IMG/VR virus record: IMGVR_UViG_3300014204_013734
Coordinates: 256,001-320,000 of that record
Source: a virus
Taxonomy: Duplodnaviria > Caudoviricetes
Strand: one strand, 5' to 3'
DNA length: 64,000 nucleotides
Shown here: piece by piece, positions 1 through 64,000 of the stretch
How positions within the stretch are numbered: the first letter of the stretch is position 1
Layout of the letters: every line of letters begins with the position of its first letter
Notes under the pieces: generated by a model
Database searches by the model: none
Seen by the model: only the letters and a program-made list of their open reading frames with translations
What the model was told of the DNA's origin: nothing
Translations under genes and position numbers: made by a program

Positions 1-3000
1 CGCATTCACTTCCTTGACGGATGGTATGTCGGACCATTAGCGGTAACAACTTTTGATGATCGGAACACCTTCCGTTGGACAACTGCTGACGCGCCTTCTG
101 ATTTCCAGGCGGGACGCCGGTTCCAGATACTTTCCGGTCCTCAGATGGGAGTCTGGACTGCATCTACGGTCCTTCGTCATTGTGACGGCACGATGACCGT
201 AACAGTTGACACGCCTTTACCTGCCGACCCGACCCGTTGGGGGTGTGGATCAGCAACCGTTGTGTTTGAAACCCCATGGAGCGGAAAACCTTCCACTTAT
301 CGTCTTGTGGTTGATTCTGATCAAGATGTAGCTACGCTGTCCTTATCAGGAGCAACCACGGCAATTATTGCGACACTTGATGGGCAGACCGCTACTGTCC
401 CCATTCCTGCCGAAACTTCCTTGATCCTTGATTTGACAGGAAAAGGTCAGGTTTTTTGGGGGTCTTTGAGCACTCTTGCAACCAACCGGTCCAAGTGGTC
501 CTTCGTGCAGACCGGAGTTGCTCCTGATTTTTCAACCCTTTCGGCGGGGTCCGTCCGAGTCGCCACAGAAATGAGCGACCTGCCGGAAGATGATCCCAAC
601 AATCCGTGGTTTGTAACACAGGGTTTTGGGGATGACCATGTCATTTCTGCTGGAAATCTTGCTATGAAATCCATCGTGTCCAGTGAAACCTTGGACACGA
701 CTTTCGGATGGACCAGAATAGAGCCCTTTCTGGCAGGTGATGCCAGGGTTGATGCTAGGGCAATGTTCCGTGTTGATTCTGGTACGGCTTCCTCTGGAGA
801 TGCACAGATTGTCATCAACAACGGCAGCAAGGAAGTCAGGTTGGCGACCTTAGTCTATGCTGAAGGTTTCACGGGAACGGAATACCGGCAATTGGTCAGC
901 ATGCCTTCTGTTTCCGCGTCCGGCATTATGGATCCGGCCGTCCAGGGATGGACTATCGTTCCAGGTTCCGCCGGGACTTCTTCCAGTGATGAATGGGATT
1001 TGACGGTTACCGCGGGTTCCGGGGTTTCTCGTCGGTGGTTCGCCAATTTGGATGCAACCAGCCTTGGGGCCTTGGATTCAGGTTGGCGCATTTTTGAAAT
1101 GCAGGTCGCCGTTGATTCTTTCACCCCGGATGGTTCCGGGAATGTCGGTATTGGATTGGATGCGGATATTGATACAACCCACGCCCTGGGAATCCGATTG
1201 AAGTCCCCTGGGAAAGTGCAGTTGGTTGACGATACCGGAACGTCCGTTCAGGAATGGACATTTGATTGGGAAGACGGGGATTTCCATTCTTTCCGGGCTT
1301 CCGCCATTTCTGGTGTTGTGTCATTGGCCATTGATGATGTCATTCAGACTCCGACTTTAACTACGGCTTCTTTCTTGGGGGGGTCTGGGGGAAACCTGTG
1401 TGTGTTCGGGGTTTCGTCTCCTTCCGGGGCTTCCAGCGTAACACGGTGGCGGGCAACTGCATTTTCCTGTGTACCTGGGGCTTCCTGCCATAGAACATTC
1501 GGCATCTGGAAGGGGGGGGATGTTGGGTACTTAAATTCCTGGGAAATCCCCAGGACGGATGATACGACGGCCCCGAATTCAGCCGAATTCGGACCTGTTG
1601 TTCAGGATATGGATTGGCAGGCGGGTCCGGTTGAAACACGTCTTCTTTTCGCTCCCGATTGGGGTGTCACATTTTATCGTCCCGACCTTCCATTGCCGCC
1701 CTATTATCAGCCTGAATCCGGAACCCCAGGTACGGGATTCGCTAACCAGATGAATGAACCGTCGGCAGGATGGATCAACGTGGAATGGCCTGATATTCCT
1801 TTGGTTCCATCAACCTTCGGATTTGTGTCGTTTGGAGCTTTGGAAAATGAATCTTCTACGCGTCAGCGTTGGAACTGGGTCCGTTATCGTATCTTCAAGG
1901 CCCTTTTGGAAGATCACATAGCCCCGCAGCATATGGTCATTGGTCAGGCGGGTGTGACGACCAGCGGCGAAATCACAAAAGACGTGGAACAAGAAGTTGT
2001 CATCGTCCAAACCTTGACGGCACAAAGCTTGACCCTTCTTCCTACCAACCTGAACGCCGCTTCCATTTGGAAGGTAATAGACGGCGCCCGTATCCTGACA
2101 CAGGAATCGTGGACCTTTGACATTGGATTGCAGATACTTACGTTGAATGACGGTATTCTATTTTCATCGGAACATGCTGCCGTTACCGTAGTGTTTATTC
2201 CGGGGTTGCCGAATACAAAAACGTATCTTCAGGTTCAGCCCCTTTTGGATAGCATCACGCTGCTGAACGAAGGAACTCCTCCAGTTCCCCAAAGCCAGAC
2301 AATGGCGTCGGAAAAAGAAATTGTTTACGGGTCATTGTTAGGGGATCCAAATGCCCCCTTGGGTGGAATCCTTCTTCTGAATGATCCTTATCGGGTGTTG
2401 AAGTTGAAAAATGATCCTTCATCCCTGTACGAAAACCTGGAATTTATTCAGGTTACTAATGGGGGCTTTTCCGGCGGTATTGCCATTGCCGGGGAAGGAA
2501 TGATCGGCCAAGGATTTTCCGGTTGGTCTAATGCCAAGGAAGACATTCCAAGCGGGCTTTCGGCTGAAGGTGACGATGTCATTTACGAACCATCAGGGGC
2601 GGGTAGTGTCGGCAGTATAGGGTGTGAAGGAGAAATCCCCGGATTCAAGGGCAGTACGCCTTTGTGTCCGACTGATGAAGTAGTTGGCAGGGCGGTAGGA
2701 GCCCATGTCATGGATTTCCGCGGAACCATGTTCTGGCAGGAAAATAAGACTCCGGCGCGCGAAGATTTTGAACAAGGCGCCGGGATGCCGGGTTGCTTCC
2801 TTTACGCTTCAGGCGGTTCCTACATGGGTCCGGTGGTAGACAGCCAAGGCCAAATCATTGGTTCTGCTCCGCTTGGGGGCCATATCGGTCCAGGTTGCGC
2901 CGTTCTCATGCCCAACTTCCCGTCCAACAATGTTGTGGCGGGTCGTGATGGGGGTAAGGTTCACAGACGAACGGAATGGGTCATGCAGTTGCGTTCCGTT

Positions 3001-3756
3001 TCCCGCATTGTGGCAAATTCTGTAGGCGGGTATACGGTAGTGGATATTCCGTTGCGGGAGACTGTTCAATGGCCAGGGGCGGATAATGTTCCGCCAAGCA
3101 GACCGTCTTCCTGGAGGGACAACCCAAGCGGTTTGCCCAACCCCAACGGACGGGGTGCCGTTCTTATGGTTATGACCGGGGCTGGGGATTATTCCCACGT
3201 CGGTCCTTGGGGAGGTTTAGGTTCTTTGACACCGACACCTGATTCAGGATTCTTTGAATTTGACCCTGCCGCCCTTCAAGACGGGGATCAGGTAGCTGTT
3301 GAAAAGGAACCTGGAGGTATTTCCATCCTCTTTACCGCTAGGACGGTTCCGACGGCCCCTCGGGAGTTCGCCATAGCACCTTCGCCGCATGTGAACTTGG
3401 CGAATGTCATCAACACGGATCCGGTAGCCGGGGCGTTGGTAACGGCAACAGCGGGATTGACATGGACGGGGGTTCCTTCCGTTCTGGTAGAGTCGGTCCT
3501 GCCGGTAACAGCAACTAACATGGTGACAATTTGGAGTGGAAATGTCGCTGCCATTTGGCTGGTTGGGGTCATCAACGAACCGGCCGGAAGGGGCTTGTTG
3601 ACGGGAGGGGCGAAGATAACTCAAAGTTCCTTGATAGCAGGAGGTTATTCTACTGTTCCCGGTGGATTCCATGACCCGAAACTTGGTTTTGTCTGTCTCG
3701 GAGGAACGGTGCTTCCTGTAGGGCTGGAAACCGTCAGGATCGTTTATTCTCCGTAA
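1..3756 (+). CDS. Large virion structural protein (baseplate/tail-associated), 5' partial
   Basis: The frame is open from position 1. Beta-rich Gly/Ser/Thr/Pro composition, first of a run of giant plus-strand ORFs. Confidence 0.65.
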   Translation, partial: RIHFLDGWYVGPLAVTTFDDRNTFRWTTADAPSDFQAGRRFQILSGPQMGVWTASTVLRHCDGTMTVTVDTPLPADPTRWGCGSATVVFETPWSGKPSTYRLVVDSDQDVATLSLSGATTAIIATLDGQTATVPIPAETSLILDLTGKGQVFWGSLSTLATNRSKWSFVQTGVAPDFSTLSAGSVRVATEMSDLPEDDPNNPWFVTQGFGDDHVISAGNLAMKSIVSSETLDTTFGWTRIEPFLAGDARVDARAMFRVDSGTASSGDAQIVINNGSKEVRLATLVYAEGFTGTEYRQLVSMPSVSASGIMDPAVQGWTIVPGSAGTSSSDEWDLTVTAGSGVSRRWFANLDATSLGALDSGWRIFEMQVAVDSFTPDGSGNVGIGLDADIDTTHALGIRLKSPGKVQLVDDTGTSVQEWTFDWEDGDFHSFRASAISGVVSLAIDDVIQTPTLTTASFLGGSGGNLCVFGVSSPSGASSVTRWRATAFSCVPGASCHRTFGIWKGGDVGYLNSWEIPRTDDTTAPNSAEFGPVVQDMDWQAGPVETRLLFAPDWGVTFYRPDLPLPPYYQPESGTPGTGFANQMNEPSAGWINVEWPDIPLVPSTFGFVSFGALENESSTRQRWNWVRYRIFKALLEDHIAPQHMVIGQAGVTTSGEITKDVEQEVVIVQTLTAQSLTLLPTNLNAASIWKVIDGARILTQESWTFDIGLQILTLNDGILFSSEHAAVTVVFIPGLPNTKTYLQVQPLLDSITLLNEGTPPVPQSQTMASEKEIVYGSLLGDPNAPLGGILLLNDPYRVLKLKNDPSSLYENLEFIQVTNGGFSGGIAIAGEGMIGQGFSGWSNAKEDIPSGLSAEGDDVIYEPSGAGSVGSIGCEGEIPGFKGSTPLCPTDEVVGRAVGAHVMDFRGTMFWQENKTPAREDFEQGAGMPGCFLYASGGSYMGPVVDSQGQIIGSAPLGGHIGPGCAVLMPNFPSNNVVAGRDGGKVHRRTEWVMQLRSVSRIVANSVGGYTVVDIPLRETVQWPGADNVPPSRPSSWRDNPSGLPNPNGRGAVLMVMTGAGDYSHVGPWGGLGSLTPTPDSGFFEFDPAALQDGDQVAVEKEPGGISILFTARTVPTAPREFAIAPSPHVNLANVINTDPVAGALVTATAGLTWTGVPSVLVESVLPVTATNMVTIWSGNVAAIWLVGVINEPAGRGLLTGGAKITQSSLIAGGYSTVPGGFHDPKLGFVCLGGTVLPVGLETVRIVYSP

Positions 3757-3844
3757 ATTAACCGCCTATGGTTTGCCCTTTGGCGGGGATGGGAACCAGC
3801 CCCCCCGTTTTAATGGGGCGCGGCAACATACAAGGATAGATAAA

Positions 3845-4507
3845 ATGAGATTCAAAGAACACATGAATCCTATCAAACAGCAGGGTTGGAACATGGGTCT
3901 GGGGATGCGTTTTGAAGAACCCGAACGATTCATGTCCAGGGGTACCGGCGTGTTCTTCATGAAGATGTGGGATGCCAGGACTGGTGAAATCCTGCTTGAT
4001 CGTGAGGTAAAAAATATACTTGTGTATGATTCAGGAATCATCGGCGCCCGACTTTTTAAGAATTCGGCCGAACCGAGACCCGGTTACAACAACGGGCTTC
4101 ACATGTTGGCGGTTGGGACTGGGGCCACTGGTAATGCTACATCTCCTGATGCCCCGCAGCCGACGCAGCGTAGGTTGAACAACGAAATCTGTCGGAAGTT
4201 GTTTTCGGCTACACAATTCCGAAACACAAACGGCGTTGCGGTGTCTTTTCCGACAAACATTGTGGATTTCACGACTACTTACGGGGAAGGGGAAGCGGTT
4301 GGTACATTGAACGAGATGGCCCTTTTCCATACCTATTCCCCGAATCCTGACCAGAAGAATCTGATTCCGGCGGACAAGAGTGGGGCACATTACGACCCGT
4401 CTTTTGATGTTACAAATTACGACATCATGGTGAATTACATTACATTTTCAATTATCAGCAAACCGAGTACCGCAGTGCTTTCAATTACTTGGAGGCTGAC
4501 TTTCTAG
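3845..4507 (+). CDS. Phage baseplate / tail-collar-like protein
   Basis: Motifs LAVGTG..APQPTQRRLNNEI..FTTTYGEGEAVGTLNEMALF and the C-terminal LSITWRLTF are typical of tail collar/baseplate proteins. ATG at 3845. Confidence 0.6.
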   Translation: MRFKEHMNPIKQQGWNMGLGMRFEEPERFMSRGTGVFFMKMWDARTGEILLDREVKNILVYDSGIIGARLFKNSAEPRPGYNNGLHMLAVGTGATGNATSPDAPQPTQRRLNNEICRKLFSATQFRNTNGVAVSFPTNIVDFTTTYGEGEAVGTLNEMALFHTYSPNPDQKNLIPADKSGAHYDPSFDVTNYDIMVNYITFSIISKPSTAVLSITWRLTF

Positions 4508-5457
4508 TGGAAACCGTCACCTGCCAAATCTGCGGTATGCAACGGAAACAGCTTCGGATGCACCTTCAGGCTGTTCACGGTCTGACTTGCGACCAATATT
4601 TGGAAACCTATCCAGGGAACAGGGTTGAAATCACCCGGCAAAAAAGATCCCTAGAATGTCGAGCCAAACAGGCGGAAGCTGCCCGCAAACGGTGGGCCAA
4701 CCCCGGTAACAGGAAAAAACAATCAGAAACCTTGAAGAGAAAGGCTCCGTGGAAAGGAAAACATCTGAGCGAATCCCACAAACAGGCTATATCGGAAGGA
4801 GGCCGCGGAACGATTCATCGGCTTACTGATTCCCATCGTCAATTTTTGGCTGATCGTGGTAGGAAATTCCTGGAATCCCTCAATGGTGACCCCAAGATTC
4901 GGAGAAAAAGGTCTGCTGTTGCTAAACGCCGTTTTGCTTCTGGGGAACTTTTCGGTTTTCGGAAACCTGGTGTGTTTGATAAAATAATGGCTTCCAAAGT
5001 GGCTAATGGAACCGTTGTTCCAAACGGGTCCGGGCGGGGCATATGCGGGTTCAGGAAAGATATTTCCCATTACTGCCGAAGCACGTTGGAAGCAAATTTC
5101 GCCCGCATTCTGCTTCATGAAGGGGTTCTTTACGAATACGAACCGAAAGTGTTTGATCTGAAGGGTAAGAAAGTCGTTCCTGACTTTTATCTGCATTCTT
5201 CATTGGGGGATGTTCCGGCCGGTTGGGTTGAATTGAAAGGGTGGAGGAAAGCGGATGGCTCATTCCCCCGAATGGAACCTTTTATCTTGGAAGCCCTGAA
5301 GAATCAGGGAGTGAAAGTCTTTATTCTTTGTCAACATGATGATTTGTGGAAACATCTTGAAGCAGTCTATTCAAGTAAAATTCTTTGGGAAAACGCACAG
5401 AACAATTTACGGGCGAACCCGGAAATGTTCGGTACGTCCGTTTCACTTGGAGGTTAA
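4507..5457 (+). CDS. Free-standing homing-type endonuclease (Zn finger + NUMOD3-like + PD-(D/E)XK)
   Basis: N-terminal CQICG..HL..HGL zinc finger, basic KGKHLSESHKQAIS segment, C-terminal YEYEP..VPDFYL..VELKGW. The GTG start overlaps the upstream TAG. Confidence 0.7.
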   Translation: METVTCQICGMQRKQLRMHLQAVHGLTCDQYLETYPGNRVEITRQKRSLECRAKQAEAARKRWANPGNRKKQSETLKRKAPWKGKHLSESHKQAISEGGRGTIHRLTDSHRQFLADRGRKFLESLNGDPKIRRKRSAVAKRRFASGELFGFRKPGVFDKIMASKVANGTVVPNGSGRGICGFRKDISHYCRSTLEANFARILLHEGVLYEYEPKVFDLKGKKVVPDFYLHSSLGDVPAGWVELKGWRKADGSFPRMEPFILEALKNQGVKVFILCQHDDLWKHLEAVYSSKILWENAQNNLRANPEMFGTSVSLGG

Positions 5458-5464
5458 CGTTCTG

Positions 5465-6238
5465 ATGGCAAAGACACTTTTGGAACACTGGGGACCGACA
5501 CTTCAAGAAAAGCGGACTGCGGCAAGGTTGGACTTTCGGGTGTTTCCCAAAGCCGGGACTTATAGGGCAGTTTGGTTGATTCCGTCAGAGGCATGGTCGG
5601 AAAAAGCACAAAAAGGTTATGCCCTGGATGAAGAAATCAAGGAAGCAGAAGAGGCATTTCACAAATATCTGAATACTGAACGGGATATGATCGCCCAAAT
5701 GCGGTCAAAACGCGAAAAAGCAAAATGGTGGGAATGGTGGCTTGATTTATACAAGACTACAGAAAAGGTGCTTGCACGTCTTGATGAATGGGAAGCACAG
5801 CTTGAAGCTTTGGAAAGGGCGAACACCCCTACCGAAATGAAAGAAACGCATGTGCCAACAACTTCTCCGGGAACGTGGAACGATAAAAAGTTGATTTTCG
5901 GGAAAAACGGTTGGCCTATCGTTAAAAGGGGGCATCTTGTACAAGACCTTGAAAAGGCTGGTCCTAATGCCATCTTGAAGTTGACAAACATGGGTGTCGT
6001 TTTGGACGACAAACCCGGTTGGGCCGAATCAGCCAAACAGACCAAAAATGCGTTGGCATTTCTTGAAAGTCGGGAAAAGTCCTTGTTCAATGCTATGTCC
6101 GCCGAAGCTGAAAAGATACGAAACAATGCGAAAGCGGTTGCAGACAAGGCTTTGCTGGACGCCAAGGTAAAATATCCCCTGGTAGATCCTGAATTGTTTC
6201 GTATGACAATTCCGCAGATCCTCGTAGCTCGGAAATGA
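5465..6238 (+). CDS. Hypothetical helical protein
   Basis: GGAGG RBS before ATG 5465. Charged, coiled-coil-like ORF. Confidence 0.6.
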   Translation: MAKTLLEHWGPTLQEKRTAARLDFRVFPKAGTYRAVWLIPSEAWSEKAQKGYALDEEIKEAEEAFHKYLNTERDMIAQMRSKREKAKWWEWWLDLYKTTEKVLARLDEWEAQLEALERANTPTEMKETHVPTTSPGTWNDKKLIFGKNGWPIVKRGHLVQDLEKAGPNAILKLTNMGVVLDDKPGWAESAKQTKNALAFLESREKSLFNAMSAEAEKIRNNAKAVADKALLDAKVKYPLVDPELFRMTIPQILVARK

Positions 6239-6249
6239 CGGAGATTTGA

Positions 6250-9200
6250 ATGTCTGTTAAAGACCGCACCCGGCGATATGACGGGATCCGGGACATTACC
6301 GGAGCCGTTCCGGTTCCAAACGCCGTCTCCCGAGACATGCAGTTCGGCGACCGTGCGTTCACCGGAACCATCTGGCAATCTGGGAAACCTGTTCTGGATT
6401 CCGAATTGGCCATGCACCAGGATTCCGCTTGGTGGGAAAACTACCTTCTCCGTCGATGGCAAGTGCCTTCAGGCTGGCTTCGTGGCCAGTCTCGGCAAGA
6501 TGCCCGGACGGATTGGGTACTCGGTATCATCCCCGATGGGGATCCTGTCCCGAACGACTGCACGCCCACGACATCTGTCGGCGGCGGGCATATTCACTAT
6601 CCTCAAACCATTGGGGAACCTGCCGTATTGATGGATGCTTTGGCTCTGAAACGGGTTGAAGCTATCGTAGCCGGATTGCCTATTGTCGTTGAATACGCTT
6701 GGACAGATACGGAAGGGTTTAACTTGATCGTTCTGGAACCACCTCCGTCTGACCAGCAGCACGGGGCTATTCCCAGGACGGATTTTGTATTTTTGGAAGT
6801 TTGGCTTGCCTTGGTAGCTCCGAGCCCGAAGGCTACAGGTCAAGTCCAGGTAGACGCGATCCTTATGTTGGACGGGGACACTTTGTCCGTTGGGGGAACG
6901 GCCCTTGTCGGGCGTACAAGTGTCGTACCCGGCACCTTCTACATTGACACGACCAGCAGCACGGTGACGGCAACCAATATTGCCAACGCTCTTAATACCA
7001 TTGCCCCGTTCAGTACGTTGGTTGCGGCGAAGTCCGCTATTGACGTAGTAACGATTGAAGCGTTGGAACCCGGGGCAACAGGAAATTCCATCACCTTAGC
7101 CAAGTCTTCGGCGGGCCTTCAGGTTTCTGGTCCAACCCTTGTAAACGGGGCAGACCGGCCTAACAAACCTGCTACGGAACAAGCAAAACTGTATCGTCAC
7201 GGTTGTACCCAATCCCCATCAGCAACTTGGTTAGATGATGAAATCGTTGATCCGGTTGTTGATTCTGAAACGACACAGCGCATTCAGGTGCAGTGGCGCA
7301 TCCGTACAGCAACGGATGATGCAATCAACTACAAAATCCATCCTGACGGATTTTCCAACGGCGACAGTGGTTCCATAGGCGGTTCCATCGGGACCCCGAT
7401 GATCACAGCACAGGGTGCTACGGTAGCCCCGGTTGTCGGATACCCCTTCGTGCCGGCAGATAAGACATCCATTTGGTTGAATTCTTCTGCTCCAGCCTGG
7501 GGTGTTGACGACAGCGGTTTGTGGGTTGCCGGGGACGGTTCCAACGAAGCCGTGAAGGATTTAGGGACTTTGGACGGATTCGTTTACGCGATCCCTATGG
7601 CTTTTGTATTCAGGCACAATGATGTTTCTACGGATGCCAGTGGGTGGACGGCAGCGCATAACGCCAATGGTGGCCCATTGTTCCTGCATTTGGGTTACAC
7701 GACTGGAGGCAATGGGCTTGGAACGATTCCGGCCGGTCTTTCTGATCGTCCTGATGGGGGCTTTTCGGATGTTGTTGATGGGGAATATTTGTTGGATCTT
7801 CGCAGGAATGTGTTGTTCCAGGGGGTTGATACGGCTTCCGAATTGGATTATCAAATCCAGTCTCTTTTGGACGGCAACAACCGGACCTGGGCAATTGATT
7901 CCGCTACCAAATACGGTTCGCAATCCCTTCAAGCCGATGTTGGAACTCGGTTCCTTATCTGCAATGTGATTGGTCGTGACCCGTCCGACCCCTTCACTGC
8001 CGATGTAGGTGAATACATCCGGAACTTTGACCATGTTTGCCGTCGGTTTGCTGGACAACCGGTCGTTGAACGGGTCGTGTTCGCCTTCTGGCCTGGGGAC
8101 AGGGATTCCGGAGTGCCAGTCGCTCCCGGTCTTGTCAACCCAGGCAAATATGTGACCAAGACGGGTTCCACTTCCACTTGGGTCAAAGGGGATGTTCTTC
8201 ATCTTGATCTGTCCAAATGGAATGTATCTACCAACGGCAGCATCTTCCATGGCGGGGATGGTGGTGGGGCGTCCGAGTCCGGTTTGAATTGGACAGATGT
8301 CATTCCTGACGGTACGGCTATTACGGACGTATTGTCCATTTGGCATGATGACGGTTTTTGGTCTTTGAACCCTCTGGATGCTATTGACCAGCGGTGTCAT
8401 CCTGATATTGTCAAGGGACTCGGAACTCCGCATCTTGAAATCCATTTGGATGAAAACACGTCGGTCGCTAATGGCGGTTTGAATGGGGGAACCCCCCGTT
8501 CCCTTGTTGCTCTTTCTCCTGCAACCGGATCTCCACGCAGGATATTTGTTGAAGTTGAAATCACCTATCCGATGGGTATTGGCACCACGGACACTCCTAT
8601 GTGGCCCGTTACCCCCGATTCTACCGTTTGGAATGGGACTGATACAGGTCACGCAACCACTCAGTTAAGGCCCGGTCCTGGCCCTCAACTTGTGGCTGAT
8701 GTCACGTGCATTCCGGTAGACCAGTCTACACGTCTTGCCCCGAGATTCCGGCAGGGTTTTCGTGAAATCCAACTTGATTACGCGGCCAACGGGAAGGATC
8801 ATACGCCCCAAGCGGCAACGCAAGTTTCAGAAAATCCGGCTGTTGAGCCTTTGATGGGGATCGTCAGCCGGACAGATTTGACCCTATATCCTCCGCGGCG
8901 ATTTTGGGATGATGGCGTAGTAGGGCACGGGTTGATCGTCAAGGACGTGTCAAGCGGCGGCCCGGTCACGATGACGGTTTTAGTTGATACCACGGACTAC
9001 GGAAGCAGTTCCCGATTGGTGACTTTGACGCATCCATTGTCATCGCCGCAAGCTTTGTGCCGGTTTGATTATTATGCCCAAGACCCGATCCCGAACTACG
9101 GGACGGATGTTGGTTATACCGTGGCTGTCTACTATCGGGCGTCAGCCCCGCAGACGGCAGGTATCATTGAAGGGGACATGACTACCGGTGGTGGTCAGGG

Positions 9201-9885
9201 GGGGACGGTTCCGACTACACTCCTCATTGAACCGCTTCGGGTGAACCCCAGAACGTTTACAGCGCAGGTCGGTATGGGTTCCGTTGATGCAGCTTTCCCT
9301 TACGCCTCCCCCATGGACCAGATTCCGGCCATGGAAGGTGAAGCGACCTTGATGGGGACGCCTAACCCGCAGGCCTGGGAATGGTTCTTCTGCGCTTCGG
9401 CGGACGTGACTGTCGGGGACTTTGACGCTTCAACCGGCATGCTGGCTTTGCATTCCATGGTAGAAGCGGATACTCAGGAAAACTGGCAGCTTGGCGGGAC
9501 GAATAACTTCCAATATCCCCGGAAGGACATTGAATTCAGGGCGTTGTATCCTTGGGTTGAAGGAATTTCCGGTTATCGGCCGACAATCATGGCGCAGCCG
9601 ATATTTGGTTCAACCCGGCACAAAGTATTTGTGCCCATGTTGGCCCGTATCGTTGAAACGGTTCCGGGCGCCTATGGGGGCATCTTATTCAGAAAGAACG
9701 AAGTTGTTTTGGTCGTCTTGACCCGGTTTGCCGAACTAGATGATGAAAACACGGTACGTTTCATCGGGGGACTGGATGTTCCAGGAACCCCTGAATATGC
9801 GAGTGAACGTGCAAACGCATTTGCAAACAAGACCTGTGCAGCCGTCTACCGGACACGCAACATGCTTTTGGTTGTTGGAAAATAG
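6250..9885 (+). CDS. Large virion/baseplate protein (DUF4815-like N-terminus)
   Basis: WQSGKPVLDSEL, RTDFVFLEVW, ETTQRIQVQWRIR, LGTLDGFVYAIP and RPDG..DLR motifs are shared with the paralog at 21323. Confidence 0.65.
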   Translation: MSVKDRTRRYDGIRDITGAVPVPNAVSRDMQFGDRAFTGTIWQSGKPVLDSELAMHQDSAWWENYLLRRWQVPSGWLRGQSRQDARTDWVLGIIPDGDPVPNDCTPTTSVGGGHIHYPQTIGEPAVLMDALALKRVEAIVAGLPIVVEYAWTDTEGFNLIVLEPPPSDQQHGAIPRTDFVFLEVWLALVAPSPKATGQVQVDAILMLDGDTLSVGGTALVGRTSVVPGTFYIDTTSSTVTATNIANALNTIAPFSTLVAAKSAIDVVTIEALEPGATGNSITLAKSSAGLQVSGPTLVNGADRPNKPATEQAKLYRHGCTQSPSATWLDDEIVDPVVDSETTQRIQVQWRIRTATDDAINYKIHPDGFSNGDSGSIGGSIGTPMITAQGATVAPVVGYPFVPADKTSIWLNSSAPAWGVDDSGLWVAGDGSNEAVKDLGTLDGFVYAIPMAFVFRHNDVSTDASGWTAAHNANGGPLFLHLGYTTGGNGLGTIPAGLSDRPDGGFSDVVDGEYLLDLRRNVLFQGVDTASELDYQIQSLLDGNNRTWAIDSATKYGSQSLQADVGTRFLICNVIGRDPSDPFTADVGEYIRNFDHVCRRFAGQPVVERVVFAFWPGDRDSGVPVAPGLVNPGKYVTKTGSTSTWVKGDVLHLDLSKWNVSTNGSIFHGGDGGGASESGLNWTDVIPDGTAITDVLSIWHDDGFWSLNPLDAIDQRCHPDIVKGLGTPHLEIHLDENTSVANGGLNGGTPRSLVALSPATGSPRRIFVEVEITYPMGIGTTDTPMWPVTPDSTVWNGTDTGHATTQLRPGPGPQLVADVTCIPVDQSTRLAPRFRQGFREIQLDYAANGKDHTPQAATQVSENPAVEPLMGIVSRTDLTLYPPRRFWDDGVVGHGLIVKDVSSGGPVTMTVLVDTTDYGSSSRLVTLTHPLSSPQALCRFDYYAQDPIPNYGTDVGYTVAVYYRASAPQTAGIIEGDMTTGGGQGGTVPTTLLIEPLRVNPRTFTAQVGMGSVDAAFPYASPMDQIPAMEGEATLMGTPNPQAWEWFFCASADVTVGDFDASTGMLALHSMVEADTQENWQLGGTNNFQYPRKDIEFRALYPWVEGISGYRPTIMAQPIFGSTRHKVFVPMLARIVETVPGAYGGILFRKNEVVLVVLTRFAELDDENTVRFIGGLDVPGTPEYASERANAFANKTCAAVYRTRNMLLVVGK

Positions 9886-9894
9886 GAGCCCAGG

Positions 9895-12800
9895 ATGCCG
9901 CGAGACACGAACCCAAAGAACCTTAGGACCGGTCCTGGCCGGACGGTTCCTGATCAGGCTACTACCCCTTGGTTGCGGAATTTAGTCTTCCAAGGCGGTA
10001 AACCTGTTGATATGGGGGGCGGTGGGGCTGGCCTCGTGATGGAAGCCTTACGAGCCCACATTACGGATCCGAAAGGCGCCCACGAAGCGACTGCCATTGA
10101 ATACGTCACAGTCCCCCCGCTTTCTGCCCAGAACATGGGGGCGGCGTTCAGTGAGTTGGGGGGAGGATTCCCTCCGGAACCGGCAAAGACTGGTTTGGCC
10201 GTAAACAGATTGTCTTTCCACTGCGTACCCGACTGGGGTGTCGCTAAGATGTCCGAATCGTCTATCCACCTTCGGGACACGGCGTTTGACAATTTGTCCC
10301 GAGTTTCGTCCGATTACACCATCTATCCCTATCACAACCAGCCGAGACGGTGGACTTGGGATTGGGGTCACCTTTACACTCCAGGTTGGTTCCCCGATTA
10401 TCCTCAGTTGTTCCCTGCGGAAGATCCTGACAACCTTGCTACGCAGAAGTGGGCGATGCTTCCGTTTGACACGTTGTCCCCCTACAATTCGGACATACTG
10501 GCAGACCGGATGTGGAATAGCCACAATCTGACTATCGCAGGATTGCCTTTCAAAACTGCTGGCAACGGGCTTTGCCATGCCGGTGCATTCACTCTTTCTG
10601 ATGGCACCGTCCAGCGGACTTCCAGGCTCATGACATGGGAAAACACCCTTGGATTGTGGCCTCCCGTTGTCACCTTGTCCGGGGCCGTGCATCCTGCTGA
10701 CAGGGGTGTCCTGGCTTTGATCCACATCCCGCAGATTGATCCTGCAGGGACGGATTGGACAACGTTGTTCTTGGCCCAAAGCATTCTTGAACGCTGCCCG
10801 GCGGCCCTTCTGTTGGGGACGGGCATAGTAGAAGGAGACGCCTGCGTCAGTGCGGGCGGTGTTCCTTGTGACGGTGAGCCTGGGGGTATTTTTGAAGTTG
10901 GTACCGATACTGACGGTAACGAAGATCCTTTTGCTTTCCCCGGCAAAGCCACTGGCCAGTACGATTTGAAGGAACTTCACACCGGCATATCCGTGATTGA
11001 CGGAATCACCCATATCAAGACCACGCCGAAAATCAGGGCGCATTGGGCCAGCGGCGGGGCTCCGGCGCCCGGAGCCGGTCAGGTGCGTCTCGGGACTGAT
11101 CCTGATGCCGGTGGCGGCATTTTGGCATGGGGCATTCCTATCCTCGGGGCTGGTGCTGACGCGTATGACACGGCGGGCGGGGCTTTCCCGTTGCCGACGA
11201 TCTACACGGCAGTTCCCTATGTTGGAAAAAGCCTTGCGGTGCCTTCTAATTTCTTCCGTTACCGTTTGCCGGTTTTGGATGACTATTCTTCCTGGTCAGG
11301 TCTGAAGTGGACCCCCCGGGGTACGAACCCTGCGACGACTTTTGAAGCAGGACGTTATTTCACTCCTGCTACCGGGGAAAACCCTTACACGCCGCTTGAA
11401 CATCCGGCTTTGTGGACTACAGGACCGTCAGGTTTTGATACGGCCGGCAACTACCCACCTTTCTCCCAGGACAATTTCACGTGGCAGATCGCTAGGTTCC
11501 GTCACACCTTCATCATGGATGGCGGATTGTCGGCCCTGGCCGGCGACCCCCCGGTTGCTGCCCTTGGGACTTGGGTATTGATCCATTTCAAAACGGAACG
11601 GGATTTTGAAGCGATGGTGGTGAACGCTACCGTTCCTGATTCCGTTCACGGAGCCCATTTCCTGTCGGATCATTCCGGAGTCGTCAATGATTGGGACGGA
11701 ATTACCCCCCCGACACCGTTTGACGAACCCCCACATGGTCCGTCACCGAGATACGGGTTCGCGTCAGCTTTCCATCACGCCATTACGGAATCGGTATTCC
11801 TTGGCGGGGAAGTTGCGGATCACATCGTAGTTCCGGCCGACGTGACGGCAGCGTCATGTGACTATGTTGGTGTTGGTGGCGGCGTTGATCAAATGTGGGT
11901 TTCCGGCATTCGGTATCAGACCGCTAGGATCATGACGGGCGGTACTGCCGGCAATCCTGGGTTCTGGTTCATTGATGTTGATGCAACCGTTGATCGTGCA
12001 TGGCGTGGTTGTTGGAGGACGGACCTTCAGATGCCGCCGGTTGTTTCCGACGGTTGTCCCGCTTTCCTTGGCGTAGCTCCGTTCTGTAACGACATATACA
12101 GTGCATTGGTTCCCCCTTCGGGTTCTGGGTGGTTGTCCGCTGAACGACGCTTTGAAATAGATTTCCAGCATCTCGGCACGCATGGGGGTGCCCCATTCAG
12201 TGACGCCAACGGACCGACCGCGTCCGATACTCTTGTCTTGGCAACCCCGGCCAATGTCTACCCTCCGGGGGATGACGAATGGCCCGCCTTTTCTTCAGAT
12301 GCCCGCCTTCGACTGCATTTGCGGCGTCCGTTGGCGCATGTTGGGAATGTGGATGGGGGAACCCTTAACCAGGTCACGCAACCTTACAATTCCGCAGCGG
12401 ACGGGGTAGGGATCAAGCTTCTCAGGGCCGTGACTGACGTAAACCTCCTGTTCCATTCAACCGGAATTCATATGAATGGCGGCGGAACGGATGTAGATGG
12501 CGGGATATTCGGCAACATGGTCAACCCGGTTTCCGTCTTGTACCCTCCGGCGGGCGCCATTGTCCATCATTATCCTGCATGGCCTTCTTTGTTCACTCCC
12601 GGTAAAGATGTTCAGGAACGGTTCTTGGACGAAGTCTACCGTTACAGGGTTCAGGCTGATTTGTCCACCGCCCCCGCTTTCATTCAGTCGGTCTGGGGCG
12701 CCTTGACGGGTCCCGGTCTTGGCGGTTGGATTGGTGGCATCATTCCCCTGCCTGTGAGGGCTGGTCTTTACCATCATGCCACGGATTTTCCGGCGCCTTG

Positions 12801-13731
12801 GGACAATTTGCCAATCGTGTCCGGTCTCACGGATTACGTTGAATACTTTAACCACTTGAGTTTCACGCAGTTGCAGAAGCAGTTGCAATCATTGGCAAAT
12901 TCCACGGTCAACGCAGAATTGCAGGTAGCTGGTCTTCCTGACAGGAATCCTCCGATTGCTGATTGGGTTTCCTGGCAGATGCCGTCGGCGGGGTTGCTGA
13001 AGTATCCGAACGTGGACTACGCGACCGGATACTTCCCGGATGTCTATGGCGTTCCCCAGAACGACTATTCCGCCTTGACCGGTATTCGGTCCTGGTCCAG
13101 GTGCTTTGACGCCGGATTCAGCCGGTCTGACCCCACTGGCAGCACTCCGCCGGTTGATGTAGTTGGTCAATCTGTCGTGACTTTCAGAATTGATGGGTTG
13201 TCCTTGGACGACTTTGCTTGGCGGGCGCCTGGTCCCGGTCAATTGCTGAATGGGTCCAAGATCGCCATTTTGGTTAAGATCCCCGGTCTGACGACCTGGA
13301 TGGACCTTGGCCGTCTGGACGGTTCCGGGCCTTCCAAACAGGACAATAGCCGTGACGGAGCAGGATGCCAGATTTCCGGGATTCATACTCTTGACGGTGT
13401 TGATCCCGACACCGGCATTACCTGGTGTCAGGTGCAAGCCAACGTTGGACCGACGGCAGCTCTGTTGCGGGGTATTTCATCTGGGGTAGGGCTTTGGGAA
13501 GTTCCTGTTATGGTCAAGGTCATGATGGACGAAATGACGGTCGGGGAATATGACCTTCAGGCCAACTATGACAACCTTCCCCTTGGCCTTGGACCGGGTT
13601 GGCCATCCGCGACCATCCGAGGAATTGTTGGCATCCAGATCGTCCATCCGACACAGATTGAACCCTTGACGGTAGTTGCTCCTTCGGGACGGCATGTTGG
13701 ATTGGAGACTTTAGGCGGAAGCTATCCGTAA
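9895..13731 (+). CDS. Large virion structural protein
   Basis: 1278 aa. N-terminal HITDPKGAHEATAI motif of the kind seen in tail/baseplate proteins. Structural context. Confidence 0.6.
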   Translation: MPRDTNPKNLRTGPGRTVPDQATTPWLRNLVFQGGKPVDMGGGGAGLVMEALRAHITDPKGAHEATAIEYVTVPPLSAQNMGAAFSELGGGFPPEPAKTGLAVNRLSFHCVPDWGVAKMSESSIHLRDTAFDNLSRVSSDYTIYPYHNQPRRWTWDWGHLYTPGWFPDYPQLFPAEDPDNLATQKWAMLPFDTLSPYNSDILADRMWNSHNLTIAGLPFKTAGNGLCHAGAFTLSDGTVQRTSRLMTWENTLGLWPPVVTLSGAVHPADRGVLALIHIPQIDPAGTDWTTLFLAQSILERCPAALLLGTGIVEGDACVSAGGVPCDGEPGGIFEVGTDTDGNEDPFAFPGKATGQYDLKELHTGISVIDGITHIKTTPKIRAHWASGGAPAPGAGQVRLGTDPDAGGGILAWGIPILGAGADAYDTAGGAFPLPTIYTAVPYVGKSLAVPSNFFRYRLPVLDDYSSWSGLKWTPRGTNPATTFEAGRYFTPATGENPYTPLEHPALWTTGPSGFDTAGNYPPFSQDNFTWQIARFRHTFIMDGGLSALAGDPPVAALGTWVLIHFKTERDFEAMVVNATVPDSVHGAHFLSDHSGVVNDWDGITPPTPFDEPPHGPSPRYGFASAFHHAITESVFLGGEVADHIVVPADVTAASCDYVGVGGGVDQMWVSGIRYQTARIMTGGTAGNPGFWFIDVDATVDRAWRGCWRTDLQMPPVVSDGCPAFLGVAPFCNDIYSALVPPSGSGWLSAERRFEIDFQHLGTHGGAPFSDANGPTASDTLVLATPANVYPPGDDEWPAFSSDARLRLHLRRPLAHVGNVDGGTLNQVTQPYNSAADGVGIKLLRAVTDVNLLFHSTGIHMNGGGTDVDGGIFGNMVNPVSVLYPPAGAIVHHYPAWPSLFTPGKDVQERFLDEVYRYRVQADLSTAPAFIQSVWGALTGPGLGGWIGGIIPLPVRAGLYHHATDFPAPWDNLPIVSGLTDYVEYFNHLSFTQLQKQLQSLANSTVNAELQVAGLPDRNPPIADWVSWQMPSAGLLKYPNVDYATGYFPDVYGVPQNDYSALTGIRSWSRCFDAGFSRSDPTGSTPPVDVVGQSVVTFRIDGLSLDDFAWRAPGPGQLLNGSKIAILVKIPGLTTWMDLGRLDGSGPSKQDNSRDGAGCQISGIHTLDGVDPDTGITWCQVQANVGPTAALLRGISSGVGLWEVPVMVKVMMDEMTVGEYDLQANYDNLPLGLGPGWPSATIRGIVGIQIVHPTQIEPLTVVAPSGRHVGLETLGGSYP

Positions 13732-13774
13732 TCCGTTGAACAGATTATAGCCTTCGCCTTTGGCAGGAGGAACA

Positions 13775-16700
13775 ATGACGGCATTCAATCCCGATAAAGA
13801 CACTCTCGGCGCCGACCTGTTGCGGTCTCCGACGAGTCCTTCAAAAACAGCATGGCAGGAATTCTTCGGAAAATTTTCCACGGTTCCAGCATCCAAGGTC
13901 GTGCAGGCTGCGGATGTCATCCGAGGACTTTCCGGGTCCTGGGCTTCCCAATGGTGGATGGGTTCGTCCCTGCAGCAGGGGTCCTTGGCGCCTGACCCGC
14001 AGATTCCGCCGGACCAGATGTTCCAGACATCACATCTTGGGCGTCCCGGCATGCCCGAGATCAATTTCCCGCCTTATTCGTTCAACACGAACCGCTTTGC
14101 CCATAAGGGCGGAGCCCTTCTCGGCCATCCGATTTCCTTTTCGGTAGTCGGGCCAACCTTGAAGCAGGGGAAGTACGTCAACTGGCAGTGGAAAGTTGAA
14201 GTCGGGGCTTCCAATGACATCCTCCGTTTGGACACCGTCGTCCAGGATGATGACGGAACTTCAACGGTTTGGGCTACCAATCCTTGGGGTCAGCTTACGG
14301 CCAGTGTTGCCGCCCTGTACGGCATTGACAATGCGGATCTCGACACGACTGATCCCAATCGCCGTTTCCATGGCGGTCTCTATGTCGTAGTGGTTCATCC
14401 CGGAGCCCCTGGGGACCTTACGGGCGCCGTCGTTGGCGGACTCGGTTGGGGAACGGTTATTCCGGGATCAGGCACGGCGGCCGAACCCGTTTCCAGTGAT
14501 GCTCTTTGGGAAATTTTCCGAGTAGTTGGCATTGACATTGACACGGGATTGATTCTGGACGGTGGGAAGCGCTTGTCGGCCTATTATGGCACCCCCAACG
14601 GCAAGATCATCCGTTCCATCATGCTGTTTGAACCTGCAGCGACTCGCTTGGTTGCCGTTCCAGGTTCTGGCCCGTTGGTTGGTAGAGAACAGGTGTTTGC
14701 CGTTGTTCCGCCTGAACGCGCCCTGAATGCGGACGGGCAGATGCCTTATTTCATGTGGAAATCTGCAACGGAATGTGAACAGCCTTGGGATCCTGCCACA
14801 TTCGCGTCTGACGGGTCCTTGGATCCGTTGATTGCTGGTGGGGTAGGGACGCCTACGCCATGGGTTGGCTTTGAATATGCAAACATGCCCCGTCTTCCTA
14901 TCCCACGTCCAAAGACGAAGATGGACGGGACCTTGCAACACACGGTAGTAGCCCCCCCTTGGGATGATGTCGGTCCTGGACGTATGGTTATTTCCGTGGC
15001 TGGCCCGACAGCTAAAGCCCCGTTGGTTGGGGATATCCTCCATGTCGTCAACATCAAGGTTGTCGGTGCGGCGGCTCTGAACCGGCAGGCATCACCTGAC
15101 CGCGGAGCCAGTTTGGATTCATTGTTAGGCTGGTTTGAAGTTGTAGAACGTTGTCTCCCCGGTGGCAGTGTCACCTTGCTTGTCCTGCGGCGCATTGAAG
15201 AAGTTGACCCTGCCGTTGGGGTTCCTTTCTGGGGCGATGAAGGATTCTTCGTTGCAACGGGTTCTCCTGATGACATCGTCCTGTCATTCACGGTCCATGA
15301 TCCCGTCAAGAAACTGTGGGATTCCCCGTCCTTTGATTTTGATCGGGTGGATTCAGCCCGGTTGACGAACGTTATTGATCCCCGTTGGATTGAACGCAAG
15401 ACGGATAGGGAAGATGGGGCAACTGGCCTTGACAACCAGTGGAATGCTTCTACCGATGGAATTGGGGCACACCCGCAACGGGCTGACAGGGCCGTGTTCG
15501 GCACCGGTGAATCTCCCGCTTTGATAGGGAATTTGGCACAAGACCCCGGCAGCATGTTTGATCTGGGATTCAGGGTCGTGTTGTTTCCCGCCAAGGTCAA
15601 GACGGTTACGGTCCCGAATATTCCGCCGGCATCAAGTATCGTGTATCCTCCGGCCGTCGTGGACATCAATTACACCACGATGGACATCCTTGTTCCTGAT
15701 TGGTCAAGGCCAATTGAATCGGATGAAGTCCTGATTGATCCGGCGGTTACGGGTGAACGCCAGTATGTGGAAATCGATTATGCCAACGGTTTCGTCAGGT
15801 TGTCCCATGCCCCTTCCGTTTTGGGCGGTGCTTTCGTCCCTGACGGGGATGTTTACAGCGCGGATGACAACCCCCGCAAAGAAATGGTCATTTTCGCGTG
15901 CTTGGTCCCTTATTCCATGGAAAAGGGGCAGCTTGGCACTGGTGTCCGTGTAGCTTCCATCCCGGCAACCTTGAGCAGCACTTCGGGCGGATGCAGTGGC
16001 GGTGGTTCCCATCTCCAGACGACGACCGACCAGACCGATGTCTGGGGTTGGCGCGAATGGTTCACCCTTCAAGTTGGACAGACGGTTGGGGATGCTTCAG
16101 CGACCATTATTCTGGAAGGGTTGGTTGCTGACCGTATCCCGCCCGCCGGATTTGTGGAAATTCTTGAAGGCACCGGACCTGATGGAATTCCCCCGACCAA
16201 TTTTGAGTCGTCCCCCGATTGGAGAGCTTGTACGTTCGGTTACCATATGGTGATGGAAGACAATTCCATCCCTGCCGCTCCGGTTACAAAATTGATCGGG
16301 TGTTGGGGTTGGCCAACAGGGGCTACCTTCACGCCAAGTGCGTTGCATCCAGGCGTAGCTATTTTGCGCCGGGAAGTCATGCTCCCGAATACCTTGGATG
16401 GTAACGCGGGTGTCCCTTACGCTTACGATACGACTTTCGGGGCATCAAAGCGGGCGACTACTTTGCGATTTGTGAATTCGGAACTTCAGGTCAACGCTGA
16501 TGGTTCCGTGACGGTGTTTCCGTTGTCTGATTCCGCGTCTCTTGACACCGAAGCCAATCTCGGAGATTTGTTTTCATCCTGGACACTTCGGCCAGGCTCG
16601 ATTTCCGACAATGGGGCCGGGACTGTTACTTGGGGCGCATTGACGGTGATTTGGCAAGGTTTGCGACGCACGATTGCCGCAGGGTCCTCAACCATTGATT

Positions 16701-19700
16701 GGGCAACCTGGAGCACGAGACCGGCATGGTTGTACGTGGACGGGTCTGATTGTTCTGTCAAAGTTTCAACCAGCTTCCCTCTTTCGGATCCTGAATACAT
16801 TCTTATTGCCATGGCAAGATGGACCGGTCCTGGTGTGTTCACGTCAACTGACATGCAGGCTGCTCTTGTTGACATCGATAAGCGGGTGGACCTCTATGTA
16901 GGTCGGACCTTGTATTCCGGTTCTTGGGCGACCTATCACCCTTGTTTTGACACGCTCCAAGCTGCGGTTGAATATGCCAGCGTGATCAGGAACCCTCCTG
17001 CTACGACCCTTCCCGCTACCAGTGTTCCTGGACCAAAGGTGTACATTCATGTTGTCGGCAGGACGTTGGAAACGGGACAGACTATTTTCGGAGCCGACGG
17101 CATTACGATAGAAGGGTGCCCGGAATTGTTTGATGATCCGGTAGCGTCCGTTAACCAAAAAGCAATCGTTTGGGCTCACGTAGGAGACCCGTTGATTGAC
17201 TTTAATGGACATGATGACATCGTTTTTGACGGTGTTCCTTTCCGATATGATGGTCTTGCGGTTGATTCCCCAACCCCTTCTTCCATGCTGTTTGGAAACA
17301 CGGGTTCCGGGTCTTCCCGATGTGTCATTCGGAATTGTCGGTTGTATGGCCAGACGCAGGGATTCCTGTATTCTGCTGGGACGACCTGGACGGATTGTCG
17401 GTTTGAAGACAACTGGGTTGAAAAGGTAGAGGATTTCGGAATCCTGATGGAATCCGGGGTGATGACCCCTTACCTCATGGGTTATCCAGACCACGTGTCC
17501 CCTGATGATGTCGTTGGAATCACGGTCACTGGGGCTCCACTTGTTGTTACGGATCCTTCTGGGTTTTCCTACAGTGTGGTCGCGGGAACCCCAGGCAAGA
17601 TCGTGGTGATCAATTCAGCCAGTCCCCCATGTCTTGAATTTTTTGAAGATGCTGCCGGACCTGTTTCCTTTTACATACTTGAGCATCAATCCGCCAAGTT
17701 CACAAGCGGCGGCGTGACTGTATTCCAACGGGCTCCTGGTGATTCCATGACCGTCCAAGCAGGGGAATATGGTGTAATTTTCGGAATGGGAGATGTTGGA
17801 ACGTACCGGGGTTGGGTTGTTGCATCCAGTGAAACAACTAAAGACACGGTTATTGAAGGCAACACCTTCATTCGTGACGCATCCCCCCTGCAGGGGATGA
17901 CTCCAGTGACGGGGTCCATTTCCCAAGGCGAAACGGCTACTTTGTCGTGGGAACTTTACGCTGATGTCGGCAACGTTACCATTGCCGGACACGTGCTTCC
18001 CCAAGGCGCCATGGCGACAGTGCATTATCTTGTCGGGCCTCCCATCATCCGTGTGGCTTACGCCGCGGGTCCGTGGACGCATGACATTACTTTGGGTGAC
18101 GTGTATGCTTACGTCACTAATGACGATCCGAACGGGGCCGGGGTGTTCCGGTTCGTCGGGGTTGGGGCTCCTACCCCGCCCGCAAGTTTCACCGTAACCG
18201 GCAGTCACGCCGCTATGCTTCTTCACCGCACTGACGGTGTCACGACTTGGGCTGTCGCTACGGGACCTGTTTCTGGGGTCACGGGCTGCGGTATCGGGAT
18301 CTTCAGTGACTTCATGCTTCCGATGTCCACGAGTTGGGCAGACTACATTGCCGCGGCAATGTTCAACTTCAACAACCGGATCGTCGACAACCGGATTGAA
18401 GGTTTCCATGTCGGCATTTGGGCGAACAACATCTGCTATTCAACCGTTGACCGGAACTACGTCGACGAAACCTGGAATACGGGTGTTGTTGTGGGTCCTT
18501 GGGCGGTCGGGACAACCGTCAATGAAAACGCTTTGAATGACGTATTCAAGGAAACGCCGTTGCACGGGGGACCTTTCCTTTATCCGGGCAACAACCTTTG
18601 GGACACCGGCACCGATGTTGGTATCAAGCAGGGTATCCTTTGCGCCGGCCTTGATGGGTCGGTAGACAACAATAATGTCACCATTGGTACGGGACTTCCT
18701 CCGCACGGTGCCGTTGTGACTACCGGGACAAGCGGTTGGACGTGGCAAGACCGTGACATTTGGGTCGTGTACGGCATCAACTTCAAAGTCCGGGGAAACA
18801 CCACTTCATCCCGGATCGCCGGTTCTGGTATATATCTGAACCTGTCGGAGAACTGGACTCCTAACCTGCTGTTGCCTGCAGCTTATTATTCTACGCTGGA
18901 AGCCAATATCGTAACGGATTTGGAAGTTACGGGCGGCGCCGGTTTGAAGATCCTTGGGAACCAGCTTTCAACGGGATCCGTGTACGGGGGCATTTGTACC
19001 ATAGAAGGCAACCACTGGCAGTCTATGACGCTTACCGGCAGTTTCTACGATGTTGTTGGCAATGTAGGGGGCTTTACTTCTACGACGGAACCCGACAAGT
19101 CTGATCCGGCATTGCCTGTTTTGAGTGTGACTACCGGAGACAGATCAACGATAGTCGGGAATAGCTTCTGGATGACCCGAACGGTGCATGGAAGCGGGGC
19201 TTCTCCCAGCCCTGACCTTGGGGAATCGGTCACCCTCATCCTCCTGACGAACTGCACCAATTCCAGTGTGCAGAGCAACACCTTGCAACTGGATATCCTT
19301 GGAACCACGACGGGCGGGACCATTGTTTTGGGGTCTCTTGGAACGGAAAATCCCCAGATAGGAATACAGATTGTCGGTGGGGCCTCCAGTATTGCTCCGA
19401 TTGTATCCAACAATCACGTTTCCGTTCAGGTGGAATTGCTGGCAGGAGCACACGGGGCATACACGCCTGTTCAAAGTCGGTTGGATTTTTACGGGGACTT
19501 GCTCGGGATTGATGTTGCCGCTACGAACGCCGTGGTAGAAGGAAACAACGTCATCTTTGACTTGGCCGAAGAAATTTATTCATCCTTCGGCGCCGCCAAC
19601 ACGGTGACCTATTACGGGGATGCCGTTGGTATTCGTGTGGTCGGAAGCAAAAGTATCGCGTCCGGGAACCGCGTTTCTGGGACGATTCATCTCGGGACTG

Positions 19701-20389
19701 TCATGTCCGGGGGTGGTCCTGCTGGTTCTGGGGCTCTGGAATTGGGTGGCGTCGGTAACGATTTTGACATAGCCGGTCTCCTTTGCGAAGGGGGCTACAT
19801 GACCGTTGATGGCAACAACCTGGAATTACTCGCCAACTTTGGGGATGTTAGCAAGGCACTTGATCCGTACACGGGAACGATTTTCACGGGCGCACACATT
19901 TTTGACCGTGAAGCCGGCCTGATGAAGCGGCCCGATCCCGGTGCGTTGGCGGCATCAGACTTGAACAAGATGAACAGCAATCACGTCTTGGTCATGACTG
20001 GTTATGCAAACTTGAACCCGATGACAGCCCCGAACACGTTTGATGTGGTTAATTGTTGGGTTGGGGTTTTCACGGACGAAAGTCAAGGCTACAACCTTAT
20101 GAACGGCAACTATGCCTTCGGGTATTCCACTTGGGACATGGGCGCCGTTCCTGATCCGTCCAGTGTCAATCACTGGGGGATCGTTGTCAGAACCGAAGGA
20201 CATCCACATATCGTCGGCAACTGGTCGACGACGCTTTCTCAGTTCGGGGGCGGGGGCCCGCCGCCAGCGGCTTCTATCGTGGCGAACAAGTTGAGTAACT
20301 TGGCGGGCCCTGGCGGTGTAGGGTGGTTTGGGGGGGCATTGGCCGCTTGGGCAGCTCCGACTTATCTGAATTTGAACTTCCTCACATGA
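13775..20389 (+). CDS. Giant tail spike/fibre protein with right-handed beta-helix repeats
   Basis: About 2200 aa. The C-terminal half has repeated (I/V)xGNx beta-helix rungs after a TLQAAVEYA cap. GGAGG RBS before ATG 13775. Confidence 0.65.
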   Translation: MTAFNPDKDTLGADLLRSPTSPSKTAWQEFFGKFSTVPASKVVQAADVIRGLSGSWASQWWMGSSLQQGSLAPDPQIPPDQMFQTSHLGRPGMPEINFPPYSFNTNRFAHKGGALLGHPISFSVVGPTLKQGKYVNWQWKVEVGASNDILRLDTVVQDDDGTSTVWATNPWGQLTASVAALYGIDNADLDTTDPNRRFHGGLYVVVVHPGAPGDLTGAVVGGLGWGTVIPGSGTAAEPVSSDALWEIFRVVGIDIDTGLILDGGKRLSAYYGTPNGKIIRSIMLFEPAATRLVAVPGSGPLVGREQVFAVVPPERALNADGQMPYFMWKSATECEQPWDPATFASDGSLDPLIAGGVGTPTPWVGFEYANMPRLPIPRPKTKMDGTLQHTVVAPPWDDVGPGRMVISVAGPTAKAPLVGDILHVVNIKVVGAAALNRQASPDRGASLDSLLGWFEVVERCLPGGSVTLLVLRRIEEVDPAVGVPFWGDEGFFVATGSPDDIVLSFTVHDPVKKLWDSPSFDFDRVDSARLTNVIDPRWIERKTDREDGATGLDNQWNASTDGIGAHPQRADRAVFGTGESPALIGNLAQDPGSMFDLGFRVVLFPAKVKTVTVPNIPPASSIVYPPAVVDINYTTMDILVPDWSRPIESDEVLIDPAVTGERQYVEIDYANGFVRLSHAPSVLGGAFVPDGDVYSADDNPRKEMVIFACLVPYSMEKGQLGTGVRVASIPATLSSTSGGCSGGGSHLQTTTDQTDVWGWREWFTLQVGQTVGDASATIILEGLVADRIPPAGFVEILEGTGPDGIPPTNFESSPDWRACTFGYHMVMEDNSIPAAPVTKLIGCWGWPTGATFTPSALHPGVAILRREVMLPNTLDGNAGVPYAYDTTFGASKRATTLRFVNSELQVNADGSVTVFPLSDSASLDTEANLGDLFSSWTLRPGSISDNGAGTVTWGALTVIWQGLRRTIAAGSSTIDWATWSTRPAWLYVDGSDCSVKVSTSFPLSDPEYILIAMARWTGPGVFTSTDMQAALVDIDKRVDLYVGRTLYSGSWATYHPCFDTLQAAVEYASVIRNPPATTLPATSVPGPKVYIHVVGRTLETGQTIFGADGITIEGCPELFDDPVASVNQKAIVWAHVGDPLIDFNGHDDIVFDGVPFRYDGLAVDSPTPSSMLFGNTGSGSSRCVIRNCRLYGQTQGFLYSAGTTWTDCRFEDNWVEKVEDFGILMESGVMTPYLMGYPDHVSPDDVVGITVTGAPLVVTDPSGFSYSVVAGTPGKIVVINSASPPCLEFFEDAAGPVSFYILEHQSAKFTSGGVTVFQRAPGDSMTVQAGEYGVIFGMGDVGTYRGWVVASSETTKDTVIEGNTFIRDASPLQGMTPVTGSISQGETATLSWELYADVGNVTIAGHVLPQGAMATVHYLVGPPIIRVAYAAGPWTHDITLGDVYAYVTNDDPNGAGVFRFVGVGAPTPPASFTVTGSHAAMLLHRTDGVTTWAVATGPVSGVTGCGIGIFSDFMLPMSTSWADYIAAAMFNFNNRIVDNRIEGFHVGIWANNICYSTVDRNYVDETWNTGVVVGPWAVGTTVNENALNDVFKETPLHGGPFLYPGNNLWDTGTDVGIKQGILCAGLDGSVDNNNVTIGTGLPPHGAVVTTGTSGWTWQDRDIWVVYGINFKVRGNTTSSRIAGSGIYLNLSENWTPNLLLPAAYYSTLEANIVTDLEVTGGAGLKILGNQLSTGSVYGGICTIEGNHWQSMTLTGSFYDVVGNVGGFTSTTEPDKSDPALPVLSVTTGDRSTIVGNSFWMTRTVHGSGASPSPDLGESVTLILLTNCTNSSVQSNTLQLDILGTTTGGTIVLGSLGTENPQIGIQIVGGASSIAPIVSNNHVSVQVELLAGAHGAYTPVQSRLDFYGDLLGIDVAATNAVVEGNNVIFDLAEEIYSSFGAANTVTYYGDAVGIRVVGSKSIASGNRVSGTIHLGTVMSGGGPAGSGALELGGVGNDFDIAGLLCEGGYMTVDGNNLELLANFGDVSKALDPYTGTIFTGAHIFDREAGLMKRPDPGALAASDLNKMNSNHVLVMTGYANLNPMTAPNTFDVVNCWVGVFTDESQGYNLMNGNYAFGYSTWDMGAVPDPSSVNHWGIVVRTEGHPHIVGNWSTTLSQFGGGGPPPAASIVANKLSNLAGPGGVGWFGGALAAWAAPTYLNLNFLT

Positions 20390-20398
20390 GGTGATCCC

Positions 20399-21265
20399 AT
20401 GCGGGTGATAGTTGACGCAAAAGAATTTCTCGCCAGTACCGGGTTGCCGGATCCTGACAAGATCCAGATAACCCAGGTAGACCGGACCCCCGGTTTGTCT
20501 GATGGGACCGGGGGAACTGCCATCAACGGCAGGTTCGTCATTCCCATCATGGAAGGGATTGATTTCCCTATTACGTCGGATTCCAAAGTATGGCCGATCA
20601 GCAACACGGACCCTTTAGCGGATCCTGACGTTAATTCGCAATCGTTCGCTTACCTTTTGGCATCCTTCCCCATGTACGGTCATTTGTTCTTCAATCCCTT
20701 CTTGGTTGAAGATGATATTTCCGGGGTAGGGGGCATCGATTTTGCCAAAACCTTCAGGGACAACAGCATAACCCCACCGGTTTACTATCCTTCCAGATTG
20801 CAGACGGGCCGTGAAGCTAGCCCTCCCGATTTGCCGGGACTGATGCCGACGCATACAGCTTTGTTGGCCTGCAATTGGCATGTTTCCGATGCGGGGCCTA
20901 ATGGTTTTCACCCAGGCATGCTCATCACCAAAGAAATTGATGTTTCGGCTTATACGGGTCCGGCCGGGACGGATGAATTTATGCTGTATTGGCACTTGCT
21001 TGATTTCACGATTTCTGAAGACATTGCATCGGATATCGGGGCAACCACCGGGTTGAATGAACCAGCTATCCGATACGTAAAGGAACCTGATCAGGAACCG
21101 GTAGGTTTTTCCGCTTGGATTTCTCCCGACAACGGAACCCATTGGTGTGAAGTTTCCAGATTTGAACCCGTCAGCTTCGCATCCAAGACGACCAAGATTC
21201 GAATTGCGTTTAGGAATGATGGGGACACAAAGATTTTCATCGCCAACTGGGCTGTTTTGTTCTAA
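20399..21265 (+). CDS. Virion structural protein
   Basis: C-terminal ISPDNGTHW..KIRIAF beta-sandwich. RBS GAGGTG. Structural context. Confidence 0.55.
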   Translation: MRVIVDAKEFLASTGLPDPDKIQITQVDRTPGLSDGTGGTAINGRFVIPIMEGIDFPITSDSKVWPISNTDPLADPDVNSQSFAYLLASFPMYGHLFFNPFLVEDDISGVGGIDFAKTFRDNSITPPVYYPSRLQTGREASPPDLPGLMPTHTALLACNWHVSDAGPNGFHPGMLITKEIDVSAYTGPAGTDEFMLYWHLLDFTISEDIASDIGATTGLNEPAIRYVKEPDQEPVGFSAWISPDNGTHWCEVSRFEPVSFASKTTKIRIAFRNDGDTKIFIANWAVLF

Positions 21266-21322
21266 GGAAAGCTGGACGGAAAGTAACCATAACCCCCGCA
21301 AACGTAGCGTGAGGACAGACAA

Positions 21323-24300
21323 ATGGCTAACTTCGGAACGGATGTATCGCGGACACTTGATGCTGTTTTTCGTCAGTTCAATCAGATTGTATGGCGAAAC
21401 GGAAAGCCCCCCATTGATTCAGAAATGAACCTTACGGGTCAGGTAGATTGGGAAAATCTCCGCGAAGAGATCAAATCTTTGATGCCTTCGGGATTCATTT
21501 CCGATCCAACCAGGCCCATGGACGATTTCCAGTTCAATGAAAACTGGTCCAACATGTTCGTTCTGGGTAATCCGGCCATTCGTATTGTCGGGGGCCAACT
21601 GGTTTACATTGAAAAGAACCCGGTAGTTTGGGCCAACGTCAATGGTTGGCTTGTTCCAGTTGCCGGAACTGATCTGGATCCCCTGACTTGGGGCGGAGGA
21701 GAGCCTGCCAACATCATCAGGTTGAACCCGCCTCCCGGCACGGATGCTCGGGTTGATTTCGTGTTCCTGGAAGTCTGGCAGGCGAGGGTTGACGCTAACC
21801 CTGCTACTGCAAACAAACCGTCCAAGGACAAGATTTGGAAGTACGGCAATACCAAATTCGGCCTGACCAATCTTCCGGATGACCTGGAAGATCCAACCAT
21901 AGGTTACGACACGACAGCCCGAATTCAAATCCAATACCGGATTCGCGTTTACGGCAGCGGTGTCGGGCAAGGTTCCGGGGCTGATCTGGTGAACTATCCT
22001 GACGGTCTCGGAAATCCTCTTATTGTCGGACAAGGGGCTGCTACGGCTCCTGTCCAGGGCTACGCGTTCATCAACATGCGGGAAGAACTGGGAGACACCT
22101 CTTTGTGGCGTGCGGGTGACGGTTCCTCGGGAGCTATGCAGAGCCTTGGTACGATTGACGGCTATTCTTGGGCCATTCCGATTTGTGCCGTGTTCCGGCG
22201 GGATTCGGCGTCTTATGTTGCCGTGTCGGAATCAGGTTCCCCCAACCATTCGGGGGGTTTCTGTCGGACCCCTGGAACCGTACGTCTTCCTGATCCGTTG
22301 ACGGGCGCCAGGGTTCTGACGATTCCAACCCTGAAGGATGGGTTTGATGCACAGGACGGATTTGATCCAGGGTCTGCCTATCCCGCAGGTCCCGTTCAAG
22401 TCGGTTTCCCTTACGGTCGTCCCGTTGCGTTTTCCTTCTATGTCGACAACCTGCGGGGTTCCGGTATTGACGACACGTCCCACAATTGGGACGGAGCTTT
22501 TCTCGTGATTGACGGGGAAATCCTTTCGGTTTCCGCCGTGGATGTCACCAACCAGAAAATTACTGTTCCGGCTGGCGGGCGTGCCCGGTTCGGAACCGAT
22601 GTTTCCGCCCACGCAGCGGGGGCGGTGATCAGTTTCTTCAACACACGTCCTGATGGTCTGTATTCCGATCAGATTGCTTCTTCCGACATCCTTGACCTTA
22701 GACGGTTTGTCAATGCTCAGGATTGGGACTTTGGCCGCATCCTGGAACACAACGTCGGATCCCTGCTGGCAGGTAAGTTGCATACAGCTTGGAAGAAGGG
22801 CGGGGCCAGCGTGTCCCAAGGTGTTTCGGTTCACGAAGTCGACCAGCTTTGGGCGGGGGGTGCAACGCATCCGGTCCAGACCGAACCCGTGGACGGTCCC
22901 GATGGTGTCAGGACTATTTGGTCGGATGCTGCTGCAATCCAGCCTGACATTACTTCTCTCCTGGACAATGAAGCCCCGACCGTAACACCCGGACCGATCA
23001 CCATTGATACCTTTGACGCTACCGTTCAGTGGGATGTGTCCCCTGGATTCAATCCACGTGGATTCCTCAACACTGCCGGTCTGGCGACGGCGACTTCATT
23101 TTCCAACGGTTCTGTTCTGCTCTTCCACATCGGTGGGGCGGACGGCACGGAAGGTGCCAGAGGGACGTTCAGGGACGGTTCCACCAGAGCCGTCAGGTTC
23201 CTGATGCCTAAGGAAGCCTGGAAATCCGGTTATCCGGTCGTGGATGCCCGTAATGGAAACCAACACCCGATCAGTATCCGGTTTAATGGGGAGCGGGCGT
23301 TTGAACATGTTCCTGAGGGTCTCGGAACGGCACGGACGGCAAGACATGTAGGACCCATGTACCCCTGGAAGGATCTGTCCTTTGAGTATCCTTTCATTGC
23401 TCTTGGAGGTATCTTGACCCCTGGCCCGATTGGGTCTTTGGGGGCGCCGATGCGCTATTCCAGACCCGTCACCAACTTCCAGGCGCATACGGCAACTTCT
23501 GATCCTGCCATCTTCAACAAACTTGTTGAATTCAATGTTGGCATTGATTTCGACACCGTTGGTCAGTGGTACAGCCTTGACGATTCGGGGGATATGGCCA
23601 ATGATCCGTCCGCCGTTGCAGAACCGGTGCTGCGTAGTTTACGGACGCTTTACGGTTTGCTGACCGACAATGGCCGTGACCGTACGGGTCTTTCTTCGGA
23701 ACTTTACGTGGTGCTTTACGGAGACACGGTTTTCCGTCATAACAACGGCGCCTTCCAGGTTGTCGGGGCGGGAACAGCCGGGTACACGATCAATTCCGGG
23801 GCGGCGTCGGGCAATCTTGTCCTAAGACCTTTGTCGGCCGATTTTGATACGTTTAATGCGGCGACGGGTGCAACCGTTGCCATTGAATTCCGTACCCCGG
23901 AACACAATTCTGAAGACAGGTCGGACGCCGGGGCTGATTTTGCCGACCTTGCCATTGTCTTTACCGACATTGGCGGGCAGTTGGCCATGGATACGCCTAC
24001 CCCTTGGAATCCTCCCGTTGTCGTTTCGGGGATGCAGATTGTTTCTCCCGATCACCCGTGGCTGCGGGACAAGTTAGGGGCAGGGACCAATTATGACTTG
24101 TCCATTCAGGACACGGTTGGAGACGGCACCGGCACCGCCTTTGTGGACAACAAGGCAATTGTCAGCTTGTCTCTTCTTTACCATCCTGGCCGAGGCGCCG
24201 AAACCCGTATTCCCGACAACTTCTGCCGGTTTGCCTTGAAGGGGAGTAACACATCTCCCGGGGCGTATCTCCGTCAGAATCCAGCGTCCATTGACACGAC

Positions 24301-27300
24301 GTTTGCCGCCACTTCCGGCATGCCTTCCAATGAAACCTTCTGGGATGCGGTGCATGTCCAGCTTTGGAATCGGCTTTCTTCCTTGGGTTGGAACGCCGGT
24401 GGGGATCCTTCGGGCGGTACCGGAACCAGTCAGCCGAACTGGGGCGGCAATTTGGTCGGTTGGACTGAAATCGACCGGGAAAGCGAACTGTTCTTCGACC
24501 GCGGTTCCAAGACCGTCGTGTTCCGTCCCTTTAGGGATCGGGAAATGACCTTGAAGACCATGCCGCTGATGACAAACACCGTTCCGAGACCTTGGCCCCC
24601 CGTTTATATCGCGTCTGCATTCGCTGCAAACCATTGTTTGATGGGTCCATACACGTATCCGACGGCGACCGCCGGAACAGCTAAGGATTCCTTGGAACTT
24701 TACACCTTCATGGCAGGCGGGGGTTCCACGGCAGCGACCAACGGTAAGGTAACTGCCTACGTTGTCCCGACGGAATACATGCCCCGATTCGGACGGCAGG
24801 ATATCCCGTTCTACGTCGACCTTAGTCAAGGTGCAGGGCCTTTTCTGCCCGGCATCAACCATCTGTTCCTCGATACAACCAACGTGAACGCCGATGTTTT
24901 CAACATCATCGGCGGGGAAACTTCCAACAGTGAAATCAAGACCCTGTTGGTTGTAGCTTCGTCCGGAACCAGTACGCATGGGCCGGCCAACTACGGGAAA
25001 GATTCCACCATCACGAAAGAAGAAAACGAACTTCCCTGTTATGTTGGACGCAAAACGACTGACATTGACCCTGCCCGGACTTACGCACCAGAAGTCATTG
25101 CCAACTTGGCAGCCGTCAATTCTTCGGATTTCGGCAAGGGTTTGAAAGGTATTCAGCTTCCGCCGTACCTTGGCCCCGCCCGTATCCTGGGCGTGTTTGA
25201 CCGGTCCGACTTCACAACCCGCGCCGGACGCACATTTGAAGCGAACCGTTGGCAGATGGTAGACGATTGTTGCCCGAACCTTCTCCGGGTTGATGGGGAC
25301 AAGCAGACGCTGTACATCCTTCAGGACGGCGCAAAGGACCTTACTCAGGAATCGGATGATCACACCTACATCATCCCGGAATCCGCCATTGACATCAGCA
25401 AGGCCCTTAGTTGGACTGGCACGGGTGACACCTTTGAAGCGCACAACTATGTTGTCGAACTGGAAGCCTTCGGTTTCGCCAAAGGCTTCATTAACCAGAA
25501 CAACTTCGTTTTGATCCGCCATTACAACGGGCATGGTGGGGAAAATTTCGACGGTCAGTCGGTTGAACTTCCCAACATTCACATGATCCTTCCTGCTCCC
25601 GCCAAGGCAAATGACGCCTTTTACGTGGCGGCAAATCGGACACCTTATCAAGGCGATCCTTACTTCACGCGGCAGGACGGAACGCATACGGCGGTTTGGT
25701 CGGATTGGGCCGCCCGTTATGGTCAGATCACGACCCATGACGAAAGCGTCTTGATGACGCCGATCCAGCAATACGATCCATATGGGGTATTCGTGCCGGA
25801 AATCACGAACCCCCGAGTTTTTGAAGTCCTTGCTTCCATGGATTTCTATACTACGATGGGGACCGGCAAGATTGGCGGTGCCCTGTCACCAGGGACGCCT
25901 TTGGACGTTGGATTCAGGGGTTTGGACGAGGGGGTTCAGCCCCCGTGGCCTTGGAAGTATCCGAAGTCGGATCCTTGGCCTGAATGCCGTTTTGTACCAA
26001 GGGCTTTCACGGAAGGACAGAAGGACAACCCGTCCAGGGCTGGCATGGAAGTGTTTGCCAGGGATAACACCCGGTGGAACCCTGACGACAAGACCTTCAT
26101 TCGTATCCGGTTCGGATTGTTGGACGACACTTGGGTCAACCTTTACGGGTCTACCGATGCGAATCGGGCTGATCTTTTCACTTGGTTGACCGACCCAACT
26201 GGTGGGGGCCTCACGGCTACCGAAGCTGCACAAGCAATATTCCGGGTTGACAGCACTTCGGCCACGGTCTTCTATGATCGGGGCAGCACCCATTCAACCG
26301 TCAGTGTCCCGTATGGCGGGACTGTTGATATGACGGTCAGTGTTCCGGGCGCCGTGGTTGGGGATGCTGCGATCATCAATAACCGCATTGTTCCGTCTAA
26401 TCCCTCTGTGTTTTGTACCGGTTGGGTTTCGGCTGCGGATACAGTCACCGTCCGGTGGATTCATGTTCTGGATTCTCCGTTCACGTGGCCTTTGGCTTCC
26501 GGGAACAACAATCTGTTGCGGGACTTGGCTATCGCAGATACACATGTGTTGGCCAACAATTCCGCCGCCGTAACCCCGACCTTGACTTTCACTGGGGCGG
26601 CTACCGGGGATACCGTGTTGATTGAAGACCTGACGGGAACGAACCACAACATCATCTTCACGGGTCGTGTTACGGCTGCGGATACGGTGACTGTGTGGGC
26701 ACACAACATTTCAACCGGAGCTTTGGATACGGGCACCCGTACCCTTCGTATCGGTGTGTTCCGTAACCAGACGTTCACCGCTGTTACCGTCAATGATCCT
26801 GATATCAAGGTAGCTCATCGGACCGGCAGCATGACGCACACTATTGCGAATCTGGTAACCAAGATCAACAACCATGCTGACCTTTACAAGTCAGTCAAGG
26901 CATTTACCCCTGGTGACGACAGTTTTTCCGTTGTGTCGGTTCCTGTCGGTTCGGAAGGGGATGGCATCCAGTTGGCAGTAGACATGTTCTACTTGACTGG
27001 GGCTACCGCACCAGACCAGTCAGCCCAACAGTTGGTTTATATGCGGTCAGCTATTCCGTCCAACGACCATCCGATGCCATTTGTTTCAACGGCCCGGTCA
27101 GAGTTGGTTGGTGGAATCGACGTGATGGTGAATGCTGGTAACGGCACTAGCCAAATTGGTTTGACCGGCATGACGGAACGGCTGCCTCTTGGGGCGATCC
27201 TTCAGGACTTTGAGTTCTTGTGCGAAAATCCCTTGGGGGATGACGCGTCGGCGGTCAAGACAGGTCCGGCGGGTCCAAGGCCCGTACAGACAGTTATGCC

Positions 27301-27859
27301 GATGGCGGCCGCCGGTGAAGAATTTGACAGGTTCACTGGAGAACCGGGATTGACCGTTGCCTTGTCGGACGGGTACACCTGCATTACGGACTTCACGCCT
27401 TACAATGCAGATACGGCCCCTGACGGTATTCGCCAGTTCCGTATTTTCCGAGGCGGCGGGGCGACCTACATGGTTGGAGGTCCGAACCCCGGCGGTCCTT
27501 TGGATTGGGTTGCGGACACCTTCCCGGCAGCGAGTCACCCGGTCCTGAAGGGTTCCGTCTTGGCTTGCCGAGCAATGCTTGTCCGAAACTTCCCTGAACA
27601 GGTAGAAGAAGGGGACAACATTCGTACGGTGTCTGAAGGCGATGAAATTCAGATGGTTATCCTGACTTACGGTATCCGCGGGTCCGCTGTTTCGTACCAG
27701 GGATTTTCCTTGGATGGAATCATAGGTCCTTCCGGGTATGGTGAAGCATGGGCGGCCGCTGATCGTTACCGAGTGGATGGCCATCCGATGTTCCGCGGTT
27801 TCGGCCGTCAAGCACCTGATCCTTGGGTGCAGTTGGCGGTGTATCCTGACAACAACTGA
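21323..27859 (+). CDS. Giant virion/baseplate-tail protein, paralog of 6250..9885
   Basis: WRNGKPPIDSEMN, RVDFVFLEVW, DTTARIQIQYRIR, LGTIDGYSWAIP and RPDGLYSD motifs. Duplicated C-terminal GA..GD..SAADTVTV / TAADTVTV domain. Confidence 0.65.
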   Translation: MANFGTDVSRTLDAVFRQFNQIVWRNGKPPIDSEMNLTGQVDWENLREEIKSLMPSGFISDPTRPMDDFQFNENWSNMFVLGNPAIRIVGGQLVYIEKNPVVWANVNGWLVPVAGTDLDPLTWGGGEPANIIRLNPPPGTDARVDFVFLEVWQARVDANPATANKPSKDKIWKYGNTKFGLTNLPDDLEDPTIGYDTTARIQIQYRIRVYGSGVGQGSGADLVNYPDGLGNPLIVGQGAATAPVQGYAFINMREELGDTSLWRAGDGSSGAMQSLGTIDGYSWAIPICAVFRRDSASYVAVSESGSPNHSGGFCRTPGTVRLPDPLTGARVLTIPTLKDGFDAQDGFDPGSAYPAGPVQVGFPYGRPVAFSFYVDNLRGSGIDDTSHNWDGAFLVIDGEILSVSAVDVTNQKITVPAGGRARFGTDVSAHAAGAVISFFNTRPDGLYSDQIASSDILDLRRFVNAQDWDFGRILEHNVGSLLAGKLHTAWKKGGASVSQGVSVHEVDQLWAGGATHPVQTEPVDGPDGVRTIWSDAAAIQPDITSLLDNEAPTVTPGPITIDTFDATVQWDVSPGFNPRGFLNTAGLATATSFSNGSVLLFHIGGADGTEGARGTFRDGSTRAVRFLMPKEAWKSGYPVVDARNGNQHPISIRFNGERAFEHVPEGLGTARTARHVGPMYPWKDLSFEYPFIALGGILTPGPIGSLGAPMRYSRPVTNFQAHTATSDPAIFNKLVEFNVGIDFDTVGQWYSLDDSGDMANDPSAVAEPVLRSLRTLYGLLTDNGRDRTGLSSELYVVLYGDTVFRHNNGAFQVVGAGTAGYTINSGAASGNLVLRPLSADFDTFNAATGATVAIEFRTPEHNSEDRSDAGADFADLAIVFTDIGGQLAMDTPTPWNPPVVVSGMQIVSPDHPWLRDKLGAGTNYDLSIQDTVGDGTGTAFVDNKAIVSLSLLYHPGRGAETRIPDNFCRFALKGSNTSPGAYLRQNPASIDTTFAATSGMPSNETFWDAVHVQLWNRLSSLGWNAGGDPSGGTGTSQPNWGGNLVGWTEIDRESELFFDRGSKTVVFRPFRDREMTLKTMPLMTNTVPRPWPPVYIASAFAANHCLMGPYTYPTATAGTAKDSLELYTFMAGGGSTAATNGKVTAYVVPTEYMPRFGRQDIPFYVDLSQGAGPFLPGINHLFLDTTNVNADVFNIIGGETSNSEIKTLLVVASSGTSTHGPANYGKDSTITKEENELPCYVGRKTTDIDPARTYAPEVIANLAAVNSSDFGKGLKGIQLPPYLGPARILGVFDRSDFTTRAGRTFEANRWQMVDDCCPNLLRVDGDKQTLYILQDGAKDLTQESDDHTYIIPESAIDISKALSWTGTGDTFEAHNYVVELEAFGFAKGFINQNNFVLIRHYNGHGGENFDGQSVELPNIHMILPAPAKANDAFYVAANRTPYQGDPYFTRQDGTHTAVWSDWAARYGQITTHDESVLMTPIQQYDPYGVFVPEITNPRVFEVLASMDFYTTMGTGKIGGALSPGTPLDVGFRGLDEGVQPPWPWKYPKSDPWPECRFVPRAFTEGQKDNPSRAGMEVFARDNTRWNPDDKTFIRIRFGLLDDTWVNLYGSTDANRADLFTWLTDPTGGGLTATEAAQAIFRVDSTSATVFYDRGSTHSTVSVPYGGTVDMTVSVPGAVVGDAAIINNRIVPSNPSVFCTGWVSAADTVTVRWIHVLDSPFTWPLASGNNNLLRDLAIADTHVLANNSAAVTPTLTFTGAATGDTVLIEDLTGTNHNIIFTGRVTAADTVTVWAHNISTGALDTGTRTLRIGVFRNQTFTAVTVNDPDIKVAHRTGSMTHTIANLVTKINNHADLYKSVKAFTPGDDSFSVVSVPVGSEGDGIQLAVDMFYLTGATAPDQSAQQLVYMRSAIPSNDHPMPFVSTARSELVGGIDVMVNAGNGTSQIGLTGMTERLPLGAILQDFEFLCENPLGDDASAVKTGPAGPRPVQTVMPMAAAGEEFDRFTGEPGLTVALSDGYTCITDFTPYNADTAPDGIRQFRIFRGGGATYMVGGPNPGGPLDWVADTFPAASHPVLKGSVLACRAMLVRNFPEQVEEGDNIRTVSEGDEIQMVILTYGIRGSAVSYQGFSLDGIIGPSGYGEAWAAADRYRVDGHPMFRGFGRQAPDPWVQLAVYPDNN

Positions 27860-27874
27860 TTGGAGGATGAACAG

Positions 27875-28282
27875 ATGAAGCTATTTTCGGCAATCGTTCT
27901 TGTGGTCGTGATGCTTCTTACCGGATGTGCTACGGTGGATTACTTCACGAACCCTGGTAACCAGAAGGTCCTGACGGAAATGGGCCTGACGTGCTTCCAA
28001 AGCGGTGATGTGAAAGCCGGGGCTGCCTACATCATCAAGAAGGCAGGGACTTCCGTTGAACCGACCACGACCGGTGAATTCCTGATCGGATGTGATGGCA
28101 AGTGGTTTACCGTGGTTTGCGATTTCACCAAGAAACCGTCGGAAAATCCTTGCACGGGGCTCAAGGAATACGACCTGAAGACGGTTTCCACGACGGGATT
28201 CACGTATGTTCCGGTCACTGCTCCAGTTCCGTTAAACCCGACGCCCGTTCTTGCTCCGATGCCGCAAGCTGGAGGTAAGTGA
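27875..28282 (+). CDS. Putative lipoprotein
   Basis: Signal peptide with lipobox LLTGC and a Pro-rich tail. Confidence 0.6.
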   Translation: MKLFSAIVLVVVMLLTGCATVDYFTNPGNQKVLTEMGLTCFQSGDVKAGAAYIIKKAGTSVEPTTTGEFLIGCDGKWFTVVCDFTKKPSENPCTGLKEYDLKTVSTTGFTYVPVTAPVPLNPTPVLAPMPQAGGK

Positions 28283-28602
28283 ACATGGTCAATGGGTTGA
28301 AGAAGATGATTTCCGTTGAGGAAGTGCTGGCATTTCTCAATGAGGCACTTTTGTTGGATCAGGATGCCGTTTCAAATCTGGTTGAAACACGTTTCCCGTG
28401 CAACGCTGCTATGGCGAATCACCCAACCATTCAGGTGTCGGGGGAACCAGACGGGAAAAGTCCAAAGGTGGGATTCTTAGGCGTCCTGAATGGGATGTTT
28501 GGGGCAGACGAAGGCGGTTATGGCCCCTTTACAATGGATGTCACTGATGACGGAACAGTTCTGAGGTTCTACAAGACGCCGAGTCCGTTAGAACGCCAAT
28601 AG
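28279..28602 (+). CDS. Hypothetical phage protein
   Basis: Translationally coupled ORF with RBS GGAGG. Confidence 0.6.
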   Translation: MNMVNGLKKMISVEEVLAFLNEALLLDQDAVSNLVETRFPCNAAMANHPTIQVSGEPDGKSPKVGFLGVLNGMFGADEGGYGPFTMDVTDDGTVLRFYKTPSPLERQ

Positions 28603-28613
28603 GGAGACGTGTA

Positions 28614-28838
28614 ATGCCGTTTTTGAAGCGACAGGACATTGACTTGGCCCTTCGGGCGAAGCACGACAAGGAATGGAAGACGAAGCTTAAGCAAGCATTG
28701 ATCAATCCGGCCTTGACCGCCGAGGAACGACGGCATATCCAGGAGCAACTGGACATGGTCGGGAAACCCAAGGTGTACAGGGCGGACACCCCGCCTAAAC
28801 TTGGGGCTATTTCTTTTACTGAGGAGAAAGAGGAATGA
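28614..28838 (+). CDS. Hypothetical protein
   Basis: RBS GGGAG, and ATGA coupling to the next gene. Confidence 0.55.
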   Translation: MPFLKRQDIDLALRAKHDKEWKTKLKQALINPALTAEERRHIQEQLDMVGKPKVYRADTPPKLGAISFTEEKEE

Positions 28839-29254
28839 AGAAGCTGGCTATGACGGTCCTGGTGGCACTGGTCTTGTTCACATCCGCTTTGGTGGTGAAT
28901 GCGGAACAGACGGCGCCAGTTCCTGCAACGGTGGCTGCCCCCGCTGCAACAACCAATGCCCCTGCGACTGATGTCGCCCCGGCAGCGGTTCCTGCTGCGG
29001 ATACTCCGGCAACCCAGGATGCTGCGGTTGCTACCCCGGCAGTTCCGGCTACCGATGCTGTGACGGCACCGGCACCTGCCGCAACGGCGGACGCTACCCC
29101 TATTAAGGTTCCTGACAATGTTGAACAGGTTGTGAAGGTTGCGGAAGCGGAAGGTGCGGGTTACGGTACTTATGGCACCATCATTGTGTTGCTTCTGGCC
29201 CTTAGCACGATTCTGTACCGGACGTTTGGCAAGAAAAAGACCCCGAAAGTGTGA
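28835..29254 (+). CDS. Secreted Ala/Pro/Thr-rich membrane-anchored protein
   Basis: Signal peptide, low-complexity APT linker, C-terminal TM helix and basic tail. Confidence 0.65.
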   Translation: MKKLAMTVLVALVLFTSALVVNAEQTAPVPATVAAPAATTNAPATDVAPAAVPAADTPATQDAAVATPAVPATDAVTAPAPAATADATPIKVPDNVEQVVKVAEAEGAGYGTYGTIIVLLLALSTILYRTFGKKKTPKV

Positions 29255-29272
29255 TTGATCCCGCTTTGACAG

Positions 29273-29308
29273 AAGGCCCCTGCCAGTTTCCCGGCAGGGG
29301 CCTTTTTT
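29273..29308 (+). terminator. Intrinsic terminator between convergent genes
   Basis: AAGGCCCCTGCC-agtttccc-GGCAGGGGCCTT followed by a T run. Confidence 0.85.
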
Positions 29309-29314
29309 CGTCGT

Positions 29315-29899
29315 TTATTCGTTCCTTTCCGTGATGACCACGCTTGGGCTGGCATCTTCCGCCTTCACGACACGGTTCTTTTCGTAGTCCACCTTGACGG
29401 GGTAGGGGTAAGCCGTAACCTTCCCCTCTACGTACACTGGCACAATCTTGGCCATCCCCTGATCAAGGACGACACACATGACCCACGTTGCCGAAGTCGT
29501 CTTGGACGAATACAGGCCATTTGGTTCAGGCTGCTCAACAATCCCATTTGCGTAACCTCCCGCAATGTACTGCTGGGCAATCTTGAGGGGGTTGGAAAGC
29601 TGGACATCATACGGGATGGGAAATCCAATGGACGGGCAGTCCCCTTCAATGACGCTCATGTCACCTCGCCACACGGAATGGGTAGCCACGGCTCGGTTGC
29701 GGGCTTGATAAATTTGAACGTACACCTGCCGTTCCCGGCTGTAATCAAAGAACGGAATAGGTTGCGTTTTGGCATACTGTTGCTGTTGTTTGTCCACATT
29801 CTCTGCGTCCAGCATTTCCTGCTTGGATGTTCTGTTATCCCAACAACCAGACAACAACAGAACGAACAGGATTCCAAGAATTGTCGGTACGGTTTTCAT
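29315..29899 (-). CDS. Phage lipoprotein
   Basis: Lipobox LLSGC. QPIPFFDYSRERQ..PEPNGLY motifs. Confidence 0.65.
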   Translation of the reverse strand: MKTVPTILGILFVLLLSGCWDNRTSKQEMLDAENVDKQQQQYAKTQPIPFFDYSRERQVYVQIYQARNRAVATHSVWRGDMSVIEGDCPSIGFPIPYDVQLSNPLKIAQQYIAGGYANGIVEQPEPNGLYSSKTTSATWVMCVVLDQGMAKIVPVYVEGKVTAYPYPVKVDYEKNRVVKAEDASPSVVITERNE

Positions 29900-29912
29900 A
29901 GGTTTCTTCCTT

Positions 29913-30275
29913 TCATCGTCCACAGACGAAACGTACGGGTTCGGGAACGGCATCGCTGGTAGTGGCAATTTGTGCCATGTTGCACATCTGGATCTTGATG
30001 GCCTGCCTTTGCAGGGTCAGGCTGTTAATCAGATTCGGATCGGTTGAACCTGCGATCCTAGATCCGAGTCCGGTCCAGTCCGAATACAAGGTGAGCATTT
30101 CCTGTGCCTTGCCTTCCGTGTACTGGAAGGAAGTCTTGGTGATGATTCGGTCCCCCCACAGGAATGCCGGTTTCGTGACCAGCAACACTGCGGACAGGAT
30201 GACGATAACCAGGATGGCCAGAAAGCCCAACCAGATGGCTTTTCCGGTGTACCACAGATCGTTTCCAATTGACAT
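29913..30275 (-). CDS. Membrane protein
   Basis: N-terminal TM helix. Probably co-transcribed with the lipoprotein. Confidence 0.6.
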   Translation of the reverse strand: MSIGNDLWYTGKAIWLGFLAILVIVILSAVLLVTKPAFLWGDRIITKTSFQYTEGKAQEMLTLYSDWTGLGSRIAGSTDPNLINSLTLQRQAIKIQMCNMAQIATTSDAVPEPVRFVCGR

Positions 30276-30318
30276 GTTTCTTTCCCTTTCTTTGGGTTGG
30301 TGCGTAATGGGGTGCCGG

Positions 30319-31413
30319 TTATTCTTCCGACATCCCCGAATCAAAGTTTTTCAGGCGTTCAGTGACCATCTCCGGTGTTATCATAACGGTCTTTGTTTCC
30401 ATTTCGGGGGCGTCAAACATCGTGTCTTGAAGCACCTCTTCCAGGAGGGCACGTAGACCCCTGGCGCCGACCTTTCGCTTGCCGGCAAATTCAGCTACTT
30501 CCAAGATTGCTTCTTGGGTGAAGTCAAGGGATACTCCTTGGATTTCCAGAATTTTCTTGTATTCCTTAACCAGGGAATCCGGCGGTTCTACGAGGATTCG
30601 GGCCAAGTCTTCGGGAGAAAGATGGTCCAGTTGGACCACTACAGGGAGACGGCCAAGGAGCTCGGCGATCATACCAGCTTCCACCAACTTGTCGTGGGTG
30701 ATCCGGCGAGCCGGTTTTCGGTTTTCCGTCACGTCAGCCCCGAATCCAAGACCCGACGCTGGGGTTTCTTCCCGGGCGTCCGTGAACGTACCAGCACATA
30801 TGAACAGGATGTTTGAGGTGTCTATTTCCACGAAGTCATGCTTGTTCCAGTGTTGTGTGACATTTACGGGCACAAAGATTTTCCGACCTTCAAGGAGCTT
30901 CAGGATGGATTGCTGAACCCCTTCCCCTCCGATGTCCCGGTTGCCTGCACCCGTGCGGGCGCCGCCCGTATTCAGTTCCAAGTACCACCGAAGGACCGCC
31001 GCGCGGTTCGGCAGGTCGTTTACATGAAACACAAACCCGATGTCCCAGGAAAGCTTCCCTTCCCATTCGGAAAGCTTCCGCCCGAAAGCGGGGATTTCGT
31101 TGTGGAGGAACCGAAGGACGGCAGTGATCCTCTGAAGTCCATCCACGAGGACGAATTCCCCTTCAAAGGACTTCATCCAACCAGTATGGTTGAACAGGAT
31201 GTCCTTGCCCGACTTCCCTCCTCGGAGGGCAAATTCAACATAGGCAACCTGTTGCGCCTCAGTCCAGACATGACCCCTTTGGAAATCAGGGTTCATCTGA
31301 AGGCCGTATGTTGAAATGTAGTCCTCAATATTGTGTTCTAAAGACCTCCAGTCAACATTGTGACTGTATGCCGCAGTCTGGGTGAACTGGGGGATTTCTG
31401 AAAATTTCTTCAT
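30319..31413 (-). CDS. Chimeric DUF262/ParB-like domain fused to the C-terminal half of a ClpX-like ATPase
   Basis: N-half has PDFQRGHVW and VDGLQRITA (DUF262). C-half has RDIGGEGVQQSILKLLEG, DTSNILFIC, ELLGRLP and GARGLR (ClpX), with no Walker A/B. Confidence 0.75.
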   Translation of the reverse strand: MKKFSEIPQFTQTAAYSHNVDWRSLEHNIEDYISTYGLQMNPDFQRGHVWTEAQQVAYVEFALRGGKSGKDILFNHTGWMKSFEGEFVLVDGLQRITAVLRFLHNEIPAFGRKLSEWEGKLSWDIGFVFHVNDLPNRAAVLRWYLELNTGGARTGAGNRDIGGEGVQQSILKLLEGRKIFVPVNVTQHWNKHDFVEIDTSNILFICAGTFTDAREETPASGLGFGADVTENRKPARRITHDKLVEAGMIAELLGRLPVVVQLDHLSPEDLARILVEPPDSLVKEYKKILEIQGVSLDFTQEAILEVAEFAGKRKVGARGLRALLEEVLQDTMFDAPEMETKTVMITPEMVTERLKNFDSGMSEE

Positions 31414-31430
31414 GGTGTTCCTTTCCTTCT

Positions 31431-31466
31431 TGTATAGACTACCGGAACGGAACTTTTTCCAAGCCG
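31431..31466 (-). promoter_or_regulatory. Bipartite promoter-like motif CGGCTTGGAA-N11-CCGGTAGTCTATACA
   Basis: The two boxes and their spacing are identical to the copy at 35341-35376. Lies directly upstream of the 31413 start. Confidence 0.6.
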
Positions 31467-31522
31467 TCAATGGAAAGGTTTTGGAAAAAACCTTTAGGGG
31501 GCTTAAAGGTTTGGAGGAATCC

Positions 31523-32254
31523 ATGAATAAAAGTGAATTTTTGTATTTGATCAAGAATCCAGAGGGGTTAGGTTTTGATGTAGCCGTACTTCATGGGGAT
31601 CCCTCTCTTTTGCGGCATGCAAAGAACATTCGCCACTGGAATGACGAACACAGTGCAAAAAAATTCTTTGCTGGGTTGGTTGATCGTGTCAAAGCCATTC
31701 CTAAGTGGGTGATAAGACAGGGAGAAAGATTCGTTGAAACCGACGAAGATTGGAAGCCTCTCGGGGCACATTCCGCAGCAACAAAAATGTTCAAGATCAT
31801 CCTTACTCGGGAAAGAAAAGAACCTGAAATCAGTGAAGAAAATTTTCCAAAAGTAGAGGCAATTAGGGTAGCCAAAGACACGTTGGAAGCGTACCGGTTT
31901 CCAATGTCGGTCCAAGCCGACATCATTGACGAAGAAGGGGTACTGGTTGAACGTTTTTCCGGCGGTTGGCCAGACGGGAAGGTTCGTCGCATAGCCATTC
32001 ACGGAAAACCCGCCCGTTACGACCTGAACACGTTGGAAATCACGGGTTCGTGGAAAGTAGCGTTGGGACGCCGCGGATACCGACGATTATTGACGGAAAA
32101 GTCATGGTCAACCAAGAAGGCCGCCAAGGAAGCTGCCGGGAAATACCTTGAAAACCATGGCGTTTGGGATTCCGCAATCGTTGTCAGCCAAGCGGAAGTC
32201 GTTGCGCAACGTTACCTGGAAAAAAGGGCTACGGTATGTCCTACAGGGAAATAG
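31523..32254 (+). CDS. Hypothetical protein
   Basis: RBS GGAGG before ATG 31523. Confidence 0.6.
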   Translation: MNKSEFLYLIKNPEGLGFDVAVLHGDPSLLRHAKNIRHWNDEHSAKKFFAGLVDRVKAIPKWVIRQGERFVETDEDWKPLGAHSAATKMFKIILTRERKEPEISEENFPKVEAIRVAKDTLEAYRFPMSVQADIIDEEGVLVERFSGGWPDGKVRRIAIHGKPARYDLNTLEITGSWKVALGRRGYRRLLTEKSWSTKKAAKEAAGKYLENHGVWDSAIVVSQAEVVAQRYLEKRATVCPTGK

Positions 32255-32907
32255 CCGAAAATGCCATTCATAGACTGAAACGGTTGGTGCCTGACGTGTC
32301 ATTCACCACGGTTTCCAACAACATGCGACAAACTTCGGCCTACTTCTACGCTAAGAAAACGGAAGATGAAGATGAAGCCCTGAAAATTAGGGTCAGCAAC
32401 CACGATCCTGTTTACAATTTTGATCTGTCTTTTCAAATTCCGACCGGTTCGGATCCGGATGAGGCAACGGATTTTCTGGTTGAAAAACTGGCCCCAATCC
32501 TAAAAAAATGGAATGGGAATAAAAACGACCCTTTCCTAAAGAAGCTTCTGACAAGGTCAATTCAATTGGGCAAACACTATGAACTCAAGGAGCCTGAAAC
32601 CATCACCCTGGATTTGCGACGGACGAAGGACCCCAAAAGTGACCGGGCCGAAGAAGTAATTCGAAAAGATCGCCTGGATGTTGATTGGGACCGATTAGGC
32701 AAAGATAGGGAACGTTGGCGAGTCGTGCGGATGACTAACGACTTGGGTTTAGCTTACGACACCGGTTTGCGGGGCAATATGATTGGTCTGCACGACTGGC
32801 AACTGCTGGAAGTAGCGGAAAGACTGTTCAAACCGATGACCATCCGGACCAGCAGCTTGAATGTGGCGCGTAGGTGGCTCCGTTATCTTGCTGACCGGAA
32901 AAATTGA
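32236..32907 (+). CDS. Hypothetical protein (KIRVSNH motif)
   Basis: Coupled ORF. The IRxSxH motif is common in phage polyvalent-type domains. Confidence 0.55.
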   Translation: MSYREIAENAIHRLKRLVPDVSFTTVSNNMRQTSAYFYAKKTEDEDEALKIRVSNHDPVYNFDLSFQIPTGSDPDEATDFLVEKLAPILKKWNGNKNDPFLKKLLTRSIQLGKHYELKEPETITLDLRRTKDPKSDRAEEVIRKDRLDVDWDRLGKDRERWRVVRMTNDLGLAYDTGLRGNMIGLHDWQLLEVAERLFKPMTIRTSSLNVARRWLRYLADRKN

Positions 32908-32967
32908 TGGAAGACGGATTCAGACTTCTTCTTGGTTGCATATTTGTTCTTGGCTGCATGGCTGCTC

Positions 32968-33312
32968 CTATCTGGTGGTTTGGACGGAAACCGTCATAAA
33001 CATGTCTTCAAATCGTTTCGGGGGTTCTTCCCCCGGCAGAAGCCGAAGGGCTTCCGTAATGTCTTTGATGTCAACAGTCAAGGATTTCTTGACAGTCCAT
33101 TGGCGATAAGTCATTGCCTTGGTTTTGAACCGTCGGGACCACTTTGTTCCGACCACTTTGTCTACTTCCGCCATCTGAGTTCCATTTTCAATCCAACTAA
33201 TGAAATCGCCCGCTTGCACACCAGCTAAGGACCCGAAGTCGGGACTTCCCTTTTTCCCTTTTTCAAAAAGGACTTGAAATTTCCCTTTGGTGCGGACGGG
33301 GTCATCGTTCAT
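32968..33312 (-). CDS. Hypothetical protein
   Basis: 114-aa ORF convergent with the previous gene. Confidence 0.5.
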   Translation of the reverse strand: MNDDPVRTKGKFQVLFEKGKKGSPDFGSLAGVQAGDFISWIENGTQMAEVDKVVGTKWSRRFKTKAMTYRQWTVKKSLTVDIKDITEALRLLPGEEPPKRFEDMFMTVSVQTTR

Positions 33313-33337
33313 GAAAAGGAACCCTTTTTAAGACACG

Positions 33338-33370
33338 AAAAACGGGTCCCCTTTTCCAGAGGACCCGTTT
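33338..33370 (-). terminator. Hairpin/terminator downstream of the orphan repeat
   Basis: AAACGGGTCC..GGACCCGTTT stem with a U run on the minus strand. Confidence 0.65.
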
Positions 33371-33395
33371 ACTTTACCCCGCGTTGTAGACCAGT

Positions 33396-33506
33396 TCACT
33401 CCGGGACCGTGTCCTTGACGCAGCGGGTGAGACCGCCGCCGGACAGGGAATTCAAACTGACGGCGGCATTAGTGTAGTTCAGGTTCCACACGAATCCAGA
33501 CACGTC
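33396..33506 (-). repeat. Orphan diverged copy of the last 111 nt of the DUF1566 gene (VR-like)
   Basis: 93/111 identical to 34211-34321 by manual alignment. Encodes DVSGFVWNLNYTNAAVSLNSLSGGGLTRCVKDTVPE*. Confidence 0.85.
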
Positions 33507-33568
33507 GGAAAACCATATACCATAACCTGTTCTTCCTTCAAGTCTTTCAGAGCCCTTTTTCGGAAGGC

Positions 33569-33597
33569 TTGACATCTTCAACCCGATGTGTCATATT
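33569..33597 (+). promoter_or_regulatory. Sigma70-like promoter
   Basis: TTGACA-N17-CATATT with extended TG, upstream of the GGAGG RBS and ATG 33625. Confidence 0.55.
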
Positions 33598-33624
33598 ATG
33601 AACATCCTGAACACGGAGGTTGTG

Positions 33625-33870
33625 ATGACGACCACCCTTTCGCAGAAAAAAGTGAAAGATGCTTTGAAGCACAAACTTATCCAGTGCCCCGTATGCGGAA
33701 AAGAACATGATTTTGAAGTCTTGGAAACTATTGTCCCGGACATTCCAGACGTGAAGGTGAAAGGTGCCTTGAAAAAAGGCCGCCCTTTGGTTCAAGTGGT
33801 GTGCCGGAAATGCTACCACGTCATGCTTTTTGACGCCCACAGCTTAGGGGTTAAACTGATACCGGGCTGA
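33625..33870 (+). CDS. Small zinc-ribbon protein
   Basis: CPVCG...CRKC motifs, with its own promoter and RBS. Confidence 0.65.
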   Translation: MTTTLSQKKVKDALKHKLIQCPVCGKEHDFEVLETIVPDIPDVKVKGALKKGRPLVQVVCRKCYHVMLFDAHSLGVKLIPG

Positions 33871-34083
33871 AAAATAGGTATCGCCCGACTTGATCGTCAC
33901 TTCCGGGGCGTTCCCGCAAAGTTCAAAAACGACGTTCTTTACCGAATGCAGTTGTTCACGATCGGTATCCGGCGAATATTCAATGGTTAGTTTTGAAACC
34001 TTGATCACCAGAACATCTTCGTCTTCTGACTTTTTCGGTTTGGGTTCCACTTGGGCGAAGGAATAGGGAGTTGACAGTTTCAT
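33844..34083 (-). CDS. Hypothetical protein
   Basis: RBS AAAGGA before the ATG. Confidence 0.5.
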   Translation of the reverse strand: MKLSTPYSFAQVEPKPKKSEDEDVLVIKVSKLTIEYSPDTDREQLHSVKNVVFELCGNAPEVTIKSGDTYFSARYQFNP

Positions 34084-34156
34084 AAACGGTTCCTTTCGTT
34101 AATGTCCTCCCGTCCCTCCCCCGTTCACTTTACCCCGCTTCCTATGACCATTAGAC

Positions 34157-34182
34157 AAAAAAGCCCTTCCCGTGAAGGAAGG
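34157..34182 (-). terminator. Terminator/hairpin after the DUF1566 gene
   Basis: CCTTCC/GGAAGG stem with six U on the minus strand. Confidence 0.55.
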
Positions 34183-34210
34183 ACCCTCGTTGCCCATATG
34201 ATCGGTGCCG

Positions 34211-35296
34211 TCACTCCGGGACCGTGTCCTTGACACAGCGGACCAGACCGCTGTTGGACAGGGAAACCCAACCGATGGCGGAATCGGTGTGGTTCAAGCT
34301 CCACACGAATCCAGACACGTCCGACACGGGCGTGGAAGAAAGGTAACGGGTCTGGCAGCCGCCTTCAAGTTCTTCCGGCATGTAACAACCGTCCGTCGGT
34401 CCCTGAAAGGCCGGACACGAACAGGATTCAACGGAATAACCGCATTCGTACCGGGCATTGCATTCGTTGGTGATCGGGCAGGATCCCTCGGGTTCCGTAT
34501 TGGGGCAACCGCTGACCAGTGACCGCAATTCGTCAATGGTCGGCAACCGCCACACACCGACCGTGGTGCCGTAGTTCAGGTTGTAGCAGAAGTCAATCGC
34601 CTCCTGCGGGGTCATGCCGCTGTCGGGATAGCGCATCCAGGTGAGGCCGGATTCGGTATCGGTCCACATGCTGGCCGGTTGGTGTTCACAGGTATCGGAA
34701 GTCGGGTCGCAGATGTCGGTGGTCAGGATGTCACCATCGTCACAGGGGTCAGTTCCGGCTACGCAACCAAGCGTGATGTCACAGATTTCAGTGCCATTGC
34801 AGAAATCACCGTCGGCACATCGGTCGTCCTGAAGGACTCGGATGCAACCGAAAACGGGGTCGCAAACGTCACCCGTGCAGGCAATCCCGTCGTCACAGTC
34901 AAGAAGTTCCCCAGCTCGGCAGAAACCGTCATTCCAGCAGGTTTCAATACCGTTGCAAGGGTTGCCGTCGTCACAGTCGGAATCGTCGCCGCAAGGAAGA
35001 TATTCGGATTCGTCCGTGTTTTCAGTAACATCGCTGTTTTCCGGGTTGTCGGTCTGGTCGCTGTTTTCGGTTTCCTGCCCGTCGGCCAGATCGGATTCCT
35101 GTTCGTTTTCGTTTTCGTTGAATTCGGTCACGTCCCCGGATTCGGTCACGTCACCTTCCAACCCTTCCGTATCGGTTTCCGCGTCGCCGTCGGTTTCCGT
35201 GTCTTCCAGGTACGTCCCAAACGTCAGGTTGGAACCGCAACCCGACAGAACGAGGACGACCAGCACCAGCACTGTCAAAAGATTCGTTTTCTTCAT
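34211..35296 (-). CDS. Lipoprotein with Cys-rich repeats and a C-terminal DUF1566 (Lcl-C, CLec-fold) domain, candidate DGR target
   Basis: Lipobox VLSGC, acidic linker, CDDGxxCxxDxC repeats, WTDTESGLTW..WRLPTIDELRSL..VRCV. Confidence 0.8.
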   Translation of the reverse strand: MKKTNLLTVLVLVVLVLSGCGSNLTFGTYLEDTETDGDAETDTEGLEGDVTESGDVTEFNENENEQESDLADGQETENSDQTDNPENSDVTENTDESEYLPCGDDSDCDDGNPCNGIETCWNDGFCRAGELLDCDDGIACTGDVCDPVFGCIRVLQDDRCADGDFCNGTEICDITLGCVAGTDPCDDGDILTTDICDPTSDTCEHQPASMWTDTESGLTWMRYPDSGMTPQEAIDFCYNLNYGTTVGVWRLPTIDELRSLVSGCPNTEPEGSCPITNECNARYECGYSVESCSCPAFQGPTDGCYMPEELEGGCQTRYLSSTPVSDVSGFVWSLNHTDSAIGWVSLSNSGLVRCVKDTVPE

Positions 35297-35340
35297 TTTC
35301 GTCTCCTTTTTATCTGGCGGGATTCATTCCCGTCGTTTCA

Positions 35341-35427
35341 TGTATAGACTACCGGGGGCATTTTAATTCCAAGCCGGAAAACGAACGAACCAATCTCCCG
35401 GCTTGGAAAAATCTTTGATTCGGTAGT
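35341..35427. promoter_or_regulatory. Divergent pair of bipartite promoter-like motifs
   Basis: Minus strand 35341-35376: CGGCTTGGAA-N11-CCGGTAGT. Plus strand 35399-35427: CGGCTTGGAA-N11-TCGGTAGT. Confidence 0.6.
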
Positions 35428-35465
35428 TGCCGTGGGGACGAATAAACACGAAAGGTTCATTTGGC

Positions 35466-35999
35466 ATGGCTACTTTAACCTTGGCAGATGCGGAACGTAT
35501 TGCTTCCAAAACCCGTCCGTGGGCGGTGCGATTGGAAAACCCCAATCTTCAGCAGTATTGGCAGGCCACCGGGCGCGGTCTTGGTGAACAGCTTGAAATC
35601 GGGAGTGGGGGCTTTGGGTCCGTTCCGACCACATGTTTGGTCACGTGGACCCAGTTCCGGGTTGAAGTAGCTGACAAATTGGCAAACGGGTTTGTCTGGG
35701 CTGATACGCCCTATTTTCGTATGTCTTCGGACAACCTTGCCAAGGTGATTGGCCAAAGCACGCCCCCAACACAGCCCCCGCCATCAACATCGGCGTCTTT
35801 ACTTGCACTTCCCGTTCCGTTGAACCAGATTCGGTCCCTTCGGGTTGTTCGGGAAGGAACTGTCCTCAAGGGCTTTGACGCCCTGGACGAAAATGGGGTC
35901 GTTGTCGTCCGTTTCAACGAAACCGAGGGACGAGCCTTCGCGCAGAACCACAACTTGGATATCGTTTGGGTTTCGTCCAAAACGGGTAGGGTGCTTTAG
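35466..35999 (+). CDS. Hypothetical protein
   Basis: ORF downstream of the plus-strand motif. Confidence 0.55.
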   Translation: MATLTLADAERIASKTRPWAVRLENPNLQQYWQATGRGLGEQLEIGSGGFGSVPTTCLVTWTQFRVEVADKLANGFVWADTPYFRMSSDNLAKVIGQSTPPTQPPPSTSASLLALPVPLNQIRSLRVVREGTVLKGFDALDENGVVVVRFNETEGRAFAQNHNLDIVWVSSKTGRVL

Positions 36000-36009
36000 G
36001 AGGACACCT

Positions 36010-36747
36010 ATGATTCTGCAAATAGTCAGTGATATCCATGCTGAATTCCATAAGGATCTTGGCATATCCTTCATTGAAGAGTTGAAGAAGGCGGGGGACG
36101 CCGATGTCCTGATTATTGCTGGAGACCTAGCTCCGCCTAAGGACGCTTTTAGGATTGTTCCAGCTTGTTGTGACGTATGGCCCAAAGTCATCCTGGTTTT
36201 GGGGAATCATGAATTTTACGGGTCTGATCGTCGGACCGTATTGGCCAGTTTCAGGAAGCTGGAAAAAGAGTTCCCTAACCTGCACGTACTGGATGACCAG
36301 ACTGTCACCATGGAAGGGCAACGATTTGTCGGAAGCACTCTTTGGTTTGAAGACACTCCTGATGCACGTATCCGGGCCGGTCATTTTTCAGACTTTGGCG
36401 ATATCAAGGGGTTGGGAGGATGGGTGTGGGAGGCCAACCGAAAATCCAAGATTTTCCTTCGGAAAACCGTCCGTCCCGACGATGTGGTGATCACGCATCA
36501 TATCCCGACATCCATGGGATCAGCATCCTATTGGACAGGGTCGTTCCTCCAACCCTTCTTCGTCTGCCCAATGGACAAAGTAATCGTTGAAAACAGACCA
36601 AAATTGTGGGTCTATGGGCACACGCATGATTCCCACGATTTTACGCTTTGCGAAACCCGATTCATTTGCAATCCTTTCGGATATGCAAATCATCCCAAAC
36701 TGCTTCCGAACCCGGATTTTGACTGGGGGAAGTTCGTTGACGTGTGA
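36010..36747 (+). CDS. Metallophosphoesterase (calcineurin-like)
   Basis: SDIH, AGDL, LGNHE, THH and YGHTH motifs. Confidence 0.9.
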   Translation: MILQIVSDIHAEFHKDLGISFIEELKKAGDADVLIIAGDLAPPKDAFRIVPACCDVWPKVILVLGNHEFYGSDRRTVLASFRKLEKEFPNLHVLDDQTVTMEGQRFVGSTLWFEDTPDARIRAGHFSDFGDIKGLGGWVWEANRKSKIFLRKTVRPDDVVITHHIPTSMGSASYWTGSFLQPFFVCPMDKVIVENRPKLWVYGHTHDSHDFTLCETRFICNPFGYANHPKLLPNPDFDWGKFVDV

Positions 36748-36820
36748 CGGTTTTCGTTCTATGCCTTTCCCCTTGCGGAAGAAGGTGTGGTTAGTTTAAG
36801 CCTATTGAGGAGACCGAAAG

Positions 36821-37303
36821 ATGGACAAAGCACGTATTACCAAACTGGCGAATGATAACCCGAAGATGCGGGCGAAACTTGTTCCTTTCCTGAAGAAAGC
36901 TGCCCAACCGGGATCCTATGAAGACAACGGCAGAGAACTGAAGTCGAAAGACTTTGGTTTGGCACTAAATCTCATGAATCAGACGGCGAATCACTTGGTC
37001 CAACGCTTACTGCAAAGTATCCATACGGATGGGCTTAAGAAAGAAACTTCCCCTATCGGTTGGGTTTTGGAATTCACGTTGGCCAGGAAAGACGGGGCAC
37101 CCCAGAATTTCACTGTCTGGCTTCCCTTGGAAATGTTTCGTCACTTTTATAGGGGGAACTTGAAAGGAAGAATTTCGGTGAGGGCCCCCCAAAAGGCTTA
37201 CGATATCCCGTCCCTGGAAGATGTTCTTAACGATCTTGGTCCGAAGGACCTTGGGGATTTCATCTTTGATAAGATCATGATGCTCCTGAACAAAGGGATG
37301 TAA
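36821..37303 (+). CDS. Hypothetical protein
   Basis: RBS GAGGAG. N-terminal ITKLA..NPKMRAKLVPFLK helix motif. Confidence 0.6.
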   Translation: MDKARITKLANDNPKMRAKLVPFLKKAAQPGSYEDNGRELKSKDFGLALNLMNQTANHLVQRLLQSIHTDGLKKETSPIGWVLEFTLARKDGAPQNFTVWLPLEMFRHFYRGNLKGRISVRAPQKAYDIPSLEDVLNDLGPKDLGDFIFDKIMMLLNKGM

Positions 37304-37310
37304 CGATCCC

Positions 37311-38081
37311 ATGCGGAAACGGACACAGTTGACGAACACCCGGGGGCTTCTTATGACTCCCGATATGGCGGAAGCCATCCTGAAGTTGGAAAAGGCGTCC
37401 GGGGCCGCTAAGTGGAAACTCGTCCTGTCCGGGCCAAAATCCGGTACGGACGAAGGTGATCCTCTGTCCTTGGCCCCGGCCGGTCGCGAAGTCCGCATGT
37501 CCCTTGTCAGGAATGATGTTAAGGACCCCCAGGTTGCCCTACACGCCCTTTGGGGGTTTGCCGTGCCCCTCGGGTTCACCCCGTGGCTCCGATGGCCTGT
37601 GGCGGGTTCCGGGGACCAAAGATTCTTTTTTCTCGGCCCTTGGAAAATGGTCGGGGATCGGCTCATGGCCGAAGGCCGTGGGCATTTAGCATGGCCTTCC
37701 ATGTGTGCGTCGGCACAGGCGGATGCCGGGGTTTGGAAGGGATCGGATTCGGACAAACGATTCGTCCAGGCGCAACTCCACCGTCTTGGAAAGAACTGTG
37801 GTCCGGTTGACGGAATTATCGCCGAACGGACCCTTGAAGCTATTGCTTCTTTAGGTTTTGGCCAGGAACCTTTCTTGAAAGTAGCGGACCGATTACGGGC
37901 TTTGGAAACTCCGGCGCCGTCCCCCGCTGCTCGTAAGACGGGTCATCTGTCCCTTCCCGGTTGGAACCTGGTCTTATCCGCTTTCGGGGGCGTCAAGGCC
38001 GTTCAGGGCAACCAAGGGGCTATCCTAACGGTAGACGGGCCAGGTCGTCTTGTGGTAGACGTTGAAGGCGGAACCAAGTAA
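37311..38081 (+). CDS. Peptidoglycan-binding-domain protein, possibly a degenerate peptidase
   Basis: VQAQLHRLG..GPVDGII..T..AI is PG_binding_1-like. Confidence 0.55.
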   Translation: MRKRTQLTNTRGLLMTPDMAEAILKLEKASGAAKWKLVLSGPKSGTDEGDPLSLAPAGREVRMSLVRNDVKDPQVALHALWGFAVPLGFTPWLRWPVAGSGDQRFFFLGPWKMVGDRLMAEGRGHLAWPSMCASAQADAGVWKGSDSDKRFVQAQLHRLGKNCGPVDGIIAERTLEAIASLGFGQEPFLKVADRLRALETPAPSPAARKTGHLSLPGWNLVLSAFGGVKAVQGNQGAILTVDGPGRLVVDVEGGTK

Positions 38082-38629
38082 TGGAATGGGCAGAAGAAAA
38101 AAAACTGCTTCGGGACGTGGCTTCTGATTGGGAAAAGGTTATACTGTCCCAGGGCAAACCCATTCTTCGTGTCTTGACCCTTTCTGCCACCAAAGCGGGT
38201 CTACCTACGGCCTCTTTGCAATACCTGTATTTCGTCTTCTATGACCGATCTCGGGATTGGGGACTGGCGCCCGACGCCAAAACTTCATTGTCCATCGGTA
38301 GGGAAATCACAATAGCGGCCGGAGTGACTCCCGCATGGTCCAGGTCCGGTATCGTTCTTCCCGGTGGAGGGGGCGAAAACGCCCTTGATAAGGCATTCAA
38401 GGAAACCGCCCGATGGGAACAGACGGATATGGCCAAAGTTCTTCTTGATGCTTTGAACAGCACCCTTGCTGTTCACGGCAAGGAAGTTGAAAAAACACAT
38501 CCCGAATTGAAATCCGGAGATGGGTCCTTTTACCTTCGGCACCGGTTTTGGGAAATCCTCGCTACGAACCCGAATGAATTCCATCTCGGGTCTCTCATGA
38601 GCCGTATCGTTTTCCACTTCTTCACCTGA
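38081..38629 (+). CDS. Hypothetical protein
   Basis: TAATG-coupled ORF. Confidence 0.55.
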   Translation: MEWAEEKKLLRDVASDWEKVILSQGKPILRVLTLSATKAGLPTASLQYLYFVFYDRSRDWGLAPDAKTSLSIGREITIAAGVTPAWSRSGIVLPGGGGENALDKAFKETARWEQTDMAKVLLDALNSTLAVHGKEVEKTHPELKSGDGSFYLRHRFWEILATNPNEFHLGSLMSRIVFHFFT

Positions 38630-38686
38630 CCTTTTCGGGTATCTAACTGCTAGGGGGGGTTTGATCCGTACCAAATACATGCAGAG

Positions 38687-41600
38687 GTGCCGCTGATGTC
38701 TTCCGATCAAATGACAAAGGTGTTGGAACGTCTCAAATCAATCCGGGAACGAACGGACCTTACACTCAGGAAGACCAAACACCTGAAGGACACGTTCACC
38801 GGGTTTGATGGAACAGAACATCCTTTGTCCTTGCGCTATTATCAGGTACAAGGCGTTCTCCATCTGGTCATGATGAAACGGTTCATTATTGGTGATGACA
38901 CGGGATTAGGGAAGTGTTGCCGATGCACCGGTAAGGTCCTTACGAATGAAGGTCTGGTAGCACTGGGGGATTTGGCGCCTTCAGGTGTCGTTTTGAAACC
39001 GGACACCTTTTACGACATGACCCGTCCTGTGAATGTGTGGACGGGGCGCAGGTGGGCTAGGATCAAGAAGTTTTATTTCAGCGGGATGCGCCCCGTCAAG
39101 AAAGTAGTGACCCGACGGGGTTATGAAACGGTTGCAACTTTGGTTCACCCCTTGAAAGTCCGGCGTCCTGGTGGGAATGTTTTCATTGAAACGCGGAATT
39201 TGACAATCGGAGATTACGCCTGTTTGGATAGAAGTCCTGTTCCGTTCCCCCAAGAGGAACCTTCGGTCCCGGTTCCCGACAAAGACCTCTTTCAATCAAA
39301 TGCAATCATCTATCCCGTCCCTGACAGAATGAACCCTGATTTGGCAAGCTTGCTTGCTTACGTGGTCGGGGAAGGTTGTACGAACGGTCGTTTGTCGATT
39401 TCCATAGCACAAAGCCTTGAAAAAAATCCCGAAATCCACCAACACATCAGGGATCTTTGCCTGAAATTGTTTGGTTGGAACAAAGATGGAAACTACAAGA
39501 TTCACGACATGGGTGTCAAGATTTCCAGTGTTTACCTTAGGTCCTATTTCCAGGGTTTGGGAGTAGGTGAATGCTTGGCGGAATCCAAACGGGTTCCGGA
39601 AGTCGTGTTCAGAAGTACGAAGGAATCCGTGCGGGCGTTTCTCAGGGCTTTTTTTGATGGGGAGTGTTCCTTCACTGGGGGGGTTTTGGAAATCAACAGT
39701 GCTTCCGAACAACTACTCCGTGAAGTGCAGTTACTTCTTCTCCGATTTGGAATTCTGTCGTCAAGAAACAAAAAGAAAGTCAAAGGACGGCAACACACTT
39801 ATTGGCGTTTGGCTTTGTGCGGGGAGGATGCCCGTGTTTTCGCCAAGGAAATTGGCCTTCTGACACCGAGAAAACAAGCTGGTTTGGATTCTATGTTGTG
39901 CAAGAAACCAAACCCCAACTTGGATGTTGTTCCGTTCATGCAGAATTCTTTGGATGATTTCAGGAATAATCTTTTAGAAGTAACAAGCAAGATGGGGGCA
40001 AACAAAAACAGAAAGGGAAGTGGAATCAAGCAGTTTGGGTTTTCCGTTGAAAAAGGGCTCAACAATGTCCGCAATTGCGGTCGCAATCCATCCTACGATT
40101 TTCTTCAAGGGTTGTTGGAAATAGCGGATGAAACGGGTGCGATTCGTTCGGAAGGATTCCGAAATATTCAGGATTTGTGTAACACCCATTTCTTTTACGA
40201 CCCTATTGTTGAAATTTCCGACGGGGAAGAAATGGTAGCTGACCTTGAAATCGACGATGATGAACATGCTTTCGTTTCCGATGGTTTCATGAACCACAAC
40301 ACGATTGAAGCCATTTCCTCCCTTTGTTGCATTTGGGAAACGGAACCGGATCGGAAGGTGATCATCCTCACGACGAAATCTGCAACCAAACAGTGGGCGG
40401 CGGAATTCAACAAGTTCACCCAGGGCGTAAAGGTTATCATCGGTTCCGGGTCTCCGATGCAGCGCAAGGCTACCCGTGATCTGTTTGTGAAAAGTTCTGG
40501 TCCGACCGTATTGATAATGGGTTACAGGGCTGCTGTCCAGGACTTCACGCATCTCCAGCATTTCAAGGGATTCATCTTCATATTGGACGAGGCCTCTGCG
40601 TTTAAGTCCCCAAAAACCCAGGTGCATCAGGCGGTTGCCTACATGTCATCCAACGCCGACCGGGTTTGGGGATTGACGGCTACCCTTCTGAAAAACCATT
40701 TGATGGAAGGTTACGGCATTTACCGTGTCGTCGTTCCAGACCTTTTCCAAATGACTCCGAACCAATTCATGCTTTACTACTGCTTGGTTCGGATGCAAGC
40801 ACTCCCCAAGAGCAGACGTCAAATCCCTGTTATTGTCGGGTATGCTCCCGCCAAGGTGCAGGAATTCAAGGAAGCTATCGCCCCCTATTTCCTTGGGCGT
40901 CCCAAATACGAAGTTGCATCAGAACTCCCGTCCCTCGTGTCACAGACGGTTGAAGTGGACATGACGGATGCACAGGAGGAAAAGTACGCGGATGCTTTGG
41001 CCGGCCTTCTTGAAATCGGCACGGGATCGGAAGCCGTGGCCAAGGAAACCACGAAACTGTCCGCCCTTTCGTATTGCCAGGAAATCGTGGATGATCTTAG
41101 CTTGATTGACGCCCTTGTAGACGGGTCCCCTAAACTTGATACCTTGATTGATCTTTTGACCGAAGGCGATTTGGATGGGGAAAAGGTCATTGTTTTCAGT
41201 CGGTTCAGCAAGATGATAAACCTCATCATGGCCCGGTTAGCTAAGGAAAAGATCAAGTCCGTCAGGATTACGGGGTCGGAAAATGAAAACGCCCGTGAAC
41301 AAGCAATGAAAGTTTTTCAAGACCAGTCTTCCGATACGCGTGTCATCTGCATTACGTCGGCTGGTTCGGAAGCGGTCAATCTCCAGGCAGCGAAAGCGGT
41401 TATCTGCTACGATTCCCCTTGGTCGGCCGGTGATCTCATTCAGCTTGTCGGTCGGATGATCCGCATAGGGTCGACGCATGACAAATGTCACGTCATCCAC
41501 TTGTTGGGACGTAGCACAAAAGGAAAGACCATCGACCACCGTGTCATGGAAGTTCTTGGCAAGAAGATGGCTTTGATTGAAACCGTTCTTGGGAAGCGTT

Positions 41601-41701
41601 TCAAGGACGATGGGGAAATGGCAACGGTGTCCGTAGGTAACGACATTTCCGATTTGTTCACCGTCTTGCGTCAAGATGCGAAGGATTCAAAAAAAGGGTA
41701 G
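38687..41701 (+). CDS. SNF2-family helicase containing an intein
   Basis: LRYYQ, GDDTGLGK|T, ILDEA, LTAT, KVIVFSRF, AGSEAVNLQ and QLVGRMIRIG motifs. Confidence 0.9.
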   Translation: MPLMSSDQMTKVLERLKSIRERTDLTLRKTKHLKDTFTGFDGTEHPLSLRYYQVQGVLHLVMMKRFIIGDDTGLGKCCRCTGKVLTNEGLVALGDLAPSGVVLKPDTFYDMTRPVNVWTGRRWARIKKFYFSGMRPVKKVVTRRGYETVATLVHPLKVRRPGGNVFIETRNLTIGDYACLDRSPVPFPQEEPSVPVPDKDLFQSNAIIYPVPDRMNPDLASLLAYVVGEGCTNGRLSISIAQSLEKNPEIHQHIRDLCLKLFGWNKDGNYKIHDMGVKISSVYLRSYFQGLGVGECLAESKRVPEVVFRSTKESVRAFLRAFFDGECSFTGGVLEINSASEQLLREVQLLLLRFGILSSRNKKKVKGRQHTYWRLALCGEDARVFAKEIGLLTPRKQAGLDSMLCKKPNPNLDVVPFMQNSLDDFRNNLLEVTSKMGANKNRKGSGIKQFGFSVEKGLNNVRNCGRNPSYDFLQGLLEIADETGAIRSEGFRNIQDLCNTHFFYDPIVEISDGEEMVADLEIDDDEHAFVSDGFMNHNTIEAISSLCCIWETEPDRKVIILTTKSATKQWAAEFNKFTQGVKVIIGSGSPMQRKATRDLFVKSSGPTVLIMGYRAAVQDFTHLQHFKGFIFILDEASAFKSPKTQVHQAVAYMSSNADRVWGLTATLLKNHLMEGYGIYRVVVPDLFQMTPNQFMLYYCLVRMQALPKSRRQIPVIVGYAPAKVQEFKEAIAPYFLGRPKYEVASELPSLVSQTVEVDMTDAQEEKYADALAGLLEIGTGSEAVAKETTKLSALSYCQEIVDDLSLIDALVDGSPKLDTLIDLLTEGDLDGEKVIVFSRFSKMINLIMARLAKEKIKSVRITGSENENAREQAMKVFQDQSSDTRVICITSAGSEAVNLQAAKAVICYDSPWSAGDLIQLVGRMIRIGSTHDKCHVIHLLGRSTKGKTIDHRVMEVLGKKMALIETVLGKRFKDDGEMATVSVGNDISDLFTVLRQDAKDSKKG
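38915..40300 (+). mobile_element. Intein with LAGLIDADG homing endonuclease in the SNF2 Walker A
   Basis: Starts with Cys after GLGK and ends NHN|T. Contains LAYVVGEG and FLRAFFDGE blocks. Confidence 0.9.
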
Positions 41702-41713
41702 TGTGATTGATAG

Positions 41714-42607
41714 ATGGACGGAGGTGACACTTTGGACGAATGGAAAGAGTATCCTGAGGGAGACGGACATCCTACGTGTCCTCGCTGTCACGGGCGCGGG
41801 GTCGTTTCCTTGCCGAAAGAACTACGGCCCCGGATTGCTGTCGGTGAACTGACACAAATATGTACCTGTGTTCTGGCCAGGGACATCATGGCAAATTTGG
41901 AACGTGGATGGCGAGGTTTGTCCAAAGCAGCGGTGATAAAAACATCCCCCCTTGTGGGGATGGAAAAAAAGAACCTTCGCATTACGGCATCCGCAAAGGC
42001 CATTAAAGAACATTTGAAACACGTTGCGTCCCGAATGGGGACCCGTTGGGGATTTCTTGTCATCAGCGATGCTACCATGATGGATGCTTGGTTATCCAAA
42101 GGTATTGCAAGGATTTACGATGCTGACGTAGAAGAAATGCGGTCATCTGATTCCAGGGGCGGGTTTGAAAAAAGTCCTTACGATGCTCTTTCCGAACTGG
42201 TAGAACATCCGCCTTTACTGATTGTGGTCCTCGGAGTCAAAGCAGCCCGCAATTCTGCCATGGCGGAAGTTCTTCTTGAAGCTTTGACGCTTAGGGATTT
42301 TGCAGGTCGGCCTACTTGGTTGGTAGATCAGCCAGTACATCCTTTTGCTGAGGGGCATTTGTCTTGGAGTTCTTCCGTGGAATCGTGGTTGGAACCTTGG
42401 GAAAAAGTAGTCCTGAGTCGTCCTGCCCTAACCCCAAGCACAAGTACTGTCATTCGACCTGGTAAACCCCAGACGTTTGTTATGGGTCGTGAACCGATTG
42501 TTCAACTTTCTGAACCTCCCGCAGTAACTTGGGAACAAGCCGAATTGACAAAGATGAAGGAATCCGACAAGAAAAAGTGGAGAAAGAGGAAAGGGAAACA
42601 GGAATGA
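41714..42607 (+). CDS. DnaC/helicase-loader-like protein (Zn finger, degenerate ATPase)
   Basis: CPRC..CTC zinc finger, LLIVVLG and R...RPTWLV segments. Coupled to the helicase gene. Confidence 0.5.
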   Translation: MDGGDTLDEWKEYPEGDGHPTCPRCHGRGVVSLPKELRPRIAVGELTQICTCVLARDIMANLERGWRGLSKAAVIKTSPLVGMEKKNLRITASAKAIKEHLKHVASRMGTRWGFLVISDATMMDAWLSKGIARIYDADVEEMRSSDSRGGFEKSPYDALSELVEHPPLLIVVLGVKAARNSAMAEVLLEALTLRDFAGRPTWLVDQPVHPFAEGHLSWSSSVESWLEPWEKVVLSRPALTPSTSTVIRPGKPQTFVMGREPIVQLSEPPAVTWEQAELTKMKESDKKKWRKRKGKQE

Positions 42608-45498
42608 AGACGCTGCTTCGATCGGTTTTCATATCTGCAGCTTCCGACAATAAGGATCTGTTTTTTAGAAATTATCTGAATCTGGTGGATTCAGGTTTGG
42701 GGTTTGACATTGCCGAAGATGTAATCATTTGGGAATTCATCAAGGATTTTGTTCGGGCGCACAACCATATCCCTGATGTGACGACGATCCGAACCCATTT
42801 TGCACACAAGCAAGAAGACGGCATCCTGAACCGTATTGCGGTTTTGGAAAACCTGCCGGCGTATACTCAGGGCGATTTTGATGTCCGGTTGAATGCCAAG
42901 GCAGACGAACGTCGAGTGCGAGAAGTGTCGGAACTTCTCAAAGACGCAAGCGTCATCGTGTCAAGCGGATTGGAAATCCGTGAAGGACGCGACAAGAAGA
43001 TGCTCAAAGGTCCCATTGACGCCATCCATCACATCTTGGGTCAAAGCCACGGGATCGTGTCTCCTGTCGTGGGATCGCGTCTGTCCGGTGAAGTCACAAC
43101 GGACGGAGTAGATTTCATCAAGACCTATGAAAAGGTAGAAGCAGACCCCTTGGCCGGTATCGGTCAACACACCGGTTTGACACAGATGGATGCGGCACTA
43201 AATGGCGCAAAAAGATACGAATTGTGGACACATGCGGCATTCACTGGCCATATGAAAAGTACGATGCTGCTTAACTGGGCATACAACCAAGCCGTCTACT
43301 TTTTGCATGACAGCCTGATATTTTCCCTTGAAATGCCTTACAAGCAGTGCCGAAATATCCTGTATGCAATCCATTCTTCGCACGAAAAATTCCGGTACAT
43401 CCGATATTGCCTTGGGCTTCAGACGGATCCCTTCGGAACGGTCGGGTTGCCGTATGAAGGTATTCGTGACGGCGATCTGCCTTCGTGGCACAAGAATGCA
43501 AAGCGCTTCTTGTTTGAATGGGTAATCCCCGATTTCAATGGGAAACGAGTAGAAGTTGACTTCCATCCTGATACGGGGCAGCCCCTTATGGATTCAAAGT
43601 CGGGGAAGGCTTTTACGTTTACTCGTGATGGGAATGGGGATCCTTATCCCGACCCGTCAAATTATGGCCGGATACACATTGAAGTTGCGGACCCTGACAA
43701 GTCGGACTTCAGTATTGCTGACATGCGTCACAAGGCGGAACTGATCTATTCAAAACGGCCCTTTTCTCTTCTGTTCGTTGACCACGTTTCTCTAATGTCC
43801 CCCCGCAAATGGGTGTCCAACAGAACGGACCGGGACAACGAAATCATCCGTGACCTGAAGAAATTGGCAATGTCGTTCAACCGAGGGGAAGGGATGGCGG
43901 TAGTGGGTTTGTTCCAGATCAACCGTGACGGTTTCAGGACGGCCCTGAAGATGAAAGAGAAAACGGGAACAGCACGATATGATCTGACTAACCTAGCTTA
44001 CGCGAACGAATGTCTGCTGTACAACACACCAATAGGGACCGACAAAGGGTTGATTCCGATTGGAAAGATGAAAGCCGGATGTAAGGTGTGGTCTTCTTCC
44101 GGATGGAAGGAGGAAGTGAAAGAAGTCTTTGACCAAGGGGTCCGCCGCATTTGGAAGGTCACAAATGACCGACATGCCTGTCTAGAAGCGACGGATACAC
44201 ACAAGGTTCGTATCCTGACGGAAGAAGGCGTTCAATGGGCGGAAGTGCGGAATCTCAAGCCAGGAGATTTTCTGGTTGGTTCAGAATATCAGTTTGCTGA
44301 AACAATTCCTTCAATCCCGGAATGGAACGGGCGGACGAAACCTGACGAAAATTTGGCATGGTTGATCGGGGCGTGGGATGGGGACGGCACAGTAAGGAAA
44401 TACGGGGTTGCCTTCACCGGCAACCGCAAGGAAACCGTATTGGAAAAGCGGTTGCTGAACACCTTGAATGAAATACACGGGCGTCAAGCTAAGCACTACC
44501 ATTTCCTGAGTCGACCCGGTTCCTTTGACATGGAAGCCGGTGACAAGCACTTCAAGTCATGGTGGGACGGTATTGCCGCTCCAAGGGGGGAAAAAGTTCC
44601 GGAAGTCATCCTGCAATCCCCAGGCAGCCTTGTCATTGCTTACTTGCAGGGTCTTTTTGACGCTGATGGATGGATCAATTCCCAAGGGGTTGTTGGGATA
44701 TCGTCTAAGCATGAAGAATTCATGAGGCAAGTACAGTTGCTGTTGACTTGCTTGGGTATTGATTCCTGTCTGAACAAGAAGATGGTGATCTTGAAAAAGA
44801 CCGGCAAGCAGTATCCCTGTTGGACGGTTCATGTCCGGGGACCCTGGTCCAGGGTTGGGTTTAGGGACTTGATTGGGTTTACGGAACCTTGGAAACAGGA
44901 ACAGTTGGAAAGGTTCACCTGCAGGACTTCAAGATTGGACAGGTCGGGGAATGTTCTTCCTCTGCTGAATCTGGTTTCTGGTTTGGCGAACGAATTCCTT
45001 CCGGTCAAGCATCAATTTGACAAAATTTTCCGAAGGAATCAGAAAAAAGGTACGGTCCCTGAAAGTACCGCGAGACGGGTCCTGAAAGCCGTGACGGATC
45101 AAGGGATTGACAATGACCGTGTCCGATTCCTGGAAAGTGCCTTGAACGACATGATGTTGAGCCGTGTCGTTTCCGTTGAAGATACGGGGCAGGATGATAG
45201 GGTATTTGACATTGAAGTCGGGGGGGATCATGAATACCAATCAGGTTCGTTCCTTTCCCATAACTGTGAGAGGTCTTCCGACATTGTGACAGCGTCTTGG
45301 TTGGATCCTGAATTGGCGAAGTCCAACCGAGTCCAGTTTCAGTGTCTCAAGTCTCGCGACCAGAAGCCGTTTGAAATTTTCCTTGGGCGTGTAGAATGGC
45401 CCTGCCGAAGAATCCTGACTTGCTTTGACATCGTCATGGAACGTACGACCGAATCCGGAGGAAGTGTTGATGACGACCTTTCAAAGATCGATGTCTGA
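42604..45498 (+). CDS. dnaB: DnaB-like replicative helicase containing an intein
   Basis: TGLTQMD, AFTGHMKST, FSLEM, LFVDHVSLM, FQINR and LKSRD motifs. Confidence 0.85.
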   Translation: MKTLLRSVFISAASDNKDLFFRNYLNLVDSGLGFDIAEDVIIWEFIKDFVRAHNHIPDVTTIRTHFAHKQEDGILNRIAVLENLPAYTQGDFDVRLNAKADERRVREVSELLKDASVIVSSGLEIREGRDKKMLKGPIDAIHHILGQSHGIVSPVVGSRLSGEVTTDGVDFIKTYEKVEADPLAGIGQHTGLTQMDAALNGAKRYELWTHAAFTGHMKSTMLLNWAYNQAVYFLHDSLIFSLEMPYKQCRNILYAIHSSHEKFRYIRYCLGLQTDPFGTVGLPYEGIRDGDLPSWHKNAKRFLFEWVIPDFNGKRVEVDFHPDTGQPLMDSKSGKAFTFTRDGNGDPYPDPSNYGRIHIEVADPDKSDFSIADMRHKAELIYSKRPFSLLFVDHVSLMSPRKWVSNRTDRDNEIIRDLKKLAMSFNRGEGMAVVGLFQINRDGFRTALKMKEKTGTARYDLTNLAYANECLLYNTPIGTDKGLIPIGKMKAGCKVWSSSGWKEEVKEVFDQGVRRIWKVTNDRHACLEATDTHKVRILTEEGVQWAEVRNLKPGDFLVGSEYQFAETIPSIPEWNGRTKPDENLAWLIGAWDGDGTVRKYGVAFTGNRKETVLEKRLLNTLNEIHGRQAKHYHFLSRPGSFDMEAGDKHFKSWWDGIAAPRGEKVPEVILQSPGSLVIAYLQGLFDADGWINSQGVVGISSKHEEFMRQVQLLLTCLGIDSCLNKKMVILKKTGKQYPCWTVHVRGPWSRVGFRDLIGFTEPWKQEQLERFTCRTSRLDRSGNVLPLLNLVSGLANEFLPVKHQFDKIFRRNQKKGTVPESTARRVLKAVTDQGIDNDRVRFLESALNDMMLSRVVSVEDTGQDDRVFDIEVGGDHEYQSGSFLSHNCERSSDIVTASWLDPELAKSNRVQFQCLKSRDQKPFEIFLGRVEWPCRRILTCFDIVMERTTESGGSVDDDLSKIDV
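44011..45264 (+). mobile_element. Intein with LAGLIDADG endonuclease in the helicase
   Basis: CLLYNT...SHN|C ends. Contains LIGAWDGDG and YLQGLFDADG blocks. Confidence 0.9.
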
Positions 45499-45730
45499 AG
45501 TATCGTTGGAAAATGGCGGCGTCATTGTCAAGCTGCATATGGAAGAAGCCTTAAAGATTGATCAGCTCAAGGGTTTGATGGTTCGGTATGGTTGGGACGA
45601 TGGAATCAAGAAAGCGGTAGAAGTGCTTTTCGTAGACATTGAAAAACAGGTTGGCAAAGAAATCCAGGAAGCACTTCACCGAAGCGTCCTTGACGGGACG
45701 ATCTCGTTTGACAGGAAAGACATTCCATGA
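45491..45730 (+). CDS. Hypothetical protein
   Basis: Coupled small ORF. Confidence 0.5.
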   Translation: MSEVSLENGGVIVKLHMEEALKIDQLKGLMVRYGWDDGIKKAVEVLFVDIEKQVGKEIQEALHRSVLDGTISFDRKDIP

Positions 45731-46461
45731 ATACCATTCCTGACGAATTGAAGGATTGGTTCAAGACATTGATTTCTCCCCCGGATGCCGAAGCCTTCAT
45801 CATTTCCAATTTGGAATCTGTTGACTTAGCTTCATGGCCCGATGAAAGCCATGTCGGGCTAATCGTCAGAGGGACCCCGACCGAAGCGCAATCCAAGGAA
45901 TTGCTTAGGGTGTTGAAACCGGGCGGGCACCTGATCTTGATTGCCCCTGACACGGAACCGACCGGGCATACAGGAACTTGCCGGATTGAAGATGCAGGTT
46001 TTGAAATCAGGGATTCCGTCCTGCTGGTGGATAGCCCGGAAGGGTTCTATTATGTCCCGAAGGCATCACGGGCCGAACGGGAAGCCGGGTGTTCAAACAT
46101 AGCCCCGAAACAACGGGATGAGGCTAGGAAAGAAGGAAACCCTGGCGGGGTTCATTCGGTCAGGAACTTTCACCCCACCATAAAACCTTCTGCGCTTATG
46201 GAAAAGCTGTTGGGGGACGGGAAGAATGGTGACAGTCCCATTCTTGACCCTTTCATGGGCAGCGGGTCCACGGGTATCGCCTGTGTCAAGACTGGGCATG
46301 ATTTTGTAGGGATTGACATGGAACCGGATTACGTGGGTATTGCGACGGCCCGTATCCGATATTGGGATGGGGAAACCGGTTTGGTTGAACGGTCCGTCAC
46401 GACGGAACAGGAACCCGAACTTGAAAAAACGGATTCCTTAAATGACATTTTCGGATGGTGA
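45727..46461 (+). CDS. DNA N6/N4 methyltransferase, SAM-binding module (no DPPY)
   Basis: LRVLKPGG, EDAGFEIRD, FYYVPKAS, HPTIKP and ILDPFMGSGSTG are present. Catalytic motif IV is absent. Confidence 0.8.
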   Translation: MNTIPDELKDWFKTLISPPDAEAFIISNLESVDLASWPDESHVGLIVRGTPTEAQSKELLRVLKPGGHLILIAPDTEPTGHTGTCRIEDAGFEIRDSVLLVDSPEGFYYVPKASRAEREAGCSNIAPKQRDEARKEGNPGGVHSVRNFHPTIKPSALMEKLLGDGKNGDSPILDPFMGSGSTGIACVKTGHDFVGIDMEPDYVGIATARIRYWDGETGLVERSVTTEQEPELEKTDSLNDIFGW

Positions 46462-46477
46462 AAAAGGAGGTAACGAA

Positions 46478-47311
46478 ATGACCAACAACACCCTTGCTAA
46501 AGATGTAGCACAGCACAAACGGGCCGTGTCCGTTTTTCTGTCCTTCTTGATCGGGAATCTTGAGGATCGGGCGAAAACGCACGATGACAGTAAGCTGTCT
46601 CCAGAAGAATTCAATGTTTACGATCAGGTTGGCCCGAGTTTGAAAGCAGCAGCGTTCGGGTCGGAAGAATACAAGGCAGGTTTAGCCCAATTAGGGTCGG
46701 CTTTGGCCCATCATTACGCTACCAACCGACACCATCCGGAATACTTCAAGCCCAAGAACGGCAAACCCGGCGGTATTCCTGCCATGGATTTGGTAGATGT
46801 TACTGAAATGTTGTGCGATTGGGTCGCGTCAGCCTTGGCTAAAGGCAATGATCCGTTGAAGGGTATGACTGAGGTTCTGTTCCCAAAATATCGGGTAGAT
46901 GGGGATCTTCAGGCTATCTTGTCAAACACTGTCAAATCTTTGCTTGAAGATGTTGCGAATCAGCCGGATAAGAAAAGATCCACAACCGAGGGTCCTTGGG
47001 AAGCTGAAATGCAAGACCCCACAACGTGTGAACATCCCACATGGGAAATTTCTCCAAAGGATGATCCGACGCAGACCATATGTGTCCTGTCTTCCTGCCA
47101 GGAAGGCAATCTTGAAGCAACGGCAAAATTGATAGCCCGTGCCCCGGTTTTGGAAGCGGAAAACAAAGCTCTTCGGGAGTCTCTTCGGGAAATGGTAGAA
47201 GACTTGGAGGAATGCGGGTCCCTGCCGGGTAGTGATGGACATCCTTACTGGAGGGCCCGTGTTTTGTTATACGGTGAAGAAGGACGAGTTCCAGGTAATA
47301 AAGGGGAGTGA
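46478..47311 (+). CDS. HD-domain (DUF5662-like) protein
   Basis: HDDSKL, HHYATNRHHPEYF and EMLCDW motifs. Confidence 0.75.
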   Translation: MTNNTLAKDVAQHKRAVSVFLSFLIGNLEDRAKTHDDSKLSPEEFNVYDQVGPSLKAAAFGSEEYKAGLAQLGSALAHHYATNRHHPEYFKPKNGKPGGIPAMDLVDVTEMLCDWVASALAKGNDPLKGMTEVLFPKYRVDGDLQAILSNTVKSLLEDVANQPDKKRSTTEGPWEAEMQDPTTCEHPTWEISPKDDPTQTICVLSSCQEGNLEATAKLIARAPVLEAENKALRESLREMVEDLEECGSLPGSDGHPYWRARVLLYGEEGRVPGNKGE

Positions 47312-47314
47312 ACC

Positions 47315-47974
47315 ATGGAAAGCAAATCGACGGTTCTAAGTTTAGACGATTTTCTGACCCAGCAAACAACATCCCCCGATACGAAAGCAATGGAACTTGC
47401 TTACAAGACTTCCTGCGAAGATGCCGGCCGTGCCAAACGTGATATGGCCATCAATGAAGGATGGAATACGGTGTGGGGATGTCTGTTTGAAGCATACCTG
47501 AAATTTTCTCGGTTCGTTGTTGAAAGGAGCACTCCTGTTGGAGTAACCCTCTTTGTCCACCGTCAAATGGCGGTCAGGGAAATCCCGGATATCATTGCTT
47601 ACCTAGCCAGAGCCTATTCCGACCCTTCCTGCCGGCAACAGGAAAAACCTGACAACTACGGTTTGCACAAGGCCTTGAATATGGCGACAGCCATAATCAC
47701 CAAAACATCAGCCGCGTCCCAAATGGTTGGGGATCAGTGCATTCTGCCTGGGTGGGACGAACCGGCACAAGCAGTCGTCCAAGCGTTTTCTTCTTTGCGG
47801 CAGCAGATTACGATTACAGGGGCAGGAACGGACGAAGGGTCTACCAGCGTAACCCTCAATGAAAAGTATGTCCTTGATGCCATTCCCATGATGATTGCAC
47901 GTCTTTCTCGCGCCTATGCCTTGCTTTCTAAAGCCGAAGATGTGGTGGAAACGGCTAAAACGGTAACGCCATGA
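47315..47974 (+). CDS. Hypothetical protein
   Basis: RBS GGGAG. Internal two-fold similarity (EIPDIIAYLARAY / AIPMMIARLSRAY). Confidence 0.6.
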   Translation: MESKSTVLSLDDFLTQQTTSPDTKAMELAYKTSCEDAGRAKRDMAINEGWNTVWGCLFEAYLKFSRFVVERSTPVGVTLFVHRQMAVREIPDIIAYLARAYSDPSCRQQEKPDNYGLHKALNMATAIITKTSAASQMVGDQCILPGWDEPAQAVVQAFSSLRQQITITGAGTDEGSTSVTLNEKYVLDAIPMMIARLSRAYALLSKAEDVVETAKTVTP

Positions 47975-49731
47975 ATGGTGAATTTCCGTCTGTTTTTGAG
48001 CATCCTTTGAAGGTAATTCACCTGTTCGCCGGAGCTGGGGGCGGTATCCTGGGGGACTTGATCCTTGGTCACGAATGTGTTGCTGCCGTAGAGATTGAAC
48101 CCTTCTGCCAACGGGTGTTGAAGGAGCGCATTGTGGACGGGGCATTGCCGGATTTCCCCATCCACGATGATGTCAGGACGTTCCAAGGCAAACCGTGGAA
48201 GGGTAAGATTGACATGATTTCAGGGGGCTTCCCCTGCACCAATATTTCCTTGGCAGGAAAAGGGGAAGGGCTTTCGGGACCACAAAGCGGACTCTGGTTT
48301 GAATTTGCACGGATCATTTCCGAAGCGGAACCCAAGTTCGTGTGGATTGAAAACGTTCCAGCCCTTCGGGGCCGCGGATTAACCGTCGTGCTCGGAAACC
48401 TCCATGACCTGGGCTACAACGCCCGGTGGGGGGTTATGTCCGCTGCTGATGCCGGAGCTCCGCATCTTCGCAAACGTTTTTGGATACTGGCGTGGCGTCA
48501 AGGGGTCGGGAAAGTGTCCGGCGAACCTGCCGCAAAATGGGATTCAAAGGCGAAGTCATGGAGGATCATCCGATCTTTTGATGGGACATCAATCTCTTAT
48601 GGAGAAGCCTTTCCGGTTTGGGGGGTGATGCGTAACGGTGGATTATTCCATCCGCCAATTCCGGAATTCGGTGCTTTCAACGGTGTTTCCTGGCCAACCC
48701 CGAGGTCCGGTAAGGTTTCGGACGAAAACGCAGAATCCTGGATGAAACGGCATGAGGAAGGCAAGGTGTCAACCCCGCCATTGGCTTTGGCCGTGAAGAT
48801 GGCAGACGGGAAAGAACCCTTTCCAACCCCGACGAAGTCCATGGCGACCGTACAGGACATGGAACAGGCAAGGTTTGCGGGAAACGATCCGAAGCGTCCG
48901 AAATACGCGGATGCCTTGAATTCATTTCCGACCCCTAGAGCAACCGATGCCGACCGGGGCGGTAGGGGAGACTTGATCCAGGCAGTTCGGGGGAACGCCA
49001 ATTCCCATCATAGTTCGTGGCCAACCCCTCGGGCGTCCCAAGGGGGTCCTGATTTCGCCCGGGAAGACCGGCCGGAATCAGGTGGTGACGATCTGGCAAC
49101 TGCAGTAGCCCGCGAGGAATTCGGGACGCCTACCGCCAACATGAAGGAAGCATCTGATTCTGAAACATGGCCAACGCCAACGTCTCGTGATTGGCGTTCG
49201 GGAAAAGCAAGTCAGGCTACTTTAAACAAGAATAGCCGTCCCTTGAGTGAAATTGTTGAAAAGCGACTCCAGGAAGAAGCATCCGATCCTTCAAGTTGGC
49301 CAACCCCGCGGGCATGTTCCGCCATTGCGGCGACTTTGACGGAAAACAACCTAGACCCCAGATTATTTCCGAACCTGGAAACTGTGGTGACAAGGTCCGA
49401 CCCGAAAAACATGCTCGGCGGGCAACTTAACCCTGATTGGGTAGAATGGCTGATGGGTTGGCCTATTGGATGGACCAACCTGGACCCCCTGAACATGGAA
49501 TGGTTTGAAATGTGGAAAAAGGGGACAGGTCCTTGGACGCAAGGGGGTTGGTGGGACGAAGACCCGTCCAAGACCGGTTTCGCTCCCAGGGTCGCTAGGG
49601 ATGTTTCGGATCGTGTCCGACGGTTGGCGGCACTTGGCAACGGACAGGTTCCGGCGACCGTTGCCTTGGCTTGGATCACGCTTGCAACAATGCAGGAATC
49701 CACGGATTTAGACACTTTTTTCGGGTGGTAA
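47971..49731 (+). CDS. dcm: DNA cytosine-C5 methyltransferase with WPTP repeats
   Basis: LFAGAGG, GGFPC, ENV, R.R.W and ALGNGQV motifs, plus seven (W/F/G)xTP repeats. Confidence 0.9.
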   Translation: MNGEFPSVFEHPLKVIHLFAGAGGGILGDLILGHECVAAVEIEPFCQRVLKERIVDGALPDFPIHDDVRTFQGKPWKGKIDMISGGFPCTNISLAGKGEGLSGPQSGLWFEFARIISEAEPKFVWIENVPALRGRGLTVVLGNLHDLGYNARWGVMSAADAGAPHLRKRFWILAWRQGVGKVSGEPAAKWDSKAKSWRIIRSFDGTSISYGEAFPVWGVMRNGGLFHPPIPEFGAFNGVSWPTPRSGKVSDENAESWMKRHEEGKVSTPPLALAVKMADGKEPFPTPTKSMATVQDMEQARFAGNDPKRPKYADALNSFPTPRATDADRGGRGDLIQAVRGNANSHHSSWPTPRASQGGPDFAREDRPESGGDDLATAVAREEFGTPTANMKEASDSETWPTPTSRDWRSGKASQATLNKNSRPLSEIVEKRLQEEASDPSSWPTPRACSAIAATLTENNLDPRLFPNLETVVTRSDPKNMLGGQLNPDWVEWLMGWPIGWTNLDPLNMEWFEMWKKGTGPWTQGGWWDEDPSKTGFAPRVARDVSDRVRRLAALGNGQVPATVALAWITLATMQESTDLDTFFGW

Positions 49732-49734
49732 AGA

Positions 49735-50322
49735 ATGAAACAAGAAGAAATTTATAAGGCTATGCGGGCTAGGTTTGCAACGGTTCTGGACGGATTCGTC
49801 GGTCAACGTTTGGAACCCCGTACCGTGCGTCAGATCAAACAAACCCTACAGGCTACTCTTTCCAGGATGATTGACGAAGGTCTTATTAACTTCCCCGTAC
49901 CAAATTGGCAACTGCGTGTGTACGAAAATGAAGGAAGCCTGGAAATCGTTTTTGGGGATCCAGATGAAAACCTACCGAAGAAAGGAACGGAGATGTTTTT
50001 GGACGAATACCAAGACAAGGCAAAAGTCACGGCTTTTTATCCTCGCAGATGGGCTAACCTGAATTATCCGACACTTGGACTGTGCGGGGAAGCTGGGGAA
50101 TTCGCCAACAAGGTGAAGAAGATTGAACGGGATCATGGGGGTGTTCTGACCGACGCTGTTCGGCAAGCCCTCAAAGAAGAACTGGGAGACGTGCTTTGGT
50201 ACGTGGCCATGTGCGCTGATGAACTTGGGCTTACTTTGTCGGATGTAGCGGAAACCAACGTGGCCAAGTTAGCATCCCGATTGGCACGGGATCAGATCAA
50301 GGGTGAAGGGGACCAGAGATGA
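49735..50322 (+). CDS. MazG-like nucleotide pyrophosphatase
   Basis: LGLCGEAGE, EELGDVLWY and N..KL..R motifs. Confidence 0.85.
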   Translation: MKQEEIYKAMRARFATVLDGFVGQRLEPRTVRQIKQTLQATLSRMIDEGLINFPVPNWQLRVYENEGSLEIVFGDPDENLPKKGTEMFLDEYQDKAKVTAFYPRRWANLNYPTLGLCGEAGEFANKVKKIERDHGGVLTDAVRQALKEELGDVLWYVAMCADELGLTLSDVAETNVAKLASRLARDQIKGEGDQR

Positions 50323-50984
50323 AAAAACCTTATCAACACATTAAGGTGCAGAAATTTTTGGATGACCAAAGTCAACGCCTGGAAACGGGGGCGGTTTGTG
50401 TAAATTTGGACTGGCCAGGTTTATTTATCCGGGGGGATAGTTGTCATGGATTCCTGATGCGTATTTTGGAACATCTTCAATGTGTTCTTGAAGGAGGAAA
50501 TGCAATTATGACCTGTCAACCTTTGTTGGAACTGGTTCATTTGCTGGACTCTCCAGTGCACTACGGGCCTGAATATGGACAATACGTTTCGCGTTTTTTG
50601 GAAGAACTGGACAATCGTTTTTCAATGTCCGATGACCCTAAGAAACCCTTGTATGATCCAAAAAGGGTGTCGGAAAGGGCTTTGTCGGAATTGGAAGCTA
50701 AGTTCAGGGAAGCCCTTTCAGGTATGCTTGATAAGACCTGGAATAACGCTTCCGAAGAAGAACTGAACGACTTTCTTAAGAAAGTCGTCATTGAATTCAT
50801 TGATAAGGATTTCCTTCCTTGGTGGTCTCTTCCAACAATCAAATGGGAAGTTGTAGCTTCTGAAGGATGGTCTTCTTTGAAATTCAATTTCCGCATACCG
50901 GGGAAATCTGACAAATTCTTCATTCAACCTTTCAAAAAGGAAAAAGACGGAAATGACCACGGAAGAGTTGGGACCCCATGTTAG
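50319..50984 (+). CDS. Hypothetical protein
   Basis: Coupled ORF with a DWPGLFIRGD motif. Confidence 0.55.
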   Translation: MKKPYQHIKVQKFLDDQSQRLETGAVCVNLDWPGLFIRGDSCHGFLMRILEHLQCVLEGGNAIMTCQPLLELVHLLDSPVHYGPEYGQYVSRFLEELDNRFSMSDDPKKPLYDPKRVSERALSELEAKFREALSGMLDKTWNNASEEELNDFLKKVVIEFIDKDFLPWWSLPTIKWEVVASEGWSSLKFNFRIPGKSDKFFIQPFKKEKDGNDHGRVGTPC

Positions 50985-51256
50985 AAACCGGGGCATGTTT
51001 GATTTCCAGGACCGGCATGCGGTTAACCCAGGTTCCGAAGATAGATTGCACTACTTCCATCAAAGCTGGGAAAACGATTGGACGCGTCCACGTATGGCTT
51101 CTGGAAAATGCCGTTCTGCAGGCGGAAGCTTTGAATGACGAATGGGTGTCATCCATGTTTTCAAAGTGGGAAGCAAAACGGTTGACTGATGCCGATGTGG
51201 AAACCTTAAACGATTGGTTGTTTGATCCTGAATTTGGACAAGGAAACAGGGCATGA
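50978..51256 (+). CDS. Hypothetical protein
   Basis: Coupled ORF. Its stop overlaps the ATG at 51253. Confidence 0.5.
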   Translation: MLETGACLISRTGMRLTQVPKIDCTTSIKAGKTIGRVHVWLLENAVLQAEALNDEWVSSMFSKWEAKRLTDADVETLNDWLFDPEFGQGNRA

Positions 51257-52503
51257 CACAGAAACTCGTCCTCAGACTCGGCAATTGTGTCGAAGTTATG
51301 CGGACTTTAGAGGAGGGAAGTGTAGGGGGGGTCGTAACTGACCCCCCCTACTAGTTGAATGGGATATCGTTCATGGGTAGAAAATGGGACACCGTGGATG
51401 AAAACAATACGCCAGTTCAGGAAGATTCGTCCAATGATGTTGAGCCAGAAGGGGTGTTCCTGGAACATGTCCATGCGCAGCAGGCATGGCACCTAGCCTG
51501 GCTCAAGGAAGCGTTCCGCGTCCTGAAGCCGGGCGGGGTCATTAAAGCATTCAGTGCGACCCGAACATTCCACAGGCTTGTTGCCGCCATGCAGGAAGCT
51601 GGTTTTGTTGATGTCAGGCTTCAAGCTTGGGTCTACGGATGTCTGTCGGAAGACACTGAAATTTTGGTCCGTCAGGGTAGTAGGGAAGAATGGATCCGGT
51701 ATCCGGGAGATGAAGCTATTCAGGGTTTGGAAACGCTTTGTTTTGATATGACAACAGGTCTGCGGTGGGAACGTATCCTTGAAGGGTTTTCCTATGACTA
51801 CGACGATATTGCTTTTCATCTAAAGGGTCCCCGTACTGACCAATTGGTATCAAAGAACCATAGGTGTTTGTTGATGGGGGCCGAAGGCAAGATGCAATTT
51901 GAATTGGCGGAAAATCTTCCTTCGTCCGTGATCATTCCTATCATTCCGGATTGGGTGCAACCGGTGCAGGAAGGGGATAACATCCTGTGGGGTGTAGCGG
52001 ACGTGAAACCCGTGTATTATACGGGTACCGTCTGGTGCGTGAAAGTTCCTACGGGGGCGTTCGTAGCCCGTAGGAATGGGAAAATCTTCATCACCGGGAA
52101 CAGTGGGTTTCCAAAATCATTAAGCATTTCTAAGGCTTTGGACAAGAAACAAGACAATGATCTTAAACGGGAAGTACGAAGAGCCGCAGTAGCAGCAGTT
52201 CAAGAAGCCGGGTTGTTTCTGCCGTCCAATTCTTTGTGGGATTGGACGGTTGGCGAACATGGTCCTGGGGATACATGGTGGAAAAAGTTTCAAGAAACAC
52301 TCCCAGGGCTTACGGACGAAAACAGAGAAAAGATTGAAGGTGCTATTGTGGCTACGGTTCAGAAAACAGCGGGTTGGTTTACTAGGAAGGATATTTACGA
52401 AGTACGGGCCCCTGCTTCTGCGAATTCTAAAAAGTGGTCCAAATACGGAACGGCCGTGAAACCGGCTTGGGAATCCATCGTCGTTGGGAGGAAACCGGAA
52501 TGA
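51253..52503 (+). CDS. DNA N6/N4 methyltransferase catalytic module, with an in-frame TAG after DPPY and a mini-intein
   Basis: MTQKL..GNCVEVM..VVTDPPY*LNGISFMGRKWD..RVLKPGG..YG[intein]SGFPKS..GTAVKPAWESIVVGRKP. No FxGxG motif. Confidence 0.75.
51322..51351 (+). other. Perfect 12-bp hairpin ending at the Tyr codon before the TAG
   Basis: GTAGGGGGGGTC-gtaact-GACCCCCCCTAC. Confidence 0.85.
51640..52101 (+). mobile_element. Mini-intein (154 aa, no endonuclease)
   Basis: YG|CLSEDTEIL...VSKNHR...VWCVKVPTGAFVARRNGKIFITGN|S. Confidence 0.9.
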
Positions 52504-52889
52504 GCAAGTCCATGACCGAAACTGAAATTTGCCGCAAGATTGCTCTTTATGACCCTGAAATCAATCTTCCAGTACGGTGTCTTGAGTTGAATCTCAGCGT
52601 CTTGGCAAATGCCTTTTGGCGGATAGAATGCTACAACAACGCTGTCGTGGCAATAAGTGCTTGCCATGATACAATGGTTTTGCTCCGTGAACTGCTTTCC
52701 GATGATTTCCTGGAAAGGTCTCCCGAAGGGGTTGATCTGCTTTGGGGGGCTTCTTTGGTGGAATGTACGACCATTCCCGAAGGCCAAATCTGGATGATCG
52801 GGGATCAGGAATCCCCTGCGGCTGTTACCTTCATCCAATTCAGTAATCCGAGGGAAGAAACTCTCGGGCTGTCGTATTCATTGAACTGA
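52500..52889 (+). CDS. Hypothetical protein
   Basis: ATGA-coupled ORF. Confidence 0.55.
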   Translation: MSKSMTETEICRKIALYDPEINLPVRCLELNLSVLANAFWRIECYNNAVVAISACHDTMVLLRELLSDDFLERSPEGVDLLWGASLVECTTIPEGQIWMIGDQESPAAVTFIQFSNPREETLGLSYSLN

Positions 52890-52911
52890 ACGGGGAAGAA
52901 ACCTTCTGACC

Positions 52912-53421
52912 ATGATCCTCGCCATCACAGGACACCGACCCCAAAAATTGGGCGGATACAAGGACAACCCAACCCGGAAAATCGTGCAGGCGGCGATGTC
53001 CCAGGCGTTCCTTGACCTGAAACCCGAAAAGATCATTACAGGCATGGCCCTTGGGGTTGACCAGTGGGCGGCGGCTTTGGCCGTCAGACACGGCATTCCG
53101 TTCATTGCGGCCATCCCCTGTCTTGAACAGGAAACGGTTTGGAATTCCGATGTCCAAGACCGTTATTGGCAAATCCTCAAGCTTGCTTCCGAAGTAGTAG
53201 TTGTGACCCAAACGCCATACAATCCGACTGTCATGGCTAAACGAAATCTTTGGATGCTTGATCGGGCTGATGCCGTATTGGCTATTTGGGACGGCAGCAG
53301 AGGCGGGACAGGTCATTGTGTTGCCGAAGCATTGAAGCGAAACATCCCTGTGCATCGTATTCTTCCCGAAACAGGGGAACGAATCATAATGCTTGTCGGA
53401 AAACCCGTTCCGAGGAATTAG
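52912..53421 (+). CDS. SLOG-family (YspA/DUF1273-like) protein
   Basis: ITGHRP, TGMALGVDQ, RN..M and GGT..CV motifs. Confidence 0.85.
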   Translation: MILAITGHRPQKLGGYKDNPTRKIVQAAMSQAFLDLKPEKIITGMALGVDQWAAALAVRHGIPFIAAIPCLEQETVWNSDVQDRYWQILKLASEVVVVTQTPYNPTVMAKRNLWMLDRADAVLAIWDGSRGGTGHCVAEALKRNIPVHRILPETGERIIMLVGKPVPRN

Positions 53422-53424
53422 GTG

Positions 53425-54609
53425 ATGGGAAAATACACGGTCCGACGAAGATGTGGCCATGAAGAAGAATTGAACCTGTATGGGCATATAGAAGAACGGG
53501 ACCGTCGTCGTGACTACGAAACAGGGCTGTTGTGCGCCCAGTGTTACAAACTGAAACTGGAAGAAGACCGTCGTAAAGCCAGCGAAGCAGCGGCGTTGGA
53601 GGGCAAGGAAAAGGGTTTGCCGGACCTTGTCGGCACCGAAAAACAGATTGCCTGGGCATTACGTATCCGTCGTTCTGTTTGTGAAGACCTTGCTAGTGCG
53701 GAATCCTGGGTTTTGGGTGAACGTGAAAAAAGGAGTCTGTCGGAAGAAGATACCTGCCTTCGGTTAAAGGAACTGTCCAACATTCGCGAACAGAATTCCG
53801 CTTCCTGGTGGATAAATGAATTCAAGGAACTTGATCTATTGTCCTGGCACGCAATGCGAAATTATCTGAAAGACCGATTTGAAAAGACACAACATGACCA
53901 AGAACTGAAAATGCTTCATGAATCTGAAGAGTCTATTCGTGAAGATCAGGATTTGCTTCGGCCTTCCAGCCCAGTCACCAACGCGGTAGTGGAAATCACG
54001 TCTTCAAATGACACTATTTGCCTACGACTGCCCGAATTCAACGATACGTTCATAACCGTAACTAAGAAGCTTCATTTCGGATGGGATAAAATGAAGTTTT
54101 TTTGGAAACGAACGCTTGATGAACGTTCCCTTCCTATGCAAGACCGCGTAGCTGAAACGGGGGCCGTTTTGTTGGCTTCTGGTTTCATGATCCGTGTTGA
54201 CCGCAGTGTGGTTCCTTTGATTGTTTCCGGAAATTATGAACGTGAAACGACGAAATGGGTGACGAAAGGAGGTCGGAATTTCCGTATTACTTGGAGGGAA
54301 GACGACGGAAATTTCAACACCTTATTGAATCAAATCAGGGGCTACAAACAAAACCGTAAGTTTGCGTGTTGCGTTCACATTCCGTCAAATCAGTGGGAAC
54401 TTGTGCTGGATTTTGCCGAACAACACGGATTCAAAATTGGGGAGGAAGCAAAGAAATTTGCCGAAAGAATTGCGCATGATTTCAAATCTTCCCTGGTTGT
54501 GGACATCAAATTGAATGAAAAAATTGTTGTCGGTCCGGTCGGGGGCCCGCCTAAAGCGTTGATCGTTCCAGAAACGGTAGACGTGGACGATGAATTTAAG
54601 GACAACTAG
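53425..54609 (+). CDS. Hypothetical protein with an N-terminal Zn-ribbon
   Basis: CGH..CAQC, LPDLVGTEKQIAWA..IR and SASWWI motifs. Confidence 0.65.
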   Translation: MGKYTVRRRCGHEEELNLYGHIEERDRRRDYETGLLCAQCYKLKLEEDRRKASEAAALEGKEKGLPDLVGTEKQIAWALRIRRSVCEDLASAESWVLGEREKRSLSEEDTCLRLKELSNIREQNSASWWINEFKELDLLSWHAMRNYLKDRFEKTQHDQELKMLHESEESIREDQDLLRPSSPVTNAVVEITSSNDTICLRLPEFNDTFITVTKKLHFGWDKMKFFWKRTLDERSLPMQDRVAETGAVLLASGFMIRVDRSVVPLIVSGNYERETTKWVTKGGRNFRITWREDDGNFNTLLNQIRGYKQNRKFACCVHIPSNQWELVLDFAEQHGFKIGEEAKKFAERIAHDFKSSLVVDIKLNEKIVVGPVGGPPKALIVPETVDVDDEFKDN

Positions 54610-56005
54610 TCAACTTCTTCCCCACCAAAAGGAAGCAGTAGCGAAGCTTTCCGGGACACGCATCGGTGCCCTTTTCATGGAAATGGGCACTGGGAAAACA
54701 AGGACCACCATAGAACTGGTTTCCTTGCGGCAAGAACGGATTGATCGTTGCGTTTGGTTCTGCCCTGTTTCCTTGAAAACCACAATTGCCGCTGAAATAC
54801 GGAAACACACCAACGCGGTAGATTCCGACATTCACGTTTTTGACCATCGAACATCTAAGCGGGATATGCCCGATGCGCAATGGTACGTGATCGGCATTGA
54901 AAGCATGAGCAAGTCGATGCGTATTATTTTCGCCGCAAGTGCCCTCATCACTGAAAAAACTTTTGTTGTGGTTGATGAATCCAGTTACATCAAAGGATAC
55001 AGTTCTTTGAGAACGCGGAGGTTAACTGCTCTTGCTGAACAAGCTCAGTACAGATTGATTCTTACGGGAACTCCAATCAGCCAGGGTGTCGTCGACCTAT
55101 TTGCACAGATGCGGTTTCTTTCACCTAAAATCCTTGGCTATCGCAGTTTCTTTAGTTTCGCTGCCAACCATCTTGAATATTCAAAAAAGTATCCAGGCAT
55201 GATCGTGCGCAGCCACAACCTTGACTACCTTGCTGCCAAGATCAAACCGTACGTTTATCAGGTGACGAAGAAGGAATGCCTCACGTTGCCGCCGAAATTG
55301 CACGAATCCTATTACTTCGATATGACCGGGCGGCAAACGGAAGCCTATGACCGAGCCAAATGTGAATTACTGATGGATATCCCTGATGAAGAAGTTACGT
55401 CATGGGTGATTTTCAAGTTGTTTTCGGCTTTGCAGTCCATCACATGTGGGTTTTGGAATCGTCGTACCCCTGAGGGCATTGTTGAAGAACGTTATCCCCA
55501 TGGAAGAATCAAACTTCTTATGGACGTAGTCAATAGGATTCCGAAAGACGAAAAGGTCATCGTTTGGGCCAAGTATCATTATGATATTGAAGGGATTGTT
55601 TTGGATTTGGAAAACCGATGGGGACCGGGATCTTGTGCGGTTTACACGGGCAAGAAGTCCGAACGGGAACGGGTAGAGGAAATTTCTAAATTCAGGAATG
55701 ATGCCCGCTTTTTCGTTGCTACGCCATCGGCCGGAGGGCATGGGTTGACCTTGAACGAAGCTCACCATGTCGTCTTTTACAACAATGGATTCAAGTTTTC
55801 GGAACGTCTCCAGGCCGAAGACCGCTGTCATCGTATCGGGCAGGGATGTCCGGTTACGTATGTGGATATTCTGTGTTCAGGATCAATAGACGAACGCATC
55901 AAAGAAGCCTTGGACGCAAAAGAAAACGTGGTTGACAGATTCAAAAGGGAATTGGATATGGTCAAGCGTTCGGGTATACGTAAAAGGTTGCTGGAAATTC
56001 TCTGA
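54590..56005 (+). CDS. SNF2-family helicase
   Basis: MEMGTGKT, VDES, LTGTP, GHGLTL and QAEDRCHRIGQ motifs. Confidence 0.9.
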   Translation: MNLRTTSQLLPHQKEAVAKLSGTRIGALFMEMGTGKTRTTIELVSLRQERIDRCVWFCPVSLKTTIAAEIRKHTNAVDSDIHVFDHRTSKRDMPDAQWYVIGIESMSKSMRIIFAASALITEKTFVVVDESSYIKGYSSLRTRRLTALAEQAQYRLILTGTPISQGVVDLFAQMRFLSPKILGYRSFFSFAANHLEYSKKYPGMIVRSHNLDYLAAKIKPYVYQVTKKECLTLPPKLHESYYFDMTGRQTEAYDRAKCELLMDIPDEEVTSWVIFKLFSALQSITCGFWNRRTPEGIVEERYPHGRIKLLMDVVNRIPKDEKVIVWAKYHYDIEGIVLDLENRWGPGSCAVYTGKKSERERVEEISKFRNDARFFVATPSAGGHGLTLNEAHHVVFYNNGFKFSERLQAEDRCHRIGQGCPVTYVDILCSGSIDERIKEALDAKENVVDRFKRELDMVKRSGIRKRLLEIL

Positions 56006-56018
56006 ATCGGAAAAGGAT

Positions 56019-56681
56019 GTGGCATTGGGCAAAATTTTCCTTTACGGGGACAGTTGGGAACGGTATCCGATTACGGAAGGGGCAGAATGGACGGACCCCG
56101 GCACCGGATCCGTGGTTGCCGTGTCTGACATCCGCAATCCCCTGCCGAAGTTTATGGTTGGGGCGGAAATGGTCTATTCCGACCCTCCCTGGGACCTGAA
56201 CAACATCAATGCCTTCCTTACGAAAGCGGGAAGGGCTGATTACGTTGACAGATTTCCTTCCTTCTTGGACGTTTTCTTCAACCGACTCAGGGAAATTCAC
56301 CCGAAGGTGTGTTACCTTGAAATGGGGGTAAAAAACGCAGCTTTGGTCAGGGAACATTTGAAACAGGATTTTGCTTCCGTTCAGGAATGGCCCATTCTGT
56401 ATTACCGCAAGCATCCGTGCTTCCTGTTCAGGGGAGGACCGACACCGGTAGAAATGGACTTTTCCGGCCTGGACGACTCGGAAACCCCGTTCACGGCGAT
56501 CATTTCCGAATGTCCGGTATCGGTAGCCGACTTGTGCACCGGAAGGGGTCTGACAGCCGTAGCAGCATTCAAGGCGAACGTTAGGTTCTTCGGCACTGAA
56601 ATCAACCGGCGCCGTTTGGCCGTGGCCTTGGACAGGGTGAATAGGATAGGGGGGGCCTATGCGCCGCGTCCAATTCCTTAA
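56019..56681 (+). CDS. Small beta-class methyltransferase
   Basis: YSDPPW followed by DLCTGRG and GTEIN. GTG start. Confidence 0.7.
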   Translation: MALGKIFLYGDSWERYPITEGAEWTDPGTGSVVAVSDIRNPLPKFMVGAEMVYSDPPWDLNNINAFLTKAGRADYVDRFPSFLDVFFNRLREIHPKVCYLEMGVKNAALVREHLKQDFASVQEWPILYYRKHPCFLFRGGPTPVEMDFSGLDDSETPFTAIISECPVSVADLCTGRGLTAVAAFKANVRFFGTEINRRRLAVALDRVNRIGGAYAPRPIP

Positions 56682-57435
56682 AGACACCGCAAAAGCCATT
56701 CTTCCCGAACTCCCTTCTGGAACCTTGGTCCTGCACAGAAAGGGGTTTGATTACGGGATTCCTGAAATCCCTGGTGCGGAATACATGGATTTCCTTGAAT
56801 ACAAAACCAAATATCCGGCTCTGAATCCCCCGGCTATCGTCATGGTCGGACTCAACCGCATTATTACACCCGGCAACCGCTGCGATATGGTCAACGAATA
56901 CCTACAGACCATGACGCCGAACCTGCCTAAGATATGCCTTGACACAGCCCCGTTCCTTGGGGAACCTTGGCGTCTGTGGTTCCATTATTCCGTTGCCGGA
57001 TCCGGGCGTTTCGGTATCTCTTACAGCTATGCTTTAGAAACGGAATGGGAACATTGGTTCCATAGGGACGTGCCGGACTGCCGGTTGTCGGCTTCCAACA
57101 TCAGGATGCTTCTGACCGATACGGTTTCGGATTTGGATCTTCTGAAAACGACGTTCCACTTCATAGAACCATCTCCCGACGAAGAGGATTGGTACAATGA
57201 AGTGAAGAAGCAGGCGTTTGAACGGCACAGCACTCCGAAGATGCTGGTCAACACGCTCCTGGCGGCCGTTAACCGTCGCTTCGGACTGAAAGTGTCATAC
57301 GACAGCTACCTGGAAAACAAGGAAGTCGAGCTCCTGGATTTGGGTGTGTATCGTTTTGTGGCGGAAGAGGCTGTCCGGAGGATGGACATATACAACGAGG
57401 TCGTCCGTCATGGGCACGAAAACCTACCTGGATAA
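56659..57435 (+). CDS. Hypothetical protein in the Ibr module
   Basis: Overlapping ORF between the MTase and IbrA. Confidence 0.6.
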   Translation: MRRVQFLKDTAKAILPELPSGTLVLHRKGFDYGIPEIPGAEYMDFLEYKTKYPALNPPAIVMVGLNRIITPGNRCDMVNEYLQTMTPNLPKICLDTAPFLGEPWRLWFHYSVAGSGRFGISYSYALETEWEHWFHRDVPDCRLSASNIRMLLTDTVSDLDLLKTTFHFIEPSPDEEDWYNEVKKQAFERHSTPKMLVNTLLAAVNRRFGLKVSYDSYLENKEVELLDLGVYRFVAEEAVRRMDIYNEVVRHGHENLPG

Positions 57436-58489
57436 AAATGTGCTTGATGCTGCTCGCGAACGAATCGCGATGCTGTTTGATAACTTTGAAGCAATCAATG
57501 TTTCAATTTCCAGCGGTAAGGATTCCTGTGTCCTTTACACGTTGTGCGTGCAGGAAGCCGTTCGCCGGGGGCGTAAGATCACGGCGTTTTTCCTGGATCA
57601 GGAAGCGGAATATGAAGCCACTGTAGACGTGATGCAACGCATGATGCAGCATCCGAATATCATTCCCCAGTGGTATCAAGTTCCCATCTACATGACCAAT
57701 GCTACCAGCTACAGCGATTATTTCCTTTACGCTTGGGGGCCCGGTGAGAAATGGATGCGCGAAAAGGATCCGATGGCCATCCATTCCATTGACGAGGAAT
57801 ACGAAAAACGGTTCTACGGATTCCTTGACTGGTACGAAAAAAGAAATACTAATGCCGCCTATCTGGTTGGGTTGCGTGCCGATGAATCCGTCACGCGTTA
57901 CCGGGCGGTGACCAAATATCCCGGCTGGAACGGGATACGTTGGGGCACGATGAACGGGGAAGTCAAACGCTTTTATCCGATCTATGATTGGACGGTTTAC
58001 GATGTCTGGCATTTCATCTACGAATTTGATGTCCCTTACAACAAGATTTACGATTTGATGTTCATGGATGGCCAAAGCATTTACAAAGGCATGCGGGTGT
58101 CAAACCTCGTGCATGAAAAAAGCTTTCACTGTTTGGTGGATCTTCCTCGGTACGAACCGGAAACTTACGATAAGCTCTGCCGCCGTATCGGGGGGATAGC
58201 TACCGCAGCCCGTTATGCGGCTGAAAAAACCGTGTTCAACAACGGCACCTTGCCTAGCCATTACAAGTCGTGGTTGGAGTTTCGGGATTTCCTGTTGGCA
58301 AACATCCCTGAAGAAGAACACAGGGAACGGTTCGCTGCCCGTTTTGCAAAGCAGGATGCGAACGAAAAGATGTATCAGGGCCAAGTCGGTCAACTGCTCA
58401 TCAATGATTACGAAAACAGCCGTCCGTTTGACACCAAAGTTGCCGAGCGAGTTCGGAGATTGAAGGAAAAATGGAATCAACTCTTGTGA
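57410..58489 (+). CDS. ibrA: IbrA-like PAPS-reductase-family protein
   Basis: NVLDAARERI, SSGKDS, FLDQEAEY, VGLRADES, YPIYDW and MRVS motifs. Confidence 0.8.
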   Translation: MGTKTYLDKNVLDAARERIAMLFDNFEAINVSISSGKDSCVLYTLCVQEAVRRGRKITAFFLDQEAEYEATVDVMQRMMQHPNIIPQWYQVPIYMTNATSYSDYFLYAWGPGEKWMREKDPMAIHSIDEEYEKRFYGFLDWYEKRNTNAAYLVGLRADESVTRYRAVTKYPGWNGIRWGTMNGEVKRFYPIYDWTVYDVWHFIYEFDVPYNKIYDLMFMDGQSIYKGMRVSNLVHEKSFHCLVDLPRYEPETYDKLCRRIGGIATAARYAAEKTVFNNGTLPSHYKSWLEFRDFLLANIPEEEHRERFAARFAKQDANEKMYQGQVGQLLINDYENSRPFDTKVAERVRRLKEKWNQLL

Positions 58490-58986
58490 GCGAAAAGTTC
58501 GCGGACACGGATTCAATCGTCATTTGGCAGACAAGACTTGTGAAGATGGAAGACCTTGTCGCCAACGACTACAATCCGAACCGGATGCCAACCACAGAGA
58601 TGAAACTCCTGGAAATGTGCATCCGTAAGTTTGGGTTTCTCTTTCCGTTGATTGTATGCCCGGATCAGGGGAAGTACAGAATTGTGGACGGCTATCACAG
58701 GTACGAAGTGCTGAAACGCATGGCCGTCAAAGTGGTGTCCGCAGTGGTGTTGGACATCCCCTACCACGAAGCAGTGCAGCTTACCGTGCTGATGAACCGC
58801 ATCAAGGGCATGCACCAGGTGGAAGGCATGGCGGATTTGATCGTCAAGCTTGAAGATTTGGGCGTTGCCGATCAGGAAATCTGTGTGAATCTCGGCATGG
58901 AGGTTGAAGAATACCTCCGATTGAAGCAGCAACTTGGTATCGCCCATGCCTTTAGGGATCACCAGTATTCAAAATCGTGGGAATGA
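58471..58986 (+). CDS. ibrB: IbrB-like ParB/Srx-domain protein
   Basis: ANDYNPN, IVDGYHRY and TV.MNRIKG.H motifs. Confidence 0.8.
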   Translation: MESTLVSEKFADTDSIVIWQTRLVKMEDLVANDYNPNRMPTTEMKLLEMCIRKFGFLFPLIVCPDQGKYRIVDGYHRYEVLKRMAVKVVSAVVLDIPYHEAVQLTVLMNRIKGMHQVEGMADLIVKLEDLGVADQEICVNLGMEVEEYLRLKQQLGIAHAFRDHQYSKSWE

Positions 58987-59504
58987 ATATGCTTGTTGCT
59001 ACCATTGCCAGGAAACCGATTAGTATGACCGTCGTCGACAACGTGTTGGTACACGGGGTCGGTGGGTTCAACATAGACGATTGCCGGATAACCCCGACCG
59101 GGGAACGTCTAGGCGGCGGGGATGAATCGGCAGAATCCATTGACGGAAAGTGGTCTGGTTGGAGCCGTCCTTGGATGCACGATCCTGCCAAGGTGTTCAA
59201 GGTAGCATCGGAAGTACGAGACAAGGTTGAAAAAGCCACGACCTTGGGACGTTGGCCCGCTAATGTCATCTTGATTCATTTACCAGAGTGCCGTGAACAG
59301 GGAAATGGGACCGTGTGGGAATGTGCTGAAGGGTGTCCGGTCGCCTACTTGAATCAGACTGTCGGGATCACCAAAAGTGGGAGCATTGATTCATGGAGGG
59401 AAGGGGTGCCTGGTCCTGTGTATGGCCATCCTTCGGCCCGTCAAGTCACATTCCAAGGAGATGCCGGGTTTGTGTCCCGGTTTTTCAAGCAGGTCAAACG
59501 ATGA
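58983..59504 (+). CDS. Methyltransferase middle module A
   Basis: ARKP..NVLVHGVGGFNIDDCRI..GRWPANVI..SRFF matches the internal segment of phage N6/N4 MTases. Confidence 0.75.
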   Translation: MNMLVATIARKPISMTVVDNVLVHGVGGFNIDDCRITPTGERLGGGDESAESIDGKWSGWSRPWMHDPAKVFKVASEVRDKVEKATTLGRWPANVILIHLPECREQGNGTVWECAEGCPVAYLNQTVGITKSGSIDSWREGVPGPVYGHPSARQVTFQGDAGFVSRFFKQVKR

Positions 59505-59989
59505 TCGTCGCTACGCTGGCCAGAAAGCCTTTGCGGGGAACCATCCTTGACAACATTATGTTATATGGGGTCGGGGCTTTGAACATCAACGATTGCAGGA
59601 TAGGTACAGACCCGATTGTCGTCCAGGGGGGCGGTGGCGCCGCTTGGGATACTGATGGGAACAAAGTCGGACGCCCGATGGGGGAGATCAATGAAGCACG
59701 TATCGGAAGGTTTCCCGCCAATCTTGTCCTTGTTCACCAAGAAGGGTGCACACGTGCCGGAATTGCGAAGGTGAAAGGAAGTGGCCATTGGATTTCAGCC
59801 GGAGATTCAAAGGGTGTAGTGTGGGGGAAAGGGTTCCATCAGGAACAATCCGATTTCGGGAATGTTCTTGCTGATTCCGAAGGGTTGGAAACTGTTGATG
59901 TATGGGTTTGCACCGTTGGATGTCCCGTTCCTGAAATGGATCAACAAAGTGGGGTTTCTCGTTTTTTCAAGCAGGTGAAGGGGGATTGA
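59501..59989 (+). CDS. Methyltransferase middle module B (tandem paralog)
   Basis: ARKP..YGVGALNINDCRI..GRFPANLV..SRFF. Confidence 0.75.
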   Translation: MIVATLARKPLRGTILDNIMLYGVGALNINDCRIGTDPIVVQGGGGAAWDTDGNKVGRPMGEINEARIGRFPANLVLVHQEGCTRAGIAKVKGSGHWISAGDSKGVVWGKGFHQEQSDFGNVLADSEGLETVDVWVCTVGCPVPEMDQQSGVSRFFKQVKGD

Positions 59990-60780
59990 TGATGGAACGG
60001 AAACTTGGCGGATTCAGACCGGAACCTTTAGACCCGAAACATTGGACGTTTTCCGACAAGTTGAAGCCCCGCTTGTGCGCATTGAGGGAAGATGACGTGG
60101 ACCTTCGTCCCTTCTCTTCCCCCCGACACGACCAACAATGGACGAATTCCTGTGTAGCCAATGCAGTCATTAAAGCATTGGAAATCAAACGGATCATGAA
60201 GTTCGGGCATGCAGCGCATGTCGACCTGTCCCGCCTCGCTGTTTACTTCCTTGCTCGGGAACTGATGTTCCCCCAGGAAACGTCACAGGATGCTGGAACT
60301 TACGTATCCCTTGCGTGTGATGTCCTGCGGCGGTGGGGCGTTTGCACCGAAGAAGCTTGGCCATTTGACCTTAATAAGGTGTTCTCACCTCCCCCTTGGG
60401 GAGCCATGCGACAGGCACATGTCAACCGGATTGCAGCGTTCTACAGGCTTGATTCAGGTGTTTCCAGGGCTCGTCTGGTGGAAGATGTCATCCGTTGCCT
60501 TCGGGCGGGTAACCCCGTCGTTTACGGGACTGCAATTGGCCAGAACTGGTTTGATTACAAACCGGACCAAGTGTTGACGACCCCCAAGGACATGAAAGAT
60601 ATGGTAGGTCGGCATGCTACTGTTCTGGTCGGGTTTGCAAATGGCAGGTTCATCGGAGAAAACAGTTGGGGACCGAATTGGGGTTCCAATGGGTTCTACT
60701 GGATGGATCCTGGGTATATAACCTGGAAGGAATCCTGCGATTTTTGGACAATCACGGCCCCTTGGCAGGAGGTCAAATGA
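59986..60780 (+). CDS. Papain-like C1 cysteine peptidase
   Basis: DQ..NSCVANA, HATVLVG and NSWG..WG.NG motifs. Confidence 0.85.
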   Translation: MMMERKLGGFRPEPLDPKHWTFSDKLKPRLCALREDDVDLRPFSSPRHDQQWTNSCVANAVIKALEIKRIMKFGHAAHVDLSRLAVYFLARELMFPQETSQDAGTYVSLACDVLRRWGVCTEEAWPFDLNKVFSPPPWGAMRQAHVNRIAAFYRLDSGVSRARLVEDVIRCLRAGNPVVYGTAIGQNWFDYKPDQVLTTPKDMKDMVGRHATVLVGFANGRFIGENSWGPNWGSNGFYWMDPGYITWKESCDFWTITAPWQEVK

Positions 60781-61052
60781 CGAAATTTCTTTTCCTGGCC
60801 AGTGTTTTCATGATCCTTGCGGCCTGCAAGACGTTGCTACCTATCCCCATTGAACCAGAGGACACGAACATGTGCCCGGCCGCCTGCCAGCGGCTTCAAC
60901 AATTGGGGTGCCCTGAAGGGGAACCCCTTCCTGACGGGTCCTCTTGTGAATCGTTCTGCGTTGAAACACAGAAGTCAGGGCACGCCTTGGACCCTTCCTG
61001 CATCAGGGGCATTGAAACTTGTGCCGAACTGGCGACGAAGTGCGGACAATGA
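60777..61052 (+). CDS. Small Cys-rich lipoprotein
   Basis: Lipobox LAAC and multiple Cys residues. Confidence 0.6.
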   Translation: MTKFLFLASVFMILAACKTLLPIPIEPEDTNMCPAACQRLQQLGCPEGEPLPDGSSCESFCVETQKSGHALDPSCIRGIETCAELATKCGQ

Positions 61053-61435
61053 ACTTCGGAAAATTCCAAATCGAACCAGAAAGTATCCTCGGAGAGGACA
61101 ACCTGTTTGCGGTCATCCTAGATGATTATCCTGTCTCCCCAGGCCATTCTCTCGTGGTTGTCAAAAGGGAAGGGGCGGCAGCCCTTTCAAATTTGTCTGA
61201 GGAAGAATTCTCGCGTTTGTGGCATTGGGTTCGGTGGTGCGAGGACCATTTGGAACGAACGTTGCAACCGAAACCAGATGGATTCAACATCGGTTTGAAC
61301 GACGGACCTGCCGCCGGACAGACTGTTCCGCAACTTCACGTCCACGTTATTCCCAGGTACGTTGGTGATGTTGCCGATCCCCGTGGGGGTGTCCGGTTTG
61401 TGATTCCTGACAAAGCAAGGTATTGTAAAAAATGA
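61049..61435 (+). CDS. HIT-family hydrolase
   Basis: YPVSPGHSL and AGQTVPQLHVHVIPR motifs. Confidence 0.85.
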   Translation: MNFGKFQIEPESILGEDNLFAVILDDYPVSPGHSLVVVKREGAAALSNLSEEEFSRLWHWVRWCEDHLERTLQPKPDGFNIGLNDGPAAGQTVPQLHVHVIPRYVGDVADPRGGVRFVIPDKARYCKK

Positions 61436-62430
61436 AACTACTTCTGACCGAAGATCAAATTAGGACCCGGCAGGCGTACCCTCTTGACCTGAAAATCCAG
61501 ATCAGCTTGAAGCGGATTGAAGATTGGCGGGAACATCACGGGGGCCTAATTTCCGTGTCGTATTCGGGCGGTAAGGATTCAGCGGTCTTGCTTCATTTGG
61601 TCAGGTCCCTTTATCCCGACACCCCTGCGGTATTTTGTGACACCGGATTGGAATATCCTGAAATCCGGCATTTTGCTATGGACACCCCCGGAGTTGTAGT
61701 CCTCCGTCCAAAAATGAACTTTCATGAAGTAGTAGAGAAGCACGGTTGGCCTATCGTTTCAAAGAGGGTGGTGCAATACATATATGAAGCCGGGACATAT
61801 CAGGAAGGTTCTAAGACCTGGATTCGCCGTATGACTGGAACATCTTCGTCTGGAAAAACAACCGCTTTGGGAAAGATCCCGAATAAGTGGATGTATTTGG
61901 TTCCTCTTGTCCGATCCGGGGTTTTGAAAGTGAACTACCGTTGTTGCCACATTATGAAAAGAGGCCCCATTCAAAAATATGTCAAAGAAACTGGACGGTT
62001 CCCTTATGTCGGAACGACGGCAGCAGAAAGCAAGGACAGGGAATTGTCTTGGAAGATATTCGGATGCAACGCCTATGACAGCAAGAATCCTACATCAAGA
62101 CCCCTGATGGCGTGGACGGAACAGGACATTCTTCAATACATCAAACGGGAAGGATTGAAGATTGCTTCGGTTTACGGGGATATCGTAGAAGATGATGAAG
62201 GAAACCTTTCATTGACTGGTGCAAAACGAACCGGTTGCATGTTCTGCATGTTTGGCGTTCACCTGGAACATAGCCCCAACAGATTTGAACGGATGAAGAA
62301 AACACACCCCAAGCAGTGGGACCACATTACGCGTTACATGGGCGGCGGCAAAGTTCTTGATATTCTCGGGGTTCCTTGGGGCGACCCGGACAAACCAACC
62401 TTGTTTGATATCCTCGGAGTAGAGGACTGA
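61432..62430 (+). CDS. PAPS-reductase-family protein
   Basis: SYSGGKDS, DTGLEYPE, CC and RTGCMFC motifs. Confidence 0.85.
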   Translation: MKLLLTEDQIRTRQAYPLDLKIQISLKRIEDWREHHGGLISVSYSGGKDSAVLLHLVRSLYPDTPAVFCDTGLEYPEIRHFAMDTPGVVVLRPKMNFHEVVEKHGWPIVSKRVVQYIYEAGTYQEGSKTWIRRMTGTSSSGKTTALGKIPNKWMYLVPLVRSGVLKVNYRCCHIMKRGPIQKYVKETGRFPYVGTTAAESKDRELSWKIFGCNAYDSKNPTSRPLMAWTEQDILQYIKREGLKIASVYGDIVEDDEGNLSLTGAKRTGCMFCMFGVHLEHSPNRFERMKKTHPKQWDHITRYMGGGKVLDILGVPWGDPDKPTLFDILGVED

Positions 62431-63038
62431 TGTCGGATTCCAGGTCAAAACATCGGGCGGAACGGATCAAGAAGGAACTTAGGATAGCTCAGGTTCTTTT
62501 TGATTTGGGTTATCCCATCCGTCCCGACGCGGGAGACCGGGAAGAACAATTTCCGTGTGATTTGCATGGTGACGGACGAGACGGCAAGCCTTCCGCCCGT
62601 GTTTATCCGGAATCTGATTCTTGGTACTGTTTCGGTTGCAACCGAACCAGGGATGCTATTGAGACCGTCAAGGAAAAGAAAGGTCTTGGTTTTGTCGCTG
62701 TCCTGGATTGGTTGGAAAAGAAATACAACCTTCCCCCTCTTCCGTGGGAAGACGATGAGGGATACGAACGAAAACAATCGGTCAAAGACGAAGTCTTTGA
62801 CCGATTGAACCAGTCAGGTACGTTTGACAGTGATCGGAAATCACTGGAATCCCTTTTGGACGGTCTGACAAAAGACCGCCTGTTGCCGTTGGAAGTTATC
62901 CTGAACTTCTGGGAAGCTTTTGACAAATTGACGTGGTTCGTGTCCGAAAAGCGTGTTTCGGAAACAGTTGGGAGGGCAACCTTGGTCGGCTTACGAAACC
63001 GAATCCTTGAAGTCCTTAAGGAAAACCGTGGCACTTGA
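62430..63038 (+). CDS. CHC2 zinc-finger (primase ZBD-like) protein
   Basis: CDLH..D.KPS..WYCFGC..DAI. No TOPRIM domain. Confidence 0.75.
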   Translation: MSDSRSKHRAERIKKELRIAQVLFDLGYPIRPDAGDREEQFPCDLHGDGRDGKPSARVYPESDSWYCFGCNRTRDAIETVKEKKGLGFVAVLDWLEKKYNLPPLPWEDDEGYERKQSVKDEVFDRLNQSGTFDSDRKSLESLLDGLTKDRLLPLEVILNFWEAFDKLTWFVSEKRVSETVGRATLVGLRNRILEVLKENRGT

Positions 63039-63471
63039 ACGGATACAGCGATTCAACCTTTCAGGGAAGGGTTGGGAAGACGTCCCGGTCTTGCGTCCTA
63101 TACCGAATGGGAATGATCCCTGGGGGGTCCTGGCGCCGCTCAAGGGGACTGATTTTGAAGGACTGCTTCCTGTCGTGTCAGGGGAAGTTTGGTCACATGC
63201 TCTTCACGGACATCTGGCCCCCCTCATGCGACAGATCGGAAGACCCCCGGATGCACTCTTCAGGTTCATTCCTCAATCCTTTCTGAAATGTGCAGAAAGC
63301 AAAACGTGTGGGACCCACGACCTGAAAATCTGCTTGCCTGGACCAAAGACACCCAATTGCTGGATTCCGTTCGGGGTAGATGCAGGAGTAGCTCCCGCCA
63401 TCATTGAAATCGTACTGGCTTGGAGGGACGGCAGACATGTCGTGATCGTTGCCGGTGAAGAATTTCTGTGA
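63028..63471 (+). CDS. Hypothetical protein
   Basis: Overlapping GTG-start ORF with a Cys cluster. Confidence 0.55.
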   Translation: MALERIQRFNLSGKGWEDVPVLRPIPNGNDPWGVLAPLKGTDFEGLLPVVSGEVWSHALHGHLAPLMRQIGRPPDALFRFIPQSFLKCAESKTCGTHDLKICLPGPKTPNCWIPFGVDAGVAPAIIEIVLAWRDGRHVVIVAGEEFL

Positions 63472-63514
63472 TTTGGGGTAGTATGACTGTGAAGCTTAAA
63501 CGGGAAGGTTCCAT

Positions 63515-64000
63515 ATGACAACAGAAGAAATGGCTTTTGACGAACAACTGGGAAACCGAGCAAAGAAACGTCCATGGATGGACCAAAAGACGTTTATCCT
63601 TGGAACTTCCGACAATATAGAAGAAATTATCGACAAGTGCATCGCGTCAGGCCGTTATGGTATTGACCTGGAAACGAGTGGCCTTGACAACCGCATTTTC
63701 AACAACGGGGGAACGTTCAGAACCGTAGACCAAATTGCAGGGATGTGTTTGTCCCCTGACGGTGTGATAGGAGCATACATTCCGCTTCGTCATGCTAAAA
63801 TGGCCATTGACGGAAGCAGGATTCCGATGGCTTGTAATGTGCCTTCAACTGTGTTCGACAAAGCCTTTCGCAGGCTTATTGAAGCCACGGATGCCGGAAA
63901 GACCGTAGCGGTTTTCCATAATGGGAAGTTTGACCAGGAATTCCTTCAATTCAACGGAGGAGAGCCCTGGGGGGAATGGGACAAGGCGCAGATCTGGGAC
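63515..64000 (+). CDS. DNA polymerase, 3'-5' exonuclease domain, 3' partial
   Basis: Manual translation gives GIDLETSGLD (ExoI) and VFHNGKFDQEFL (ExoII). The frame runs off the window end. Confidence 0.8.
   Translation, partial: MTTEEMAFDEQLGNRAKKRPWMDQKTFILGTSDNIEEIIDKCIASGRYGIDLETSGLDNRIFNNGGTFRTVDQIAGMCLSPDGVIGAYIPLRHAKMAIDGSRIPMACNVPSTVFDKAFRRLIEATDAGKTVAVFHNGKFDQEFLQFNGGEPWGEWDKAQIWD

Follow-up and report, generated by a model that had tools for sequence, protein, structure and literature searches.

We have asked whether the phage DNA shown here, a window of 64,000 nucleotides (positions 256,001 to 320,000 of IMG/VR record IMGVR_UViG_3300014204_013734) analysed as a whole, encodes one beta-class DNA methyltransferase (MTase) in several separate genes. 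Beta-class DNA MTases are textbook single-chain enzymes, with specificity fixed in the chain. An earlier note on this DNA had proposed a naturally split MTase that assembles in trans with alternative middle subunits, a proposal partly supported here by recurrence of the split, purifying selection, natural fusions and a complex model. The four genes are probably the copy, in this jumbo phage, of a recurrent, naturally split beta-class MTase with three kinds of subunit and exchangeable recognition subunits. Gene anatomy, the protein families with their co-occurrence and selection, and intein homology are shown directly, whereas assembly, activity and a role of the middle subunits in specificity are inferred. 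The parts are designated N, the piece carrying DPPY; M, the two middle modules 2A and 2B; and pN-Ct, a degenerate N-core joined to the SAM-binding half. The features are:

45727..46461, plus strand: pN-Ct, 244 aa; degenerate N-core, then FYYVPKAS..ERE, HPTIKP (motif X), DPFMGSG (motif I) and the tail ..SLNDIFGW.
51253..51354, plus strand: 5' part of the N piece; 33 codons to ..VVTDPPY, then an in-frame TAG; positions 3-30 of the N profile HMM.
51322..51351, plus strand: hairpin; perfect 12-bp G7/C7 stem with a 6-nt loop, formed from the codons of VGGVVTDPPY.
51355..51639, plus strand: N-extein past the stop; GISFMGRKWD..WLKEAFRVLKPGG..AGF..AWVYG; start at TTG 51355 or ATG 51373.
51640..52098, plus strand: predicted mini-intein, 153 aa; Cys1 (CLSEDTEIL), block B TDQLVSKNHR, C-terminal VWCVKVPTGAFVARRNGKIFITGN, +1 Ser.
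52099..52503, plus strand: C-extein of the N piece; SGFPKS, a helical insert, ..YGTAVKPAWESIVVGRKPE, stop at the conserved break of the family.
58983..59504, plus strand: M 2A, 173 aa (171 from ATG 58989); ..VATIARKP, GG.NID.CRI, GRWPAN, H-x3-C...C-x3-C, ..VSRFFKQVKR.
59501..59989, plus strand: M 2B, 162 aa; constant ends as in 2A (MIVATLARKP.., ..VSRFFKQVKGD) and a different centre.

The reading frames and motifs described by the earlier note are present for N (51253-52503), both M genes (58983-59504 and 59501-59989) and pN-Ct (45727-46461), as are the coupled starts, the ATG of all four genes overlapping the stop of the preceding gene as ATGA. Judged by their sequence, the four genes are real and jointly tile one single-chain phage beta-class N6/N4 MTase. 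Alignment with a full-length homologue, a check proposed at the outset, bore this out: in BLASTP with the single-chain mycobacteriophage methylase P0005 (478 aa), N matched residues 9-157 and 157-240, both 2A and 2B begin at residue 236, and pN-Ct matched residues 110-152 and about 375-464. The 2A match extends to residue 380 and that of the more divergent 2B only to 362, the motif ..VSRFFKQVK (residues 377-380 of P0005) forming the end of both. The precise abutment claimed for the break points is seen at the M/pN-Ct junction but not at N/M, where approximately one beta strand, ..(I/V)xx(A/G)RKP, is duplicated, being present in both the N piece, which ends ..IVVGRKPE, and the M genes. The pieces are spread across 14 kb in the order pN-Ct, N, 2A, 2B, with 5 kb separating the motif IV gene from the motif I gene; a fused copy of this subfamily is absent from the record, which holds exactly one set of pieces. 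Beta-class membership (PF01555) places all motifs in one polypeptide, an arrangement found in none of the four genes. N ends at the ..RKP strand, M stands alone and Ct lies behind a degenerate pN, as in the split N/M/pN-Ct system, a class defined in this analysis; the uninterrupted N reading frame of that class is broken in the window by TAG at 51352-51354.

The N piece ends where the earlier note had placed its end but is not the single open frame from DPPY to IVVGRKP that it described, and its motifs are not intact, as TAG lies right after DPPY and the intein within YGSGFPKS. The DPPY (motif IV) codons occupy 51340-51351, with TAG immediately 3' and a TTG directly after it. Compared with the consensus of the family, DPPYG(L/I)xFM, the TAG sits in an apparent 9-nt insert, and the last base of the hairpin adjoins it. 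RNA folding gave the hairpin -39.2 kcal/mol (z = -3.55), a stability that no sequence in 200 shuffles matched; perfect hairpins of at least 11 bp number about 15 in 381 kb, and this is the only one of the G7/C7 type. Alone, the N piece scores 18.8 bits against PF01555, under the cut-off of 26.7.

It is possible, if on balance doubtful, that the system is dead or dying in this phage only, the insert and TAG being a recent lesion that removed the catalytic strand while the family may work elsewhere and the other three genes have yet to decay. The TAG is found in identical form in the ENA assembly and is an ordinary stop codon for this phage, used by 28 of the 322 long ORFs of its genome, with no CUA suppressor among the 35 tRNAs; the other methyltransferases of the phage could cover the loss. 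A continuous N frame with motif IV is present in 119 of 120 relatives. None of the 120 stand-alone N pieces starts after DPPY, and a fourth split at this point is therefore without precedent. However, the remainder is intact: 382 further codons follow the TAG in frame, 153 of them forming an intein in which every splicing residue is present, N retains nearly all family-invariant residues, and both M genes and pN-Ct are present. The N-extein after the stop is 61% identical to the N piece of locus L015, and the sole G-to-A change in the window N (FSATRT) also occurs in its closest relative. In addition, the TAG looks less like a random hit because it lies in an in-frame insert, with TTG at once 3' and the perfect hairpin 5'. 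Alternatively, a designed read-through or bypass of the TAG, helped by the hairpin, would give a continuous N precursor at a controlled low level. The frame is the same across the stop, family homology returns three codons later and the hairpin is exceptional, but known read-through stimulators sit 3' of the stop rather than 5', a hop of the T4 gene 60 kind would find no matching landing codon, and both a suppressor tRNA and comparative support are lacking; we consider such a design unlikely.

The 153-aa insertion in N, which like the TAG goes unmentioned in the earlier note, is by homology a mini-intein, an allele of the actinophage methylase intein. It lies between G and S of the invariant YGSGFPKS and shares its insertion site and splicing blocks with the intein of Mycobacterium phage StressBall gp53, BLASTP crossing both junctions; the actinophage methylase intein family to which the latter belongs is already described (PMC9957025). 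The window allele is 153 aa with no endonuclease domain, compared with 327 aa in the actinophage intein. Class 1 residues are present (C at 51640, N at 52096-52098, +1 S at 52099), with Gly in place of His at the penultimate position, as in the StressBall allele, and splicing activity is putative. The intein matched Intein_splicing clusters in the ESM-Atlas (0.92, 174 shared features) and gave no match in Pfam, NCBIfam or PDB sequence searches. Empty-site alleles are found at L015 and L017 and in 117 N pieces.

The earlier note had placed the C-terminal motifs of the gene at 45727-46461 behind a copy of the N-core lacking DPPY. The motifs are as described, but the protein is more than a tail with a spare core, being a member of a conserved protein family, pN-Ct, with more than 90 relatives covering at least 85% of the protein and retaining HPTVKP and DPFMGSG. 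In its N-core GTPT is found where DPPY is expected, followed by LKPGG and GFEIRD and joined directly to FYYVPKAS. pN-Ct matches PF01555 at 2.3e-18 (67.4 bits, cut-off 26.7; profile positions 154-219) and scores 147 and 174 bits with the pN and Ct HMMs, respectively. In the AF2 model of the window protein (pLDDT 90.9) the two halves match methyltransferases only separately, with a Z of about 7-8.6 for either half and a Foldseek TM of about 0.26 for the whole model, and no solved chain superposes on both together. This suggests that pN would not fill the b4 position beside Ct. Solved beta-class comparators were CcrM (6PBD), M.BceJIV (8URK), M1.HpyAVI (5HFJ), M.RsrI (1EG2) and TTHA0409 (2ZIE); the window Ct half superposes on the SAM-binding half of CcrM (Z 7.0, 31% identity), on M.BceJIV (Z 6.2-6.3, 34-35% identity) and on M.RsrI (Z 6.3-6.4). 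The solved enzymes share the motif order found here, IV...X, I, but are single chains without an M module, and no solved chain matching M was found.

The two M proteins are 30% identical to each other and both fit the pattern of stand-alone M, M-x-(I/V)-x-x-(L/A)-RKP to ..SRFFK. Stand-alone M forms a family of 65 matches of 95-303 aa covering approximately 98% of 2A; an exhaustive profile search returned 16,306 M-bearing representative proteins at E<=0.001, with stand-alone M of 192-269 aa accounting for 69 of the best 150. Invariant positions are G25, R35, the GRWPAN core (G89, R90, P92-N94), H99, C103, C114, C118 and RFFK, while W91 of the core is kept in at least 90% of the family. Within one locus, the ends of M paralogues are 47-78% identical in four of five loci and the centres 16-39%; the first 35 columns are only 35% identical at L015, for which a late start had been used in one of the paralogues. 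In fused relatives, 2-4 M modules follow one another in tandem. Searches of Pfam, NCBIfam and PDB gave M no match of its own, and neither 2A nor 2B matched any Pfam family at E<=0.1, so that the Methylase_S domain of Type I HsdS is not found in them. The likeness to HsdS, which comprises two target-recognition domains separated by conserved coiled-coil regions, is functional only. Because M occupies the site of the beta-class target-recognition domain and combines constant ends with a variable centre, M subunits may change specificity.

As far as can be judged from protein families, the split is recurrent, stand-alone M, N and pN-Ct each forming a large conserved family, cut at the same break points. 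In unrelated phage contigs the pieces are clustered, and a single cluster can contain as many as six or seven M genes and six N genes. The trio lies on one strand with mostly overlapping stops and starts at L017/18, L019-21, L033, L046, L048, L079 and L105. Stand-alone N pieces keep motif IV (119/120) and most end on a ..G(V/Y)K(K/R) strand. Among nine loci with stand-alone M, a pN gene is present in seven and a stand-alone N in seven (eight with the intein-bearing N of the window), compared with 3 and 2, respectively, of 81 loci without stand-alone M (Fisher p = 5e-7 for pN and 2e-7 for N, the loci being phylogenetically non-independent); a fused N-M-Ct gene is found in none of the nine. Natural fusions take the forms N-M-Ct (canonical), M-pN-Ct and M-N-M-Ct. 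The earlier note had also asked whether related phages keep the split points under purifying selection. In two syntenic phages dN/dS was 0.036 for stand-alone N, indicating strong purifying selection, against 0.035 and 0.099 for flanking genes, and M pairs gave 0.22-0.46, values that are rough because dS is near saturation. A search for a close relative of this phage found none, the selection values coming from other phages, and we found no paper describing a split N/M/pN-Ct methyltransferase.

Multimer modelling, also proposed earlier, gave a pass, albeit for the clean L017 trio of another phage in place of the window parts. With our own alignments and N as the partner, ipSAE was 0.85, 0.85 and 0.86 in three runs, the best control reaching 0.32 and unrelated partners 0.00; partner pLDDT was 71-73 and the runs share at least 66% of contacts. 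In calibration, 58 of 80 solved complexes reached this mark, but only 2 of 110 mismatched pairs did. The contacts with the lowest error join Ct 186-189 (KVVD, preceding DPFLGSG) to N 22-25 (DAIL, preceding DPPY) and M 90-94 (WPANF, within GRWPAN) to N 176-180, with the DPPY strand of N paired with the motif-I strand of Ct. This suggests that the parts can complete the canonical fold and is no proof of binding, as likeness to solved single-chain beta-class MTases could suffice.

M proteins might instead be independent zinc-binding DNA-binding proteins or decoys, such as regulators or anti-restriction factors, derived from the MTase insert and unrelated to MTase work. Such an origin could accommodate their lack of database matches, the M genes that sit kilobases from N and pN-Ct (in the window, L019 and L074) and M genes that are often more numerous than cores. 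We think it quite improbable, as the invariant ..LRKP, GRWPAN and SRFFK are buried against the core in single-chain enzymes and touch N in the model, M is found together with N and pN-Ct rather than with complete enzymes, and M-pN-Ct and M-N-M-Ct fusions exist. An origin of the pieces as neutral debris from the breakage of one or more MTase genes, as their scattering over 14 kb out of motif order and the stop codon in N might suggest, is very improbable and at the family level already contradicted, since hundreds of diverged proteins repeat the same break points, conservation of the catalytic and SAM motifs is 90% or higher, stand-alone N is under purifying selection, all four starts are coupled and the record holds a single set.

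In the split MTase that we favour, N carries strands b4-b7 with DPPY and YGSGFPKS and ends right after the ..RKP strand, and in pN-Ct the degenerate half-domain is followed by motif X and by motif I (DPFxGSG), which binds SAM. A single catalytic domain would be formed jointly by N and the Ct half, with b4, the DPPY strand of N, next to b1, the motif-I strand of Ct. M, with its own ..LRKP strand, would place GRWPAN and a His-Cys3 module at the position of the target-recognition domain and end at ..SRFFKQ; one M would dock by its constant ends with the variable centre turned to the DNA. M paralogues, of which this phage has two and other loci as many as six or seven, may compete for the same core, a competition that could equip the phage with several specificities of methylation to counter host restriction. 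The N precursor of this phage would have to splice out its 153-aa mini-intein. N may consist of a 33-aa DPPY peptide plus the rest, made through a restart at the neighbouring TTG or through infrequent read-through; otherwise this copy may recently have lost activity. We suggest tentatively that many uncultured phages, including jumbo phages, possess a combinatorial MTase in which a clamp-tethered pN-Ct scaffold and one or more N half-domains are completed by exchangeable zinc-bearing M subunits.

Actinophage and other phage beta-class methylases (PopTart gp63, ShiLan gp65, StressBall gp53; PMC9957025) carry the same N, M and Ct motifs in the same order and have in common with the window the GG.NID/GRWPxN/SRFF insert and the YG|SGFPKS intein site. 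They are one polypeptide, whereas the window chain is cut after ..RKP and after ..SRFFKQ, its Ct has gained a degenerate N-core and M has become several alternative genes. One MTase fold from separate genes has a parallel outside the beta class. M.AquI and M.EcoHK31I are naturally two-subunit C5-cytosine MTases, encoded by separate genes whose products must associate; they differ from the window system in class, in being two pieces and in having neither alternative recognition subunits nor a pseudo half-domain. Type I systems place specificity in a separate HsdS beside HsdM, and among the multispecific C5 MTases of Bacillus phages (SPR, phi3T) that of SPR carries tandem recognition modules. 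HsdS and the SPR modules resemble M functionally as exchangeable recognition modules, but the recognition domains are unrelated, the core is gamma-class or C5, and the Type I catalytic domain is unsplit. METTL3-METTL14 and ciliate MTA1c combine an active motif-IV subunit with a degenerate MTase-like partner and separate nucleic-acid-binding subunits. The pairing of catalytic subunit and degenerate partner is like that proposed here, but each MT-A70-type subunit is a complete fold, whereas the model points to one catalytic domain from two chains. A review listed as PMC7544214 treats these enzymes together with the beta class.

If the split MTase is real, it would account for short metagenome fragments annotated as 'DNA methylase', in their thousands, and for 200-aa proteins without annotation, which annotation pipelines would take for pseudogenes. 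Split or programmable methyltransferases could also be built on it as a natural scaffold; split C5 enzymes have already been engineered for targeted methylation (PMC3404938, in which M.AquI is cited). A Type-I-like division of labour would have arisen independently inside the Type II beta-class fold, with a two-chain catalytic domain. For the phages, a few hundred codons per M subunit would buy a new methylation specificity against host restriction, and the split would represent a new way to diversify anti-restriction methylation.

Translation of the window confirmed four separate reading frames carrying the methyltransferase motifs that the earlier note had quoted, and each aligned by BLASTP with its own portion of P0005, a single-chain mycobacteriophage methylase of 478 aa, as follows.

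Pieces of the proposed split methyltransferase in the window and the P0005 residues they match (BLASTP)
51253-52503: N (part 1), the catalytic DPPY piece; residues 9-157 and 157-240
58983-59504: 2A, first middle module (M); residues 236-380
59501-59989: 2B, second middle module (M), more divergent than 2A; residues 236-362
45727-46461: pN-Ct (part 3), a degenerate DPPY-less N-core (pN) with the SAM-binding half (Ct); residues 110-152 and about 375-464

The two M proteins share 30% identity and both end in the family motif ..VSRFFKQVK. Translational coupling was borne out for all four genes: each ATG runs into the stop of the gene before it (ATGA) and has purine-rich sequence on its 5' side. 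The proposal that the break points abut precisely did not hold at the N/M junction, where the pieces overlap instead: the N end, ..WESIVVGRKPE, corresponds to P0005 228-240 and both M starts, M..VAT(I/L)ARKP, to residue 236 onward. The plus strand holds nearly all genes around the pieces.

The window spans bases 256001-320000 of an IMG/VR virus record that is 381 kb long, and a 444-kb ENA contig carries a stretch identical to the window, which therefore belongs to a jumbo phage. The 381-kb record contains exactly one set of N, M and pN-Ct pieces and encodes several other methyltransferases, and a fused gene of the N-M-Ct subfamily was not found in it. Megablast of window positions 45000-60500 against 50,697 phage records gave no match, nor did single-protein scans of IMG/VR detect a close relative of the phage. 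A small DPPW-type methyltransferase (55932-56681; SDPPW ... DLCTGRG), flanked by an SNF2 helicase and an IbrA/IbrB-like PAPS-reductase/ParB_N pair, forms a separate DNA-modification cassette. The ParB_N gene lies just upstream of 2A but was rejected as a part of the split system because it pairs with the preceding PAPS-reductase gene and is absent from other split loci.

N is interrupted by a 153-aa insertion (51640-52098), which splits the invariant YGSGFPKS exactly between G and S, begins with Cys and ends with Asn followed by Ser. Searches of Pfam, NCBIfam and PDB sequences with the insert returned no match, and language-model features grouped it with intein splicing domains (0.92, 174 shared features). 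More decisively, the intein of the Mycobacterium phage StressBall methylase occupies the identical insertion site and has near-identical splicing blocks (TDQL..NHR; VWC..VPTGAFVARR.G..FITGN|SGFPKS), on which basis we judge the insert to be a mini-intein allele of the known methylase intein. A 327-aa LAGLIDADG intein has been described for the StressBall-type family (PMC9957025). L015 (N piece 61% identical) and L017, two loci on other phage contigs, have N pieces in which the site is empty. A second intein in the window, complete with a LAGLIDADG endonuclease, resides in a 989-aa DnaB-type helicase gene at 42529-45498 (Pfam LAGLIDADG_3 2.7e-16; Intein_splicing 1.4e-08, 35.2 bits, just below the 35.8 cut-off).

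The N gene is not the single open frame that the earlier note had assumed, as a TAG occurs at 51352-51354, immediately after ..VVTDPPY. The TAG is followed by TTG AAT and then by the family sequence GISFMGRKWD in unchanged frame; compared with the family consensus DPPYG(L/I)KFM, the 9 nt (TAG TTG AAT) look like an insert. The VGGVVTDPPY codons form a perfect 12-bp G7/C7 hairpin whose last base directly precedes the TAG (z-score -3.55; all 200 shuffles fold less well); the 381 kb contain about 15 perfect hairpins of at least 11 bp, this one included. The reading we lean towards is that translation restarts at the TTG next to the stop and so yields N as two pieces, although a precedent was observed in none of the 120 N pieces listed. 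A recent inactivating lesion is a serious but lesser possibility; the gene is otherwise intact, with the intein splicing residues kept and nearly all family invariants present, and a single G-to-A change (FSATRT) is shared with L015. Designed read-through appears improbable. The genome uses TAG as a normal stop codon, and among the 35 phage tRNAs none reads it (CUA, suppressor). These tRNA genes, detected by ARAGORN, lie outside the window in two clusters (genome C1 49211-86477). Genome-wide recoding was ruled out, TAG being the terminal codon of 28 of 322 long ORFs, as were a frameshift at the C7 run, because the family alignment continues in the zero frame, and a T4 gene 60-like hop, for which there is no matching landing codon. 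The hairpin was not called as a terminator in a consensus scan because no T run follows it on the 3' side.

The split itself is a trait of the family. Stand-alone relatives of M gave 65 matches of 95-303 aa covering ~98% of 2A, most starting 1-3 residues upstream of ..(L/A)RKP and 62 of the 65 ending in ..RFFK... When 1.84 billion representatives were searched exhaustively with a profile, 16,306 proteins were found to bear M at E<=0.001; 69 of the best 150 stand alone (192-269 aa), and the others are fusions (N-M-M-Ct, M-M-pN-Ct and M-N-M-Ct, for example). Invariant positions include the GRWPAN core (G89, R90 and P92-N94, W91 being kept in at least 90%) and an H-x3-C...C-x3-C arrangement resembling a zinc site; the M profile matched no PDB sequence. 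There are thousands of stand-alone N pieces, with DPPYG, YGSGFPKS and WGTALKPAWEP each kept in at least 90% of 117 aligned and motif IV in 119 of the 120 listed. Relatives of pN-Ct (240-290 aa) retain LKPG, GFEIRD, YVPKA..ERE.G, HPTVKP and DPFMGSG and have G(T/E)PT at the DPPY position. The window pN-Ct ends in ..SLNDIFGW (46435-46458), its family consensus likewise in L.D.FG, and a neighbouring C5 methyltransferase (47971-49731) in ..DLDTFFGW (49705-49728). Because these tails resemble the C-terminal tails by which T4/RB69 replication proteins bind the sliding clamp, both methyltransferases may ride the phage clamp.

HMMs of the N, M, pN and Ct parts served to classify the ORFs of 90 distinct loci. 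Most loci carry a fused enzyme, and eight outside the window possess stand-alone M.

Loci with stand-alone M outside the window
L017: M, M, M, N, M-pN-Ct, pN-Ct
L019: pN-Ct, N, four M
L033: pN-Ct, six N, six M
L046: seven M, pN-Ct, two N
L048: N, M-pN-Ct, M
L079: N, M-pN-Ct, M
L015: six tandem M and N at the contig edge; syntenic with the window
L074: M only

With the window included, a pN gene accompanies stand-alone M in 7 of 9 loci and a stand-alone N in 7 of 9, or 8 of 9 when the window's intein-bearing N is counted, compared with 3 and 2, respectively, of the 81 loci lacking stand-alone M (Fisher p = 5e-7 for pN and 2e-7 for N). A fused N-M-Ct gene is present in none of the nine. L105, a syntenic relative of L017, differs from it in composition (M, N, N, M, M, pN-Ct), indicating rapid turnover of the sets while the split is kept. 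The largest set seen occupies one 9-kb block of L033 (2663-11801 of a 125-kb IMG/VR contig); several of its N pieces have 65-90 aa inserts directly after DPPY, and their multiplicity suggests that the catalytic half is likewise exchangeable. Genes that appeared to be pN-Ct-Ct do not contain a second Ct domain but a single Ct with an insert of 340-400 aa. In the pN-Ct-type gene of L046 (8406-10241) and the M-pN-Ct-type gene of L048 (10004-12562), inserts of ~340 and ~400 aa interrupt Ct at profile positions about 27-66 and about 51, respectively, and could represent additional inteins, inserted at a second position in the split enzyme. Among cultured phages (INPHARED; tblastn with the pieces) fused rather than split forms were found, and the one uncultured huge-phage match, LR745208.1, is fused as well. 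In StressBall (L103 842-3425), the annotated methylase gp53 stops soon after ..FRYEAKAPGTERP, lacking motifs X and I, and a separate 83-aa 'DNA methylase', gp55, follows the tiny gp54; this cultured-phage enzyme may therefore also be interrupted toward its C-terminal end.

Purifying selection on split pieces in relatives, a check suggested in the earlier note, is supported by a dN/dS of 0.036 for stand-alone N between L017 and L105, close to the values of a flanking amidase (0.035) and a flanking 459-aa gene (0.099), all values being rough because dS is near saturation. For pN-Ct, dN was 0.19 with dS saturated, and M pairs gave 0.22-0.46. Within a locus, M paralogues are alike at both ends (first 35 and last 15 columns; 47-78% identity in 4 of 5 loci; in the exception, L015, the first 35 columns are 35% identical, one paralogue being taken from a late start), whereas their centres differ (16-39% identity).

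Structure prediction was consistent with assembly of the parts. The AF2 model of the window pN-Ct is confident (pLDDT 90.9, pTM 0.75), and its top Foldseek matches are all beta-class DNA methyltransferases (TM about 0.26, rmsd about 21 A). In rigid-body alignment, residues 1-100 and about 97-228 match methyltransferase halves separately, the Ct half CcrM (Z 7.0), M.RsrI (6.3-6.4) and M.BceJIV (6.2-6.3) and the pN half class I methyltransferases (Z about 7.5); in the model, pN is thus not packed on Ct as a normal N-core would be. For M by itself, the model was not good enough to serve as a search query (pLDDT 51, <50 at residues 1-13 and 153-173). One complex was modelled, the clean L017 trio from another phage, with alignments built for this analysis and N as the queried partner, giving ipSAE values of 0.85, 0.85 and 0.86, compared with 0.32 for the best control (pN-Ct replaced) and 0.00 for unrelated partners. 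Partner pLDDT was 71-73 and the runs share at least 66% of contacts. Of 80 solved complexes 58 reach the mark applied, as do 2 of 110 mismatched pairs; where single-chain relatives of a split fold have been solved, its halves can also attain it by likeness alone. Contacts are most certain between Ct 186-189 (KVVD, before DPFLGSG) and N 22-25 (DAIL, before DPPY), predicted to be the canonical b1/b4 pairing on which the active site is built, formed across chains. Further contacts link the pN-Ct FHY strand and b6' to N b6, and M WPANF (GRWPAN) to N LKPAW. The modelled complex shows that the N, M and Ct parts could complete the canonical fold despite pN.

Other classes are known to include C5 methyltransferases in two pieces (M.AquI, M.EcoHK31I), specificity subunits that are separate proteins (Type I HsdS) and recognition domains arranged in tandem (SPR phage methyltransferases). 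The fold, the single-chain methylase family and its intein are also known (PMC9957025). A literature search found no description of a beta-class enzyme in three parts that combines a split catalytic domain with a pseudo half-domain and a set of alternative recognition subunits. In the mechanism proposed for the split enzyme, N and Ct would form one catalytic domain, with M in the beta-class target-recognition-domain position between the ..RKP strand and motif X. The constant ends of M would dock and its variable, zinc-braced centre would face the DNA, such that one core would be common to several M paralogues. A 992-aa single-chain enzyme of L010 (9326-12304 of a 407-kb IMG/VR contig) has four tandem GRWPSN...CxEGCPV...GGASRFFTQ sub-modules and is a candidate multispecific amino-methyltransferase. 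Relatives in which two to four M sub-modules stand in tandem in a fused enzyme suggest that one core may likewise serve several M within a single chain.

What the first reader, a model, noticed from the sequence alone, without database searches (positions are those of the whole stretch)
51253..51375. In-frame TAG directly after the catalytic DPPY, at the foot of a perfect G7/C7 hairpin
Seen: ATG 51253 reads ..VGGVVTDPPY, then TAG TTG AAT, then GISFMGRKWD in the same frame. Homologs usually read DPPYG(I/L)xFMG, so the stop lies within what looks like a 9-nt insert. The codons for VGGV-VT-DPPY form a perfect 12-bp stem (51322-51351) ending on the base just before the stop. TAG is a true stop elsewhere in the window. 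Inference: this could be programmed recoding (readthrough, or a short ribosomal hop like T4 gene 60, where a stop follows the take-off codon at a stem-loop). It could also be a further split that supplies DPPY as a 33-aa peptide with restart at TTG/ATG. Either would act as a switch on the MTase.
Basis: partly seen in the sequence, partly recalled or inferred. Interest (0 to 1): 0.78.

Follow-up and report, generated by a model that had tools for sequence, protein, structure and literature searches.

The report
Ribosome-hop gap in phage methylase gene
A giant phage's DNA-methylase gene is cut just after its catalytic DPPY motif by a 9-base, stop-containing gap below a conserved RNA hairpin, a device shared by dozens of phage methylase genes, which ribosomes most likely hop over; such hopping is very rare in natural genes and is untested here.

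Summary
ATG 51253 reads 33 codons to DPPY, then TAG TTG AAT, then GISFMG in the same frame. A perfect 12-bp hairpin (51322-51351) ends on the last base before the TAG. Four independent assemblies carry the identical sequence. TAG is a normal stop in this phage, and none of its 35 tRNAs is a suppressor.

The break is not unique. About 73 protein clusters end exactly at DPPY(G). I read about 40 related loci at the DNA level. Each has a 5-24 nt gap at the same codon, nearly always opening with a stop. 25 of 31 gaps are not multiples of three, and most have matching Gly/Gly or Leu/Leu codons on both sides. The ORFs stay intact and under purifying selection on both sides. Every one has an RNA helix whose 3' arm is the DPPY codons, with compensatory changes that uninterrupted relatives lack.

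Best reading (about 0.55 for this window): a short programmed translational bypass. This window is an atypical "Tyr-type" member with no cognate landing codon and an in-frame gap. Re-initiation at TTG 51355 or readthrough therefore remain possible here.

This scan has flagged the same family on other DNA. I found no paper describing it. Nothing has been tested experimentally.

The parts
51253..51351 (+). ORF1: 33 codons, the N-terminal strand and catalytic DPPY motif of a beta-class N6/N4 DNA methyltransferase
   Evidence: The peptide is 85% identical to the N-peptide of L025. It belongs to a set of about 73 protein clusters that end at DPPY(G).
51322..51351 (+). Perfect 12-bp hairpin with a 6-nt loop. 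The 5' arm is the V-G-G-V codons and the 3' arm is the D-P-P-Y codons. It ends on the last base of the take-off codon.
   Evidence: Conserved with compensatory changes in interrupted relatives only.
51349..51351 (+). TAC (Tyr), the proposed take-off codon. It sits in the P site when TAG is in the A site.
   Evidence: Position by homology with 30 of 31 interrupted relatives, where a stop directly follows the last shared codon. Inference.
51352..51360 (+). 9-nt gap TAG TTG AAT, absent from uninterrupted homologs. TAG 51352-54 is the stop. TTG 51355-57 is the only possible restart codon. AAT 51358-60 would be a near-cognate landing codon for tRNA-Tyr.
   Evidence: Its TTGAAT-GG resembles the commonest gap core (TGAAT-GG) of Gly-type relatives.
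51361..52503 (+). ORF2: resumes at GGG (G-I-S-F-M-G...) and carries the rest of this methylase module up to ...VGRKPE and the TGA stop
   Evidence: The G/(I/L)/x/F codons before the first ATG (51373) are kept as coding in all interrupted relatives.
51640..52101 (+). 154-codon intein-like insert (Cys1 ... Asn, then Ser) between WVYG and SGFPKS of ORF2. It is a separate feature of the same gene.
   Evidence: One search gives the coordinates. The close relative L025 reads WCYG-SGFPKS without it, while many homologs carry it at the same point. Pfam and PDB sequence searches do not recognise it.

Best explanation
The 9 nt TAG TTG AAT form a short non-coding gap in one methyltransferase coding sequence. 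Ribosomes skip it by programmed translational bypassing (a 'stop hop').

Proposed steps, all inferred:
1. The ribosome translates ORF1 and has to melt the G7/C7 hairpin to read D-P-P-Y.
2. With peptidyl-tRNA-Tyr on UAC in the P site and UAG in the A site, it pauses.
3. The anticodon lets go and the mRNA slides forward 9 nt. This is helped by re-pairing of the DPPY codons with the already exited 5' arm of the hairpin, comparable to the 5' stem-loop of T4 gene 60.
4. Decoding resumes at GGG.

The product reads ...VVTDPPY-GISFMG..., which is co-linear with uninterrupted homologs.

Shown here: the anatomy; its recurrence in dozens of divergent phage methylase genes; purifying selection on both sides; and the co-varying helix.

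Not shown here: that a single polypeptide is made, how efficient the step is, and how landing works in this Tyr-type member, which has no cognate landing codon.
For: (1) Recurrence.
- 9-10 of the 120 best homologs of the whole protein begin exactly at the Met of FMG.
- A profile of the N-peptides finds 67 cluster representatives that end at DPPYG and 6 that end at DPPY.
- At the DNA level, 31 distinct interrupted genes of this subfamily were read. More come from a second subfamily, DPPYG-TTACKWD.

(2) Gap lengths are 5-24 nt, and 25 of 31 are not multiples of 3. Readthrough therefore cannot be the general mechanism.

(3) A stop follows the last shared codon in 30 of 31 genes. In 21 of 22 Gly-type gaps the codon before the stop and the codon before resumption are both GGN. 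The two Leu-type gaps are CTT/CTC and CTT/CTG.

(4) These are not dead genes. Downstream frames stay open for 139-689 codons. pN/pS of the N-part is 0.45 against 0.43 in uninterrupted genes. For the three codons between the gap and the first ATG it is 0.30 against 0.24.

(5) Re-initiation cannot be the general mechanism. 12 of 33 genes have no ATG, GTG, TTG or CTG upstream of those conserved codons, and in some the frame is closed by a stop right before them.

(6) The helix.
- All 30 interrupted genes tested have a 7-15 bp helix with the DPPY(G) codons as 3' arm, either local or 80-95 nt long-range. The median is 9.5 bp, against 6 bp in 29 uninterrupted genes (p = 2e-10).
- In the short-gap set, 87% of cells pair. 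There are 15 double-change cells against 5.3 in shuffles (0 of 500 shuffles reach the observed value), and slid registers pair at about 50%.
- The uninterrupted set pairs at 63% with no covariation.
- G-U to A-C mismatches are 14:2 against 42:26, which fits an RNA structure on the sense strand (p = 0.04).

(7) The closest relative, L025 (N-peptide 85% and core 87% identical), has the same hairpin arms but a different, 8-nt gap.

(8) The literature supports the mechanics. In gene 60, a stop follows the take-off codon and mRNA re-folding 5' of the ribosome favours forward movement (PMC7026636; bioRxiv 10.1101/2024.12.09.627546). A 10-nt natural hop is supported for phage phiHau3 (PMC10732093).
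Against: There is no experimental or expression evidence of any kind.

This window is atypical in three ways. The take-off codon is Tyr, not Gly. No UAY landing codon precedes GGG; AAT matches at two of three positions only. The gap is in frame and contains a TTG directly after the stop. Readthrough and termination-reinitiation therefore both remain physically possible here.

The other 'Tyr-type' relatives (L008, L014, L025, L029, L073, L074, L105, L106, L136, L137, L141) also lack cognate landing codons. One of them, L074, has no stop at all.

The enzyme family is already split into separately encoded modules: this ORF ends before the SAM-binding motif, which lies at 45727-46461. A further protein-level split is therefore not far-fetched.

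The hairpin is partly predisposed by the amino-acid sequence, because V-G-x-V codons are near-complements of D-P-P-Y codons. Uninterrupted genes already pair at 63%.

The window's lineage has no close relative with the same gap.
Confidence: 0.55

Rival explanations
1. Split gene with termination-reinitiation. ORF1 is released as a 33-residue DPPY peptide. The ribosome restarts at the adjacent TTG (51355) or at ATG 51373. The two polypeptides then assemble non-covalently into the active site.
For: TTG directly follows TAG in the same frame and would keep the conserved G-I-S-F residues. 8 of 33 interrupted relatives also have an ATG, GTG or TTG overlapping or next to the stop, and L045 has a classical ATGA overlap. 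This methylase family is already encoded in separate modules in this phage.
Against: 12 of 33 relatives have no start codon of any usual kind before the conserved G/(I/L)/x/F codons, and 13 have only CTG, which arises automatically from GGC+TGA. No Shine-Dalgarno sequence precedes the TTG, because the C-rich hairpin arm lies there. This model does not explain the duplicated Gly or Leu codons, or the helix that is selected only in interrupted genes.
Confidence: 0.2
2. Non-functional remnant. The insert inactivated the gene, or reduced it to a fragment without the catalytic motif, and it is simply tolerated.
For: No expression data exist. Phages of this size carry several other methylases. The window's exact gap was found nowhere else.
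Against: The downstream frame is intact for 379 codons here and 139-689 codons in relatives. Purifying selection on both sides equals that of uninterrupted genes. The stop always sits at the junction rather than at a random distance. The hairpin is perfect here and is maintained by compensatory changes across relatives.
Confidence: 0.12
3. UAG readthrough. A near-cognate tRNA reads TAG, giving a protein with three extra residues (X-L-N) after DPPY.
For: The gap is in frame (9 nt), so a single misreading event would be enough.
Against: None of the 35 phage tRNAs is a suppressor. TAG is an ordinary stop in 11 of 47 genes. The nearest relative has an 8-nt gap, and 25 of 31 relatives have gaps that are not multiples of 3. 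L008 would need two TGA codons read. Three extra residues would sit directly after the catalytic Tyr (inference).
Confidence: 0.08

Closest known systems
Phage T4 gene 60 translational bypass (50-nt gap) and its homologs in topoisomerase genes, with the mobA homing-endonuclease cassette (PMC7026636; bioRxiv 10.1101/2022.08.31.505936)
   Same: Two ORFs encode one co-linear protein. A stop codon directly follows the take-off codon. [quoted passage not shown] Both occur in phage DNA-metabolism genes.
   Different: The gap is 5-24 nt (9 nt here) rather than 50 nt. No take-off stem-loop within the gap and no Shine-Dalgarno-like element are visible. The stimulatory helix is built from the catalytic-motif codons themselves. 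The host gene is a methyltransferase; the 2022 survey found gene 60-type cassettes only in topoisomerase genes. No nuclease gene lies beside this window's gene, and nuclease genes are not enriched in my sample. This window lacks a matched landing codon.
Streptomyces phage phiHau3 large terminase, 10-nt coding gaps bypassed at a rare UUA codon (PMC10732093)
   Same: Short gaps of about 10 nt in a phage gene, a slow-to-decode A-site codon at take-off, and a proposed 5' stem-loop. Junction-peptide evidence for that case was obtained in E. coli.
   Different: The trigger there is a hungry sense codon tied to host tRNA supply, not a stop. It is known from a few related (pro)phages, whereas the methylase gaps occur in dozens of divergent lineages with varied lengths.
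Synthetic or adventitious 'stop hops' in E. coli, such as matched codons flanking a stop (reviewed in PMC5009743)
   Same: Peptidyl-tRNA leaves a codon followed by a stop and re-pairs a few nucleotides downstream. L033 (CTT TGA CTG) has exactly this form.
   Different: Those are low-level events in constructs. The review states that no natural in-frame stop-hopping occurrences are known. Here the arrangement is conserved in natural genes and comes with a dedicated helix.
Mitochondrial 'byp' elements of Magnusiomyces capitatus (cited in PMC7026636)
   Same: Many short non-coding inserts inside conserved genes, with matched take-off and landing triplets.
   Different: Those are 27-55 nt mobile GC-rich inserts at many sites in many genes of one mitochondrial genome (from memory of the cited work). 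Here there is one fixed site in one enzyme family across many phages.

Membership tests
Programmed translational bypassing (gene 60 type) | Two adjacent ORFs together are co-linear with a single protein in relatives | tested here: met
   Homologs read DPPY-G-(I/L)-x-F-M-G without a break.
Programmed translational bypassing (gene 60 type) | Take-off codon directly followed by a stop or slow codon | tested here: met
   TAC is followed by TAG in the window. The same holds in 30 of 31 interrupted relatives.
Programmed translational bypassing (gene 60 type) | Matched take-off and landing codons | tested here: not met
   In the window the take-off codon is TAC and the codon before resumption is AAT, which matches at 2 of 3 positions. 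The feature is met in 21 of 22 Gly-type and both Leu-type relatives.
Programmed translational bypassing (gene 60 type) | Stimulatory mRNA structure conserved by covariation | tested here: met
   A helix with the DPPY codons as 3' arm is found in interrupted genes only. That it actually stimulates bypassing is inference.
Programmed translational bypassing (gene 60 type) | Nascent-peptide signal | not testable with these tools
   N-peptides of interrupted and uninterrupted genes look alike, apart from the residues that encode the helix.
Programmed translational bypassing (gene 60 type) | A single polypeptide spanning the gap is made | not testable with these tools
   Needs a reporter assay or mass spectrometry.
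mobA-like homing-endonuclease plus bypass cassette | Free-standing homing-endonuclease gene next to the gap | tested here: not met
   The neighbouring ORFs 50319-50984, 50978-51256 and 52500-52889 have no Pfam, PHROG or Atlas match. In my sample, 2 interrupted loci have an upstream LAGLIDADG ORF, against 2 nuclease-type hits (LAGLIDADG_3, HNH_3) among uninterrupted loci; about 25 loci of each kind had upstream sequence.
Stop-codon reassignment or suppression | TAG not used as a stop, or a suppressor tRNA is present | tested here: not met
   TAG ends 11 of 47 long frames. None of the 35 tRNAs is a suppressor.
Beta-class N6/N4 DNA methyltransferase (PF01555) | DPPY motif and family profile match; SAM-binding motif | tested here: inconclusive
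   The PF01555 match is at E = 2.7e-5 but scores 24.7 bits, below the 26.7 cut-off. PHROG DNA methyltransferase families match, and homologs carry PF01555. The SAM-binding part is not in this ORF; it lies in 45727-46461 (PF01555, E = 2.3e-18).
Intein (Hint domain) | Cys1, C-terminal Asn, +1 Ser, exact absence from a close homolog, Hint profile match | tested here: inconclusive
   The end residues and the precise absence in L025 are met. There is no Pfam Hint match and no PDB sequence match. The fold was not modelled.

The most novel reading that the evidence does not exclude
Phage methyltransferase genes hold a large natural family of very short (5-24 nt) translational bypass elements. They are driven by a helix that re-forms from the catalytic-motif codons as these leave the ribosome. 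Its 'Tyr-type' members, including this window, resume decoding without cognate re-pairing of the P-site tRNA. If so, landing is set by mRNA structure or by the incoming Gly-tRNA rather than by codon-anticodon matching.
Probability: 0.3. Interest if true: 0.9.

Novelty: new variant of a known kind. Interest (0 to 1): 0.8.

Why it matters
Natural translational bypassing is known from very few systems: T4 gene 60 and its topoisomerase homologs, one yeast mitochondrial genome, and a candidate in phage phiHau3. The main review states that no natural in-frame stop-hop is known.

This family has dozens of divergent members with gaps from 5 to 24 nt, two helix architectures, and both matched and unmatched landing codons. 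That would give a natural series for testing what makes a ribosome let go, slide and land.

It also matters for annotation. These genes are called as a 30-45-residue orphan plus an N-terminally truncated methylase, so active phage methylases are probably under-counted.

This window adds a clean, in-frame, perfect-hairpin Tyr-type case. It lies in a gene that also carries an intein-like insert, in a 381-kb phage seen in four samples.

Tried and rejected
- **Sequencing error.** Rejected: four independent assemblies are identical. The apparent difference in L006 is only a run of N.
- **TAG reassignment or suppressor tRNA.** Rejected.
- **Intrinsic terminator.** No T-run follows the hairpin, and the scan finds none.
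- **Homing-endonuclease cassette beside the window's gene.** No domain was found in the neighbours. My 30-versus-29 locus sample shows no enrichment upstream of interrupted genes.
- **Phage GenBank records.** Only short, distant matches in mycobacteriophage methylases.
- **Bacterial and archaeal genomes.** The commonest gap pattern gave 22 hits in 596 Gb. All are chance matches without methylase context, against 5 true hits of 7 in viral contigs.
- **A second copy of the window's own gap form.** Searching viral contigs for DPPY-TAG-N6-GISFM gave no hits.
- **-1 or +1 frameshift readings of the 5- and 8-nt gaps.** Considered and rejected, because the P-site tRNA could not re-pair and no slippery site exists (by inspection).
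- **Transcriptional slippage on the C7 run.** It would destroy the Tyr codon (by inspection).
- **The repeat finder.** With a 12-nt distance limit it did not list the hairpin, so a script was used instead.
- One script call returned nothing and was repeated.

Full report
**What is in the window**

The window lies at 256001-320000 of a 381,280-base IMG/VR virus record. It is a huge phage with 35 tRNA genes, none of them a suppressor.

At 51253 an ATG opens 33 codons that end in V-G-G-V-V-T-D-P-P-Y. Next come TAG, TTG and AAT. From GGG 51361 the same frame reads G-I-S-F-M-G-R-K-W-D and runs on to TGA 52501-03.

The codons for V-G-G-V are the exact reverse complement of the codons for D-P-P-Y. 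Bases 51322-51351 therefore form a perfect 12-bp stem with a 6-nt loop, and it ends on the last base before the stop. The local fold is far more stable than shuffles (z = -3.55). Stems of this quality are not expected by chance in this genome (20 hits against 0 in shuffles).

TAG ends 11 of 47 long frames in the window. Four independent assemblies from different samples are 100% identical across the site.

**What the gene is**

The read-through translation matches the N-terminal part of the N6/N4 DNA methylase family. It has more than 1,500 homologs.

Uninterrupted homologs read DPPY, then one residue (mostly G), then (I/L)-x-F-M-G. The window therefore carries exactly nine extra bases.

The ORF ends at ...VGRKPE, before the SAM-binding motif. 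That motif is encoded separately at 45727-46461, as another first-stage note on this genome also says.

The gene also carries a 154-codon intein-like insert (51640-52101) between WVYG and SGFPKS. The close relative L025 lacks it.

**The break is a recurrent device**

- Nine or ten of the 120 best homologs start exactly at the Met of F-M-G. Fetching their contigs showed each time a small upstream ORF ending at DPPY, DPPYG or DPPYL plus a stop, followed a few bases later by the G-(I/L)-x-F-M-G continuation, often in another frame.
- A profile of these N-peptides against 5.8 billion proteins returned 120 listed small proteins. 67 of them end exactly at DPPYG and 6 at DPPY, many on contigs above 100 kb.
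- A metagenome scan gave 80 loci, holding 31 distinct interrupted and 29 distinct uninterrupted genes of this subfamily.
- Pattern scans showed the same device in a second methylase subfamily, DPPYG-TTACKWD.
- The commonest gap pattern has only chance matches in 596 Gb of bacterial and archaeal genomes. The device therefore looks phage-specific.

**Anatomy across the family**

Gap lengths are 5, 6, 7, 8 (the mode), 9, 10, 11, 12, 14, 16 and 24 nt among the 31 distinct genes, plus one 20-nt gap read by eye at the end of locus L102. 25 of 31 are not multiples of three. A stop directly follows the last shared codon in 30 of 31.

- **Gly type (22 genes).** The codon before the stop and the codon before resumption are both Gly. 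21 of 22 are GGN/GGN; an example is GGC TGAAT GGC.
- **Leu type (2 genes).** CTT TGA CTG and CTT TAGTG CTC.
- **Tyr type.** This includes the window. There is no duplicated codon: DPPY is followed by the gap and then by the single Gly codon.
  - window: TAGTTGAAT
  - L025: TGAAGTGC
  - L029, L105, L106, L136, L137, L141: TGAAC
  - L073: TAGGTGC
  - L014: TAGCTCAC
  - L008: TGAAGCTGA
  - L074: CCAGAAT, with no stop

In the Tyr type, the triplet before the Gly codon is mostly NAY or TGY. That is near-cognate, not cognate, for tRNA-Tyr. This reading is post hoc and only suggestive.

**The genes are alive, and the segment after the gap is translated**

Downstream frames are open for 139-689 codons, like those of uninterrupted genes. 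pN/pS of the 28 codons up to Tyr is 0.45 in interrupted genes and 0.43 in uninterrupted ones.

The three codons between the gap and the first ATG have pN/pS of 0.30 against 0.24, at saturated synonymous divergence. Every stop-interrupted gene read by the script in the scan kept that segment in frame with the ATG, so ascertainment does not explain this.

Only 8 of 33 genes have ATG, GTG or TTG upstream of that segment. 13 have only a CTG, which arises automatically from GGC+TGA. 12 have nothing, and in several the frame is closed by a stop right before the landing codon. Re-initiation therefore cannot explain the family, and neither can readthrough. Bypassing explains all of it.

**The helix**

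In a 48-nt fold ending at the Tyr codon, 9.7 of the 12 DPPY bases are paired in interrupted genes, against 6.6 in uninterrupted ones (p = 8e-5).

On an ungapped 30-column alignment of short-gap genes, the 12-pair stem is paired in 87% of cells. There are compensatory changes at four pairs (15 double-change cells against 5.3 expected; 0 of 500 shuffles reach this). Slid registers pair at about 50%. The same stem in 29 uninterrupted genes pairs at 63% with no covariation.

G-U is tolerated but A-C is not (14:2 against 42:26, p = 0.04). That fits an RNA structure on the sense strand.

Genes with longer gaps lack the local hairpin. They have a 9-15 bp helix between the same DPPY(G) codons and a segment 80-95 nt upstream, again with compensatory changes. 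Over all genes, the longest helix has a median of 9.5 bp against 6 bp (p = 2e-10). The G-G in V-G-G-V, unusual for the family, is the protein-level footprint of this helix.

**How it probably works here**

The gene 60 literature describes take-off at a Gly codon followed by UAG, and re-folding of upstream mRNA as it leaves the ribosome, which favours forward movement (PMC7026636; bioRxiv 10.1101/2024.12.09.627546). A 10-nt hop is supported for the phiHau3 terminase (PMC10732093).

By analogy, I infer that the ribosome stalls with tRNA-Tyr on UAC and UAG in the A site. The message slides 9 nt while the DPPY codons re-pair with the exited 5' arm, and decoding resumes at GGG.

L025, the nearest relative (85% and 87% identity), keeps the same arms but has an unrelated 8-nt gap. 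That argues that the gap is non-coding and that readthrough is not the ancestral solution.

The weak points for this window are the lack of a cognate landing codon, the in-frame TTG after the stop, and the complete absence of expression data. I put the hop at 0.55, restart at 0.20, a dead gene at 0.12 and readthrough at 0.08.

**Nuclease association**

In T4 the gap travels with the mobA nuclease gene. A few relatives do have LAGLIDADG, DUF559 or HNH genes next door. The window's neighbours have no recognisable domain. Upstream nuclease genes are no more frequent beside interrupted genes than beside uninterrupted ones in my sample. I therefore do not file this window as a nuclease cassette.

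**Novelty**

Full-text searches found no paper that links bypassing to methyltransferases. The 2022 survey of gene 60-type elements found them only in topoisomerase genes. The 2016 review says no natural in-frame stop hop is known.

This scan has reported the same family several times on other DNA. My analysis was made before reading those notes and agrees with them on the hop and the helix, but not on a general nuclease link.

The window is a new, atypical (Tyr-type, in-frame) member of an unpublished variant of translational bypassing.

Noticed in passing
window 51640-52101: A 154-codon intein-like insert (starts Cys-Leu-Ser-Glu-Asp-Thr, ends Gly-Asn, followed by Ser) sits between WVYG and SGFPKS of the methylase. 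Many homologs carry an insert at the same point, while the close relative L025 lacks it exactly. Pfam and PDB sequence searches do not recognise it.
   Followed up: partly
window 51253-52503 with 45727-46461 (and 58977-59989 according to another first-stage note): This methylase ORF stops at ...VGRKPE, before the SAM-binding motif. A separate gene, 45727-46461, carries the C-terminal PF01555 part (E = 2.3e-18). The enzyme seems to be encoded in separate modules, and several homologs (P0004, P0005, P0008, P0014) end at the same GRKP point.
   Followed up: partly
L007, L012, L013, L015, L037, L056, L094, L104 (first 30-40 nt of the small ORF): Genes with 11-24 nt gaps have a conserved N-terminal extension (M-x-K-E-x-x-x-R-R-x-G-Q). 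Its Arg-Arg codons (CGT AGG) form the 5' arm of a long-range helix, with a loop of about 90 nt, to the P-P-Y-G codons. Their gaps share an ACCA motif just before the landing Gly codon.
   Followed up: partly
L017, L019, L021-L024, L135, L137, L141: A different methylase subfamily (DPPYG-TTACKWD) carries the same kind of gap at the same codon. Shifts are 5, 7, 8 and 9 nt, and one case (L021) needs only a +1 shift. Some gap sequences (TGACT, TGAAC) are identical to those in the FMG subfamily. This points to transfer of the device between subfamilies, or to convergence.
   Followed up: no
L105 and L029: In the 5-nt Tyr-type genes the helix extends past the Tyr codon over the TGA stop itself (15 bp in L105). 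The stop is therefore inside the 3' arm.
   Followed up: no
window 47971-49731: A C5 cytosine methylase (PF00145 over residues 13-193) is followed by a long tail with seven spaced (W/F)-P-T-P-type motifs. This may be a multi-specific target-recognition region.
   Followed up: no
genome G000, e.g. 60432-60463, 79106-79137, 285273-285304, 318776-318806: About a dozen perfect 12-16 bp hairpins occur in the 381-kb genome, against none in shuffles. Most have AAGGCCCC.../...GGGGCCTT-type arms and look like intergenic terminators. The one at the methylase is the one I confirmed to lie inside a coding sequence; the positions of the others were not checked.
   Followed up: no
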